DNA of 64,000 nucleotides from Legionella sp. GTDB lineage: Bacteria > Pseudomonadota > Gammaproteobacteria > Legionellales > Legionellaceae. A program made the position numbers and the translations under genes. Shown piece by piece: positions 1-64,000 of this stretch. The notes under the pieces are model-generated. The model ran no database searches. It had not been told where the DNA came from and was given only the letters and a program-made list of their open reading frames with translations. Each line of letters opens with the position of its first letter. Position 1 is the first letter of the stretch. The stretch lies in NCBI RefSeq assembly GCF_031291095.1, contig NZ_JARLJR010000008.1. The stretch is one strand, 5' to 3'.

Positions 1-886
1 GATAGCGAATAATCGGTTGGGTGGTCCGTAACAGATCGGTAATGATGGGGACAAACCGTCGCTCATCAATCCATTCTTTTTCGATAATTAAAAACTCTTC
101 GTTCATTAATAAACGATTACTGTGTTTCTCACTGATTGCTAAAAATCCTTCAGTACATTGATAAACCTGTGATACTGGGCAAGCAAAGGCTTTCGTGATG
201 ATGGCTGCATCACGGGGCTCTAAAACTTCAGCTACAGCAAAGATTTTTTGTGGTTTTATTGCCACGCGATGTTTTGCTAAAGCTAATAAAACACTTGCAG
301 GTGCTGAGAGGATGGTGGGCTGTAATTGGGTAAGTCGTTCTTTATGGGTATCAAAACGTTCAAGTAAATCAAAAAAATGGAATTGGATTTTTTTACTTTT
401 ACTTAGGGTGGTGTAGAGCTGATTGTTGGCCCGTAAAAAAAAAGCAACCCGCTCCTGTTTTTTTAAGCCTTGCGGTAGGGCTTTTGCCAATAAGATTCCA
501 GCCCAGGCATCCCGTTCCTGGGAGCTAGCAAGAAACAGTCCCCGATTTCCTGAGGTTCCAGAGGAAAGGCCAACCGCAATATCCTCAATTAAGGGTGAAA
601 AATCACGTGAATTTTCCGCGCCTAAAGCAACCGCCAAGGCATGGTCTTTTTTTATATTTACCGTATTAATTTCATCAAAATGTTGCATCATTATTTTTTT
701 ATTGATGATTGGCCATTGAGTGAATGGTTTGTCTAAATAGGGCTGATAAAAAGGCGATTTCCTTAAGGTCTTTTTCACTAACTTTTTAAACCGTTTCTCC
801 TGATAGACAGATAATTGTTCGCGGTTATGAAAACGTTGGTTTAAGTATTGGGTTTTGAAATAATAATAAAGTAACCTAAGTATCAT
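1..886 (-). CDS. Adenylate-forming enzyme, F390-synthetase-related / phenylacetate-CoA ligase-like (ANL superfamily); partial, 3' end beyond the window edge
   Basis: Not in the ORF track. Translated by hand from ATG at 886-884 (ATGA overlap with the MBL stop): MILRLLYYYFKTQYLNQRFHNREQL...GLSSGTSGNRGLF...QVYQCTEGFL...ITDLLRTTQPIIRY. SSGTSG loop, YQCTEG and D..R..QPIIRY motifs are typical of the family. No in-frame stop found in the parts checked (start to ~480 and 1-180). Confidence 0.85.
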   Translation of the reverse strand, partial: MILRLLYYYFKTQYLNQRFHNREQLSVYQEKRFKKLVKKTLRKSPFYQPYLDKPFTQWPIINKKIMMQHFDEINTVNIKKDHALAVALGAENSRDFSPLIEDIAVGLSSGTSGNRGLFLASSQERDAWAGILLAKALPQGLKKQERVAFFLRANNQLYTTLSKSKKIQFHFFDLLERFDTHKERLTQLQPTILSAPASVLLALAKHRVAIKPQKIFAVAEVLEPRDAAIITKAFACPVSQVYQCTEGFLAISEKHSNRLLMNEEFLIIEKEWIDERRFVPIITDLLRTTQPIIRY

Positions 887-1710
887 GAACTTCCCTTTTT
901 AATGCGAGCACGTATGTGTTGGCAATGAGCCGGAATAATATCCAGGGCTTGGTTTTGTTGGTGCAATTGATGCAACTGCAAAATCGTGTTTTGGTACGCT
1001 TGCTTATCCTCATGGATTAAATAAGTCAGGTTACTGGGGTAAATTAATTCCTTAAAGGTTTCTTGATGCCAGCAACTATCAGCAATTAAAAAGGTTTCTT
1101 TGCCCTCAATTGATTTAAAATACAAACCGATTTGCCCTTTGGCATGCCCAGGCAAAGATATAGCAATTAATTGCCCATCATTAAATAAATCAAAGCCAGA
1201 CGTAAATGGGGATAGTTCTGCGGGCAGAGCGATTTCTTGCTTTAGAAGTACCAAGCGTTCATAGAAATCTTTGGGAAGTAAATCAGGTAAAAAACCTTTA
1301 ATTAACGCGCGTATTCCTTTTTTCTTATCGATGCCGCTGATGGCTTCAGGATGACAGATAAACTGAGCATTAGGAAAATCTTTTAACCCACCAATGTGGT
1401 CGGCATGAAAATGCGAAATAATAATAGTACGGATTTCACTTGCCTGAATGTGCTGTTCTTCCAATTGCTGTTTTAGGGATTTCTTTAAAATCACTGGGGT
1501 AAGTCGTCGGTACAGTGAAAAAGGAAATTTTTGTGTAAGTTGGAAGAAGCGATCGCTATAACCGGTATCAAATAAAATATAGCCCTGTTGTGGATGCTTG
1601 ATTAAAGCGCAAAGTGCAGGGTAGTCGCATTGTTGCATACGCCCAGATTTTAGGGTCATTCGTTCACAATGCTTGCAATAGCCGGCTTCAAATAACTGAT
1701 ATTCAATCAT
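883..1710 (-). CDS. Metallo-beta-lactamase-fold hydrolase
   Basis: HFHADH (HxHxDH), GHAKG, IADS and PAHC metal ligands; LFDTGY strand. Confidence 0.9.
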   Translation of the reverse strand: MIEYQLFEAGYCKHCERMTLKSGRMQQCDYPALCALIKHPQQGYILFDTGYSDRFFQLTQKFPFSLYRRLTPVILKKSLKQQLEEQHIQASEIRTIIISHFHADHIGGLKDFPNAQFICHPEAISGIDKKKGIRALIKGFLPDLLPKDFYERLVLLKQEIALPAELSPFTSGFDLFNDGQLIAISLPGHAKGQIGLYFKSIEGKETFLIADSCWHQETFKELIYPSNLTYLIHEDKQAYQNTILQLHQLHQQNQALDIIPAHCQHIRARIKKGSS

Positions 1711-2692
1711 GATGTTGGTACCATTTTGCGAAGCGTTCTATTCCTTGGGAAATACTAAACAATGGTCGATAGCTTAAATCGTTTTGAGCTGCTTCTATAT
1801 TTAAAGTTTGTCCCAAAGATAAAACGCCAGCACTGTATTTTGTTAAGCGAGGTTCTGAATGTATAAACGGCAAACGATAAATTTTCTCCAAACATGCAGC
1901 ATAGTTTTTGGCTAGAGCATAAGGGATAAATTTGGGCGTAAACGGCTTTTGCAGCGCGTCAAATAATTGCTTCAGTATGTGGATTAAAGTTTGGGGCTCG
2001 TCATTCGTAATGTTATATTTGTTGCCACAAAATTGGGTGTCTGCTTTAGCGGCTAAGAGTAAGCTTTCCACTACATTATCCACATAGGTAATATCAATAA
2101 GATTCTTTCCTGTACCAATAATGGGTAAAACACCTTTGCGTTCGCTTTGTAGTAGGCGGGGGAATATTGCGCGATCATAGGGACCAAAGATGGCTCGCGG
2201 GCGTAGAGTGATCACATTAAGATTTTTCTCTCGATAGGCCTTATCAATCAATGCTTCTGCCATTAACTTGGTTTTGACATAGTGATTCGCAGGTTTTTCT
2301 GGTAATGGCTCTTGTTCTTTGATGTTATGTCGTTCGCTAAAATCAAAGTAAATGCTTGGTGATGAAACATGAACTAAACGCGTTGTTTCTGCGGTGCAGT
2401 CAATGACATGCTGCGTTCCTAAAACATTAGCCTTATAAAAATCTTGATAACGTCCCCAAGGACTAGAGAGGGCGGCACAATGGAATATGGTTTGCGTCTT
2501 TTGAGGGATTACATTTTTTAGTTTTACCTTATCGTGTAAGTCCACCTTAATAAAACGAGCTCCTGCTTGCGTAAGGATTTTACCCAAGGCTTCATTGCGT
2601 CCTAAGGCGATGACCTCAATGCCTTGTTCCAGCAAACGCTGAGTTAAATTCAGTCCCAAACAACCCGTTGCCCCTGTAACTACAGAAACCAT
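1703..2692 (-). CDS. Extended SDR, NAD-dependent epimerase/3-beta-hydroxysteroid-dehydrogenase-like
   Basis: VTGATGCLG (GxxGxxG), SSPSIY, YVKTK (YxxxK), LRPRAIFGP. Preferred start is ATG 2692, 1 nt after the KAS III stop (track extends to 2725). Confidence 0.9.
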   Translation of the reverse strand: MVSVVTGATGCLGLNLTQRLLEQGIEVIALGRNEALGKILTQAGARFIKVDLHDKVKLKNVIPQKTQTIFHCAALSSPWGRYQDFYKANVLGTQHVIDCTAETTRLVHVSSPSIYFDFSERHNIKEQEPLPEKPANHYVKTKLMAEALIDKAYREKNLNVITLRPRAIFGPYDRAIFPRLLQSERKGVLPIIGTGKNLIDITYVDNVVESLLLAAKADTQFCGNKYNITNDEPQTLIHILKQLFDALQKPFTPKFIPYALAKNYAACLEKIYRLPFIHSEPRLTKYSAGVLSLGQTLNIEAAQNDLSYRPLFSISQGIERFAKWYQHHD

Positions 2693-2693
2693 T

Positions 2694-3668
2694 TTAGTAC
2701 TCCAGAATAAGTCCGCCAGCCGCAAGTCCTGCGCCAGTACCTAAAAGCAGCACTAATTGTCCGCGTTGTAATTGCTGGCTGTCAATTAGATGGCATAGTG
2801 CAGTGGGAATTGATGCAGCAATTTGATTACCATGATGGGGGTAAATGGAAACATACTTTTCTTGGGGAATATTTAGTCTTTTTTGGATGTGTTGCATGGC
2901 CAGTAAGCTGGCTTGATGAGGAATAATCCAATGAATATCGCTCAGTGAAACCTGAGCTTTGTTCAAGAGACTCTCCATCAAATTATCTAATAGTTTAGAG
3001 GCTAATTTAAAGACCTTTTTTCCTTCCATATAGAATAAGGATTGCTCCACGGTCGGACTTGGCAAGCGTGTGCCGCCTGCATCAATTTTGCATATATTTG
3101 CGCCAATACTATGAGTTTCATGATGCGCTGAAAGAATACGTTCCCTACCTTCACTTTGTTCCAAAACACAGGCCGCTGCACCATCACCAAAAATAGTGCA
3201 GGTTTCCATATCCTGCCAATTAAGTCCTACAGAAGCGATTTCGCTGGAAACAATTAAGATTCGTTTAAAACGCCCGCCTGCAAGTAAATGGGAGGCAATA
3301 TCTAGGGCGGTAATAAAACTGAGGCAGGTACTGTTTACATCAAAACAGGCAATCCCTGATGATTCTAGCCCTAGTTGTTGTTGAATTAAAGCGGCAGTGC
3401 AGGGAATAGCTTGCTCCCCTACGCCACAGGCACTGATAATTGCATCCAGATCTGTCAAGTTTATCTGAGCTTTTTCTACCGCAATACGCCCTGCTTGTGC
3501 TCCCATATAGGAGGTTGTTTCATCGTTAGCAGCAAAATGCCGTGAAATAAGGCCTGACTTTTTTTGTACACTTCCTTCAGCTAACTGAAGTTTTGCATCT
3601 AATTCGGAAGATAACACTTTATTTCTAGGTAAATAGCGACCCATTCCAATAATTTTTACGCTAGGCAT
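2694..3668 (-). CDS. 3-oxoacyl-ACP synthase III family (FabH-like condensing enzyme)
   Basis: Cys-His-Asn triad in DVNSTCLSF, IPHQAS and HGNQIAAS; IFGDGAAA; GTGAG. Confidence 0.92.
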   Translation of the reverse strand: MPSVKIIGMGRYLPRNKVLSSELDAKLQLAEGSVQKKSGLISRHFAANDETTSYMGAQAGRIAVEKAQINLTDLDAIISACGVGEQAIPCTAALIQQQLGLESSGIACFDVNSTCLSFITALDIASHLLAGGRFKRILIVSSEIASVGLNWQDMETCTIFGDGAAACVLEQSEGRERILSAHHETHSIGANICKIDAGGTRLPSPTVEQSLFYMEGKKVFKLASKLLDNLMESLLNKAQVSLSDIHWIIPHQASLLAMQHIQKRLNIPQEKYVSIYPHHGNQIAASIPTALCHLIDSQQLQRGQLVLLLGTGAGLAAGGLILEY

Positions 3669-3672
3669 TGGT

Positions 3673-4341
3673 TTAATTCCTTAAAAAATTAGCCTTGGGT
3701 GGAGGCACTTGTTGTGTAAAAAAACGATAGTCTTTAGCAAAAAACATACAGGATAGTGCATAAACGCCATAGGTAATAAATGGTGCGGCAAAAACATCGA
3801 TGCTGTAATGAATATGTCCAATGAGAACAATGCAAGCAAAAAACACACTGGAAAGAAAACAAAAATAACGAATTTTTTTGTTATCCCAAAAAAGTAACAT
3901 TAGCAAAAAAGGACCACCAACATGGCCTGAAAAAAAGAGATCCCCATCAAAAAGGAAAAAAGAAGCGAGATTTTCGGGAATGGCTAATTCATTCGTCGGA
4001 GCACCTAAATGAGTAAGACAGATAAATGCGCTGCGCACTAGAATGAACAGGGCGGAAGACTTTGTTACAAAAGGTATTTTTTCTGGGTGCAGGATGATAT
4101 AGCTTGTAAAGCCGAGCCAGAAGAATAGAGCAGCATAAACATGGATAAATGTAACGTTGTGCATGGGCAAATATTGCAGTATCAGATCATCTACTTGTTG
4201 GCCTGCTACCTGTGATGCATAGAGTCCGGCTTGATTGGCGATAATAAAACTAAAAAGCAGTAGGGAGATACCCAGCAGGGTTGTCCAAAGGAAATGGGAG
4301 TCTTGGCAGAGCTCCTTATAATTTGACCATATGGTTTTCAT
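3673..4341 (-). CDS. Sphingomyelin-synthase / PAP2_C-like integral membrane phosphotransferase
   Basis: About 6 hydrophobic helices; DLFFSGH (D3-like) and HYSIDV (D4-like) supply the His-His-Asp triad; R...T.L D2-like segment. Confidence 0.75.
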   Translation of the reverse strand: MKTIWSNYKELCQDSHFLWTTLLGISLLLFSFIIANQAGLYASQVAGQQVDDLILQYLPMHNVTFIHVYAALFFWLGFTSYIILHPEKIPFVTKSSALFILVRSAFICLTHLGAPTNELAIPENLASFFLFDGDLFFSGHVGGPFLLMLLFWDNKKIRYFCFLSSVFFACIVLIGHIHYSIDVFAAPFITYGVYALSCMFFAKDYRFFTQQVPPPKANFLRN

Positions 4342-5504
4342 TTATTTACTATCTCTTGATAAAGCGCTTCATAGCGCTCTATAGTTTGTTGAATGTCGTG
4401 TTGTTCCGCTAATTTTCTACTTGCCCTACCCATTTGATGGCTTTTTTCCGGATCAGTGAGTAGTTCAATCAAATATTTTGTGAGGGCGCTTACATCATTT
4501 TCTGCAAATAGATAACCATTTACTCCTGGGGTAACCAGTTCCGGCAGAGCCATAGCATTAACTGCCAGCAAGGGTAATCCTGATGCAATCGCTTCTAAGG
4601 CAACAATACTTTGTAACTCAACCGGGCAGGCGTTTACAAAACATTGGGCTAAACCGTGTATTTTGGGATAGTCATCATCAGTTAAATAACCGGTAAAGGT
4701 TACATGTTCTCTGAGTCCTAATATCTGCACTAGGTGTTCTAGACGACGGCGTTCTGCTCCGTGGCCTGTTAATACAAAATGAGCATCAACCTGCTGTCGG
4801 GCAGCCTGAAATGCATGCATAACCATAGATATATTTTTTTCCTGATCCAGGCGGCCGGTGTAAAGCAGGATGGGTTTTTCAGGTATGGTAAAGTGTTGGC
4901 GAATTTGTTGTGCATCCTGGCCCGGTTTAAACTTTTGTAAATCAACGCCACAAGAAATAGCATGTACTTCTTTTCTCAAGTGCGCTTTTTTGAGTAATTG
5001 TGCGGCAGTTTGAGTTGGGGTGGTTACGGCATCTACTTGAGACAACATATCAACAATAATGCGCCAGCAGGTGCGGTTAAACCAGGGTTCGAAACGCTTG
5101 GGTAGTTTTGTATAGTGGAAAAAATTTTCCGGCATAAAATGGTTTGTCGCCATCATGGGTAAGCCCATTTTCTTGCCGGCTCGATAACAAATTCCACCCA
5201 GAATAAATTTGCCCTGAATATGAATGAGGTCAGGTTTAAAGTCCTGAATTGCGTTAATCATTCCCTTCTTAATAAAAAAAGGCAAACAAACACGAAAGTT
5301 TTTATAGAGAAACACCGGCCAGGAACGCGCTCCATACAAGCGTACGCCATCGTATTCCTGGTAAGCTTGCTTTCCCGTTTTGGAGGGGCAAATGACTAAA
5401 ACTTCATGGCCTCTTTTTTGTAGCAACGAGGCGAGGCGATGTGTGAAATAGGCTCCTCCATTTAAGTCAGGAGGATAACTGTCTAATACCGTGATAATTC
5501 TCAT
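4338..5504 (-). CDS. GT4 family glycosyltransferase (monoglucosyl-diacylglycerol-synthase-like)
   Basis: DSYPPDLNGG N-terminus, YTGRLDQEKN, ELQSIVALEAIASG (Ex7E), GVNGYL. Confidence 0.9.
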   Translation of the reverse strand: MRIITVLDSYPPDLNGGAYFTHRLASLLQKRGHEVLVICPSKTGKQAYQEYDGVRLYGARSWPVFLYKNFRVCLPFFIKKGMINAIQDFKPDLIHIQGKFILGGICYRAGKKMGLPMMATNHFMPENFFHYTKLPKRFEPWFNRTCWRIIVDMLSQVDAVTTPTQTAAQLLKKAHLRKEVHAISCGVDLQKFKPGQDAQQIRQHFTIPEKPILLYTGRLDQEKNISMVMHAFQAARQQVDAHFVLTGHGAERRRLEHLVQILGLREHVTFTGYLTDDDYPKIHGLAQCFVNACPVELQSIVALEAIASGLPLLAVNAMALPELVTPGVNGYLFAENDVSALTKYLIELLTDPEKSHQMGRASRKLAEQHDIQQTIERYEALYQEIVNK

Positions 5505-5727
5505 TAATTAAGCTTAACATTGACCATGGACCTCTATTGGCTCAATGTGGTCATTAATTGAGCTTCCATAATATAGGTATTTTGTTTGCAATGCAATTAT
5601 TATTCGAGGCACCAAAAGCGAGGGAAATTTATTTTTTATACTTTTGTTTTTATTATCTGATTTTTCAATGCATTTTCTTATTAATTCGTGATAGATTAAC
5701 GGTCATAAATTTATAAGTTGCAAAGGA

Positions 5728-7224
5728 TTGTTGCCAGTGCTTGGTTTTAGATCTCGCCCAAGTGTGTTTATTGGGGTATTTACACTTTCTGTTCTGCAGG
5801 CTGGCTGTATGGTTGGGCCCAATTTTCGCTCACCACCATTACCACCAGTCAAGCAATATACTGAGTCGCCTTTGCCTGCTAAGACTGTGAAAACATCCGG
5901 AGCAGGGGGAAAAGCACAAGCTTTTATTAAGAATAAAGACATCCCTCTGTTATGGTGGGAACTTTATCAATCTCCTGAAATTAATCAATTAGTTAAGGCG
6001 GGTTTGGACAATAGCCCTACCTTGGCCTCGGCCTCAGCCGCGCTGCGTCAAGCGAGAGAAAATTGGCGTGCACAAGTTGGCAATTTGTTACTTCCCGCCA
6101 TTAATGGCTCCTTTGGCGTAGAGCGTCAACGTTACGCAACCGCGCAAATTGGTACGCCTGGTCAAAGTTCTACGTTCTCCATTTATAGTACGGCTTTTAA
6201 CGTTTCTTATGTGCTTGATGTATTCGGCGGGTCGCGACGAGAACTTGAATCGTTGCGTGCTCAGGTAGACTATCAACAATTTGAAGAAATCGCGGCACAC
6301 CTTACATTGGCTTCCAATATTGTTACCACTGCCATAAATATTGCATCTTATCAAGCGCAAATTGATGCAACCCGTCGCTTAATTAAAATCGAACAAGATT
6401 TATTGAATATTTTAAACGCTCAGTTTAATGTGGGGGCGGTTTCTCGTGCAAATGTATTGACGCAGCAAACCTTATTGGAGCAGTCTAAAGCAACCTTACC
6501 GCCATTACAAAAAAACTTATCTTTAGCGAAGCACTCTTTATCCGTGCTGGTTGGTGAATTTCCAGAGGGAGCTTTACCTAAGCTTGATTTAAATCGATTA
6601 AAATTACCTACCGAATTACCGTTAAGCATCCCTTCGATGTTGGTGCGCCAGCGCCCCGATGTGCGTGCGGCGGAGGCGCTACTGCATTCTGCTTGCGCGC
6701 AAGTCGGCGTTGCTACCGCCAATCTTTTCCCGCAGGTCTCGTTAACAGGTAATGACGGTTGGCTTAATATTTCTTGGTCCAAACTATTTACTGGTCCAAA
6801 CAATGTTTGGTTGATTGGGGCGGCTGTGGCGCAGCCATTATTTCGCGGGGGCGCTTTATTTGCCCAACGTCGAGCGGCTATCGCGGCTTTTGAGCAGGCG
6901 AAGGCTCAGTACCAACAAACTGTTTTGCAAGCGTTTCAAAATGTGGCTGATGTTTTAAGTGCTATAGAAACAGATGCACGAACATTACAAGCAGATATTC
7001 GTGCTGAAGATGCTGCACGCGACGCCTTAAAGTTGACGGTACAGCAATTTCGCCTTGGTGGCGTTAATTATATTAACTTATTAAATGCGCAACAACAGTA
7101 CCAGCAAACATTGTTAAGTCGTATCCAGGCGCAGACTTTACGTTATACCGATACAGCCGGTTTATTCCAAGCTTTAGGTGGTGGCTGGTGGCATAAACCC
7201 TGGTGTGTAAAAGAATGTCTGTAA
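5728..7224 (+). CDS. Outer membrane efflux factor lipoprotein (NodT/OprM family)
   Basis: AGC-MVGPNF lipoprotein N-terminus, DVFGGSRR, RQRPDVRAAE, ANLFPQVSL, LFQALGGGWW C-terminus; exact start uncertain. Confidence 0.93.
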   Translation: MLPVLGFRSRPSVFIGVFTLSVLQAGCMVGPNFRSPPLPPVKQYTESPLPAKTVKTSGAGGKAQAFIKNKDIPLLWWELYQSPEINQLVKAGLDNSPTLASASAALRQARENWRAQVGNLLLPAINGSFGVERQRYATAQIGTPGQSSTFSIYSTAFNVSYVLDVFGGSRRELESLRAQVDYQQFEEIAAHLTLASNIVTTAINIASYQAQIDATRRLIKIEQDLLNILNAQFNVGAVSRANVLTQQTLLEQSKATLPPLQKNLSLAKHSLSVLVGEFPEGALPKLDLNRLKLPTELPLSIPSMLVRQRPDVRAAEALLHSACAQVGVATANLFPQVSLTGNDGWLNISWSKLFTGPNNVWLIGAAVAQPLFRGGALFAQRRAAIAAFEQAKAQYQQTVLQAFQNVADVLSAIETDARTLQADIRAEDAARDALKLTVQQFRLGGVNYINLLNAQQQYQQTLLSRIQAQTLRYTDTAGLFQALGGGWWHKPWCVKECL

Positions 7225-7234
7225 GTGTAGGAGA

Positions 7235-7286
7235 CGTCATTCTGAAATGAGGCAGAGACCTTTACTTAATGGTCGTGAGGATGGCG
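7235..7286. repeat. Degenerate CGTC-type REP-like inverted repeat inside the efflux operon
   Basis: CGTCATTCTGA ... TGAGGATGGCG imperfect IR resembling the GTCATCCTGA...TCAGGATGAC family also seen at 37206. Confidence 0.4.
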
Positions 7287-7320
7287 TTTAAGATTTAGAT
7301 ACAAGTTAAGAGAGAATTTC

Positions 7321-8457
7321 TTGAAAAAGCAAATGACAATTATGTTAGTATCCTTGGCGATACTTTTCGGTTTAATTTTTGGCTGGAAAGCGTTTTCAGG
7401 ATTCATGATGAGACGATATTTTGCGAGCATGGAGAATCCGATAATTACGGTATCCACCATGAAAGCTGAAAAGTCTTTATGGCAGCCAATGATGAAGGCT
7501 GTTGGAAGTTTACGGGCTCGCGTCGGAGTGAATGTTACGACTGAACTGGCAGGCATGGTGAAAACGATTTCGTTTACCCCCGGTGCTCAAGTTGAAAAAG
7601 GCGCCCTTTTAGTGCAATTAAATGCGGATGCCGAATTGGGGCAGTTGCATTCATTACAGGCCCAAGTTGAGTTAGCTAAAATTACCTATGAACGGGATAA
7701 AGCCCAACTTAAAGTTAATGCAGTGAGCAAACAAGTAGTAGATACTGATTGGTGGAATCTTAAAAATCTGCAAGCACAGGTAGAGCAGCAAGCCGCCATT
7801 GTAGAAAAAAAGACGGTACGTGCACCATTTTCTGGGCGATTAGGGATTAATAACGTCAACCCAGGACAATATCTTAATGTTGGCGATACGGTCACTGCCT
7901 TACAGGATCTAAATATAATTTACGCTGACTTTTTCTTGCCCCAGCAATCCTTGGCGGATCTGGAACTTGGGCAAGTGGTTTCCATTGCTGTCGATACCTT
8001 TCCAGAGCAAACCTTTAAAGGAAAAATTACGACCATTCAACCTCAAGTCGATGTTAATACACGTAATGTGGAGGTCGAGGCGACTTTGTTGAACGCTCGT
8101 TTCTTATTAAAACCTGGTATGTTTGTGCATACTGCCGTAGAAGTGCAGTCCAAGCGCAGCTACATCACCTTACCTCAATCGGCAATCAGTTTTAATTCTT
8201 ATGGGGATATCGTTTATGTCGTTAAAGACAGTGGCAAAAAAGATGATAAAAACCGACCCATGCTTACGGTGCGACAGGTTTTTGTTACTTTAGGCGATAC
8301 ACGAGGGGATCAGGTTGCGGTTTTGAAAGGCATTACCGAGGGAGAAACCGTCGTAACCAGTGGGCAATTAAAGCTTAAAAATGGCAGCCGAATTACGGTG
8401 AATAACACCATCCAACCCAGTAATGAGGCGAACCCTCAGGTTACAAATAGACGCTAA
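7321..8457 (+). CDS. RND efflux periplasmic adaptor (membrane fusion protein)
   Basis: N-terminal anchor, lipoyl half-motifs (GMVKTISFTPGAQVEKGALLVQL; VRAPFSGRLG), LKPGMFV, V.LG...G. Confidence 0.93.
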   Translation: MKKQMTIMLVSLAILFGLIFGWKAFSGFMMRRYFASMENPIITVSTMKAEKSLWQPMMKAVGSLRARVGVNVTTELAGMVKTISFTPGAQVEKGALLVQLNADAELGQLHSLQAQVELAKITYERDKAQLKVNAVSKQVVDTDWWNLKNLQAQVEQQAAIVEKKTVRAPFSGRLGINNVNPGQYLNVGDTVTALQDLNIIYADFFLPQQSLADLELGQVVSIAVDTFPEQTFKGKITTIQPQVDVNTRNVEVEATLLNARFLLKPGMFVHTAVEVQSKRSYITLPQSAISFNSYGDIVYVVKDSGKKDDKNRPMLTVRQVFVTLGDTRGDQVAVLKGITEGETVVTSGQLKLKNGSRITVNNTIQPSNEANPQVTNRR

Positions 8458-8468
8458 GGATTGCATTT

Positions 8469-11400
8469 ATGGCATTTACCGATATTTTTATTAAGCGGCC
8501 TGTATTGGCTACAGTGGTTAGCTTAATGATTTTGGCAATGGGGCTGCGCTCCCTGGGGTCGTTGCCTGTAATGCAATACCCCTTTACAGAAAATGCCATT
8601 GTTACAGTCACGACGACCTATACAGGAGCCAACCCGGATGTGATCGCGGGTTTTATTACCACTCCTTTAGAAAATTCGATCGCCCAGGCCAATGGTATTG
8701 ATTATATGACCTCTACCAGTACACCGGGTACCAGTACGATTACCGTTAATTTATTACTTAACTATGATCCTTTAAAGGCATTATCGGACATTACCACCAA
8801 AGTAAATGCTGTACTTAATCAGCTGCCGAAAAACTCACAACAACCAGTAATTACGGTGTCTGTCGGGCAAACTATTGATTCGATGTATATTGGTTTTTTT
8901 AGCGATGAATTGCCGATTAATAAAGTTACCGATTATATCCTTCGCGTGGTTCAACCTAAGTTGCAGGCCGTTAATGGTGTACAGAATGCGCAAATTCTGG
9001 GAAATCAAACCTTTGCTCTACGTGCTTGGCTTGACCCCGTTAAATTAGCTGGTTTCGGGCTTTCGGCCGCAGACATTGGGGCGGCCTTGGCTAATAATGA
9101 TTTTATTTCTGCTGTGGGTCGTACGGATGGGCAGATGTTTATTCAAAACTTGACTGCATCTACCGACCTTAACGATGTTGAGCAATTTAAAAAAATGATT
9201 ATTAAGGCACAAAACGGCGCCATTATTCGTTTGGGGGATGTCGCAGATGTTGATCTTGGTGCCCAAAATTATAATTCATCGGTGAGTTTTGATGGGCAAA
9301 CTGCTGTTTATATCGGGATTATTGTTGCTCCGTCCGCTAACTTATTAACTGTAATTAATGAAATAAGGAAAATTTTTCCAACTATTCAGGCGCAATTACC
9401 TCAAGGTTTAAATGCCAATATTGTTTATGATGCGAGTTTGTTCGTTAATTCGTCAATTCATGAAGTAATTCTATCTTTGATGGAAGCCTTCATGATTGTG
9501 ACGGTTGTCATTTTTATTTTCCTTGGTTCTATTCGTTCCGTTATTATTCCCTTGGTTGCAATTCCTTTATCTATTATTGGCACCTTTTGGGTCATGCTGG
9601 CTTTAGGCTACTCCATTAATTTATTGACTTTATTGGCTTTAGTATTAGGGATTGGTCTTGTGGTGGATGATGCGATTATTGTTGTAGAGAACGTGCAGCG
9701 CCATATTGAGGAAGGACGAACTCGAATTAAAGCGGCATTACTTGGAGCAAGTGAATTAGCCAATCCGATTATCGCAATTACGGTAGTTTTGATTGCTGTT
9801 TATGCTCCTATTGGCTTTATGGGAGGATTAACGGGAGCTTTATTTACTGAGTTTGCCTTTACTTTAGCGGGGGCTGTAACCATTTCTGCGGTGGTGGCCT
9901 TAACTTTGTCGCCTATGATGTGTTCTAAATTTTTGAAAGTTGGAGATGGTGCAGCTAAAGGGCGTTTTATGACCCAAGTAGACCATTATTTTACTAAGTT
10001 AGAAAAAGCCTATTCACGTGTCTTAGTAAGAACGTTGCGTAATTTGCCTGTAGTACTCGTTTTTGCTGCGATTATTCTAGCCAGTAATTACTTTTTGTTT
10101 ACGACTTCGGCATCAGAATTAGCACCGCAAGAAGATCAGGGGGTTATTATTTCGCAAGTAACTGCCGCCGCAAACGCTTCTTTAGCTCAAACACAGCTTT
10201 ACGCGAATGCGGTCAATGCAATCTATAAAAAGCATCCAGAAACAGATCATATTTTTCAGGTGGATGGGGGGACTGGCTTAAATACGTCCATTATTGGTAT
10301 GGTTTTAAAACCTTGGGATGAGCGTAGTCGTACCTCAAATCAGCTGCAACCGTTAATCCAAAACGAGTTGAATCAAATTGCTGGAGCCAAAATAGCTGCG
10401 TTTCAATTACCATCATTGCCGGGAGGTGGGAGTGGTTTGCCAATTCAATTTGTGGTTACTACAACTGAGCCTTTTGAAAATTTAAATGAGGTAATGCAAC
10501 CGATATTAGAACAGGCACGTAGCTCTGGATTGTTTGCATACATTGACGTAGATCTCAAGATCGATCAGATACAAACGCGAATTAATTTAGATCGAGACCG
10601 AATCTCTCAATTTGGGTTAACCATGCAGGATATTGGTAATGTATTTGGTTCTGCTCTGAGTGAGGGATATATTAATTATTTTAACTTTTTGGGGCGTTCT
10701 TATCAGGTCATTCCCCAAGTGACACGGAAATCTCGTTTAAATCCAGAGCAAATATTAAATTACTACATTAGGACATCAACAGGAGAGTCGATACCTCTTT
10801 CTACCGTAGCCAGTTTGCAGCGACAAGTTGTTCCTGAATCATTAAATCATTTTCAGCAGCTTAATTCGGCAACGATTTCAGCGGTTGCATTACCCGGCGT
10901 TTCAACTGAGAAAGCTTTAAGTACGTTAGCGACCTTTGCGAATCAGAATTTACCACAAGGTTATTCCATTGATTACGCATCCCAGTCACGACAATATATT
11001 AAAGAAGGGTCCACGTTAATTGTTACGTTTTTCTTCGCGTTAATTATTATTTTCTTGGCTTTATCTGCATTATTTGAGAGTTTTCGTGATCCTTTGATCG
11101 TATTAATTAGTGTGCCTATGTCTATTTGCGGGGCTATGATTTTTGTAAGCCTTGGTGTGGGTGGTGCTACCTTGAATATTTATAGTGAGGTAGGCTTGGT
11201 AACCCTGATTGGCTTAATCAGTAAGCATGGTATTTTGATTGTGCAATTTGCCAATGAATTACAGGAAAAAGGGGAAAAGAAACTCGACGCAATTCGCGCC
11301 GCCGCCGCCATTCGTTTACGCCCAATTTTGATGACTACCGCCGCAATGGTGTTGGGGGTTATACCTTTAATTATTGCAACAGGGGCGGGAGCTCAAAGCC

Positions 11401-11552
11401 GTTATAATATTGGTTTGGTAATTGCGACGGGTATTTCGATCGGTACTTTATTTACCCTTTTTGTGGTCCCTTCAATGTATCTGTTTTTAGCTGAGGAGCA
11501 TGTGGAAAAGGCCAGAGAAGAACATTTGGAGAACGAGGAGTCGCTGGGGTAG
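8469..11552 (+). CDS. RND efflux transporter permease (AcrB/MexW/MexI-like)
   Basis: FIKRPV N-terminus; proton-relay residues VDDAIIVVEN, SKHGILIV and RLRPILMT; 1027 aa. Confidence 0.95.
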   Translation: MAFTDIFIKRPVLATVVSLMILAMGLRSLGSLPVMQYPFTENAIVTVTTTYTGANPDVIAGFITTPLENSIAQANGIDYMTSTSTPGTSTITVNLLLNYDPLKALSDITTKVNAVLNQLPKNSQQPVITVSVGQTIDSMYIGFFSDELPINKVTDYILRVVQPKLQAVNGVQNAQILGNQTFALRAWLDPVKLAGFGLSAADIGAALANNDFISAVGRTDGQMFIQNLTASTDLNDVEQFKKMIIKAQNGAIIRLGDVADVDLGAQNYNSSVSFDGQTAVYIGIIVAPSANLLTVINEIRKIFPTIQAQLPQGLNANIVYDASLFVNSSIHEVILSLMEAFMIVTVVIFIFLGSIRSVIIPLVAIPLSIIGTFWVMLALGYSINLLTLLALVLGIGLVVDDAIIVVENVQRHIEEGRTRIKAALLGASELANPIIAITVVLIAVYAPIGFMGGLTGALFTEFAFTLAGAVTISAVVALTLSPMMCSKFLKVGDGAAKGRFMTQVDHYFTKLEKAYSRVLVRTLRNLPVVLVFAAIILASNYFLFTTSASELAPQEDQGVIISQVTAAANASLAQTQLYANAVNAIYKKHPETDHIFQVDGGTGLNTSIIGMVLKPWDERSRTSNQLQPLIQNELNQIAGAKIAAFQLPSLPGGGSGLPIQFVVTTTEPFENLNEVMQPILEQARSSGLFAYIDVDLKIDQIQTRINLDRDRISQFGLTMQDIGNVFGSALSEGYINYFNFLGRSYQVIPQVTRKSRLNPEQILNYYIRTSTGESIPLSTVASLQRQVVPESLNHFQQLNSATISAVALPGVSTEKALSTLATFANQNLPQGYSIDYASQSRQYIKEGSTLIVTFFFALIIIFLALSALFESFRDPLIVLISVPMSICGAMIFVSLGVGGATLNIYSEVGLVTLIGLISKHGILIVQFANELQEKGEKKLDAIRAAAAIRLRPILMTTAAMVLGVIPLIIATGAGAQSRYNIGLVIATGISIGTLFTLFVVPSMYLFLAEEHVEKAREEHLENEESLG

Positions 11553-11646
11553 TGTTTATGTAAAATGACAGGATCCCATTTCGAGCACCGTTAACGATGT
11601 AGGCTGACTGTAACGCCCTGCATTGGGGTAGCAACAAATTGCATTT

Positions 11647-11668
11647 GCTGGGTTTTCAGCCCAGCTAC
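11647..11668 (-). repeat. GTAG-tagged REP-like palindrome, GCTGGG family
   Basis: Minus strand GTAGCTGGGCTGAAAACCCAGC; related copies at 40040, 55339 and 58092; between convergent genes. Confidence 0.75.
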
Positions 11669-11669
11669 A

Positions 11670-14600
11670 TTATTGCAATGCCACAATCGTTGTTTCTGCA
11701 GCTTCTGCCAATGCTTCACTCACAGGGGGCTGGGTCGGTGGAATGAATAATCCAAATCTGACAATTAATGCAGTATCCAGTTTCTGTGGTTTATCCACCG
11801 CCTCATTCATATTCTCTAAGAAGCGCTTCCTTGTCGAAGTATAAAGATTTAATGTTTCTAACAAGGATAGAAAACAGGCTTTCAGATAAGCATAACTCAA
11901 TGTATCCATATGCCTGTTTGGGGCGAGCAAGACACTTTCAAAGCGAGGTTGTTTCACTAGCGTCTTTATCTTTTCAAAACGTTTTTTGATTGATAAGGAG
12001 GCTGGCTCATCTTCCGTCATTTTCACTGGTTTTTTAATTCGTTCAGAATGTGCTTTGGGCACAGGTCCATGCGCTACATTTTCTTGAACAGTTGCCGCTG
12101 GCTCAGCGTCTGCATTAACGGACATGGGTTCATCCGCATCGTCCTGTGCATTTGTTGCTATCTCATATAAGTCATTAATTAACTCAGACTTTTCAGTTAG
12201 TGGATCTTTAAGTTTAGATTGAGGTTTTTGTACCGAACTAACTTGTTGTTCATTTTTCTTTTTCGTTGCATCGCTCAAATATCCTTTTATTTGTGCTAAA
12301 ACAACCCGAACGCGATCAAGTTGTGCGTATTCTTCATAATGCTTCCGTTCAAACTCGCCGATTTTTTCTTGCAACTGTTTTTCTATGCTAAAACTAATGT
12401 CTTTTACCGTTTTTGCCTGCGTAATGATTTGTGCTTTAAACGTGAGTAATTCTTTACGTAACTCTTTGCGATACTCTTGATCGGTATATTGCAAACCAAT
12501 ATGGCGGTTACACAGTTTCTTCAAGTGCCTATCAAAGGTTTTTGTCGTGTATTCATGAACAAAATCTTGATTTTCTTTAGCCTGGACTTTGTCGATTCCT
12601 TTAAGTTGTGCCAGTTGTTCTTTTGCGGTCTGCAGTCTCATTTCATAGGTTGATAACAGACCAAGAACGTAATGATAACTGGCAGTAATCCAGCTCTCAA
12701 TTTCAGTAAATTCAGGATCGTACGCATTAAGTGGTTCACTACATACTTTATCTAGTAGATGCTGGTCTTCATAAGTGCTTACATCGATGCTGACTTTCTT
12801 TGTATCGCGAAACTGAGCCAAGACGGGCAAGTTTTTCTTATATTGATCTTGCAGTCCCTTAACGCACTCCTCAAAGGTAAATGGATGGACGCTAATGGGT
12901 TGTAACGTTGACATGAGATCAGGATGTGCGTAGCGCTTATACTCTTGAACATACATGTATAAGGTTTCCAGGTCGGCATGCTCTTCTTTTACTCGTTCAA
13001 TATTCTTTTGAGCCTTGGTAATTTTTTTATCGAGAATATTCGTACGCTCTTCTAATGGCTTTTTATCGCAGATTAATGCAACATGCACTTCAGAGGGTAG
13101 GTCAAGAGCCTCTAAGAAGCCTTTATAAAATTCATTCGTGATGCGTCTTAATGGTTCGGAGAGACTCCCGGGAGCTAATCCAAGTTTTGTTTCCCAATGA
13201 TCTGCCTCAAGCAGCATAGGAGTAAATATTCCAGGTCTAATCTTATCTATATTATTAAGTGCCGCATCATGTGCTGTGGTGGTAAATTCATTGAGTTTTT
13301 GCATCAACTCTCTGTAAAGTAATAACATCTGCGGTGACTGTAGAAAAAGTTTAAAATAAGAATGCGAATTTTTAATCATTGCTTCTATAGTCAGTGTTGC
13401 TTGTTTGGCATTCTTGTAGAGGGTATTCAGTTCTTCAGTAGACTGATAATTCTTATTTTTTAGTGATCTAATGTGATTTGGACCAATATAAAAAGCATTA
13501 AGTGCAAACCACACCGAATTTTGTTGTACTGTTCCAGGTACGGGAATTTGCTCTGGTGCTGTTTGATATGCAAAAGAATGTCCCTGAATAACTGCATAAA
13601 GATTTTGAGCTTTACTGACTAACTCTCGAGTAATAAAACTATAATGAGGATCTGTAGTCAGTCGTTCACTGAGCTTAATGATTTCGTTGATATGGCCATA
13701 AGCTTGTAACAGCGTGCTAACATAATTCCATTTCCATAACTTGGCCATACTCTCTTCACCAATCGCGGAATAAGGGCGATGAAGATTGTAATCGTTTAAA
13801 TTTTCTAATTCATGGGCAATCCCTTCAATGTGAAATAGACAATTATAGATATCTTTTATCGCGCGAACCTGCATGCTCTGGGCTAGCTGCTGGTAAGGAT
13901 CCTCCATTTCAGGATAAGGAACACCTTTGGCTTTGGGAACTAATTGCTTGCGCATGGCTTCATTAAAGAGTGCCTGAATGCCATATAGCGCCGATCTAAA
14001 TTCTGCGATGCCTTTAGAAATGTTCGTGTCTTTGAGAAGACGATAGGCTCTTTCTCCTTGCTTCAGGTTTAAACTGAGCGAGGCGGCTTCATTTTCTTTA
14101 ACAAGTTTTTCTTGAGCAATACTAATATATTGTTGATTTTTATGATGCCAATCCATACTCACACTAGCAAAATAAGTTTCAAAATGCTCGTCTAGGACTT
14201 CGAAAAAGTCAACTGCAGGTATTGTTGCAGCGGCAATTTTTTTCTTCGATAACGCGTCTGCTAAGAATTTATCAAACGTTAGAATACTTTTCTTGCTGGC
14301 CTCGGGGGCGGCGCAAACAACATAAGCTTGAAAGACGTTATATAAATTGCGGCATTGAGTTTTGACTTGATCGTTTAATGCGTCAATATTTTGCGCTGAA
14401 CCTTTGATATTATGGGCTCTTAGAAGGTCTAGAAATTCTGTTTCAGTAGCGGTTTTTTCCTGTGCCAAACGCATAAATTGTTGCTTCTTTTGTCGCCAGG
14501 TCTTTTCAATTAGAACAAAATGTTTTTCGGCATCTTTGAATAAACCAGCGACAGGTAGGTCGGTTACCACAACAGGATTATTCGATAATAAATCAACTAG

Positions 14601-17240
14601 AATATGATCTAAATTGAGCATCTCATTGGGTCTTAATGTTGAGGATGCTGCAAAATAAGGTTGAAACACGGCATATAAATTACGGCATTGTTCTTTAAGC
14701 GCTCCATCCAATTGACGTAGGTCATAAATGTTTTCGTGAAGGCTATGTTCTTGCAAGATTTTGCTAAATTCTATGTAGGCTTGTCGAGCGGCTTGAAAAT
14801 TATTGTATTTATTACGATAGAACGCATACAGCTCAATAGCCTCATCAGCCGTTAGTTGTTCCGGGTTTGGAGTTAAGGCGTTAGTCTGAGTATTTTGTAG
14901 ATTAGTCTCGTCAATATTATAAATGCTGTCGCTAGTACCATCATAAGGAAGTAGAGGGGCTTGGGCATTTGGACATTTTTCCTGGGAACTGTGGATTTGC
15001 AACAGTTTCATAAAATCATTATAGGCTTGGCGTGCAACTTGGAACTTATTGTGCTTATTGCGATACCATTCACAGAGTTCAAGGGTTTGATCGGCAGTTA
15101 ATTGCTCAGGATTTCTCAGTAAAGTATGCTGAGTGCTATCGCTTTTTTCGAATTTCAGTTTTTTGGATTCTTGCTCGAGGAACGCGGCTGCGGCTCCTTC
15201 ATCAAGGAATTTAGTTTGTTGTAAATCATAATAAGAGTCATCTGTCGTAGGCCATGTGGTCTGGATGGTTGACAGCGCTGTTGCGCAACTTTGCATCAAG
15301 AAGGTTGCGTCGACAATAGTGGGGGTGTCTTTTGTATCCACTATTCTATTTGCCAGTATTGCGGCAAGATATTGTTCAAACTTTTGTAAGTCCTCTTTGT
15401 GTGTTGTTAAATAAGGCAAATAAGGGCTTAATTTATTATAAAGGTTTCTGAGACGAATTTTGGTCTCATTGCTGAGCTGATTTAAGGTTAAATGAGTTTG
15501 ATCTTCACGAGTAGCTCTTTTTATTAGTTTATTGAAGCTAATAAAATTTTTTCTCAGCGTGAGAAGTTGTGTTTTTTCAATGGTCAGTGGCGCTTCATCT
15601 TGTTTAATCCCTAGAGGAATTGTTTCATCAAGGGTGTATACATTAGTTTGTCGGTTATAGGGATATAAGGCTAATTGCGCATTTTTATACACAGAGTCAA
15701 TCAGATCACGATTGAGTCTGATATGGAATAGTTGGGTTGCTTCATTTTTATTAATTAATGCAGATAGGGCTGCTCTTTTAGGCAGAATGAAGCTTACATG
15801 ATCAGGGTCTAGTGCTCTGGTTATGAAACTCCATGGTCTCGATATATAGGAAGCCCAGGCTGAACGTGTAGTATATGATGACCAGGCTTTGGGACCAAGG
15901 AGGCCTGCGCTCATTTGGTCATTGAGGTCGAGATCCAGACGTTCTACATAAGGTTTAAATATTTTGTAATGGCTAATAAGTTGTTCTCTTACCGGCTCGG
16001 GTAATTGATGTAGACTCAAGTTTTGATGCTCTGCTTTTTCCAATTCATCGAAAAACGCGTCAATTGCATCTTGGGCTTGCTTGGTTTTATAGAGTGTTTT
16101 ATTTGCAGTATCAATACGCTTATAAGCAAGTTCCAGTCTTAGCTCAATAAAACGTGAATCTTCAATTTGCAGTAGTTCTTCTCCTCTTGTTTTAAAATCA
16201 ATGGCTTTTTTGGGAAGGTACACAAGCGCTTCATATAATTTTTGCGCATTAGCCATCAGAGGAGCAGATAATGTGCCCGGATTGAGCATACAATTCACTT
16301 CAATTTTATCTACTAGACCAAATAGTTTCGGGAGTACGTCGTATTTTATTTGAGATAATTTACCGCATACCACGTCTTGGGAAAATTCACTTAATTCCCC
16401 GACCTGTTCCAGGGTGCTCATTACCAGGGTAATTAGGTTACGAAGAATATGGATGTAATTTAAAAATTTAAGCGAAACAAGGATCTTATTCCCTTTTAAA
16501 TTTTCTATGTCATTTAATAAATGAAGTGCTGCGTTTTGTATTTCATCTAATTTTTTTTGGTTGAGCTTTGGCTCATTCTGGCGAATTTCTGATGAGTATG
16601 ATTCGATTTTCTCAGTTAGCTGATTAATATAACTGGGTAAAAGCGCACTAAATTCGGTTAGGAAATTATAATCGACATCTCCACCTAGAGGGCGCAACTG
16701 ATCTACAGTTTTACCAGTGGCCTCACCGACAGTTTTGGCAATGGGATAGGGTTGAATCGCATCTTTTGTTGCTTGAGCATTTTTTTCAGCAAGCTGTTGT
16801 ACCTGGGCTAAATGGGGCAGGATAAAGTCAAGTTCGTCTCGGAACATTTCTTTTAAATCCACATCCAAATGCGTGGCTAGGTAACTTGCTTCATAAGTTG
16901 TTTCAATGGTATTGCTAAGGAGTAATTGGACATTTGGGGTGGCTTTGCGTAAATCTCTAATATCAAGATGTTCTAAATCAATAAATGATAAACGAGCATA
17001 ATAAAGCGCGTTGATTAGTTTTTTTATTTGAGTAATATTATCGGGTTCAAGTTCAAAGTCTGTAAAAGGAACGCCTGTGGTATTGATCCTTTCTTGAGCA
17101 AAATAGGGACGTATTTGCGGACTAACATGCTGACTATTAAGAGCGCCAAAAATTTGCGCGTAAACACGCTCTACATGTTTGGAAAGCATGTTTCGCTTGA
17201 ATGATTCAATAACTCGTAGTTTTTCTTCTATAATAATCAT
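11670..17240 (-). CDS. sdhA: Large alpha-helical Dot/Icm effector, SdhA/SidH family, with internal duplications
   Basis: 1856 aa helical/coiled-coil protein with an N-terminus resembling SdhA as recalled; position just upstream of the uvrA-lemA-htpX block as recalled for L. pneumophila lpg0376; PmrA-type box upstream. Orthology not verified by search. Confidence 0.72.
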   Translation of the reverse strand: MIIIEEKLRVIESFKRNMLSKHVERVYAQIFGALNSQHVSPQIRPYFAQERINTTGVPFTDFELEPDNITQIKKLINALYYARLSFIDLEHLDIRDLRKATPNVQLLLSNTIETTYEASYLATHLDVDLKEMFRDELDFILPHLAQVQQLAEKNAQATKDAIQPYPIAKTVGEATGKTVDQLRPLGGDVDYNFLTEFSALLPSYINQLTEKIESYSSEIRQNEPKLNQKKLDEIQNAALHLLNDIENLKGNKILVSLKFLNYIHILRNLITLVMSTLEQVGELSEFSQDVVCGKLSQIKYDVLPKLFGLVDKIEVNCMLNPGTLSAPLMANAQKLYEALVYLPKKAIDFKTRGEELLQIEDSRFIELRLELAYKRIDTANKTLYKTKQAQDAIDAFFDELEKAEHQNLSLHQLPEPVREQLISHYKIFKPYVERLDLDLNDQMSAGLLGPKAWSSYTTRSAWASYISRPWSFITRALDPDHVSFILPKRAALSALINKNEATQLFHIRLNRDLIDSVYKNAQLALYPYNRQTNVYTLDETIPLGIKQDEAPLTIEKTQLLTLRKNFISFNKLIKRATREDQTHLTLNQLSNETKIRLRNLYNKLSPYLPYLTTHKEDLQKFEQYLAAILANRIVDTKDTPTIVDATFLMQSCATALSTIQTTWPTTDDSYYDLQQTKFLDEGAAAAFLEQESKKLKFEKSDSTQHTLLRNPEQLTADQTLELCEWYRNKHNKFQVARQAYNDFMKLLQIHSSQEKCPNAQAPLLPYDGTSDSIYNIDETNLQNTQTNALTPNPEQLTADEAIELYAFYRNKYNNFQAARQAYIEFSKILQEHSLHENIYDLRQLDGALKEQCRNLYAVFQPYFAASSTLRPNEMLNLDHILVDLLSNNPVVVTDLPVAGLFKDAEKHFVLIEKTWRQKKQQFMRLAQEKTATETEFLDLLRAHNIKGSAQNIDALNDQVKTQCRNLYNVFQAYVVCAAPEASKKSILTFDKFLADALSKKKIAAATIPAVDFFEVLDEHFETYFASVSMDWHHKNQQYISIAQEKLVKENEAASLSLNLKQGERAYRLLKDTNISKGIAEFRSALYGIQALFNEAMRKQLVPKAKGVPYPEMEDPYQQLAQSMQVRAIKDIYNCLFHIEGIAHELENLNDYNLHRPYSAIGEESMAKLWKWNYVSTLLQAYGHINEIIKLSERLTTDPHYSFITRELVSKAQNLYAVIQGHSFAYQTAPEQIPVPGTVQQNSVWFALNAFYIGPNHIRSLKNKNYQSTEELNTLYKNAKQATLTIEAMIKNSHSYFKLFLQSPQMLLLYRELMQKLNEFTTTAHDAALNNIDKIRPGIFTPMLLEADHWETKLGLAPGSLSEPLRRITNEFYKGFLEALDLPSEVHVALICDKKPLEERTNILDKKITKAQKNIERVKEEHADLETLYMYVQEYKRYAHPDLMSTLQPISVHPFTFEECVKGLQDQYKKNLPVLAQFRDTKKVSIDVSTYEDQHLLDKVCSEPLNAYDPEFTEIESWITASYHYVLGLLSTYEMRLQTAKEQLAQLKGIDKVQAKENQDFVHEYTTKTFDRHLKKLCNRHIGLQYTDQEYRKELRKELLTFKAQIITQAKTVKDISFSIEKQLQEKIGEFERKHYEEYAQLDRVRVVLAQIKGYLSDATKKKNEQQVSSVQKPQSKLKDPLTEKSELINDLYEIATNAQDDADEPMSVNADAEPAATVQENVAHGPVPKAHSERIKKPVKMTEDEPASLSIKKRFEKIKTLVKQPRFESVLLAPNRHMDTLSYAYLKACFLSLLETLNLYTSTRKRFLENMNEAVDKPQKLDTALIVRFGLFIPPTQPPVSEALAEAAETTIVALQ

Positions 17241-17269
17241 CAGATGCCCTACATTATTAACCCCGCGGT

Positions 17270-17302
17270 AGTGTAATGCATAATACTTAAATTATTATTA
17301 AG
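17270..17302 (-). promoter_or_regulatory. PmrA-type tandem box plus -10 element upstream of the sdhA-like gene
   Basis: Minus strand cTTAATaaT-aa-tTTAAGtaT (17302-17283), 7 nt, TACACT (17275-17270); matches the Legionella cTTAATatT tandem consensus. Confidence 0.75.
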
Positions 17303-17328
17303 AATGTAGGTTTTTTGAACTTATTTTT

Positions 17329-17802
17329 TTATAAAACTACTTTTACCGATAATTCTAACGTAAAATCAGCCACCTTATTTGTTAATCCTGGGTAATCAGT
17401 ATAGGCACCTATGTTGATCGGTCTGTTTACCCGCTCTTTTGTTTTTTGCGTTTCTTCTAACATAGCCTTGACCTGTGCTCCATCAGTGCAGACAAAATAA
17501 ACATCTGATTCCGGGCGGCGTAAAAATTGTGCTTGGAATGACTTAAAAACTAATGAGACCTTACATTGAGCAAGTTCCGCATGATAAAAACCATGGATTC
17601 CGCCAGCTAAGTCAGCGCCAACCGATAAGGCGCCAAAATACATTGAGTTTAAATGATTACGACTGCGTCTTTTTAGAGGGAGGCAAATAACAATTTCTTC
17701 TTCATCTATTTTAATTAGTCGAGGTTTTAAGTAGCCGATCATCGCGACTTTAAAATGACAGAAATACCAGAAAAATAATTTAAAACGAAGCGTACGGTTC
17801 AT
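17329..17802 (-). CDS. Hotdog-fold thioesterase-like protein (DUF4442/YiiD-like)
   Basis: LPLKRRSRNHLNSMYFGALSVGAD motif typical of the PaaI/YiiD-like fold. Confidence 0.75.
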   Translation of the reverse strand: MNRTLRFKLFFWYFCHFKVAMIGYLKPRLIKIDEEEIVICLPLKRRSRNHLNSMYFGALSVGADLAGGIHGFYHAELAQCKVSLVFKSFQAQFLRRPESDVYFVCTDGAQVKAMLEETQKTKERVNRPINIGAYTDYPGLTNKVADFTLELSVKVVL

Positions 17803-18245
17803 TCTTTCTCCTCCTTAACCATGCTAATGCTTTGGATAAGATAAGGGCTGCTTGATGGGGGTTTCGTTGCAATAACAATTACAGAAAAGGCAACCTTTAC
17901 ATTAATTTCTGGCAACAGGACTTCAGTATTGACACGTGCAAAATGGATTCCAGAGGCAACGCCGGAGTCTACGACCTGTGGTTCTATAAGAAAAACAGGA
18001 TGAATGGACAGTTCTTTGTCTCGGATTGTCTGGGCATATCCCCCAAGAAATCCCTTAAGAGCATCCCATGCATTCATGGTAAACCCTGCTTTATGCTCAT
18101 TGGGCTCCTCATCTATAGACTTATAATCTACACTTAAAGTGTTTAGTAAGATTTTTTTGGTCCAGGCTGTTACGGGCATGGGTTCCTTTGCGTAAAGATT
18201 GGGAGCCAAAATGAGAATGATTCCGAGTACAAGAGCCCTCATCAC
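17799..18245 (-). CDS. Exported protein, possible DotI/IcmL-like (VirB8-fold) paralog
   Basis: Cleavable-looking signal peptide (..PNLYA-K); TLSVDY...FTMNAWDAL..FL segment resembles the DotI 'F.YDF....FT..GW..F' pattern. Confidence 0.5.
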   Translation of the reverse strand: MMRALVLGIILILAPNLYAKEPMPVTAWTKKILLNTLSVDYKSIDEEPNEHKAGFTMNAWDALKGFLGGYAQTIRDKELSIHPVFLIEPQVVDSGVASGIHFARVNTEVLLPEINVKVAFSVIVIATKPPSSSPYLIQSISMVKEEKE

Positions 18246-18443
18246 TAAAATCCTTTTATATTAACGAGTTATTAATTTAAGTGTAGCAGAAGTATCTATG
18301 GATACCCAAGCTACTTCAGATGCAAAAAAACATGCATTTTGCAGTATCTTGGATAGGGCATTAAAAATGTCTATACGCTCTGCAAATTTAAGTTCATAAT
18401 TCATTTTTCTTTTCAGAATTATTAAACTAACCGATCGAATTTT

Positions 18444-21272
18444 ATGCAAAATATCAGTATTCGTGGTGCACGAACCCATAATCTCAAAAATCTTGATTTA
18501 GACTTACCTCGAGATCAGTTAATTGTCATTACTGGTTTATCAGGCTCAGGCAAGTCCTCATTAGCATTTGATACGCTTTATGCCGAAGGACAGCGACGTT
18601 ATGTTGAATCCTTATCTGCTTATGCCAGACAATTCTTATCGATGATGGAAAAGCCGGATGTTGATTCTATTGAAGGTTTATCTCCTGCTATTTCTATAGA
18701 ACAAAAAGCGACCTCGCATAACCCGCGTTCTACGGTTGGGACAATTACCGAGGTTTATGATTATTTACGCCTGCTTTACGCTCGGGTGGGTGAGCCACGT
18801 TGCCCAACACATCATGTGGGTTTACATGCACAAACCGTCAGCCAAATGGTGGATCAGGTAATGACCTTACCTGCCGATTCCAAAGTGATGATTTTGGCGC
18901 CGGTAGTGCGTGAGCGCAAAGGTGAACAAGTGCAGTTATTCCAGCAATTGCAAGCGAAGGGCTATGTTCGTGCACGTATTGATGGGGAATTGTATGAGCT
19001 CGATTCGCCGCCAAAACTTGGTCTGCGTACGAAGCATACTATTGAAGTAGTGATTGACCGGTTTAAAGTAAGGCCCGAAATTGAGCAACGCTTAAGTGAA
19101 TCTTTTGAAAATGCGCTGAATTTGGCTGAGGGGCTCGCAATCGTCGCCTCCATGGATAATCAATTTACCGATTTGGTATTTTCTTCCAAATTTGCTTGTC
19201 CTGAATGCGGTTATAGTTTGAGTGAACTTGAACCCCGTCTTTTCTCGTTTAATAATCCTGTTGGTGCTTGCCCTTCTTGTGATGGTTTGGGTGTGGATCA
19301 GTTTTTTGATCCGGACCGTGTAATTCATGATGCTACGGCCAGCTTAGCAGAAGGCGCTATTCGTGGTTGGGATAAAAAGACCAATTATTATTTCTCTATG
19401 CTGGAATCATTGGCACAGCATTATGGCTTTAATACGGACACGGCTTTTTGTGACCTTCCTAATGAGATGCAGGAGATCATTTTATATGGTAGCGGTCGTG
19501 AAGTAATTGAGTTTAATTATCATCGACCTAATGGTGGTTTTATGCTGAAGCGACATGCATTTGAAGGGGTCATCCCTAATATGCAACGTCGTTATCGGGA
19601 ATCCGATTCAGGGATGATCCGGGAAGAGCTCGCTAAATATTTATCTTCGCGCCCATGCCAGACTTGTAGCGGTACGCGCTTACGTGAAGAAGCACGTAAC
19701 GTGTTCATTGATGATAAAAATTTACCAGAAATTTCCGCTTATTCCATAGAGAAGTCGTATGAATTTTTTAAAAATTTGCGTTTAACCGGCTATAAAGGCG
19801 AAATTGCCGCCAAGATTAATAAAGAAATCGTAGAGCGCTTAGGGTTTTTAGTTAATGTTGGCTTGGATTATTTGTCTTTAACTCGTAGTGCGGAAACCTT
19901 GTCAGGTGGTGAAGCGCAACGCATCCGCCTCGCAAGTCAAATTGGCTCTGGATTGGTCGGGGTGATGTATATTTTAGATGAGCCTTCAATCGGCTTACAC
20001 CAACGAGATAATGATCGCTTATTAAAAACGTTAGTGCATTTACGTAATCAAGGCAATACCGTTATTGTGGTTGAGCATGATGAGGATGCCATTCGTAGTG
20101 CGGATTTTGTGTTGGATATTGGCCCTGGTGCAGGGGTTCATGGTGGTGAAATTGTTGCCCAAGGTACTCCGGAAGAAGTGATGCAGAATCCCGCATCACT
20201 TACTGGGCAATATTTGTCAGGGAAACAGGCGATTGCTGTGCCTAAGGAACGTTTACCAGTTAATCCAGAGAAAATGATCCATTTAAAAGGCGTTAGCTGT
20301 AATAATCTCAAGCAGGTTAGTGTCAGTATTCCCTTAGGCCTGATGACGTGTATTACGGGTGTTTCTGGCTCAGGAAAGTCTAGTTTAATTAACGATACTT
20401 TGTATCCGATTGCTGCGAACCTGTTAAATCGAGCCAGCTTATTTACCCCTGGGGCGGTAAAAGAAATTTCAGGCCTAAATCTCTGTGATAAAGTAATTGA
20501 TATAGATCAAAGCCCAATTGGCCGTACTCCGCGTTCAAATCCTGCAACGTATACTGGCCTATTTACCCATGTCCGCGATTTATTTTCCGGAACTCCTGAG
20601 GCAAGGGCACGTGGTTATCAACCAGGTCGTTTTAGCTTTAATGTCCGAGGAGGGCGCTGTGAGGCTTGTCAGGGAGATGGACTTATTAAAGTAGAGATGC
20701 ACTTTTTACCTGATATTTATGTGGCTTGTGATGTTTGTCAGGGTAAGCGTTATAACCGAGAAACCTTGGATATTCAGTATAAGGGAAAAAATATTCATGA
20801 AGTTTTAGAAATGACGGTTGAAGATGCCTGTACTTTTTTTGCCGCCATTCCTGTCTTAGCTAGAAAATGTCAAACCCTGATGGATGTAGGCTTGTCTTAT
20901 ATTAAATTAGGTCAAAGCGCCACAACCTTGTCTGGAGGGGAAGCTCAACGAATTAAATTGGCTCGTGAATTATCAAAACGTGGCACTGGGAGTACTTTAT
21001 ACATCCTGGATGAACCAACTACGGGTCTGCATTTTCATGATACTCGGCAGTTACTCTCTGTATTATTCCGTTTGCGGGAGCAGGGGAATACGATTGTTAT
21101 TATTGAGCATAATCTGGATGTGATAAAAACGGCAGACTGGATTATTGACTTAGGCCCTGAGGGAGGCAGTAAAGGAGGTCTTATCGTTGCAACCGGAACT
21201 CCAGAGCAAGTTGCCGAAAGCCCTCAATCCTATACCGGACAATTTTTAAAACCACTTTTGAACTCCAAATAG
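18444..21272 (+). CDS. uvrA: Excinuclease ABC subunit A
   Basis: GARTHNLKN, two Walker A motifs ([18 protein letters not shown]), zinc fingers, LSGGEAQRI twice. Confidence 0.99.
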
Positions 21273-21279
21273 CACAAAA

Positions 21280-21354
21280 CCCGTAGTACGTTGCACTAAT
21301 ACGGGCTGCATGAATAGAGAGTGTAGCCCATATTAGGCGAAGTCGTACTATAGG
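21280..21354. repeat. Inverted doublet of GTAGCCC-family REP-like elements
   Basis: Minus GCAGCCCGTATTAGTGCAACGTACTACGGG (21309-21280) and plus GTAGCCCATATTAGGCGAAGTCGTACTATAGG (21323-21354), head to head just after the uvrA stop. Confidence 0.7.
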
Positions 21355-21434
21355 ATGTTGCGGCACCTTCCCCTGTTATTTTTACTATTTTCAAGCTATA
21401 ACTTATATAGGATATTTTTTATTAGGATGACAAC

Positions 21435-22016
21435 ATGGGTACTTTCTTTCTTGGGCTTTTAGTTATTATTGTTCTTTTAGTGATCTGGGCTATTGGCATT
21501 TATAACACCTTAATTCAGTTAATTGAGACAATTAATAACGACAAAAAGCAAATCGATATTCAATTAGATCGCCGATTTAAGGTATTCGAATCCCTAATTG
21601 AAGCCGTTAAAAAATACATGGATTACGAGAAAACGACTTTAAAAGATGTTGTCGCCCTACGTAATCAAGCGCAAGCAGCTAAAGCCGCAGGTGATGAGCA
21701 AGGGCAGATTGCAGCAGAGAATGGAATTTCTCAAATTGCATCGGGTCTTAGTGTGGTTTTTGAACAATATCCTGATTTAAAAGCAAGTCAAAACGTAATG
21801 CAGTTACAGGAAGAAATTGTTAATACCGAAAACAAATTAGCGTATTCTAAACAAGCATATAACGATGCAATTGAGCGCTATAATGCGAAGAAAAAGTCCT
21901 TCTTTGAATCAATGGTGGTGAATTATTTCTCCTCTGCGTTGAATAAAGATTTTGTTTACTGGGGGCTTCCTGAAGAGCAAATTCAGGTTAGAGAAGACTA
22001 CACTGTAAAATTTTGA
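21435..22016 (+). CDS. lemA: LemA family protein
   Basis: N-terminal TM, IDIQLDRRF, EQYPDLKASQN, ENKLAYSKQAYNDAIERYN. Confidence 0.95.
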   Translation: MGTFFLGLLVIIVLLVIWAIGIYNTLIQLIETINNDKKQIDIQLDRRFKVFESLIEAVKKYMDYEKTTLKDVVALRNQAQAAKAAGDEQGQIAAENGISQIASGLSVVFEQYPDLKASQNVMQLQEEIVNTENKLAYSKQAYNDAIERYNAKKKSFFESMVVNYFSSALNKDFVYWGLPEEQIQVREDYTVKF

Positions 22017-22024
22017 GATAGACT

Positions 22025-23053
22025 ATGAGTCTTACTGACTATCATGGCAGTGCAGGTGACTGGCGCGAGCAAATAAGAAAAAACCAGCGTAAGACGCGTA
22101 TGGTAATTGGATTATTTGTTGGTGTTTACTTTGTTGTCGGTTTTATTGCGGATATTGTAGTTTTGCAAACTATGTATCATGGTATTACCGTGCAACAAAG
22201 TATGAACGCGTTGATTCATTTTCGAGTGATACCCTACGCCACATTGCTCATGGTTGGTTTTGCCGCGATTTCTTTATTAATCACTTATTCGCTTTACGAT
22301 CGTATCATGCTTTTAGGTACCGAGTATCGAGAGATCACCCCGCAGAACGCGCAAAATGTGCAAGAACAGCAATTATATAATGTGGTGGAGGAAATGACGG
22401 TTGCTGCTGGTTTACAGTATGTTCCCAAGGTTTTTATTATCGAAGCCGATTATATGAATGCCTTTGCCAGTGGATATAGTGAAAAGTCTGCAATGGTCGC
22501 CATTACCCGTGGGTTAATTGATAAATTGAATCGTGCTGAATTACAAGCCGTTATGGCGCATGAATTAAGTCATATTCGCCATGGCGATATTAAATTGACT
22601 TTAACCGTAGCTGTTTTGAGCAATATTTTGCTTATCGTGGTCGATGTTTTATTTTATTCAGTTTTATTTAGACGCAACGGCAATGATCGACGCGAAAATA
22701 ATCAATTACTTATGGTGATTATGATTCTGCGCTATGTGTTACCTTTAATCACAGTTTTATTAACCTTGTTTTTAAGCCGTACCCGCGAATACATGGCTGA
22801 TGCAGGTTGTGTTGAATTAATGCGTGATAATGAGCCTTTGGCTCGAGCTTTATTGAAGATTAGTTCGGATCATGAACAACATGCTGATTATTATTCGGCA
22901 GAATATGGAAATACAGCTCATGAGCAAGTTCGCCAGGCGTCCTATCTTTTTGACCCATCAGACATAACGCCTATTAAATCCTTAAGCAGTGCCTTTGATA
23001 CCCATCCCTCCATAGAGCAACGTTTGCGTGCATTGGGTTTTAATCGTAAATAA
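22025..23053 (+). CDS. htpX: Zinc metalloprotease HtpX (M48)
   Basis: NAFASG, AITRGL, AHELSH (HExxH), SRTREYMAD, THPSIEQR. Confidence 0.93.
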   Translation: MSLTDYHGSAGDWREQIRKNQRKTRMVIGLFVGVYFVVGFIADIVVLQTMYHGITVQQSMNALIHFRVIPYATLLMVGFAAISLLITYSLYDRIMLLGTEYREITPQNAQNVQEQQLYNVVEEMTVAAGLQYVPKVFIIEADYMNAFASGYSEKSAMVAITRGLIDKLNRAELQAVMAHELSHIRHGDIKLTLTVAVLSNILLIVVDVLFYSVLFRRNGNDRRENNQLLMVIMILRYVLPLITVLLTLFLSRTREYMADAGCVELMRDNEPLARALLKISSDHEQHADYYSAEYGNTAHEQVRQASYLFDPSDITPIKSLSSAFDTHPSIEQRLRALGFNRK

Positions 23054-23095
23054 TTATCTTGATTTTCTTTCATTAGATTCCAAACCAATCATGTG

Positions 23096-23124
23096 TTGAA
23101 ATTTTTAACAACAAACAGTACAAT
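23096..23124 (+). promoter_or_regulatory. Sigma70-type promoter
   Basis: TTGAAA-17 nt-TACAAT, 32 nt upstream of ATG 23157; GGAG RBS at 23144. Confidence 0.6.
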
Positions 23125-23156
23125 TTGGCAGCTTGACTTATTTGGAGTCTTTTTAT

Positions 23157-23684
23157 ATGCACAATACTCGCTTGGAGTACCCAGGGAATATTATTGGTTC
23201 AGATGAGGGTTTTGAAGGCTTAACGTCTCAGGAGTTTTCTGAGATTTTTGCTCGGATGTTTACTGAAGTAGGGGTGGGGGCTGTCTGTGGTGGTTTAGGT
23301 GGCGTCGTTAGTCAGTATGCCTACTCATTTTTTAGCCCGGAAATGGTAAGTAATGCCGGCGGCTTTCTTTCTTTTGCAGGGGTCGGTGCACTCGCCGCAA
23401 TTTTAAAATGGATCCCTCAGCTATTAACCAAAGATTACTTGAACAATCACAATTATTTAGCCGAGCATATCAATCTGAAGTCGTTTATAGAGAACAGCTT
23501 GAATTTGGTCTATAGTTGTGCCGCAGTAGCTGCTTCGGCTGCTCTAATAGGTAGTCCGGTTGGACCTACAGTAGCATGTCTTATGCTATTTCCCACAATT
23601 ACTTGGGTACTTACTTCCTTAAGTGACGGGCTCTCGGCATGCATCACAGCTCACCTTGCTTCAAATCCGGCTAAAATTGGCTGA
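23157..23684 (+). CDS. Hypothetical multi-helix hydrophobic protein (possible effector)
   Basis: ATG 23157 with GGAG RBS; Gly/Ala-rich hydrophobic helices; no signal peptide; no recognised family. Confidence 0.7.
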   Translation: MHNTRLEYPGNIIGSDEGFEGLTSQEFSEIFARMFTEVGVGAVCGGLGGVVSQYAYSFFSPEMVSNAGGFLSFAGVGALAAILKWIPQLLTKDYLNNHNYLAEHINLKSFIENSLNLVYSCAAVAASAALIGSPVGPTVACLMLFPTITWVLTSLSDGLSACITAHLASNPAKIG

Positions 23685-23827
23685 CATAGGAACCCTATAA
23701 ATGAGCGCATAATGTGCTTATAGAGAAAAAATATTCTTCTCCCGAGATAACTTCGGCCTCAAATAGTTATTAATGGAGTGTGGCTCTGATTGCGCTACAT
23801 TTTGAACGATCTTCTCATTTTTCGACT

Positions 23828-23858
23828 CTGAATGCCGCGAATAAGATGCGGCATGACG
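23828..23858 (-). repeat. CGTC-tagged REP-like hairpin
   Basis: Minus CGTC-ATGCCGC-ATCTTATTC-GCGGCAT-TCAG, 7-bp stem. Confidence 0.6.
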
Positions 23859-24047
23859 GCTGGTTGATAAAATGGGCGGATTTTTCAGCCAACAAATGCA
23901 TCTGTGCGATACTGCAATCCTTAATGCGGATCTTTTGAACACATTGATTTACCAGCTTTTTTCCCAACTTCATCTTGTCTAATTCCCTATTTTTTGTTTA
24001 TGATGAGGGATGATGATAATACCTTCTAGAAAAGGAATTTGGATGTG

Positions 24048-25046
24048 ATGAAAAAGCAAGCAGTAATTCTGTCATTATTTTTATTAGGCAATGGGCAAAT
24101 GGTATGTGCGGATGCTTTGTCCAGAACACGAACTGAAATGGCGGAGCAAACTAATGAAACCACTAGTAATGTAACAGGTTTTCTGAAAAAGATAACTCCG
24201 GAATTCCTTTATGGATATACTGATTTTCACTTTAAGTCATCTTCTTTAGGGAATCAGAATCGTTACAATGGGCATTCAAACCTTTATTCAGCCGGAGCGG
24301 ATCATCTTTCCTTTGGCCCTAGCGTAATGGCGGGTGTTTACTATTTTCGAGTGGATACTTCGTTAAACTCTGCTTTTTTGTTAGCACCAAGTCCGCTGAC
24401 TACGACCTCACAAAATATAAAAAATGATACGATTTTTGGTCACGTATTAAAGATTTTTACGCCGCAAATCTATTTGGATTTAGCCGCAGGTTATGGATAC
24501 AACAAAATCAATAGTTACTTGACTGTTGCTCCAGGCTCTATTGATGAGTTGCATGCCTATGCTCGTAATGGTAGTGATAACTGGTTTGTTAGTGCTAATG
24601 GGATTTATAGAAAAAGCTGGCAAAAGTTTTTGCTGAGAGCGAATTTCGGCGTTTTATATAGCCAAATTAACACAGGAGCTTATGATTATAAATTCCCAAC
24701 GCTAGACACCATGGTACCTATTCAAGCCTTAACGAATAAAGCAACCTTGTTAATGGAAAATGCGGAGCTTGGTTATTTTATTAACCCTAAATTAATGCCT
24801 TTTATTAATGGCGGTTTATTTCAAGTAGCTCAGTTTTCAAATAGTCGTCCTATTGTGAATTCTGCTATTGTGGTAAATGGTACTCTGCCTCAATTAAACA
24901 TGAATAAAGACGGTTTTCGTTTGGGCGGGGGAGTTTCCTATACGTATAAGAATGTTACGATGCGTGTTGAGGAAAAATATTACAATGCGAGCAGCACATT
25001 CCATAGTTTCCAAACCTTGGCCGCTATAGAATACCAGTTTTCTTAG
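24048..25046 (+). CDS. Outer-membrane beta-barrel protein (autotransporter beta-domain-like, no passenger)
   Basis: Signal peptide MKKQAVIL...VCA; alternating amphipathic strands (YLDLAAGYGYN, FRLGGGVSYTY); C-terminal AAIEYQFS beta-signal-like; AAGGA RBS. Confidence 0.7.
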   Translation: MKKQAVILSLFLLGNGQMVCADALSRTRTEMAEQTNETTSNVTGFLKKITPEFLYGYTDFHFKSSSLGNQNRYNGHSNLYSAGADHLSFGPSVMAGVYYFRVDTSLNSAFLLAPSPLTTTSQNIKNDTIFGHVLKIFTPQIYLDLAAGYGYNKINSYLTVAPGSIDELHAYARNGSDNWFVSANGIYRKSWQKFLLRANFGVLYSQINTGAYDYKFPTLDTMVPIQALTNKATLLMENAELGYFINPKLMPFINGGLFQVAQFSNSRPIVNSAIVVNGTLPQLNMNKDGFRLGGGVSYTYKNVTMRVEEKYYNASSTFHSFQTLAAIEYQFS

Positions 25047-25210
25047 GCATCTTTAGTCAGCTGAAGTAATACGATAATCGCTCACCTGCTGCGGCTAGTC
25101 CGTGGCTCGTAGGGGGTTGGGTAAAACATGAGAGGATTTCTCAGCACGTAGCCCCTTTATTTTCATTTGGAGTGAACGGCTACATTCAATAGAAAGGACG
25201 AATTTTTGCA

Positions 25211-27451
25211 ATGAATGCTCCGCAGTTTTTGCCCAAAATACTGAAATCCAAATTGACTCAATTTTCTCTTGGTCTTTTCTGTACTGCATTCATTTTTCTT
25301 GCTGATGTAATTCATCTTCCTTTAGTAAGTTTCCTTATTGACCAGTTAGATGATCGAATTTATGATCAAATTGTTCAATTAAATCGTCGTCCACATTTGC
25401 CTAATCCCAAAGTGGTTATCATTGATATCGATGATCGCTCAGTACAAAAGGAAGGAAGATGGCCCTGGCCACGTAATAAGCTGGCCGAATTACTTAACAA
25501 ATTAAAGGGGGCAGGGGTCGTAACTATTGGTACGGATATGGTTATGGCTGAACCTGAGGTAAATTATGCCACGGGCTTAAAAGAAGAGCTATTGCCATTA
25601 ATTTCGCAACTCCCGCCCAACCAACAGCAACTTCCCGCCTTATTAGAGGCGATTGCACCACAAGTTGATAATGATCGTATTCTTGCTCATTCTTTATTGG
25701 AGCATAATGTTGTTTTGGGGTTTTTGTTTCATAATGATCAAGTGGTTAAAAAGGGCGTTTTGCCCTCACCGCTAACCACTCAAAACAATGCCCTTATTTA
25801 TCGAGGCGATATGCCTCTTTATCAGTTTTCTGGTTATAACGGTTGTTTGCCTTTGTTTCTTAATGCGGCGACTCAAGCGGGCTCGGTAACGAATCTTCCT
25901 GACTCAGATGGCTCAGTGCGCCATGGACTGATGATTGCTAGCTATGATAACAAACTCTACGCTACGCTATCGTTAGCAATTGCAATGAATTATTTGATGG
26001 TTGATCACGTCACCTTGACTACTACGGAGGGTGAGTTAAGTGGAATCCAAATGGGGGCTGTGTTTATACCAACCAACTCTAGAGGCCAAATTCTTATTCC
26101 TTTCTGGGGGCTTCCTGGGGCATTGCCTTATTATTCTGCAACTGAGATCATGCAAGGCAGTTTTAATCCTGATGAGCTACAAGGCGCAATTGCAGTGATT
26201 GGCTCCACCATGATTTTGCTTGCTGATTTACACCAGTCTCCCGTAGCTCAATCATTTCCTGGGGTGGAAATGGTGGGCAACATGGTGCAAGGCATAGTGG
26301 GACAACAGCTTGTTACCCAATATAATTGGCATACCTCAAGTGCTCGCTTGTACCTATTATTATTAGGATTCTTTTTTTCCTGCATCTTTGCTTTTGTCGG
26401 GGTTACAGGCATGTTAGTGCTGACCTTTATCAGTATATTGGCAACCTTGGCAATTTCCGTTTATCTTTTTGTCGCTAAAAGTTTATATGTACCCTTAGCC
26501 TTCATCCTGGTGCTGATTATTTTACAGACTGTGGCAAACTATGGTTATTTATTTATTATGGAGCGGCGGCAAAAGAGAAAAATCAATCAGCTGTTTGGTC
26601 AATATGTTCCTGAGCAATATGTTAAAGAATTAATTGATTCTCCAGAGCAATACAGCATGGATGGCCAAGAGCGTAATATGACCGTGCAGTTTAGTGATAT
26701 ACGCAATTTTACTACCATCAGTGAGTCGTTGGGGGCCTCTGATGTTAAGCGGTTATTAAATACATTTTTTACCCCGATTACAGAAATAATTTTCAGCTTT
26801 CGCGGTACCATCGACAAATATGTTGGCGATATGATTGTTGCTTTTTGGGGAGCACCCATGGTCGATGAGGACCACGCTTATCATGCGATCTTGGCTTCGT
26901 TAACCATGATAAATAGCCTGCCTGAAATCAATGAAAAAATGGTAGCAACGGGACTTCCTGCCGTAAATATTGGAGTGGGCTTGGCAACAGGCTTAATGAA
27001 CGTAGGTGACATGGGATCTGAATTTCGTCGTGCATATACGGTTCTTGGCGATACGGTAAACCTTGCTTCGCGATTACAAGATTTAACCAAATTTTATCAT
27101 GTGAATATTTTAGTGAGCGATGGGACTCGTGTTGCTGATGAGCGATTTGTTTGGCGACCCGTAGATAAAATAACGGTTAAGGGGCGTAAAACGGGATTGG
27201 TTATTTATCAACCAGTTGGTTTGCGTACAGAGGTTGCTGATGCGGTTGTGGCTGAGTTGGAGGAATACCAGGCAGCCTTAGATGATTATTATGCATGTAA
27301 CTGGTCGTCTGCAGAAAAGAAATTTGATATTCTGAAAAGCAAATCGCCGGAAATTTATTTGTATCAAATGTATCTTGAGCGCATTAAAGTATTCCAGGTG
27401 GAACCACCTGCGGAAGATTGGAGTGGTATTTATGTTCATCTACATAAATAA
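25211..27451 (+). CDS. CHASE2-domain class III adenylate cyclase
   Basis: TM-CHASE2 (VVIIDIDD, GRWPWPR, D.DG.VR)-3TM-cyclase; FSDIRNFT and DKYVGD (metal Asps, adenine-selecting Lys), AYTVLGDTVNLASR (Thr, Asn, Arg), VKGR. Confidence 0.93.
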   Translation: MNAPQFLPKILKSKLTQFSLGLFCTAFIFLADVIHLPLVSFLIDQLDDRIYDQIVQLNRRPHLPNPKVVIIDIDDRSVQKEGRWPWPRNKLAELLNKLKGAGVVTIGTDMVMAEPEVNYATGLKEELLPLISQLPPNQQQLPALLEAIAPQVDNDRILAHSLLEHNVVLGFLFHNDQVVKKGVLPSPLTTQNNALIYRGDMPLYQFSGYNGCLPLFLNAATQAGSVTNLPDSDGSVRHGLMIASYDNKLYATLSLAIAMNYLMVDHVTLTTTEGELSGIQMGAVFIPTNSRGQILIPFWGLPGALPYYSATEIMQGSFNPDELQGAIAVIGSTMILLADLHQSPVAQSFPGVEMVGNMVQGIVGQQLVTQYNWHTSSARLYLLLLGFFFSCIFAFVGVTGMLVLTFISILATLAISVYLFVAKSLYVPLAFILVLIILQTVANYGYLFIMERRQKRKINQLFGQYVPEQYVKELIDSPEQYSMDGQERNMTVQFSDIRNFTTISESLGASDVKRLLNTFFTPITEIIFSFRGTIDKYVGDMIVAFWGAPMVDEDHAYHAILASLTMINSLPEINEKMVATGLPAVNIGVGLATGLMNVGDMGSEFRRAYTVLGDTVNLASRLQDLTKFYHVNILVSDGTRVADERFVWRPVDKITVKGRKTGLVIYQPVGLRTEVADAVVAELEEYQAALDDYYACNWSSAEKKFDILKSKSPEIYLYQMYLERIKVFQVEPPAEDWSGIYVHLHK

Positions 27452-27482
27452 TTAATGTTTTGTTTATTGTACAGGGAAAAAT

Positions 27483-28283
27483 ATGAAGAGAATAATTTTA
27501 ATCGGACTTTTATCCATGACGGCCCAGGTTTTCGCTGAGTCTGCGGCTAAGGTATTGTTTACACAGAATAAGGTTACTGCCTCTCATGGCGGTAGCTCGC
27601 GAACTCTTTCTCGTGGTTCAGCTTTGGAACCAGGTGACGAAATCGCTACAGCTGCGGGCGCTGCAGTACACCTTCAATATTCAAATGGGACTTTAGTGAA
27701 TATTGGTTCAAACTCATCATATAAGATTCTCGCGTATTCTCCTAAGCAAGCTGGCGTGCAAATTAATGCAGAGTTAGCTCATGGAAAATTAGAAATTCAA
27801 AATGGTGGGAAAATTAAAGAAACATTAAAAACGCCTATTGTCTCTTTAGCTATTCTTGGAACCCATATTCGTGTTGATGCGACCCGTTCAGCGAAGGCGA
27901 ATGGTAATCCTAAAAACAAGCAATGTGCTGGAGCGCGTGCCACCGAAGATACTTACGTCCAGGTTATCGAGGGATTAGTTTCTGCTCGCGATAAGCTTTT
28001 AAGGCCTGGAAAAAGTGTACGTGTTACCTGTGATCGTATTGTTGATGCACCATTCCCACCCGATGGTATTGTCAATTCGCCATTAAACTCACCAGGAAAA
28101 ATTGAAACTATGGCTGGAGGGGCTGCTGCGGATACTAACGTTTCAGATGAGGGGGCTTTAATTGCGACCTATGTTGCCACGAACCAGGCTCCAGGTACTA
28201 TTACAACCGGCAGCATTGATTCTATCCAGGCGGTTACTGCTGTGGCAGATATTTCCTTAGCTTGTAGCACTGGTTTACCTTAG
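27483..28283 (+). CDS. Periplasmic FecR-domain protein
   Basis: Signal peptide (..QVFA-E); GDEIAT...NGTLVNIGSNS and TP...AILGT match the FecR-domain pattern. Confidence 0.8.
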   Translation: MKRIILIGLLSMTAQVFAESAAKVLFTQNKVTASHGGSSRTLSRGSALEPGDEIATAAGAAVHLQYSNGTLVNIGSNSSYKILAYSPKQAGVQINAELAHGKLEIQNGGKIKETLKTPIVSLAILGTHIRVDATRSAKANGNPKNKQCAGARATEDTYVQVIEGLVSARDKLLRPGKSVRVTCDRIVDAPFPPDGIVNSPLNSPGKIETMAGGAAADTNVSDEGALIATYVATNQAPGTITTGSIDSIQAVTAVADISLACSTGLP

Positions 28284-28318
28284 CAGGTCTGGTTGCTTGC
28301 AACCAGCGAATTGTATAA

Positions 28319-28351
28319 CCCGTATTACGACTTTCGTCGAATACGGGCTAA
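28319..28351 (-). repeat. GTAGCCC-family REP-like palindrome
   Basis: Minus TTAGCCCGTATTCGACGAAAGTCGTAATACGGG; stem CCCGTATT/AATACGGG. Confidence 0.75.
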
Positions 28352-28379
28352 AAACTCTTCTAGTATGTTAAATCAATGT

Positions 28380-28410
28380 CGTCAATTGCGAACGAAGTGA
28401 AGCAACCCGG
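28380..28410 (+). repeat. Degenerate CGTC-tagged REP-like element
   Basis: CGTCAATTGCGAACGAAGTGAAGCAACCCGG resembles the CGTCATTGCGAGCGAAGCGAAGCAATCC type. Confidence 0.5.
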
Positions 28411-28497
28411 TACGGAGTTATAACGAGGTATCGTTCTGGGTTCTTTTATCAAGGCTTGCATGATGATGCTTACAAAGGTAACGCATACGGCCTACAC

Positions 28498-29271
28498 TTA
28501 TTCCCGTAAACCAACTCCTTTTTTTAATAAATACAGATTCAATGCAGTCAATAAAACAAGCATGAGACAAATGATACTCATTGCTAAGCCCATACCGACT
28601 TCACTTTGACCAATCATTGCCTGTCTAAGCGCATTAACCATATATAAAATTGGATTTAAAAGAGATACTTTTTGCCAAAAATTCGGCAACATCGCTGTAC
28701 TGTAAAAGACACCGCCTAAATAGGTGAGCGGGGTGAGCACAAAGGTAGGGATGATCATAATGTCATCAAAATTACGGGCAACCATCGCATTCGTAAAGCC
28801 AGCTAAGGAAAATATTGCGGAAACCAGTAAGACCACCAATAAGGTCATGGGCAAATGACTTAATTGAATCGTTAGAAAAAAGCTAGCAATAAGATAAACT
28901 AAAATTGCAACAATTAAACCGCGTACCATGCCGCCAAAAACATATCCCAGCAACAAAAAGCTATCATGCATAGGGCTGATTAGCATTTCCTCAATACTTT
29001 TTTGGAAGCGCACGCTATACAGCGAAGACGATACGTTGCCATAGGAGTTAACAATTACTGACATCATTATTAAGCCTGGAGCAATAAACATGGGATAACT
29101 AACGCCCTGAATTTCACCAATACGAGGCCCAATTAGGCTACCAAAAATCAAAAAATAAAGAGTCGTAGTGATAACCGGAGGTAAAAATACCTGGCTGGCA
29201 ATACGAAACATCCGTACAACCTCACGTCGTACAAGCGTGTATAAAGAAACAAGTTGTTTTTTAATGGCCAT
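28498..29271 (-). CDS. yadH: ABC-2 type transporter permease (YadH-like)
   Basis: FIAPGLIMMSVI, KSIEEMLISP, PLTYLGGVFYS, LNPILYMVNALR. Confidence 0.9.
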   Translation of the reverse strand: MAIKKQLVSLYTLVRREVVRMFRIASQVFLPPVITTTLYFLIFGSLIGPRIGEIQGVSYPMFIAPGLIMMSVIVNSYGNVSSSLYSVRFQKSIEEMLISPMHDSFLLLGYVFGGMVRGLIVAILVYLIASFFLTIQLSHLPMTLLVVLLVSAIFSLAGFTNAMVARNFDDIMIIPTFVLTPLTYLGGVFYSTAMLPNFWQKVSLLNPILYMVNALRQAMIGQSEVGMGLAMSIICLMLVLLTALNLYLLKKGVGLRE

Positions 29272-30175
29272 TTTTTATAAGATCCAAAAAGAGTTCTTCC
29301 AAGCGATTTGTTTTATTACGCATACTGCTAATGTTGATGCCGTGCCTGGATAAGATAGTAAAAACCGCATTTAAGCTGTCATGCGTATCAACACGAATTT
29401 CTAGGGTATTGCAATCAATAAGTGTGGCGTGTAAAGGGCTCACCTCAGGCAAGGCGTGAATTGGCTGCTCCGTATTGAAGATAAATGTTTGATGGCGTAG
29501 GGTTTGCAGTAAGGATTTCATGGAGCTGTTTTTAATAATTTGGCCCTGATCAATAATGGCAATATTTTTACATAGCTGCTCAGCCTCTTCCAAGTAATGA
29601 GTAGTCAGGATAATTGTGGTGCCTTCTTTATTAGTACGGGTTAAAAACTCCCACATACTGTGTCTGATTTCAATATCAACACCGGCGGTTGGTTCATCAA
29701 GAATTAAGACCCGAGGCTGATGTACTAGCGCTCTGGCGATCATTAAGCGGCGTTTCATTCCTCCAGATAAATGGCGGACAATTGAGTTGCGTTTATTCCA
29801 TAATCCGAGCTGATTTAGAAGCTCCTCCGCTTTGGGCAGGGCATTTTTTCGGGAAATCCCATAGTAACCAGCCTGGCTTAATAAAACTTGCAGGCAGGTC
29901 TCGAAAATATTCAAATTAATTTCTTGGGGCACTAAGCCCAGGCATGATTTTGCTTTTTCAGCATCTTTTTCCAGGTCATAACCACAAATACTAATTGCCC
30001 CAGAAGTTTTCGTAAGTAAGGTACTTATTAAGCCAATCGTAGTTGATTTTCCTGCGCCATTAGCGCCAAGAAGGGCAAAAAAATCCCCTTTTTGTATCGT
30101 TAAATCAATGCCTTTAAGAGCCTGGACTCCATTGGCATAAGTTTTGGATAGCTGTTTAATGTCTAAGGCATGCAT
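29261..30175 (-). CDS. yadG: ABC transporter ATP-binding protein (YadG-like)
   Basis: GANGAGKST, LSGGMKRR, LILDEPT, TTHY; likely start ATG 30175 (track start 30211). Confidence 0.9.
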   Translation of the reverse strand: MHALDIKQLSKTYANGVQALKGIDLTIQKGDFFALLGANGAGKSTTIGLISTLLTKTSGAISICGYDLEKDAEKAKSCLGLVPQEINLNIFETCLQVLLSQAGYYGISRKNALPKAEELLNQLGLWNKRNSIVRHLSGGMKRRLMIARALVHQPRVLILDEPTAGVDIEIRHSMWEFLTRTNKEGTTIILTTHYLEEAEQLCKNIAIIDQGQIIKNSSMKSLLQTLRHQTFIFNTEQPIHALPEVSPLHATLIDCNTLEIRVDTHDSLNAVFTILSRHGINISSMRNKTNRLEELFLDLIKNGH

Positions 30176-30249
30176 ATAGAATTGTGGGAAGATAAAAATA
30201 TCATTATACACAATAATCGCATAATCATGCTGGTAAATTCTCCTTTTGG

Positions 30250-30273
30250 GGAGGAGGAGTAAACTCCTCCTCC
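30250..30273. other. Perfect 10-bp GC-rich hairpin with no U-tract
   Basis: GGAGGAGGAG-TAAA-CTCCTCCTCC in the gap between the oxygenase and yadG. Confidence 0.55.
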
Positions 30274-30393
30274 GAGCTCTTCAATTACAACTCTTCGAGC
30301 CTCTAGTTGTTTCATGAGTTGAGCGAGTAGCTCTGGAGCATTTTCTGTTTGCGGCAGTTATTCCCTATTCATTAAGGGATTATTGTTGGTTGT

Positions 30394-31008
30394 TTATTGT
30401 GCAATATTGGTGGGTCTTGTTTTCATCCAACCGGTGATGCTGTATCGTGTTTGATGGGTAGTTGCAACCTCGTGTGGTAATTCGCTATTAAAACAAATAA
30501 GTCGATTTCCTCTGGGGCTAACGTTTTCAAGTGGGTGGTTATTGGTATCATAAAGGATTAATTGACCGCCGTACTCATCTTGCCAGTCTTCATTTAGATA
30601 ATAAACAAAGGATACTTTTCTGGTTTTTTGTGCTGCAAATTGGTCGATATGCTTTTTGTAAAAAGTACCGGGTTGGTAACTTGCAAAATGTGTTTCAAAT
30701 TCATGTAAGCCAAGAAATAGATTTTGATTGAGAATTTGGCATAGCTGATGAATTTGACTTGCAAAAAATTGTATTGCTGGGTCTTGATTATCTGTTCCTA
30801 GCCATAAAATTTCATCGGTACGGATGGCATTATTTTGCTGCGAACTAACATTAAGACCAATTTTAGCGCTGCGAAATAAACCTTGCTCATATAATGCTTT
30901 CGCCGTAGCGCGAAGCGAAAAATAATAGTCTTGGGATAAGAACCCATCGAGGAGATGAAATCCTTGATTACAAAGATCATCAATAAGTCGCTCGGTATTT
31001 TGTAGCAT
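30394..31008 (-). CDS. 2OG-Fe(II) oxygenase, prolyl-4-hydroxylase (SM-20/EGLN-like)
   Basis: YKKHID (HxD), YLNEDW..EYGGQL, PHEV, RYSITGW. Confidence 0.9.
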   Translation of the reverse strand: MLQNTERLIDDLCNQGFHLLDGFLSQDYYFSLRATAKALYEQGLFRSAKIGLNVSSQQNNAIRTDEILWLGTDNQDPAIQFFASQIHQLCQILNQNLFLGLHEFETHFASYQPGTFYKKHIDQFAAQKTRKVSFVYYLNEDWQDEYGGQLILYDTNNHPLENVSPRGNRLICFNSELPHEVATTHQTRYSITGWMKTRPTNIAQ

Positions 31009-31748
31009 TAGCGTCCTTCAAGAAGATATTGATGTTCACGCCACTGTGGCATAAATTGGCTCATGAACCCATAAAATCGTTTGTTATGGCTGGGTTCCAG
31101 GATATGAACTAATTCGTGGACCAATACATACTCCAAGCAAATTTGCGGTTTTTTAATGAGATTCAGATTTAACCAAATGCGTGCTGCATGAGGATTACAG
31201 GAACCCCAGCGTGTTTTCATTTTTTTGATGCCCCATTGCTTGGTTTTGACGCCAATAATTGTTTCCCAATGCAGAATGAGCTGTGGCAACAACAGTTCCA
31301 TTTGGCGTTTGTACCAAGCATCAAGCAGTGCTTGCAGTTGTGCTGATGAACTATCGGGACGGGTGTAACAGTGTATGAGTTCATCTGCTAGTTGCACATG
31401 ATTTGGGCCATGGTGCTCTTCAATGATTAATAAGTAATTCCTTCCCATAAAAGGTATTGATACACCCGTTTGTAAGGGCGGACTTTCTAAGGGGGCGCGA
31501 TTACGAATACGCTCACGGTGCTCATGAATCCATGCTTTTTTTTCTTCCAAGGTTTTACGGATTAAGCGTTCACTATATTTTAGGGGGGCGCTGACCCGGA
31601 CTAAACCATCAGGGGGATAAATGCGCAGATTCATGTTTTTTATGGGCTTTCTTAAGACTTCAATAGAAATGCCATCTAATTCGATAATCATACAACGGGA
31701 GAAGGAGGCTCGTTTTTCCCATTTTACTCTCTTTCTGTAGGGATACAA
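31008..31748 (-). CDS. YgjP-like M48/SprT-related metal-dependent hydrolase
   Basis: [18 protein letters not shown]...HNKRFY; true start may be ATG 31691. Confidence 0.88.
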
Positions 31749-32008
31749 GGACTGTCTATATATTCACCATTAATGTTTAAGACCATATTTACATTAGCCC
31801 GTTGATAGCGGGTTAAAATGTCATATTGTTCTTTGGTAACGTAGCCGTATGAGTCATTGCAATAAACCAATGAGTGAGCGTAGGGTCTTGGTGCCACTTG
31901 GATGGGGATGTCACATTCCCAGCGAAATTGGGTTAAGTCACAGTTTGCAAATGCGGTTGGGAGAGGCAAAAGTGATAACGCGATTAGGAACAAATAGTTT
32001 TTTCTCAT
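31724..32008 (-). CDS. Small exported protein with four Cys
   Basis: Signal peptide (..PTAFA-N); 94 aa; no recognised family. Confidence 0.7.
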
Positions 32009-32096
32009 TATGCACCTTAAGGAATATATATATTTATTTTTTTTAAGTATAGGATAATAATCTTAAAAAGTTTGTTGTTTGCATGCAAGGATTGTT

Positions 32097-32963
32097 ATGC
32101 TTTCTTCTAGTTCTGAATATCTTATGGCTCTGCGTGAACGAGATTTTCTTCTCTTTTTGGAGTGGCCTAATTTTGTTGCCAAAAAATATGGGAGACCTGA
32201 TGAACCCTTAGGTGGTGATGCACTTATGGATTGCTTGGTTTTTGAATGGCTAAGTTATGGTTTTCGTGATGAAGATATCGAGCACATGGCTATTCTCTAT
32301 GCTATTTCTGAATTAACTACGCTGTTGCATTCTGGTGTATTAATGTATCAATTAATGACAACCACCTCCGCGTTATTTTCATGCATGGCTTTTCACACGC
32401 TTCATTTAGATGACACGAATTTTCCTGTGGGAATGAATGAGCGCGAGATTTTTAAATTTATGGATGAAAAAACGAGAATTGAGGGAGGAAGTCCTACTCT
32501 TTTTAACGAGAGCACTAGCTTAGTTCGCCATGATTTTTTAAAACGTACTTCCTTGATTAATGAGTCGCAAGTATTTATTTCGTGTAAAAAAATATACGAT
32601 ATTAACTTTGTACTGCATGAAGTGAGTGAATATAAGGATAAGCTTTATCGAGAAGAAGATAAGGAAAAGGGCAATAGTTTGTGTTATACCCGTTTGGGAA
32701 TTGTGGAGGCCTTTCTGTCTTATTTAAAGGGACAGACTGAGCTAGGGGATAAAGCATTATCCGAAATAAATAACTATGTGACACTGCTTCGTAAAGCCCA
32801 GCCGAAGAAGTGGGAGGAAAAGTATTTAGATAAGATTGCTCCGCCTTCATTCTTCATGCAGGTATCAAAGACCCTGTTAACGTATTGTGCGTTCTTTTTT
32901 TCTAAAATAATTCCTGGACCTTTGGGGGAACATAAGGCTGAAGCGACGCCTCAGGTGGGCTAA
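32097..32963 (+). CDS. Probable Dot/Icm effector, Lpg0393-like (VPS9-like Rab GEF family)
   Basis: ~288 aa helical protein between the oxygenase/YgjP genes and ogt, the recalled position and size of lpg0393; ATG 32097 with AAGGA RBS. Call rests on synteny. Confidence 0.55.
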   Translation: MLSSSSEYLMALRERDFLLFLEWPNFVAKKYGRPDEPLGGDALMDCLVFEWLSYGFRDEDIEHMAILYAISELTTLLHSGVLMYQLMTTTSALFSCMAFHTLHLDDTNFPVGMNEREIFKFMDEKTRIEGGSPTLFNESTSLVRHDFLKRTSLINESQVFISCKKIYDINFVLHEVSEYKDKLYREEDKEKGNSLCYTRLGIVEAFLSYLKGQTELGDKALSEINNYVTLLRKAQPKKWEEKYLDKIAPPSFFMQVSKTLLTYCAFFFSKIIPGPLGEHKAEATPQVG

Positions 32964-33008
32964 TCTAGCAAGCGTTGGCATTAAATTAAGGACATTTTGT
33001 AATGATAC

Positions 33009-33077
33009 GTAGGGTTGGACACATGGCCCAACATTGAGTTCTGTGGCTCGATGCGTTATTGGGGGGGCAACACCTAC
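33009..33077. repeat. Degenerate GTAG-type REP doublet between convergent genes
   Basis: GTAGGGTTGGACACATGGCCCAAC ... GGGCAACACCTAC. Confidence 0.45.
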
Positions 33078-33099
33078 AACATATAAATATAATCCGTGT

Positions 33100-33582
33100 C
33101 TATCGCTTCATTGGCGTCTCATGAGCCAATAACGCGTCTTTATAATGTAAGGCATCAGGACTTCCCATATATCCACCCAAACCATTTTTCCCGACAACAC
33201 GATGACAGGGGATAAATAACGCCAATGGGTTGCGCTTACAGGCTTGGCCGACCGCTCTAGGGCTACTTTGTAATATTAATGCCAGTTCACCGTAAGTAAT
33301 TGTACGCCCGATAGGAATAACTAATAGGGCATTTAATACTTTTTGCAGATAGGCGCTGCCTTGCGGTTTTAGCTGCAATTGAAAGCGATGATTAGGGTTG
33401 GCGATATAAGACGCTAACTCGTGTTGAATTAAATCAGATAGAGGATGATTGATTGAGGGGCCTGAATCTTGAGTGAAAAAAGAGCGATAAACAAAATGCT
33501 CATCGAATTCAACTGCGAGCTTACCCCAGGGGGTAGGAAAGATAGAGACAATAAGATTAGTTGTCAGATTAATTTTTATCAT
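33100..33582 (-). CDS. ogt: Methylated-DNA--protein-cysteine methyltransferase
   Basis: TYGELA, RAVGQA, IPCHRVV active site. Confidence 0.95.
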   Translation of the reverse strand: MIKINLTTNLIVSIFPTPWGKLAVEFDEHFVYRSFFTQDSGPSINHPLSDLIQHELASYIANPNHRFQLQLKPQGSAYLQKVLNALLVIPIGRTITYGELALILQSSPRAVGQACKRNPLALFIPCHRVVGKNGLGGYMGSPDALHYKDALLAHETPMKR

Positions 33583-33668
33583 ACAACCACCTCATTTGAA
33601 GCATGTTGTGCAGACAAGTGAGATACTTGCATCCCTCTCCTGTGACAGGAAAAGAGATGCAGAGTGAA

Positions 33669-34034
33669 TTAATCAGCTTTTTTAGTTGCTAATTTTTCTT
33701 TGATACGTGCAGCACGGCCTGCTAAATTACGTAGGTAATATAGTTTAGCGCGACGTACATCACCACGTCTTTTTACAGTAATACTGTCAACGATTGGGCT
33801 GTAAGTTTGGAACACACGCTCAACACCAACGTTGTGAGAAATTTTACGTACAGTGAACGCAGAGTTCAAACCACGATTACGCTTAGCAATTACAATACCT
33901 TCAAAAGCCTGTAAACGCTCACGGGTTCCTTCAATTACTTTCACTTGAACCACAACAGTATCACCTGGGCTAAACTCAGGAATTTCTTTACCCTGCATTT
34001 GCTCGGCATTTAGTTGGTCAATAATATTAGTCAT
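33669..34034 (-). CDS. rplS: 50S ribosomal protein L19
   Basis: [27 protein letters not shown]. Confidence 0.99.
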
Positions 34035-34070
34035 GGACTACTCCTCAAATTGGTCTCCCTAGATTAGAGG

Positions 34071-34820
34071 CTAGGAAATACCGTGTTCGCACTTAAACTC
34101 AGCAAGCAATTGCTGGTCTGTTTTATTTAATTCTATTTTTTCCAGTAAATCTGGTCGCTTAAGCCAGGTTTTACCTAGAGATTGTTTTCTGCGCCACAAT
34201 TCGATTTCTTTATGATTTCCGCCTAATAAAACAGGAGGAACATCTAATTCGTTAATCGTTGCCGGTCGTGTGTAGTGAGGACAATCCAGCAAACCATTCA
34301 TAAATGAATCTTGTTCTGCTGAACCAAGGTGTCCCAAACTGCCTGGTATCAAACGAATAATCGCATCGATAAATACCGTAGCGGCCAATTCACCACCACT
34401 TAAAACAAAATCTCCAAGAGACCATTCTTCATCAACGTATTGTTGAAGAATGCGCTCATCAATTCCTTCATATCGCCCAGCAATAAATAGCAATGGTTGC
34501 GTGTCATTTGCCACTTGGTTTAAGTCGTGCTGGCGAATCACCTTTCCTTGCGGGCTAAGGTAAATCGTTTTGCAGTGACTTGGCATTTGACTACGAGCCT
34601 GCATAATTGCTGCTTGCAAGGGCTCATACATCATGACCATTCCTGGCCCACCACCGTAGGGTTTATCATCAACCTGCCGATATGGCCTTGAAGCCCAATC
34701 ACGTGGATTCCAGTGCTCTATTTTAACCAAGCCTTGCTCTATAGCTCTACCCGTAATGCCATAATTTAAGGCATTAAGTATTTCGGGTATTAAAGTGATG
34801 ACTCCAAGATGAAGCGCCAC
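34071..34820 (-). CDS. trmD: tRNA (guanine-N1)-methyltransferase
   Basis: VDDKPYGGGPGM, GRYEGIDER, DFVLSGGE. Confidence 0.99.
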   Translation of the reverse strand: MALHLGVITLIPEILNALNYGITGRAIEQGLVKIEHWNPRDWASRPYRQVDDKPYGGGPGMVMMYEPLQAAIMQARSQMPSHCKTIYLSPQGKVIRQHDLNQVANDTQPLLFIAGRYEGIDERILQQYVDEEWSLGDFVLSGGELAATVFIDAIIRLIPGSLGHLGSAEQDSFMNGLLDCPHYTRPATINELDVPPVLLGGNHKEIELWRRKQSLGKTWLKRPDLLEKIELNKTDQQLLAEFKCEHGIS

Positions 34821-35330
34821 TTAAAAATCCAGGTCCCAATCAACAGTAATAAGTTGTTGGCTGAGATTAACATCTAATATGAATTGGCCAGGTAAATAAG
34901 GGATTAAATGCCTTTTTTCGCCTTGCACTACTAACACATCATTAGAGCCAGTTGGAATGATCTCAGTTACTTTACCAAAAGATTCTCCTTTGGAGTTCAC
35001 TACATTCACGCCAATTAACTGATGCCAGTAATATTCGCCAGAGTCCAGTTCTTCAAGCTGTGCTCGCTGAACCGCGATCTCTACATTAGTTAGATGAGCT
35101 ACAGTTTCTCGCTCAGGATAACCTTCAATCTGGGCTATGATGGACTTAGTTTGCACTTCCGCATTAAGCAGCTTAATTGGTTGCCATTTATTATTAATAA
35201 AAGCATGCCAATCTTCGTACCTCAAGATATTATCGCGTGGCTCTGTGAAGGAATGAACCGTAACAAAGCCTTTAATACCATGTGGGCGCCCAAAACGACC
35301 AACGACTATCCAGTTTTCCTGATTACTCAC
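34821..35330 (-). CDS. rimM: Ribosome maturation factor RimM
   Basis: GRPHGIKG, EYYWHQLIG, TGSNDVL, LIPY. Confidence 0.98.
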   Translation of the reverse strand: MSNQENWIVVGRFGRPHGIKGFVTVHSFTEPRDNILRYEDWHAFINNKWQPIKLLNAEVQTKSIIAQIEGYPERETVAHLTNVEIAVQRAQLEELDSGEYYWHQLIGVNVVNSKGESFGKVTEIIPTGSNDVLVVQGEKRHLIPYLPGQFILDVNLSQQLITVDWDLDF

Positions 35331-35334
35331 GTTA

Positions 35335-35592
35335 TTAAGCAGCTTTATCTTTTTTGTTAAATTCTTTTACCAGTGCACTTACGCGATCAGATAATTGCGC
35401 GCCAACTTTTTGCCATTGGCTTAATTTATCTGCATCGATATGAATGCGCACTTCTTGTCCACGTGCTACAGGGTTGAAGTAACCAATAGACTCGATGTAA
35501 CTACCATCGCGACGCTTGCGGCTATCAGTAACAACTAGATGATAAAACGGACGCTTTTTTGCGCCACCTCGTGATAAACGTATAACGACCAT
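35335..35592 (-). CDS. rpsP: 30S ribosomal protein S16
   Basis: [31 protein letters not shown]. Confidence 0.99.
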
Positions 35593-35730
35593 TATTTTCC
35601 TCTACTTTAGAGTGGTTACGTAAAAATGCCGTGTATTGTACGAAAATTAACTCGGCATGTGAAGTAATTCTTACGAATTATCTTAAAAAAATCGTACTGC
35701 GCTCATTTTTCTAACATTCTTCTTTAATAA

Positions 35731-37110
35731 TTACTTAAACTCATCCGGGAACATGCCCTTTAATCCGGCCATTCCCCCCAAACCCCGCATCATTTTTTGC
35801 ATGCCTCCAGGTTTGGTAAACTTCTTCATCATTTTTTGCATTTGTTCAAATTGCTTTAATAACTTATTAACATCCTGAATTTGGGTTCCTGAACCCAGAG
35901 CGATACGCTTTTTGCGTGAGCCCACAATCAATTTAGGGATACGGCGCTCTTTAGGCGTCATCGAGTTAATAATAGCAATTGTTTGAGCCATTGCTTTGTC
36001 GCTAACTTGCTTCATTGCTTGTTGCGGCATCATTTGGCTTACGCCGGGTAGCTTGCTCATCATACCGCTAATGCCGCCCATAGTGTTCATTTGTAATAGC
36101 TGTTGTTTGAAATCTTCCAAATCAAAGCCTTTACCTTTCTTTAATTTTTTAGCTAGTTTTTCACTGGCTTGTTTGTCTGCTTTACGCTCTACTTCTTCAA
36201 TCAGCGTAAGAATATCTCCCATCCCCAATATTCTTGAAGCAACACGTTCAGGGTGGAAGGGCTCTAGCGCCTCGATCTTTTCCCCACTTCCGATAAACTT
36301 AATGGGTTGACCTGTAATTTGTTTTACGGATAGGGCAGCACCACCACGCGCATCACCATCCGTTTTCGTAAGAATAACCCCAGTTAATGCTAAGGCCTCA
36401 TGAAATGCTTTCGCTGTGTTTGCCGCATCTTGTCCTGTCATGCTATCTACAACAAATAGAGTTTCTATTGGTTGTATTGCTTGATGCAGGCCTTTAAGTT
36501 CGGCCATCATTTCTGCATCAATGTGCAGACGGCCCGCGGTATCAATAAGGAGCACATCCATATATTGCTTTTTCGCACTATCAATTGCTTTCTGTGCAAT
36601 AGCTAATGGTTGCTCATGGGCTTCCGCTGGGAAAAAAGCGACATCAATTTGCTCGGCTAATACTTTTAGCTGTTGGATTGCTGCAGGCCGGTATACGTCG
36701 ACACTGGCAACCATGACTTTTTTATTTTCAGTTTCTTTTAGATAACGCGCAAGTTTTGCTGTGCTGGTTGTTTTACCAGAACCTTGCAATCCAGCCATTA
36801 AAAATATTGCAGGAGGCTGGGTTTTGAAATTGAGTTCGGCACGCTCACCACCCATGACTTGAATTAATTCATCATGGACAATTTTAACAAAGGCCTGATC
36901 TGGGTTTAAGTCGTTTAAAACTTCTTGCCCAAGCGCTTTTTGTTTTACCTGCTCAATAAACTCTTTAATAACAGGTAAGGCAACATCTGCCTCAATAAGT
37001 GAGAGTCTGACTTCACGTAAAGCGCTTTGTACATTCTCTTCTGTTAAGCGACCCTGTCCACGTAAATTTTTAAAGGTGCGGGTCAAGCGTTCGGTTAAGG
37101 TGTCAAACAT
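35731..37110 (-). CDS. ffh: Signal recognition particle protein
   Basis: GLQGSGKTT, DTAGR, TKTDGDARGG, M-domain with RKKRIALGSG. Confidence 0.99.
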   Translation of the reverse strand: MFDTLTERLTRTFKNLRGQGRLTEENVQSALREVRLSLIEADVALPVIKEFIEQVKQKALGQEVLNDLNPDQAFVKIVHDELIQVMGGERAELNFKTQPPAIFLMAGLQGSGKTTSTAKLARYLKETENKKVMVASVDVYRPAAIQQLKVLAEQIDVAFFPAEAHEQPLAIAQKAIDSAKKQYMDVLLIDTAGRLHIDAEMMAELKGLHQAIQPIETLFVVDSMTGQDAANTAKAFHEALALTGVILTKTDGDARGGAALSVKQITGQPIKFIGSGEKIEALEPFHPERVASRILGMGDILTLIEEVERKADKQASEKLAKKLKKGKGFDLEDFKQQLLQMNTMGGISGMMSKLPGVSQMMPQQAMKQVSDKAMAQTIAIINSMTPKERRIPKLIVGSRKKRIALGSGTQIQDVNKLLKQFEQMQKMMKKFTKPGGMQKMMRGLGGMAGLKGMFPDEFK

Positions 37111-37205
37111 GGTGATGGTACCCGAAAAAAATAGTCACTATAGCACATAGAGATTATATTTTGCCAGTCTGGAATGTGCTTGCTCGTAGTCGCTTAGATG
37201 GGGTA

Positions 37206-37304
37206 TGTCATCCTGATGAGTTTAAGACGAAGGATCTCCTGAATGTGACACAATATTAATTCCATGCCACATCTAGGAGATCCTTCGTGGTACTCGGTAG
37301 GACG
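37206..37304. repeat. CGTC-type REP doublet (REPIN-like)
   Basis: Perfect 14-bp IR ACGAAGGATCTCCT (37227-37240) / AGGAGATCCTTCGT (37275-37288), preceded by GTCATCCTGA. Confidence 0.75.
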
Positions 37305-37558
37305 TATCCCGCTATTACGCATTATTATAGTTCTTTATGGAATTGTTTCTTTCATAAAGAACGACAAAATTGCAGAGATTTTCTATTTAAATCGTGGTAT
37401 TTTAGCCCAGCGACAATGTTTATTGTTCTCTGTTCGTATTTTTCTAGGTTAATAACAGGGGATTTTGTTTATTTATTACGCTATTATTAAGGGTTTCTTA
37501 AGCTTTAGCCTATATAATAGGAGCTTCTGTGGGCCTAACACTGCAACGAAGGAATGCG

Positions 37559-38962
37559 ATGAGCAATAAAAAACACTCACTAACTATTTTTAGCTTGACC
37601 ATGATTACGGTTGGCTCTGTAGACAGCATCCGTAATTTACCAGCTACCGCTTTATTTGGCAGCCAACTTATATTTTATTTTGTTTTAGGCGCGCTATTTT
37701 TCTTGATTCCTACGGCCCTTGTTTCTGCGGAACTTGCTTCAGGCTGGGCTAAGCAAGGTGGAATTTATATTTGGGTTAAACAGGCATTTGGCAAAAAGAT
37801 AGGGTTTTTGGCCATTTGGTTGCAGTGGATTGAGAATGTAATTTGGTATCCTACCATCTTATCTTTTGTTGCAGGCACTATTGGTTATTTAATCAATCCG
37901 GCCTTAACCAGCAATCCATATTTTCTCTGGGCCGTCATCGTGAGTTGTTTTTGGGGGGCCACCTTACTTAATTTACGCGGCATGAGTTCCTCCGCTATGT
38001 TTAGTAATCTGTGTTCACTGGCTGGTTTATTATTGCCTATGTCTCTGATTATTGGCTTGGGCGTGGCTTGGATTGCTCAAGGAAATCCATTGCAAGTTCA
38101 ATTTGATGTACCCAGTATTGTTCCCCATTTATCGGATCAATCAATGTGGGTATCCTTAACGGCAATTATCATGTCGTTTTGCGGTATTGAGATTGCAACG
38201 GTTCATGCAAATGATGTGAAAAATCCACAAAATGCCTTTCCTAAAGTTTTGGTTTATTCCGTAGGAATTATTTTAAGTACGCTGATTCTGGGCTCTTTAG
38301 CAATTGCCATTGTATTGCCACAAAATGACATCAATTTAGTTGCTGGAATTATGCAAGCTTTTGAAGCGTTTTTCTCCAGTTATCATATGACCTGGATGAT
38401 GCCTGTGGTTGCCGTCATGCTGGTGTTAGGTGGTCTTGGTGGGGTGAGTAATTGGATTATCGCACCGACGACAGGGTTATTAGTTGCCGCGGAAGATGGT
38501 AATTTACCGAGCGCATTCCAAAAGACTAATGCGAATGGTGCACCAGTAGTAATGTTATATACCCAAGCAACGATTGTAACATTGTTATCGGGTCTGTTCT
38601 TATTTATGCCCAGTGTTAATGGTTCTTATTGGTTGTTAACTGCCTTAGCGGCACAGCTGTATATGTTGATGTACTTCATTATGTTTGTTGCGGCGATTAA
38701 ATTGCGCTTATCTGAGCCTGACCATCCACGTGCATTTAAGATTCCCGGGGGAATGTTTGGAATGTTATTTGTTGCTGGGGTAGGTATTATCGGTGTATGT
38801 GCTACTTTAGCCGTAAGCTTTATTCCTCCCGATGGGATTGATGTCGGTAGCTTGGCGCGTTATGAGTGTACCCTGATTTTTGGTTTGCTCTTGATGTGTT
38901 CCCCGCCGTTTATTAGTTCTTGGCTGCAGGCCAAAACTCCCGATATGGAGCCGGCCGTTTAA
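37559..38962 (+). CDS. APC family amino acid permease/antiporter (GadC-like)
   Basis: 12-TM profile, SAELASGW..GGIYIWV, SFCGIE; ATG 37559 with AAGGA RBS. Confidence 0.92.
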   Translation: MSNKKHSLTIFSLTMITVGSVDSIRNLPATALFGSQLIFYFVLGALFFLIPTALVSAELASGWAKQGGIYIWVKQAFGKKIGFLAIWLQWIENVIWYPTILSFVAGTIGYLINPALTSNPYFLWAVIVSCFWGATLLNLRGMSSSAMFSNLCSLAGLLLPMSLIIGLGVAWIAQGNPLQVQFDVPSIVPHLSDQSMWVSLTAIIMSFCGIEIATVHANDVKNPQNAFPKVLVYSVGIILSTLILGSLAIAIVLPQNDINLVAGIMQAFEAFFSSYHMTWMMPVVAVMLVLGGLGGVSNWIIAPTTGLLVAAEDGNLPSAFQKTNANGAPVVMLYTQATIVTLLSGLFLFMPSVNGSYWLLTALAAQLYMLMYFIMFVAAIKLRLSEPDHPRAFKIPGGMFGMLFVAGVGIIGVCATLAVSFIPPDGIDVGSLARYECTLIFGLLLMCSPPFISSWLQAKTPDMEPAV

Positions 38963-39004
38963 TTTAATCGGCTCCTCCGCGCTTTCTGCCGCTAAGTTAG
39001 GATT

Positions 39005-39026
39005 GTAATCCCTGCGCAGGCGGGGA
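39005..39026 (+). repeat. Degenerate CGTC-family REP-like hairpin
   Basis: GTAATCCCTGCGCAGGCGGGGA resembles GTCATTCCCGCGCAGGCGGGAA-type repeats. Confidence 0.4.
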
Positions 39027-39076
39027 GCGCTAGCATGATTTTTAATGGGCCATGTCCCAATCTAGGCGCCAATAAA

Positions 39077-48186: not shown

Positions 48187-49662
48187 ATGATTGATGATGT
48201 TGCCGCGAAGTATCCTTGTGATTTAATAATATTCGGTGCCTTAGGCGATTTATCCTGTCGTAAATTATTCCCCGCATTATATCAATTGGAATGTGCGCAA
48301 CTCTTACATTCAGACACGCGTATTATTGGTTGTGCTCGTGAAGATTTTGCTTTAGCAGATTTCATTCAACTTATGCAGGGAAAAATAGAGCTTTTTACTC
48401 ATGAGCATTTGGATGAGGAGGCATGGGCCCGCCTTACGCAAAGACTAATTTATTGCCATCTAGATATGGCAAAACCAGAGGATTATTTTCAATTAACGGA
48501 ATACGTTCGTCCTGCAGAACGAATAGCCATTTCTTATTTTGCAATTCCCCCTTCATTATATGCGCAAACTTGCCAGGGATTATCTACCATTGGTTTGACT
48601 AATCAACCATCGCGAGTGGTTTTAGAAAAGCCAATTGGTCATGATTTACCTTCTTCCATTGTGATTAATGATCAGGTCGCTAATTTCTTTGCCGAAGATC
48701 AAATTTATCGTATTGATCATTATCTGGGAAAGGAAACGGTTTTAAATCTTTTAGTTCTTCGCTTTGCTAATGCAATTTTTTCATCAAATTGGGATCAAGG
48801 TATGATTGAAAAAGTTGAAATATCCGTTGCTGAAGAGGTTGGTGTAGAAGGACGTTGGTCTTATTATGACAAATCGGGGCAAATGCGAGATATGCTCCAG
48901 AATCATTTACTGCAAATAGTGGCGTTGGTGGCGATGGAGCCGCCAATGAGTCTTTCTGCAGACTGTATACGCAGTGAAAAATTAAAGGTATTAAAAAGTT
49001 TGCGCTTTATTAATGATGCGCATGTTCATGAGCAAACAATACGTGCTCAATACATTAGCAATAGCATCAAGGGGCAAAAGGTACCAGGTTATTTGGATGA
49101 AGAAGGGGCCTATAAAAACTCCAAAACAGAAACTTTTGTTGCCATTAAGGCGTTTATTGATAACTGGCGCTGGTCTGGCGTTCCATTTTATTTACTCACT
49201 GGAAAACGATTACCTAAAAAACAAAGTGAAGTCGTAATCTATTTTAAGCAGCAGCCGTACAATATTTTTAAACAATTAAAACAAGAGTTATCGCCAAACC
49301 GATTGATTATCCGTTTACAGCCTGATGAAGGGGTTGAAGTGCGGATGATGAACAAAGTTCCTGGGCTTAGTGACAGTATGCAGTTACGTGACAGTAAATT
49401 AGACTTAAATTTTAACACCCAACGTATTGCTGATGCCTATGAACGTTTGTTATTGGAGGTGATGTTAGGGAATCAATACCTATTTGTCAGCCGAGAAGAG
49501 GTGGAACAAGCTTGGAAATGGATCGATAATATTAAACAGGCTTGGGAAAGACAGTCTATTCCATTATATACTTATCCCTCCGGAACTTGGGGACCTTTAG
49601 AGGTGATTCGCTTATACAATGGCAAAGCACATGTATGGGGGGAGCAAAATGCAGTTACATAG
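48187..49662 (+). CDS. zwf: Glucose-6-phosphate 1-dehydrogenase
   Basis: FGALGDL, RIDHYLGKE, DMLQNH, AYERL. Confidence 0.98.
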   Translation: MIDDVAAKYPCDLIIFGALGDLSCRKLFPALYQLECAQLLHSDTRIIGCAREDFALADFIQLMQGKIELFTHEHLDEEAWARLTQRLIYCHLDMAKPEDYFQLTEYVRPAERIAISYFAIPPSLYAQTCQGLSTIGLTNQPSRVVLEKPIGHDLPSSIVINDQVANFFAEDQIYRIDHYLGKETVLNLLVLRFANAIFSSNWDQGMIEKVEISVAEEVGVEGRWSYYDKSGQMRDMLQNHLLQIVALVAMEPPMSLSADCIRSEKLKVLKSLRFINDAHVHEQTIRAQYISNSIKGQKVPGYLDEEGAYKNSKTETFVAIKAFIDNWRWSGVPFYLLTGKRLPKKQSEVVIYFKQQPYNIFKQLKQELSPNRLIIRLQPDEGVEVRMMNKVPGLSDSMQLRDSKLDLNFNTQRIADAYERLLLEVMLGNQYLFVSREEVEQAWKWIDNIKQAWERQSIPLYTYPSGTWGPLEVIRLYNGKAHVWGEQNAVT

Positions 49663-50326
49663 TTTCGGTGATGCCGATTTATTAGTTAGTGATTTAGTAT
49701 TTCAATTAAAACGTCTCTTGCTTGATGCAATAACACAGCGAGGGCATGCTTATTTAGTGGTTTCTGGTGGTAAAACCCCTGCTGATTTGTTTCAGGCATT
49801 AGCAAAAGTTGAATTACCTTGGGATAAGGTGACTATTACTTTGGCGGATGAGCGTTGTGTACCACTTGGTGATGATAATAGTAATGAACGCATGCTGAGA
49901 CAATTGCTGCTGCAGCATGAGGCAAAAGCTGCTCATTTGGTAAGTTTATATTCTGAAACGGATCCAGATTTACACCACGTGGAGCAAGAGATTTCTGCTT
50001 TACCTACCTTTGATGTAGTAATTTTGGGGATGGGTGACGATGGGCATACTGCATCCTTATTTCCAAGTGCTGATGAATTAAACTTAGGGCTCGATGAGAA
50101 TGCTCCGGTGGTACTTTTTGTAAATCCAAAAACCACAGCTCACCAACGTGTTAGCCTATCAAAAAGAAGATTATTGGACAGTCGAGTTATATTTTTACAT
50201 TTAAAGGGGCAAAATAAGTTAGCCGTATTGCATCAAGCAATGGCACAATCCGATCCCATGATTATGCCAATTAGCGCTTTTTTAAATAGTCCCCAAGCAG
50301 ATGTACAGGTGATGTATGCACCATGA
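49649..50326 (+). CDS. pgl: 6-phosphogluconolactonase
   Basis: SGGKTP, DERCV, GMGDDGHTASLFP; ATG 49649 with GGAG RBS. Confidence 0.96.
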   Translation: MQLHSFGDADLLVSDLVFQLKRLLLDAITQRGHAYLVVSGGKTPADLFQALAKVELPWDKVTITLADERCVPLGDDNSNERMLRQLLLQHEAKAAHLVSLYSETDPDLHHVEQEISALPTFDVVILGMGDDGHTASLFPSADELNLGLDENAPVVLFVNPKTTAHQRVSLSKRRLLDSRVIFLHLKGQNKLAVLHQAMAQSDPMIMPISAFLNSPQADVQVMYAP

Positions 50327-50335
50327 GGAATTAAA

Positions 50336-52171
50336 ATGCACCCAGTAGTTGACCAAGTTACAGCCCGCATTCGTGAACGCAGTGCACGTGGCCGTGCGTT
50401 CTATCTTGAGCAGATGGAGAAGGCACGTATTCGTGGGCCTCAACGTACCATGTTGCATTGTGGCAATTTAGCACATGGTTTCGCTGCCTGTGCGCTGAAA
50501 GACAAGGCCAGTTTGAGTGGCGTGAAAAAAGCGAATATCGCCATTGTTTCTGCCTATAACGAGATGCTCTCGGCACACCAACCCTATGTGAATTATCCTG
50601 ATTTGATTAAAGAAGCAATTGCGGCAGCAGGTGGTGTTGCTCAATTTGCAGGTGGGGTTCCGGCAATGTGTGATGGAATTACTCAAGGCCAGCCAGGAAT
50701 GGAGTTGAGTTTGTTAAGCCGAGATGTGATAGCCATGTCTGCGGCAATAGCCTTATCACATAATATGTTTGATGGCGCTTTAATGTTGGGAATTTGCGAT
50801 AAAATTGTCCCAGGATTATTAATGGCGGCTTTAAGTTTCGGTCATTTACCCTTTATTTTTGTCCCTGCGGGGCCCATGCCATCAGGAATTTCGAATCAGG
50901 AAAAAGCGAGGGTTCGTCAATTATATGCTGAAGGGAAGGTAGATAAAGCGGCTTTGTTGGAAGCCGAATCTGCTTCATACCATTCTGCGGGAACCTGTAC
51001 TTTTTATGGAACAGCAAATTCAAATCAATTAGTGATTGAGGTGATGGGAATACAACTTCCAGGCTCATCCTTCATCAATCCCGGAACCCCATTACGTGAT
51101 GCTTTAACGCAAGCTGCCGCACAACAAGTGCTTGCTTTGACTGATTTAGGAGAGCAGTACTTGCCAATTGGTCAGCTAATGGATGTCAAAAATATAGTGA
51201 ATGGGATCGTTGCCCTATTAGCATCAGGGGGCTCGACCAATCATACTATGCATTTAATTGCTATTGCTGCGATGGCAGGTTATACCGTTAATTGGGATGA
51301 TTTTGCCCAGCTATCTGCAGTAATCCCATTAATCGCGAAAATTTATCCTAATGGCTCTGCTGATGTGAATCAGTTTCAACGCGCAGGTGGTTTGGCTTAT
51401 TTTATCCGTACCTTATTAGATGCCCAATTGTTGCACGCGGATGTACATACAGTAATGGGGCATGGCTTAGAGCGCTATACTCGTCAACCCATTTTAGATA
51501 ATGAACAATTGCATTGGATTGATGGGCCCCGCGTTTCAAACGACGAGGCCGTGTTAACGGCAAGTGCAACACCATTTAAAGCTCAAGGTGGTTTACAAGT
51601 ATTGAGTGGAAATCTTGGCCGCGCTGTGATTAAAACTTCTGGCCTTGCTCAGGGGAAAGATAAAATTAAAGCGCCTGCAGTAGTTTGTTCCAGCCAGGAG
51701 GAGTTTGAGCTGCTGTTTAAACAAGGAGCATTGAATAAAGACTGTGTTGTTGTCTTGCGTTTTCAAGGGCCTAAAGCTTGTGGCATGCCCGAACTGCATC
51801 AGTTAACACCGAAATTGGGTGTGTTGATGGATAAAGGATATCAAGTTGCCTTAGTTACTGACGGGCGTATGTCGGGTGCCTCAGGTAAGGTTCCCGCGGC
51901 AATTCATGTGACGCCCGAAGCTTTAGATAATGGTGTGTTGGCCCGAGTTGAAACGGGAGACATGGTTATTATTGATGCAGAACAAGGTCAGTTAGAGTTG
52001 CTTGTTAGTGAGGACGAGTTAAGTATACGTCGTGCTGCTGTAATGAATTCTGATGGGCTTTATTATGGCACCGGGCGAGAATTATTTGGTAGCTTACGTA
52101 CTCAATTTACTGGCGCAGAGCAGGGGGCCTGTAGTCTGTTTCAAGGAAGAGAGTCCGCTTATGATGTTTGA
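50336..52171 (+). CDS. edd: Phosphogluconate dehydratase
   Basis: [40 protein letters not shown]. Confidence 0.98.
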
Positions 52172-53180
52172 TGAGTTTAATTTATATGCCATCGTAGCAG
52201 ATATCGGCGGAACGTTTGCCCGTTTTAGCCGTGTACGCTTGGATAACCTGGTTATCGATACAATTGAAATTTATTCCTGTGCTGAATACAGTAGTCTTGA
52301 ATCGGTATTATTAGCTTATCAACGAAAACATGGGTTAGAACACATTACTCAAGTAGCTATTGCGATTGCCTGTCCAGTGTTGGGGGATGAGATTTGTATG
52401 ACGAATGCTCATTGGCAATTTTCAATTAAAGAGCTGCAACAAAAGTTGGGTTTATCTGAACTCACGATATTAAATGATTTTAATGCCATCGCCATGAGTC
52501 TTCCTGCATTGTCTGAATACGAATTAGTGCAATTTGGCAAGGGCGTTGCGGATAAAAATAAAACGCGTGTAGTTCTTGGTGCAGGGACCGGATTGGGGGT
52601 TGCTTATTTAGTTCCCGAGAATCAGAGTTATATTGCTTATGGGGGTGAGGGTGGCCATGTAAGTTGGGGCGCAAAAACAGAGCAAGAATGGTTTATTGCC
52701 TGCTACCTCAATAAAATATATGGTCATGTTTCTTATGAGCGCCTATTATCGGGCCAGGGTTTAGAAAATTTATATCGTGCGCTGGCAGCACTGCATCAAC
52801 ATGATGAAACCGCACTGTCAGCCGCACAAATAGTTGCTTTAGCCTTAGCAGGGGAATCGGTAGTTGCTGAGGCAGCCGTAACGCAATTTTTAGCAATTTT
52901 AGGCGCTTATGCAGGCGATTTGGCGTTAATCTTTGCTGCTTTTGGTGGTGTTTATATCGCTGGCGGTATTGCTCCACGTTTACTTCCATTATTGAATCGT
53001 AGTGATTTTAGAATTCGGTTTGAAGAAAAAGGACGTTTCAGTAGTTTTAATGCGCAAATACCTACTTATGTAATTACTGCAAAACAGCCCGGGATATTAG
53101 GAGCTTCAGTACACTTGAGGCAGCGTTTACAACATCAGATTGAACGGGTACGAAAAGGAGACCTAGATGTCATTTTCTAA
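52161..53180 (+). CDS. glk: Glucokinase
   Basis: [35 protein letters not shown]; likely start 52161. Confidence 0.96.
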
Positions 53181-53820
53181 TTGGGTTGTGCAAGCAGAGA
53201 CGGTGTTTTGTTCTTCACCGGTAATTCCGGTGATTCAAATTAAAGAGATCGATCAAGCTATCCCCTTAGCTACTGCATTATTTGCTGGGGGAATTAATGC
53301 CCTGGAAATCACCTTAAGAACGCCAATAGCTCTGGAGGCTGTGCGTTTATTAGTGCAGACTTTTCCAGAGGCGCTGATTGGTGTAGGTACCGTTGCTACA
53401 CCGGAACATCTAGAACAAGCTATGGAAATGGGGGCAAAATTTGCCTTTAGCCCAGGTTCTACTCAAGATTTATTAAGAGCAGGGCTTAACGGTAAGATTC
53501 CTTTTATTCCTGGAATTACTAGTGTTTCCGAACTTATGGAAGGATTGGCTTTAGGTTATACCCATTTTAAGTTTTTCCCTGCGGTTGCTGCAGGCGGAAC
53601 TCCTATGCTGCGCTCATTTTATGGCCCTTTTCCGCAAGCACGATTTTGTGCAACGGGGGGGATTAATGAGTCAAATTTTGCCGATTACTTAGAACTACCT
53701 AATGTAACTTGTGTTGGTGGCTCATGGATTGTTCCGGATGAGGCAATTAAGAAAAATGATTGGTCATTAATAACCGAGTTATGCTTTTCTACACGACAAG
53801 GGATGCGTAGCTGGAGCTAG
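53167..53820 (+). CDS. eda: KDPG/KHG aldolase
   Basis: LEITLRT, GVGTV, FKFFPA, TGGI, GGSW. Confidence 0.97.
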   Translation: MSFSNWVVQAETVFCSSPVIPVIQIKEIDQAIPLATALFAGGINALEITLRTPIALEAVRLLVQTFPEALIGVGTVATPEHLEQAMEMGAKFAFSPGSTQDLLRAGLNGKIPFIPGITSVSELMEGLALGYTHFKFFPAVAAGGTPMLRSFYGPFPQARFCATGGINESNFADYLELPNVTCVGGSWIVPDEAIKKNDWSLITELCFSTRQGMRSWS

Positions 53821-53862
53821 GCCTGGCTTATTACATCAAGAATTAAGATTCAAGGAGGAATA

Positions 53863-55272
53863 ATGACTTGGATGGTTGCAGCTATTGGCTCAGTCGCGGG
53901 TTTTTTATTTGGTTATGATGAGGGAATTATTGCTGGTTCTTTAGGATTGGTCAAAAATCATTTTGCGTTAACGGCAACCGATATTGGCGTGATGGCGGCT
54001 GCTTTACCGTTTGGGGCATTGGTGGGGGCCATCCTGATTGGGATGGTTCTTGCCTCAAAGGGGGTTAAACGTTTTGGGCGTCGTACTCTCTTGTCTTTTT
54101 CTGGTGGTTTATTTTTTTGTGGAGCACTCGGTGCCGGCTTCGCTAATTCGATTACGATACTAGAGCTGTCGCGATTAATTCTTGGTTTAGCGATTGGGGT
54201 TGCTTCCGTAATGGCCCCTTTATATTTAGCAGAAACCGCCCCGTTAAACAAACGAGGGGCTGTAGTTGCTATTTACCAATTGGCATTGACGGTAGGGATA
54301 GTTTGCTCCTATTCAGTTAATTACCTATTGATGGAAAATCAAGCCTGGCGTGTTATGTTTGCTTCAAGCGCACTGCCTGCTTTAGTTTTAGGCCTGGGGA
54401 TTTTATTCATGCCGGAATCTCCTCGATGGTTATGTAGTGTTGGTCGACGTGATGCGGCAAACAAAGCCTTAAAAAAATTACGTAAAGATCAGTTTATTGA
54501 ACAGGAGTTGCGTGATATTGAAGCGACCTTAGCCCATGAGCCTAAGCAAGGGAGTTGGCGCTTGCTGTTTAAGAAACCCCTATTGCCGGTATTAATGTTA
54601 GGTACTCTATTATTTTGTTTGCAACAGTTAAGTGGTATCAACGTAGTTATTTATTTTGCACCAGAAATTTTTAAGAATTTGGGATTAAGTAGTACGTTAG
54701 GGCAAATATTAGCGACGCTTGGAATCGGTCTTGTTAATTTACTTGTTACCCTATTAGCAATTCTCTGGGTTGATAAAATTGGACGTCGTAAGCTATTGCT
54801 TCTAGGCTTTATGGGAACAGGGGCGAGTTTACTTGCGTTAAGCCTGTTTTCATTAAACCAGGTAGCATGGCTTCCTTATTTATCGATGATTTGCCTTACG
54901 GTTTATATTTTTTCATTTGCGATCAGTGTTGGGCCGATTCCTCATATTGCTATGGCAGAAATTTTCCCTTTACATGTCCGCGGAGCAGGGATGGGGTTAT
55001 CGGCAATGAGTAATTGGACATTTAATACGGTAGTTATTTTTAGTTTTCCATTATTGAATAAAGCGTTGGGTATTGAGTTCACGTTTGCTCTATATGGAGT
55101 TATCTGCTTTTTGGGATTCATTTATAGCTATTTTTATATGCCTGAAACCAAAAATATTAGCTTGGAACAGATAGAAAACTATGTAATGGAAGGTAAGCCT
55201 TTGCGTTTGTTGGGTATAGAAGAAACATTAGATAACGACTCAAAAGATGCTTCAGTGTTAGCGCCGAGCTAA
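53863..55272 (+). CDS. MFS sugar porter (glucose/xylose:H+ symporter)
   Basis: FLFGYDEG, FGRR, PESPRWL, QQLSGINVVIYF, DKIGRR, PETKN. Confidence 0.95.
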   Translation: MTWMVAAIGSVAGFLFGYDEGIIAGSLGLVKNHFALTATDIGVMAAALPFGALVGAILIGMVLASKGVKRFGRRTLLSFSGGLFFCGALGAGFANSITILELSRLILGLAIGVASVMAPLYLAETAPLNKRGAVVAIYQLALTVGIVCSYSVNYLLMENQAWRVMFASSALPALVLGLGILFMPESPRWLCSVGRRDAANKALKKLRKDQFIEQELRDIEATLAHEPKQGSWRLLFKKPLLPVLMLGTLLFCLQQLSGINVVIYFAPEIFKNLGLSSTLGQILATLGIGLVNLLVTLLAILWVDKIGRRKLLLLGFMGTGASLLALSLFSLNQVAWLPYLSMICLTVYIFSFAISVGPIPHIAMAEIFPLHVRGAGMGLSAMSNWTFNTVVIFSFPLLNKALGIEFTFALYGVICFLGFIYSYFYMPETKNISLEQIENYVMEGKPLRLLGIEETLDNDSKDASVLAPS

Positions 55273-55338
55273 CAACACCCGTCCAATTGATGATTAAATA
55301 TCTGCCTTATGGCATTAGGAGTTGCACGAGCTTTGTTT

Positions 55339-55362
55339 GCTGGGCTTTTCAGCCCAGCCTAC
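55339..55362 (-). repeat. GTAG-tagged REP-like palindrome, GCTGGG family
   Basis: Minus GTAGGCTGGGCTGAAAAGCCCAGC between convergent genes. Confidence 0.8.
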
Positions 55363-55391
55363 GCGTTACTGTACCTGATGGCATTAACAGT

Positions 55392-55679
55392 CTATTTACT
55401 CATCATATTTCTAATTAAACCAACAATGGCGGTTAAAATACCACCACTAACCAGGCCGGCACCGCCATCACCCAAAATAGCCCCAAGAGTGGTATCTGCT
55501 ATGCCTAGATGATTGAGTAGCTGTACTCCTTGCAATATATAGCCACCTAATGCCCCACCGACTAAACCCGCAATTGTGTTACCAATTGTACCGAGGCTTA
55601 AATTTTTTAACCCCGCTCCAGTTGCATTACCACCAATAGCGCCGCCAATTAAACTGCTTGCTAGTCCTATAATGTCCAT
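55392..55679 (-). CDS. Small glycine-rich membrane protein (GlsB/YeaQ/YmgE-like glycine zipper)
   Basis: ATG 55679 with AGGAG RBS; LIGGAIGG, GNTIAGLVGGALGG, GGILTAIVG. Confidence 0.75.
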   Translation of the reverse strand: MDIIGLASSLIGGAIGGNATGAGLKNLSLGTIGNTIAGLVGGALGGYILQGVQLLNHLGIADTTLGAILGDGGAGLVSGGILTAIVGLIRNMMSK

Positions 55680-55828
55680 TGCAATACTCCTGTTGGCCTG
55701 AAAGATAATTAAAAGCTCTAACATGAAGAATATTGCCATCAATTTTTCAGGTTGGCCATTTTAATTACCAGCATGGTTAGCTTCCATATAAGTAATTATT
55801 GGATCGCAAATTGCGATCGTCAAATGAT

Positions 55829-55847
55829 CATAATGATTTGCATTTGC
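55829..55847. promoter_or_regulatory. Candidate Fur box
   Basis: Minus GCAAATGCAAATCATTATG matches 14/19 of GATAATGATAATCATTATC; next to a perfect GATCGCAA-A-TTGCGATC palindrome. Confidence 0.35.
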
Positions 55848-56001
55848 TCTTTTTGGCGGGGGAGCTAATTAATGCTAGAGAATTAGCTTGAGGAGAAAAT
55901 CAAAGAAAAATAAATTCAAGTAATTAGAGGCATTCAATTGTGTTTTTGGCTGCTCGTAATTCAAAGGGTGTCATGATAAAATTATTTTTTGACCATATAG
56001 G

Positions 56002-58080
56002 TTGTTAAATATGCATGTTAAAAGCGAACTTTCCAAATATCCATTATATTTGGAGAAAAAAGAACAGCAGAAAAATGCACCTCCTCAACCCAAAACTAAA
56101 AAACAACTCCTCATCGACGAATATTGCTCTAATGCTAATTTAAGCTTGGATATGCGTATTGTGTTTTTAAATAATGCGCAATCCAAAAAGAAGATAGATG
56201 GCAATGATTTATGCGTCATTTTAGAAAAGACCCCAAAAAAAATGCGTTTGGCGGTAATTGAATCACAAATCAATTTGATTAGTACGATTGTACAGTTGGC
56301 CCAATTAGCACTGATTCTTCAAGATGACGCACTTGAATTTATCCAAAAGGTTCGCAAATTAAACCCTAACCTTATTAGGAGCAACCAAAGTTTAGCATTG
56401 GTACTCAAAGGCATCAGTACAGTGTCTTTGCGAATCAAATTAGTTCAAGAGATTGATTTTCGTTCTTTTGGGCTGGATGATAATTTTGCATTGGTTTTAG
56501 CTACGCTTCCTCCTGACATTCGCTTGGCTTTGACGATCGAAAAACTAACTTTGCTCCCCATACTCTGTGGCTCGGTAAATGCCTTAAGATTAATCTTACA
56601 ACAACTACCTTATGATCTTTTTTATCAGCATGACTGTGTGGACGAAGGAGAGGGCTTTAAGTTAATTCCAATTAAGGCAGCAAATATACTTGCAAGTCAA
56701 GATTCATTTGACGATTTACCTGACCCCAACACGCTGGCTACTATATTTTCCGATCTGGCTCCACAACTGAACGCTGGGGAGGGGCAAGAGATTGAAATAA
56801 AAAGCCCTGTGAGAATGGGGGCACGGACAGAAACACAATCACATAATGTTGAATATATGCAAGCTAGAACATTTTATCCCTGGCATATTAGAGAACGACA
56901 ATTCAGGTTTATTAACTATTTAATGAGGATAAATCCAGAAATGGGCCGAAATCCTAAGTACATAATTTGCCTGCTGGAATGGCTCTGTGAAAAAGGGAGG
57001 GAAGCTTTTCTTAATAAAATCAATAGCAATTATTCTGGGCTTATTAAGGACTGTGATGACTTAATTATTGCATTAGGATTGACTCCCAAAGCTGAGCGGG
57101 AAGCGTTGGCTTTTGAAAAATCAGCATTGATTCGTATTGGACGACATTGTATTGTCGTAGCCGAAACGTTACCCCAAAAGAGAAGATTGCCCTTTGTCCA
57201 TCAATTATTAGATGAAAAATCTGAGTGTTTTAGTGGATTCTATGAATTAATGATGCTGTTGTACGTCTTTGATGATAAACAGGCTCGTATTGAGTTAGCA
57301 AGCAAAATTATTAAAGCTCGATCATCCATCGTCACTACAGAGGCGCAAGTGGATGAGCTTTGCCAGCTGTTATTACTTACGGGGAGTGAGCGTGATCACT
57401 GGCTTAAAGAAATTAACAAAACAGAATATACCCTAATTAAAACGATAACCCAATTTAAACAAAAATGGCCAACAATAGACAAGACTCTGCGTTTGCCTGA
57501 ATTGAAACAATTTATGCAAAATTATCCTGAGCAAATAACAGATTTATCGCAATTGATTTTTCTTCTACGAGCGTTTGATGAGGAAGAGCATATTGAATTC
57601 GTTTTGTTTCTTGTTGGTACTTGGTCAATACTACTGGTTAAAAACATTTCTGACTTAAATGATTTCTTTTTTAGGATGCCAGAACGAGTACAATATAGTG
57701 CATTCGAAGGCTTGTTGTCTCATCATTCTATGTTTCTTCCGGATTGGAATAGGGCTTATCTTTTTTTTACATCAATGGCGCAAACAGTTCGTTTTAACGC
57801 TCTAATTCGCCTCATTGAGGTGAATCCGAAGTTATTTAACAATATGAGCTTAATACAAGCAAAAGAACTATTATCTCAGCTTCCTTGTGAACAACGTGGT
57901 GAAGCCTCCCAAGTATTATTAGCAATTCCTGGGAGCTTGCTACCAAATCTTTTGACGGAATTAAACGCTTTTCTTCAAGAGTCCAATGCTATAGGTCAGG
58001 CGCATCGTTTTTTTAGATACGAAAATGTGAGCAATCAAATTGATCAACCGGCTCAAACGAAGAGTTGTCGTCATCGGTGA
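56002..58080 (+). CDS. Hypothetical alpha-helical repeat protein; effector candidate
   Basis: 692 aa; recurring L..(V/I)L..LP...R units; no signal peptide; C-terminal HRFF then polar tail. Confidence 0.75.
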   Translation: MLNMHVKSELSKYPLYLEKKEQQKNAPPQPKTKKQLLIDEYCSNANLSLDMRIVFLNNAQSKKKIDGNDLCVILEKTPKKMRLAVIESQINLISTIVQLAQLALILQDDALEFIQKVRKLNPNLIRSNQSLALVLKGISTVSLRIKLVQEIDFRSFGLDDNFALVLATLPPDIRLALTIEKLTLLPILCGSVNALRLILQQLPYDLFYQHDCVDEGEGFKLIPIKAANILASQDSFDDLPDPNTLATIFSDLAPQLNAGEGQEIEIKSPVRMGARTETQSHNVEYMQARTFYPWHIRERQFRFINYLMRINPEMGRNPKYIICLLEWLCEKGREAFLNKINSNYSGLIKDCDDLIIALGLTPKAEREALAFEKSALIRIGRHCIVVAETLPQKRRLPFVHQLLDEKSECFSGFYELMMLLYVFDDKQARIELASKIIKARSSIVTTEAQVDELCQLLLLTGSERDHWLKEINKTEYTLIKTITQFKQKWPTIDKTLRLPELKQFMQNYPEQITDLSQLIFLLRAFDEEEHIEFVLFLVGTWSILLVKNISDLNDFFFRMPERVQYSAFEGLLSHHSMFLPDWNRAYLFFTSMAQTVRFNALIRLIEVNPKLFNNMSLIQAKELLSQLPCEQRGEASQVLLAIPGSLLPNLLTELNAFLQESNAIGQAHRFFRYENVSNQIDQPAQTKSCRHR

Positions 58081-58091
58081 TGTAGGTAAAT

Positions 58092-58117
58092 GTTTGCTGG
58101 GCCACAACAGCCCAGCT
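58092..58117. repeat. GCTGGG-family REP-like hairpin
   Basis: GTTTGCTGGGC-CACAACA-GCCCAGC between convergent genes. Confidence 0.7.
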
Positions 58118-58136
58118 TATGTTTAGGTGACAAATT

Positions 58137-64000: not shown

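Follow-up and report, generated by a model that had tools for sequence, protein, structure and literature searches.

What would an enzyme bearing the catalytic signature of a sphingomyelin synthase (SMS) do in Legionella? SMS-type enzymes count as enzymes of eukaryotic sphingolipid metabolism, and the gene that raises this question lies in an operon near the beginning of the 64,000-nucleotide stretch of Legionella sp. DNA (GCF_031291095.1, NZ_JARLJR010000008.1) that we analyzed as a whole and refer to as the window. Its open reading frame starts with ATG on the minus strand and contains four blocks comparable to the SMS motifs D1 to D4:

3673–4341, minus strand: PAP2_C gene, predicted six-transmembrane lipid phosphotransferase/phosphodiesterase of the SMS type, 222 aa (open reading frame call, Pfam PF14360, AF2 model)
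4165–4194, minus strand: D1-like block VDDLILQYLP, residues 50–59, with invariant D52, in predicted periplasmic loop 1 (alignment, loop charge)
3997–4035, minus strand: D2-like block RSAFICLTHLGAP, residues 103–115, with invariant R103, T110, and H111 (alignment columns)
3916–3945, minus strand: D3 motif GDLFFSGHVG, residues 133–142 (read from the DNA)
3793–3816, minus strand: D4 motif HIHYSIDV, residues 176–183 (read from the DNA)

Conservation of these blocks was scored on an alignment of 35 PAP2_C family sequences (A1). The His-His-Asp triad H140, H178, and D182 is invariant, as are D52, R103, T110, H111, and D134, the entire D4 run of H178, Y179, S180, I181, D182, and V183, and other columns including Y41, K94, F136, F137, S138, G142, and P144. 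A preliminary description of this DNA had taken DLFFSGH and HYSIDV for the SMS motifs D3 and D4 with an intact triad: both are indeed read in the DNA, which goes far beyond a chance resemblance, and the triad holds throughout the family. Compared with the SMS consensus motifs, D3 (C-G-D-x3-S-G-H-T) retains G133, D134, S138, G139, and H140 as invariant or nearly invariant residues and lacks the leading Cys; where its His is followed by Thr in the Patescibacteria clade, the gamma clade has Val. In D1, D52 aligns with the Asp of PLPD, the prolines of which are absent; in D2 (R-x6-T-x2-P-x-P), R103-x6-T110 is conserved with the prolines displaced by one residue. H111 is specific to the family, its counterpart in SMSr being Ser in the profile alignment. 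The nearest relative of the protein is found in L. saoudiensis (90% identity).

The PAP2 superfamily fold and a C2/C3-type His-His-Asp triad are also present in PgpB, BcrC, LpxE, and LPP1 (Foldseek TMq 0.40–0.44); the assignment to the SMS branch draws on several lines of evidence. The protein matches Pfam PAP2_C (PF14360) with an E-value of 2.5e-8 and 34.8 bits at a gathering score of 27; in the whole-genome scan with PF14360 it scores 37.6 bits and is the only PAP2_C gene above the cut-off. It has no match to PF01569 (PAP2) at E ≤ 0.1, the whole-genome PF01569 scan leaves it out, and no NCBIfam model matches it. A canonical PAP2 protein encoded on another contig (C33) of the same genome carries all three motifs C1, C2, and C3 as KVALSRARP, PSGH, and SRVLLYYHYLSD, whereas the C1 motif KxxxxxxRP is absent from the PAP2_C protein. 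The lack of a PF01569 match, of C1, and of the SR of C3 separates the protein from PgpB-type PAP2 enzymes and implies a phosphodiester substrate rather than a monoester or pyrophosphate.

Searched against the PDB, the family profile built on A1 has human SMSr (8IJQ) as its sole match (E 1.4e-4, residues 29–194) and finds no PgpB- or LPP-type chains; phmmer with the single sequence gives no match there, so that SMSr is reached by the family profile only. All four motif blocks pair up in the profile alignment: D52 with the Asp of PLPDIFLD, the D2-like block with LLRCFTMFVTSLSVPG, GDLFFSGH with GDYMFSGHT (D3), and HxHYSIDV with HEHYSIDV (D4), in which HYSIDV is identical. The catalytic pentad of SMSr consists of E205, H301, D295, H344, and D348, of which D295 is missing in Aur1, LpxE, G6PC1, and PgpB (PMC13133130). 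D134, H140, H178, and D182 correspond to D295, H301, H344, and D348, and thus four of the five pentad residues are invariant in the bacterial family. The fifth, E205, falls into an insert of the alignment, where the closest candidate, position 62, is D or N; A1 contains no conserved counterpart. An AF2 model built on A1 (pLDDT 87.6, pTM 0.86) again returns SMSr as the best Foldseek match (probability 1.00, TMq 0.58), followed at lower ranks by LPP1, acid phosphatases, and PgpB (TMq 0.3–0.44). Aur1 (9VJ4), the fungal/protozoan IPC synthase, resembles the protein as an LPT-fold headgroup transferase with a His-His-Asp triad; it lacks the SMS-specific Asp (PMC13133130), appears only at rank 42 in Foldseek (E 1.3), and is missed by the A1 profile. 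By motif, profile, and modeled fold, the protein is thus a member of the SMS-type branch and not of the PgpB-type phosphatases, as first proposed.

Human SMSr/SAMD8 and SMS1/SMS2 therefore offer the closest comparison. They share with the bacterial protein the Pfam PAP2_C domain, a six-transmembrane core, and a non-cytoplasmic catalytic site, and the D1–D4 blocks can be aligned with those of SMSr in particular. The bacterial protein is about half the size at 222 aa, has neither a SAM domain nor a long N-terminus, is only about 19% identical to SMSr, and combines the missing E205 counterpart with the extra H111. It also differs from eukaryotic SMS in lacking an evident ceramide pathway and in being coupled or fused to glycosyltransferases, a genetic arrangement that we do not know of for any eukaryotic SMS.

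The orientation of the active site can be deduced from charge distribution and from natural fusions. The AF2 model has six transmembrane helices. Across A1, the net charge is +2.7 at the N-terminus and about −2 in loops 1 and 3, which hold D52, H111, D134, and H140; loops 2 and 4 are positive, as is the C-terminus. In fusions of GT2 domains with PAP2_C, the linkers are hydrophilic and free of transmembrane helices at either terminus. Nucleotide-sugar glycosyltransferases work in the cytoplasm; hence, both termini of the PAP2_C domain should be cytoplasmic and its catalytic loops extracytoplasmic. Loop charges, model, and fusions together place D52, D134, H140, H178, and D182 on the predicted periplasmic face, as in SMS.

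A word-index search for homologs retrieved 962 proteins and an exhaustive search 813 cluster representatives (50% identity) at E ≤ 0.001; a scan of one genome per species yielded relatives from at least 589 species. In this overwhelmingly bacterial family, most members belong to Patescibacteria, usually together with a DedA/VTT protein. A clade of its own (support 100/98) unites the sequences from Legionella, Zooshikella, and a Cellvibrionaceae MAG, all of which are accompanied by a GT4 glycosyltransferase. Within Legionellales, PAP2_C is found in 20 of 121 genomes, one copy being a pseudogene, which marks it as an accessory gene. In public records, family members go by the names “phosphatase PAP2-related protein”, “sphingomyelin synthase-like domain-containing protein”, and “sphingomyelin synthase family protein”, so that databases already contain the domain assignment.

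The preliminary description had related the gene to the product of its operon and overlooked the conserved partner directly upstream:

4338–5504, minus strand: GT4 glycosyltransferase, 388 aa, the stop codon of which overlaps the PAP2_C start by 4 nt (Pfam Glycos_transf_1, Glyco_transf_4)

We compiled 81 loci, namely the best 80 of at least 589 species loci (one genome per species) and one L. pneumophila locus. In 67 of these 81 loci, GT2 or GT4 is encoded no farther than 4 kb from PAP2_C, and 35 loci have a glycosyltransferase gene at most 150 nt away on the same strand. The density of glycosyltransferase genes is 0.32 per kb at a distance of 0–1 kb and falls to zero over the 357 kb inspected at 4–7 kb. 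Unbiased clustering of the neighboring open reading frames ranks glycosyltransferases first (68 of the 81 loci) and VTT/DedA proteins second (50 loci); alpha/beta hydrolases occur in 16. Fusions exist in both orders, with GT2 at the C-terminus (P0149) or at the N-terminus (P0193, P0222), and one fusion bears a GT21-like lipid glycosyltransferase domain. In every gammaproteobacterial locus examined, GT4 adjoins PAP2_C, and in Zooshikella the pair stands alone. PAP2_C and a glycosyltransferase thus constitute a two-enzyme module, translationally coupled in the case of GT4 here, and the widespread and sometimes fused pairing indicates that the chemistry of the module, as far as gene order can tell, would be that of glycolipids. 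The best NCBIfam matches of GT4 include the MGlcDAG synthase Mgs (NF049988) over the full length, at 120 bits against an equivalog cut-off of 400, for which reason diacylglycerol (DAG) is only a putative acceptor. More generally, MGlcDAG synthase and GlcNAc-PG synthase are the models to which the GT4 partners come closest, with scores under the cut-off. Homologs of GT4 with 45–50% identity are named 1,2-diacylglycerol 3-alpha-glucosyltransferase by JGI, a purely automatic label, and in two of four contexts examined these homologs again stand beside PAP2_C.

How might the two enzymes cooperate? Our proposal, which we hold to be evenly poised between right and wrong, is that PAP2_C and GT4 convert a phospholipid into a glycolipid of the glycosyl-diacylglycerol type via released DAG. 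In the outer leaflet of the inner membrane, PAP2_C would attack the phosphodiester of a glycerophospholipid (PE, PG, or PC) and free DAG, as SMS and SMSr do. The DAG would then flip spontaneously, with no need for a flippase, and be glycosylated by the cytoplasmic GT4, as it is the natural acceptor for MGS-like GT4 enzymes. The headgroup would be passed either to water, in a phospholipase C mode, or to the hydroxyl of a lipid or glycolipid. To our knowledge, phosphodiester cleavage with release of DAG is the first half common to every SMS-family reaction. SMSr and SMS2 are reported to act as DAG-producing phospholipases C (PMC7988496, PMC11663969, PMC12594915), and in this mode such cleavage is all that they do. 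A functional precedent would be PlcP–Agt, which remodels lipids under phosphate stress in SAR11, rhizobia, Pseudomonas, and Burkholderia (PMC4796936, PMC8528852, PMC13691135): in this two-gene module, too, a phospholipid is cleaved to DAG and an adjacent GT4 would form glycosyl-DAG. The inferred likeness is one of function only, since PlcP is a metallophosphoesterase unrelated to PAP2_C and the partner of GT4 here is not a Metallophos protein. Among the four contexts examined, none has a PlcP-type enzyme in the place of PAP2_C beside a close GT4 homolog. Upstream of GT4 (5505–5727), inspection by eye gave no convincing Pho box, and a scan for promoters and terminators performed no better than on shuffled sequences.

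The lipid inventory of Patescibacteria bears on the same proposal. CdsA was found in none of 35 module-bearing Patescibacteria genomes, which are small MAGs of uncertain completeness, versus 10 of 10 bacterial controls; consequently, any DAG for their glycosyltransferases must derive from cleaved scavenged phospholipid, and according to the DAG-supply proposal PAP2_C would be its only encoded source. Besides the low score of GT4 and the absence of a PlcP replacement noted above, several observations sit less comfortably with DAG supply. H111 is, judging by the alignment, an additional invariant residue without an assigned role, and the missing counterpart of E205 likewise counts against the proposal. 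The frequent DedA/VTT neighbor would fit a flipped glycolipid acceptor better. Finally, a pair devoted to DAG supply alone should be independent of the genes downstream of it, a point at which these need to be introduced:

2694–3668, minus strand: KAS III (FabH-like, PRK07204), first gene of a quartet, 4 nt after PAP2_C (NF005541, 515 bits, cut-off 402)
1703–2725, minus strand: extended SDR, OleD/3-beta-HSD/thioester-reductase-like (Pfam Epimerase, 3Beta_HSD, NAD_binding_4; NF042423 and NF042422 at 209–217 bits, below the cut-off of 580)
883–1710, minus strand: MBL-fold hydrolase, lactonase-like (Lactamase_B; AttM-type lactonase model at 82 bits, below cut-off)
2–886, minus strand: F390-synthetase-related adenylate-forming enzyme (TIGR02304, 366 bits, cut-off 252), truncated at the edge of the window and complete at contig C134:16017–17249

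Quartet and pair share one operon in the present genome as well as in L. saoudiensis, L. quateirensis, and the Cellvibrionaceae MAG; in L. pneumophila and others the two are divergently oriented, and in two Legionella genomes and Zooshikella they are unlinked. With TIGR02304 as marker, the quartet is present in 18 of the 19 PAP2_C-positive Legionellales genomes scored versus 16 of 101 PAP2_C-negative ones (Fisher p 3e-11, uncorrected for phylogeny), and the sole positive genome without it is the one in which PAP2_C is a pseudogene. One genome with the quartet only retains a 109-aa GT4 remnant directly upstream of KAS III, from which it follows that the pair can drop out of the six-gene operon. 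Nested in this way within the distribution of the quartet, the pair behaves as an optional add-on to it in Legionellales, which counts against DAG supply as its only role. Physical linkage is not required, as Zooshikella illustrates, and the quartet is dispensable for the family as a whole, since Mesorhizobium and Patescibacteria carry PAP2_C members without it. The idea that the enzyme acts on the product of the operon accordingly survives in part: it is supported indirectly by the confinement of the Legionellales pair to quartet genomes, but the main partner is GT4 and not KAS III. The final Legionella product probably also involves the lipid of the quartet.

These observations lend weight to a second reading, in which PAP2_C is primarily a headgroup transferase that passes phosphoethanolamine, phosphoglycerol, or phosphocholine to the sugar of the GT4 glycolipid or to the hydroxylated lipid of the quartet. 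This would generalize the transfer to the operon product suggested in the preliminary description. A phospho(glyco)lipid would result, and the by-product DAG would re-enter the glycosyltransferase step, so that the core is common to this reading and the DAG-supply proposal. It would represent a non-homologous analogue of the YpfP–LtaA–LtaS logic: YpfP/UgtP, LtaA, and LtaS comprise a glycolipid glycosyltransferase in the cytoplasm, a flippase, and, on the outer face, an enzyme that removes the headgroup of a phospholipid with release of DAG, an arrangement that the glycosyltransferase, DedA/VTT, and PAP2_C of Patescibacteria would parallel. The analogy applies to headgroup transfer only, and there is no homology, LtaS being a sulfatase-family and LtaA an MFS protein. 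The transferase reading draws on the retention of the SMS motif set, with D1 and D2 in modified form, including D134, whose SMSr counterpart D295 has been proposed for one of the two sequential catalytic steps of SMSr (PMC13133130). The predicted topology agrees with it, with the glycosyltransferase in the cytoplasm, PAP2_C outside, and DedA/VTT as a candidate flippase in 50 of the 81 loci, and so does the nesting of the pair within the quartet distribution, with both in a single operon here. It is also favored by the presence of an LtaS/sulfatase-family protein in only three of the 35 module-bearing Patescibacteria genomes, a rarity seen in small MAGs and lacking a baseline. On the other hand, the minimal gammaproteobacterial module of Legionella and Zooshikella has no flippase gene, the acceptor is hypothetical, and simple phospholipase C activity is also seen among SMS relatives. 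On balance, we consider transfer as the primary activity possible but rather doubtful.

Could the protein instead be a lipid phosphatase after all, hydrolyzing phosphatidate, undecaprenyl pyrophosphate, or lipid A like an ordinary PAP2 enzyme? The superfamily fold, the triad, and the NCBI label “phosphatase PAP2-related protein” carried by its relatives would agree with such a role, and the neighborhood in Patescibacteria can be read as one of undecaprenyl-phosphate recycling and envelope stress: DedA/UptA-like neighbors are frequent, and ECF-sigma/MacAB-type genes lie near PAP2_C in 10–20 loci. BacA/UppP is absent from this Legionella genome. A phosphatase role is difficult to reconcile with the missing C1 motif and PF01569 match when the canonical PAP2 of the same genome has all three motifs; moreover, a gene found in 20 of 121 Legionellales genomes cannot encode a housekeeping enzyme, the fusions with glycosyltransferases would be left unexplained, and an NC10 locus contains a DedA-PAP2 (SepP-like) fusion beside a separate PAP2_C gene. 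We therefore judge a phosphatase to be improbable.

We regard as very improbable a true synthase of sphingomyelin, ceramide phosphoethanolamine, or IPC that acts on a bacterial ceramide-like lipid, the function suggested by the SMS motifs and by SMSr as the closest relative. The preliminary description had cautioned that the acceptor may not be a true ceramide, and this caution is borne out: all proteins of the genome stay below the three NCBIfam cut-offs for serine palmitoyltransferase (SPT), the best score of 332 bits versus 640 belonging to a protein firmly assigned as Kbl, which makes a true ceramide-using synthase unlikely. Two aminoketone-synthase paralogs of the genome have no firm assignment, and one of them is part of a FAAL/ACP-AOS/SDR/Capsule_synth/fatty-acid-hydroxylase cluster on contig C7 from which a sphingoid-like base could arise. 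This C7-type synthase does not track PAP2_C, occurring in 8 of 19 PAP2_C-positive versus 21 of 101 PAP2_C-negative genomes (p 0.08), and L. pneumophila-like genomes have PAP2_C without it. Two Legionella genomes (G057, G120) have FAAL and ACP-AOS together at a distance of about 5 kb from PAP2_C, with opposite-strand genes and unrelated genes in between. Finally, most family members reside in Patescibacteria, without even CdsA in the 35 genomes examined, and the conserved partner is a glycosyltransferase.

Eukaryote-like effectors directed at lipids are numerous in Legionella, and effector genes, among them an SdhA-like open reading frame (11670–17240), lie nearby in the window, but an acquired eukaryote-like gene for a translocated effector against host sphingolipids is extremely improbable for an integral six-transmembrane protein that is translationally coupled to bacterial biosynthetic genes and groups with Zooshikella and Cellvibrionaceae in a clade of gammaproteobacteria (support 100/98) within an overwhelmingly bacterial family.

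Three leads from the Legionella literature were set aside. The surfactant locus (bbc) of L. pneumophila is not the same operon, as its gene content differs and includes no GT4, PAP2_C, or MBL gene; the surfactant/legionellol cluster corresponds to lpg2225–2234 (PMC5640695). The PAP2 of the SidL paper designates soluble MCF1-SHE domains and is hence irrelevant to the PAP2_C gene, and the PAP2 of the LetS paper is lpg0920 PgpB, which is another gene.

What emerges, by sequence criteria, is a half-sized bacterial branch of the SMS type that lacks a ceramide pathway and is paired with glycosyltransferases. The Legionella gene most likely helps to make sugar-bearing lipids from ordinary phospholipids rather than sphingomyelin. 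In the searchable literature, we found no characterization of bacterial PAP2_C (PF14360) proteins or of a glycosyltransferase–PAP2_C module, and nothing on Patescibacteria in connection with sphingomyelin synthase; while the domain assignment is public, the module thus appears to be undescribed there. As a tentative overall picture, which we consider possible but less likely than not, glycosyltransferase and PAP2_C, with or without DedA, may form a new and widespread route from phospholipids to glycolipids or phosphoglycolipids. Lipid-auxotrophic Patescibacteria would use it to remake scavenged host phospholipids as envelope lipids, the SMS-like enzyme would be a non-homologous counterpart of LtaS and PlcP, and the Legionella pair would tailor the lipid of an Ole-like KAS III/SDR/MBL/adenylase quartet.

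Taken alone, the Legionella gene is of moderate interest, which would increase if the module explains lipid remodeling in Patescibacteria. Should the pair indeed turn phospholipid into glycolipid, bacterial membrane remodeling would gain a new type of enzyme, and an accessory envelope-lipid pathway would be flagged in about one sixth of Legionellales genomes, including L. pneumophila. The pair would also provide a testable answer to the question of how Patescibacteria unable to synthesize phospholipids, lacking CdsA in all 35 genomes examined, build their distinct membranes.

The four genes that share an operon with the glycosyltransferase gene GT4 and the SMS-type lipid enzyme gene PAP2_C in the window encode a KASIII protein, an extended SDR, an MBL protein and an F390-synthetase-like protein (window 2-3668, minus strand). 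This quartet follows the logic of OleA/OleD/OleB/OleC, in that a condensing enzyme is combined with an SDR, a hydrolase and an adenylate-forming enzyme: The SDR resembles 2-alkyl-3-oxoalkanoate reductase, at 209-217 bits, under the cut-off, and the MBL protein takes the place of the hydrolase as a lactonase-like enzyme. Within the order Legionellales, 34 of 120 genomes carry the quartet. Its assignment as the legionellol surfactant cluster was rejected, as the latter is a separate cluster.

Outside the window, the same genome carries two aminoketone-synthase loci. The genes of the first all point in the same direction.

Genes of the cluster at C7:18489-25875
Fatty acyl-AMP ligase (FAAL), 608 aa
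ACP-aminoketone synthase fusion, 495 aa
SDR, 272 aa
Capsule_synth protein, 409 aa
Fatty-acid hydroxylase, 192 aa
Unassigned protein, 379 aa

This cluster looks like a pathway whose product would be an amino lipid or resemble a sphingoid base. Just two of the 120 scored genomes of the order have true orthologs (at least 57% identity). At the second locus (C88:12970-17855), an unassigned aminoketone synthase of 412 aa adjoins a 968-aa FAAL-ACP protein, whose C-terminal part, together with the next gene (245 aa), resembles sulfolactate-pathway enzymes by eye. This locus might serve a sulfonolipid-like pathway.

No BacA/UppP homolog (PF02673) was found in the whole genome, and undecaprenyl-PP is presumably dephosphorylated by a canonical PAP2 protein (C33:16481-16840). 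An NC10 MAG encodes a fusion protein that combines a DedA/UptA-like domain with a SepP-like PAP2 undecaprenyl-diphosphatase domain (L035:5565-6953), and this fusion gene lies directly upstream of a separate PAP2_C gene, which it overlaps.

On a metagenome contig, a 1151-aa LplT/Aas-like MFS-acyltransferase-AMP-binding fusion (lysophospholipid recycling; L099:1-326) directly precedes a complete KASIII-SDR-MBL-adenylase-GT4-PAP2_C cluster. In another genome, G041, a 109-aa GT4 fragment (L101:4933-5262) lies directly upstream of an intact KASIII quartet, and PAP2_C is missing; this is a decayed copy of the GT4-PAP2_C pair.

Beyond GT4, the window continues with two features:

5728-11552, plus strand, RND efflux operon (outer-membrane factor, membrane-fusion protein, AcrB-type pump)
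11670-17240, minus strand, 1856-aa ORF with internal repeats, putatively SdhA-like

The efflux operon is divergent from GT4 in the window and directly divergent from KASIII in two Legionella genomes that contain the quartet only (L102 and L103). Because the operon meets KASIII directly in these genomes, the quartet-efflux neighbourhood is conserved and GT4-PAP2_C constitutes an indel between the two. The quartet product may be exported by the RND pump.

Follow-up and report, generated by a model that had tools for sequence, protein, structure and literature searches.

Background

The closest described relative of the locus studied here is the NsrA-CyaK system of Sinorhizobium meliloti. [quoted passage not shown] NsrA is encoded by an open reading frame of 1219 aa directly upstream of cyaK on pSymB. 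Domain analysis here showed it to carry a FecR domain (E 2e-15) and TPR repeats, and its outer-membrane barrel is described as located in the C-terminal half of the protein (PMC7529298). A separate FecR-domain protein is encoded beside a CHASE2 adenylate cyclase in the clr-cyaD1-smc02177-smc02178 locus (PMC5498481), where the FecR-domain gene smc02177 adjoins cyaD1. Gene clusters of Campylobacterota likewise link a CHASE2 cyclase and FecR (PMC9239204), and a LysM-FecR protein is linked with a CHASE2 kinase in Burkholderia (PMC5192318). The general clustering of CHASE2 and FecR genes has thus been noted before (PMC9239204, PMC5192318, PMC5498481). A previous sequence-only reading of the Legionella locus had pointed to S. 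meliloti as a precedent for a trans-envelope cAMP pathway. The precedent is real (PMC7529298, PMC13001267), and is closer than was claimed, since NsrA itself has an N-terminal FecR domain.

Organisation of the locus

The window, i.e., the whole stretch of 64,000 nucleotides subjected to analysis, comes from a Legionella sp. close to L. rowbothamii, L. lytica, and L. saoudiensis. The three co-oriented genes reported in the sequence-only reading were found as open reading frames at the positions given there, all on the plus strand (Table 1). The trio is placed between the genes for an M48 peptidase and an ABC-2 transporter, and the genes around it code for LemA, the M48 peptidase, a 183-aa protein, the ABC-2 transporter, a 2OG oxygenase, and YgjP. 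In agreement with the earlier statement, none of the annotated neighbours codes for a sigma factor, a TonB-dependent receptor or a CRP-type protein. Five cNMP-binding proteins are encoded in the genome.

Table 1. Features of the barrel-cyclase-FecR locus; positions are those of the window.
Feature	Position	Strand	Evidence
Promoter-like site TTGTCT-18-TATGAT upstream of barrel gene	23975..24004	+	Consensus scan, 9/12 matches
AAGGA Shine-Dalgarno sequence of barrel gene	24032..24036	+	11 nt before ATG 24048
Passenger-less autotransporter-type 12-strand outer-membrane barrel, 332 aa	24048..25046	+	PF03797, AF2, fold search
Barrel-cyclase spacer, 164 nt	25047..25210	+	Terminator scan, folding versus shuffles
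CHASE2 receptor adenylate cyclase, class IIIb, 746 aa	25211..27451	+	Pfam CHASE2 + Guanylate_cyc
Periplasmic CHASE2 domain, aa 37-386	25319..26368	+	Pfam, hydrophobicity
Cytoplasmic class III cyclase catalytic domain, aa 488-661	26672..27193	+	Alignments to known structures
Exported FecR-domain protein, 266 aa	27483..28283	+	PF04773, AF2, fold search
Two GC-rich hairpins directly 3' of FecR stop codon, convergent intergenic region	28288..28347		Folding

The terminator scan detected no terminator-like site in the barrel-cyclase spacer. This spacer folds no better than shuffled sequences (z -0.64), and its length ranges from 43 to 199 nt across relatives. Behind the FecR gene, folding of the segment 28280-28500 gave a z of -2.3, with two hairpins that likely mark the end of the unit; a T-run is missing, so the terminator scan made no call there.

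Features of the three proteins

The barrel protein starts with a signal peptide (about aa 1-21), followed by a variable linker to about aa 45 and the barrel itself at aa 50-329, of which aa 64-306 match the autotransporter beta-domain PF03797 (E 1.2e-10). The AF2 model has 12 strands at a pLDDT of 84, with aa 14-44 disordered, and neither a pore helix nor a plug is predicted in it. The best fold matches in the PDB are the translocator domains of NalP, EstA, BrkA, AIDA-I, and EspP, with NalP (1uyn) on top at a TM-score of 0.74 by target length; channel-type barrels, FadL and TodX among them, appear among the lower-ranked matches. That the barrel lacks a passenger, as had been claimed, was confirmed, as the signal peptide is separated from the first strand by only some 25 variable residues. 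A search with the barrel family profile returned no more than 112 proteins, each of at most 412 aa, and no long autotransporter was among them. Many polar and charged residues of the barrel are invariant (H132, D144, E237, E240, R306, and E308). A Slam/type 11 secretion pair was also considered and rejected, as matches to PF04575 and TPR are absent: the Slam barrel belongs to DUF560, has 14 strands and carries TPR repeats at its N-terminus, and Slam cargo ends in a TbpB-like 8-strand barrel, whereas the window barrel is 12-stranded and autotransporter-like and the FecR protein has a tail of about 60 disordered residues.

The cyclase matches CHASE2 (PF05226) with an E-value of 6e-50 and Guanylate_cyc with 3e-19. 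Hydrophobic segments comprise aa 15-46, with one N-terminal transmembrane segment (TM1, about aa 15-40), and a stretch at aa 376-450 that was read as about three more, which gives the CHASE2-receptor layout of N-terminal membrane segment, CHASE2 domain, membrane cluster, and cytoplasmic output domain. Six residues of the catalytic domain were located by alignment to CyaB (3r5g) and Cya2 (2w01/6fht): the metal-binding D496 and D540, the substrate-specifying K536 and T610, and the transition-state N617 and R621. The catalytic and ATP-selecting set that the earlier reading had listed is therefore complete, and the enzyme is predicted from its residues to be catalytically intact. Class IIIa cyclases have Asp where a class IIIb cyclase has the substrate-specifying Thr, and the position of Lys536 is occupied by Glu in the guanylate cyclase Cya2. 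This cyclase is the only CHASE2 gene of the genome.

The FecR-domain protein (PF04773, E 2.4e-9) consists of a signal peptide (aa 1-18), a beta-rich head (aa 21-195), a variable low-complexity linker, and a conserved C-terminal peptide ending in ADISLAC, with Cys261 as the last residue of the motif. No lipobox is present in the signal peptide, which is the sole hydrophobic segment, so that a transmembrane helix is absent. The head was modelled with confidence by AF2, while aa 210-266 stayed below a pLDDT of 50. The fold is that of periplasmic domains of anti-sigma factors (4m0n and PupR 6ovk_R, probability 1.0). The head also resembles the LapA/MpIBP retention module, with 5ix9 matched at a TM-score of 0.76 by target length and an rmsd of 1.0, and aa 32-85 match the NCBIfam profile retention_LapA (E 1.4e-8). 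In the ortholog alignment G126-T127 are invariant and C261 is kept in at least 90%. The linker is hypervariable and rich in S/G/T/D. As a rule a Cys lies close to the end of the conserved terminal peptide; some orthologues (L039, L058) lack this motif.

Distribution among Legionellaceae

Orthologues of the cyclase, with at least 46% identity, were found in 13 of a sample of 121 Legionellaceae genomes, and in all 13 the barrel and FecR genes were present at the same locus. The clustering of the trio is far beyond chance. Three gene orders were observed: barrel-cyclase-FecR, FecR-barrel-cyclase, and FecR divergent from barrel-cyclase. In L. pneumophila the set is lpg1738, lpg1739, and lpg1741, placed between gatCAB and rnpB/fis, and a 154-aa gene stands between the cyclase and FecR genes. 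A metagenomic contig provided a further chromosomal context. Neighbourhood conservation, which had been proposed as a check, thus came out in favour of a unit that is kept together despite shuffling of the gene order and relocation. In addition, the three proteins have diverged in step with each other (Spearman 0.89-0.96, 17 loci).

Two further observations weigh against the single-module reading given below. Firstly, distant CHASE2 cyclases (31-38% identity) occur in 15 Legionellaceae genomes, and neither barrel nor FecR partner was adjacent in any of the five such loci with flanks inspected in detail. CHASE2 cyclases can therefore work without these partners. Secondly, the genome of the window contains a second FecR and barrel pair without any cyclase. 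FecR plus barrel thus look like the core of the system, with a role independent of CHASE2.

Proposed function and alternatives

We favour the reading, at a probability of roughly 0.55, that the trio works as a single signalling module across the envelope, in which the FecR protein and the barrel do the job of NsrA and the FecR head acts on CHASE2. The barrel would sit in the outer membrane, and the exported FecR-domain protein would associate with it, the two jointly filling the role of the fused NsrA of S. meliloti. The head would then make contact with the CHASE2 domain that the inner-membrane cyclase exposes to the periplasm, the class IIIb catalytic domain would produce cAMP in the cytoplasm, and one of the five cNMP-binding proteins, presumably, would read it. 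The signal would accordingly run from barrel to FecR to CHASE2, a direction that we infer. The window FecR protein aligns with the FecR domain of NsrA (E 8e-4). No sequence similarity was found between the Legionella barrel and NsrA (BLASTP E 3.2), and no TPR region was found by Pfam in any of the three proteins. The likeness to NsrA therefore rests on the FecR domain and the gene context. Since NsrA fuses FecR, TPR, and barrel in one chain, the Legionella set resembles an NsrA divided over separate genes, in which a 12-strand barrel without homology to that of NsrA has taken its place.

A rather unlikely alternative is that the FecR protein and the barrel are primarily a pair for surface display or anchoring, with the cyclase serving only as a monitor of its assembly, pulling or cleavage. 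The folded head would act as a periplasmic stopper, as the retention module does in LapA and MpIBP, and the disordered linker with the C-terminal peptide would enter or traverse the narrow 12-strand barrel. The resemblance of the head to the retention module, the disordered and hypervariable tail with its conserved end, the barrel model free of a pore helix of its own, and the existence of the pair without cyclase are all consistent with this. So is the detection of a FecR-domain protein, probably the lpg1741 orthologue, in the culture supernatant of L. pneumophila, where its level was 8.3-fold that of a type II secretion mutant (PMC12239567). However, the same supernatant proteome includes the periplasmic SodC and cytochrome c4 (PMC12239567), and the finding could thus stem from leakage or vesicles. 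Moreover, no route is known by which the C-terminus of a Sec-exported protein is threaded through a separate autotransporter barrel, and the terminal Cys motif is not kept in all orthologues. The supernatant finding also bears on the earlier description of the FecR protein as soluble and periplasmic, since presence in the supernatant is not what is expected of a strictly periplasmic adaptor. Together with the linker and the terminal peptide, it suggests that the protein may be something other than a purely periplasmic adaptor.

A bolder version, which we hold to be distinctly unlikely, combines anchoring and signalling in a split autotransporter. The lumen of the barrel would be filled in trans by the C-terminal peptide of the FecR protein, with the head as stopper, and movement or cleavage of the tail by events at the cell surface would be sensed by the head and passed on to CHASE2. 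If true, contact at the outer membrane, e.g., with a host cell, would be converted to a cAMP signal, the paralogue pair that lacks a cyclase would couple the same tether to a different output, and a Legionella-specific family of passenger-less 12-strand barrels would work in that manner.

It is very unlikely that the barrel is a small solute channel, with the FecR protein and/or CHASE2 binding a specific molecule that it admits to the periplasm and no conformational signal passing via the barrel. The plug-free 12-strand model, the many invariant polar and charged residues, and the FadL and TodX matches would suit a channel, but the best matches in both sequence and structure are autotransporter translocators. 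The fusion of a FecR domain to the barrel in NsrA suggests contact rather than simple permeation, and a FecR and barrel pair without sensor is hard to explain by entry of a ligand for signalling alone.

Leader of the barrel gene and transcription

The sequence-only reading had seen two ANGGA motifs in the leader, at 24006 and 24032, and had suggested control by CsrA. The motifs are present, but the control is weakly supported. Were the leader a CsrA target, the module would be part of the CsrA-controlled life-cycle switch of Legionella, an idea that we consider very improbable. Both motifs lie within 45 nt of the barrel start codon, and two or more ANGGA in a 60-nt leader were seen in only one of the 36 long open reading frames of the window. 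Nevertheless, what stands at 24032 is simply the Shine-Dalgarno sequence, position-conserved in nearly all orthologous leaders; ten of the 36 long open reading frames have ANGGA at the ribosome-binding position, the background frequency of the motif being 0.0033 per nt. The motif at 24006 is lost in L003 and L008, whose proteins are 91-93% identical, in L005 and L006, and in all more distant orthologues. It falls between the conserved -10-like hexamer, which ends at 24004, and the expected transcript start, and is thus probably upstream of the latter; the hexamers of the promoter-like site are kept in the relatives L002-L006. Finally, expression of lpg1738 and lpg1739 drops about 3-fold in post-exponential broth instead of rising.

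All of lpg1738-1741 are transcribed in broth and in amoebae, and the size of the growth-phase change differs between lpg1738/39 and lpg1740/41 (PMC3048289 Table S1). With these differing changes and the intervening 154-aa gene, a single transcript is not assured in L. pneumophila. The differing ratios and the 164-nt barrel-cyclase gap would allow separate transcription of mere neighbours without shared function, but this is extremely unlikely given co-occurrence in 13 of 13 genomes, across three gene orders and no fewer than three chromosomal contexts.

Comparison with known systems

A search of the available literature found no account of such a module in Legionella, which bears out the same statement in the earlier reading. 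Legionella species, L. pneumophila among them, have a set resembling a system by which a plant symbiont relays signals from its surface inward.

Individual parts of the trio are shared with several other systems. With the classical type Va autotransporters (NalP, EstA, BrkA, EspP, AIDA-I) the barrel has PF03797 and the 12-strand fold in common, but it lacks a passenger domain, and a pore-spanning helix is not predicted. The FecR protein shares the periplasmic fold of the FecR/PupR anti-sigma factors, with the Gly-Thr pair invariant; in contrast to these, it has no transmembrane helix, cytoplasmic anti-sigma domain or C-terminal FecR_C/STN-type domain, and neither a partner sigma factor nor a TonB-dependent transducer is nearby in the window. 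The N-terminal part of its head (aa 32-85) matches the LapA/MpIBP adhesins in both retention-module profile and structure. Unlike these, the protein is not an RTX adhesin, type I secretion genes are not adjacent, and its TAAG-like sequence is not kept in the family. The clr-cyaD1 locus of S. meliloti and the Campylobacterota clusters also contain either the Clr regulator or a phosphodiesterase together with a TPR protein, and an autotransporter-type barrel has been reported in none of them. The closest likeness is to NsrA-CyaK, where an outer-membrane barrel and a FecR domain are encoded beside a CHASE2 class III adenylate cyclase, as in the Legionella trio. NsrA is one protein with a large barrel, whereas in Legionella FecR and barrel are two genes without TPR, no Clr-like regulator is adjacent, and the barrel is a non-homologous one of the 12-strand autotransporter type.

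Organization and surroundings of the locus

The sequence-only reading had proposed a trio of co-oriented genes for an outer-membrane barrel, a CHASE2 cyclase and a FecR-domain protein, and the open reading frames were found exactly where it had placed them. The neighbouring genes encode LemA, an M48 peptidase, a 183-aa membrane protein, an ABC-2 transporter, a 2OG oxygenase and YgjP, and their annotation agrees with the claim that no sigma factor, TonB-dependent receptor or CRP-type gene is adjacent. No known RNA elements were detected by Rfam scans in the locus or in the whole window, and folding of the 164-nt spacer between the barrel and cyclase genes gave no significant structure; the gap from the cyclase to the FecR gene measures 31 nt. 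The FecR gene and the gene for the ABC-2 permease converge, and two strong hairpins in the interval that separates them may represent either a bidirectional terminator or a REP-like element. Approximately 4 kb downstream of the trio, a gene encodes a protein with an Lpg0393 VPS9-like domain and a helical bundle domain, likely an orthologue of a Dot/Icm effector.

Features of the trio and of related loci (unprefixed positions refer to the window; L051 and L060 are other loci of the window's own genome, L050 is the L. pneumophila locus)
Feature	Position	Strand	Remarks
Barrel gene, 332 aa	24048-25046	+	PF03797 autotransporter beta-domain, aa 64-306, E 1.2e-10
Cyclase gene, 746 aa	25211-27451	+	CHASE2, E 6e-50; class III cyclase domain, E 3e-19
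FecR-domain gene, 266 aa	27483-28283	+	FecR domain, E 2.4e-9; signal peptide without lipobox
Two hairpins	28288-28347		Fold z -2.3; no T-run
VPS9-like protein gene	32079-32963		
Second FecR and barrel locus	L051:6377-10629		Contig C17
Barrel paralogue	L051:6377-7336		37% identical to window barrel
Second FecR-domain protein	L051:7386-8204		Next to barrel paralogue
SMODS nucleotidyltransferase and S_4TM effector	L060:941-2860		Contig C144
FecR and DUF6600 protein, 686 aa	L060:6755-8815		
lpg1740, 154 aa	L050:9475-9939		Absent from window
ORF lpg1742, 148 aa, antisense to RNase P RNA	L050:10772-11218 and L050:10854-11226		Probably not a gene

Conservation of the trio

An orthologous cyclase, defined by 46% identity or more, was present in 13 of the 121 Legionellaceae genomes sampled, and the barrel and FecR genes were found at the same locus in all 13. 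The three genes are thus linked, and the neighbourhood conservation suggested earlier as a check was observed in spite of varied gene orders and flanks. Three orders occur: barrel-cyclase-FecR as in the window, FecR-barrel-cyclase (e.g., locus L039), and FecR divergent from barrel-cyclase (locus L040). The L. pneumophila set is situated between gatCAB and rnpB/fis, and the trio on a metagenomic Legionella contig is flanked by other genes again. Identities of the three proteins drop in step over 17 loci (Spearman 0.89-0.96). Because the unit survives both reshuffling and relocation, there is good evidence that its members share a function.

More distant CHASE2 cyclases (31-38% identity) were found in 15 further genomes, where tblastn detected neither the barrel nor the FecR partner within 1.5 kb; those whose flanks were inspected further have an Apyc1-like MBL phosphodiesterase and proteins that bind cNMPs as neighbours. 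At three Legionellaceae loci, L041, L043 and L044, a distant cyclase subfamily adjoins the Apyc1-like MBL-fold enzyme and also a cNMP-binding protein, which is either a patatin/NTE-like phospholipase or an MscS-type channel, the latter with a FecR protein. Such loci resemble compact cAMP circuits whose output would be a lipase or a channel.

The window's own genome carries a second FecR and barrel pair without a cyclase, divergent from a gene for a 777-aa protein that combines an inverse-autotransporter beta-domain with collagen-like repeats, and another Legionella genome and a metagenome show the same arrangement (L056, L057). Since the cyclase-free pair is kept in other Legionella, the pair seems to be the core unit, with the cyclase as one possible output. 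Elsewhere in this genome a SMODS nucleotidyltransferase adjoins an S_4TM effector; together they resemble a CBASS-type defence pair, and the 686-aa protein with FecR and DUF6600 domains is encoded nearby.

Properties of the three proteins

The AlphaFold2 model of the barrel, built with 46 family members (pLDDT 84), has 12 strands, leaves aa 14-44 disordered and does not predict a pore helix; in a fold search its top matches were the translocator domains of NalP, EstA, BrkA, AIDA-I and EspP. A Slam/DUF560 reading of the locus was ruled out, the barrel being 12-stranded and autotransporter-like. In the family alignment approximately 25 variable residues are all that lies between the signal peptide and strand 1, and the window barrel is passenger-less, in accordance with the sequence-only reading. 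Two word-index searches retrieved 82 and 84 relatives, whose source-given names were all Legionella, Fluoribacter or Legionellales, with no homologue outside these taxa among the named proteins. When 1.84 billion representatives were searched exhaustively with the family profile, only 112 proteins were obtained, which come without organism names; the longest was 412 aa, and no ordinary long autotransporters were among them. As judged from these sequences, the barrels constitute a small family that never carries a passenger, which bears on uses of autotransporter-like barrels other than secretion.

The cyclase residues D496, K536, D540, T610, N617 and R621 were located by alignment to CyaB (3r5g) and Cya2 (2w01), so the catalytic and ATP-selecting set is complete, as had been claimed. 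Lys536 occupies the position of Glu in the guanylate cyclase Cya2 and Thr610 is a mark of class IIIb, from which the enzyme is expected to be an adenylate cyclase. Hydropathy indicates a single N-terminal transmembrane segment and, at aa 376-450, a hydrophobic stretch interpreted as approximately three segments, a layout that places CHASE2 in the periplasm. The protein is 92-94% identical to the cyclases of L. rowbothamii, L. lytica and L. saoudiensis. CHASE2 is represented by one gene in the genome; the genome's five cNMP-binding proteins are all encoded on contigs other than the window's.

The FecR-domain protein is modelled confidently over aa 21-195, while aa 210-266 are disordered. By fold, its head matches periplasmic domains of anti-sigma factors (4m0n; PupR, 6ovk), and the first part of the head matches, in addition, the MpIBP adhesin's retention module (5ix9), in agreement with an NCBIfam retention_LapA match (E 1.4e-8). 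A PDB sequence search with the family profile gave marginal matches only (EcpB, E 0.009; MpIBP, E 0.045). The family alignment comprises a conserved head, a hypervariable low-complexity linker and a conserved C-terminal peptide, in which a Cys usually stands close to the end. Gly126-Thr127 is invariant in the head. FoxR-type anti-sigma factors cleave themselves at a Gly-Thr pair in this domain, and by the Pfam match Gly126-Thr127 may be its equivalent. A candidate LapG-type TAAG cleavage site in the head of the window protein was rejected, as it is unconserved across the family. Within aa 139-184 of the head, the window clade shows an insert of roughly 20 residues that includes Cys148, paired with Cys183 in these sequences, which suggests a clade-specific disulfide and would thereby leave Cys261 of the tail unpaired.

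Expression and the L. pneumophila orthologues

From the supplementary tables of PMC3048289 the L. pneumophila set was assigned as lpg1738 (barrel), lpg1739 (cyclase) and lpg1741 (FecR protein), in older annotation hypothetical proteins and a mis-named "gidA" (lpg1739). RNase P RNA (RF00010, 341 bits) lies downstream of the FecR gene, consistent with the assignment via the antisense ORF lpg1742. Between the cyclase and FecR genes, lpg1740 encodes a secreted Cys-containing protein without a Pfam match. By published read counts, transcripts of all four genes, lpg1738 to lpg1741, are present in Acanthamoeba as well as in broth; when broth cultures pass from exponential to post-exponential phase, lpg1738 and lpg1739 fall approximately 3-fold, and lpg1740 and lpg1741 approximately 1.5-fold (PMC3048289). 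A FecR-domain protein from L. pneumophila supernatant (PMC12239567) is probably the lpg1741 orthologue, since only one FecR-domain gene is present in the L. pneumophila-like genome G118. No account of lpg1738-lpg1741 or of a Legionella CHASE2 module was found in the literature searched, which bears out the view that the three-part module is undescribed in Legionella.

Control by CsrA had been proposed from two ANGGA motifs in the barrel-gene leader, at 24006 and 24032. The latter, on the ribosome-binding site, is conserved as the Shine-Dalgarno sequence that it is; ANGGA stands at this position in 10 of the 36 long ORFs of the window. The motif at 24006 did not hold: it is missing in L003 and L008, loci whose proteins are 91-93% identical to those of the window, and in all more distant relatives, and it is placed upstream of the expected transcript start, behind a -10-like hexamer that is conserved and ends at 24004. 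In L. pneumophila, moreover, expression does not follow the pattern of a CsrA-repressed transmissive gene, and the case for CsrA control is weak.

Proposed mechanism and comparison with known systems

To our knowledge, the sole genetic handle so far on how CHASE2 receptors are activated is NsrA, the S. meliloti outer-membrane protein encoded upstream of the cyclase gene cyaK, and cAMP signalling in Legionella is almost unexplored. We propose, with a probability of roughly 0.55, that barrel and FecR protein jointly serve as an outer-membrane input device, a split counterpart of NsrA, whose FecR head would regulate cAMP production through its action on the CHASE2 domain; protein contacts, signalling direction and the signal itself are what we infer. 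The main rival, to which we give a distinctly smaller chance, regards the pair as a tether or display device: the head, with its fold match to a retention module, would be a periplasmic stopper, the disordered tail would be threaded in the barrel, and the cyclase would report the state of the device. That the barrel, modelled without a pore helix, is a channel is less likely than a tether and rather improbable. It is very hard to believe that genes linked in all 13 genomes are mere neighbours, again less likely than the tether. If the split input device is the correct reading, Legionella offers a minimal version made of three small genes, with one CHASE2 gene per genome and laboratory strains that are genetically tractable, in which the FecR and barrel components can each be deleted or modified on its own; the module is conserved in L. 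pneumophila and unstudied there.

The Sinorhizobium precedent invoked for the trio is confirmed by published work, NsrA being needed for signalling via the CHASE2 cyclases CyaK and CyaD1/D2 (PMC7529298, PMC13001267). We derived the architecture of NsrA from the pSymB sequence, in which the ORF immediately preceding cyaK, 1219 aa long, carries a FecR domain at its N-terminus (E 2e-15) and TPR repeats behind it; by published description the barrel lies in residues 600-1200 (PMC7529298). With FecR domain and barrel in one protein, NsrA is thus a fusion of parts that are separate in Legionella. At the cyaD1 locus of S. meliloti a separate FecR-domain gene adjoins the cyclase gene (PMC5498481), and in Burkholderia a LysM-FecR protein is paired with a CHASE2 histidine kinase (PMC5192318). 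The window FecR protein aligns to the FecR domain of NsrA (E 8e-4), whereas the Legionella barrel has no sequence similarity to NsrA (E 3.2). The Legionella module appears to be of the NsrA-CyaK kind, but split into two proteins, with a barrel of another family, and apparently confined to Legionella and its relatives.
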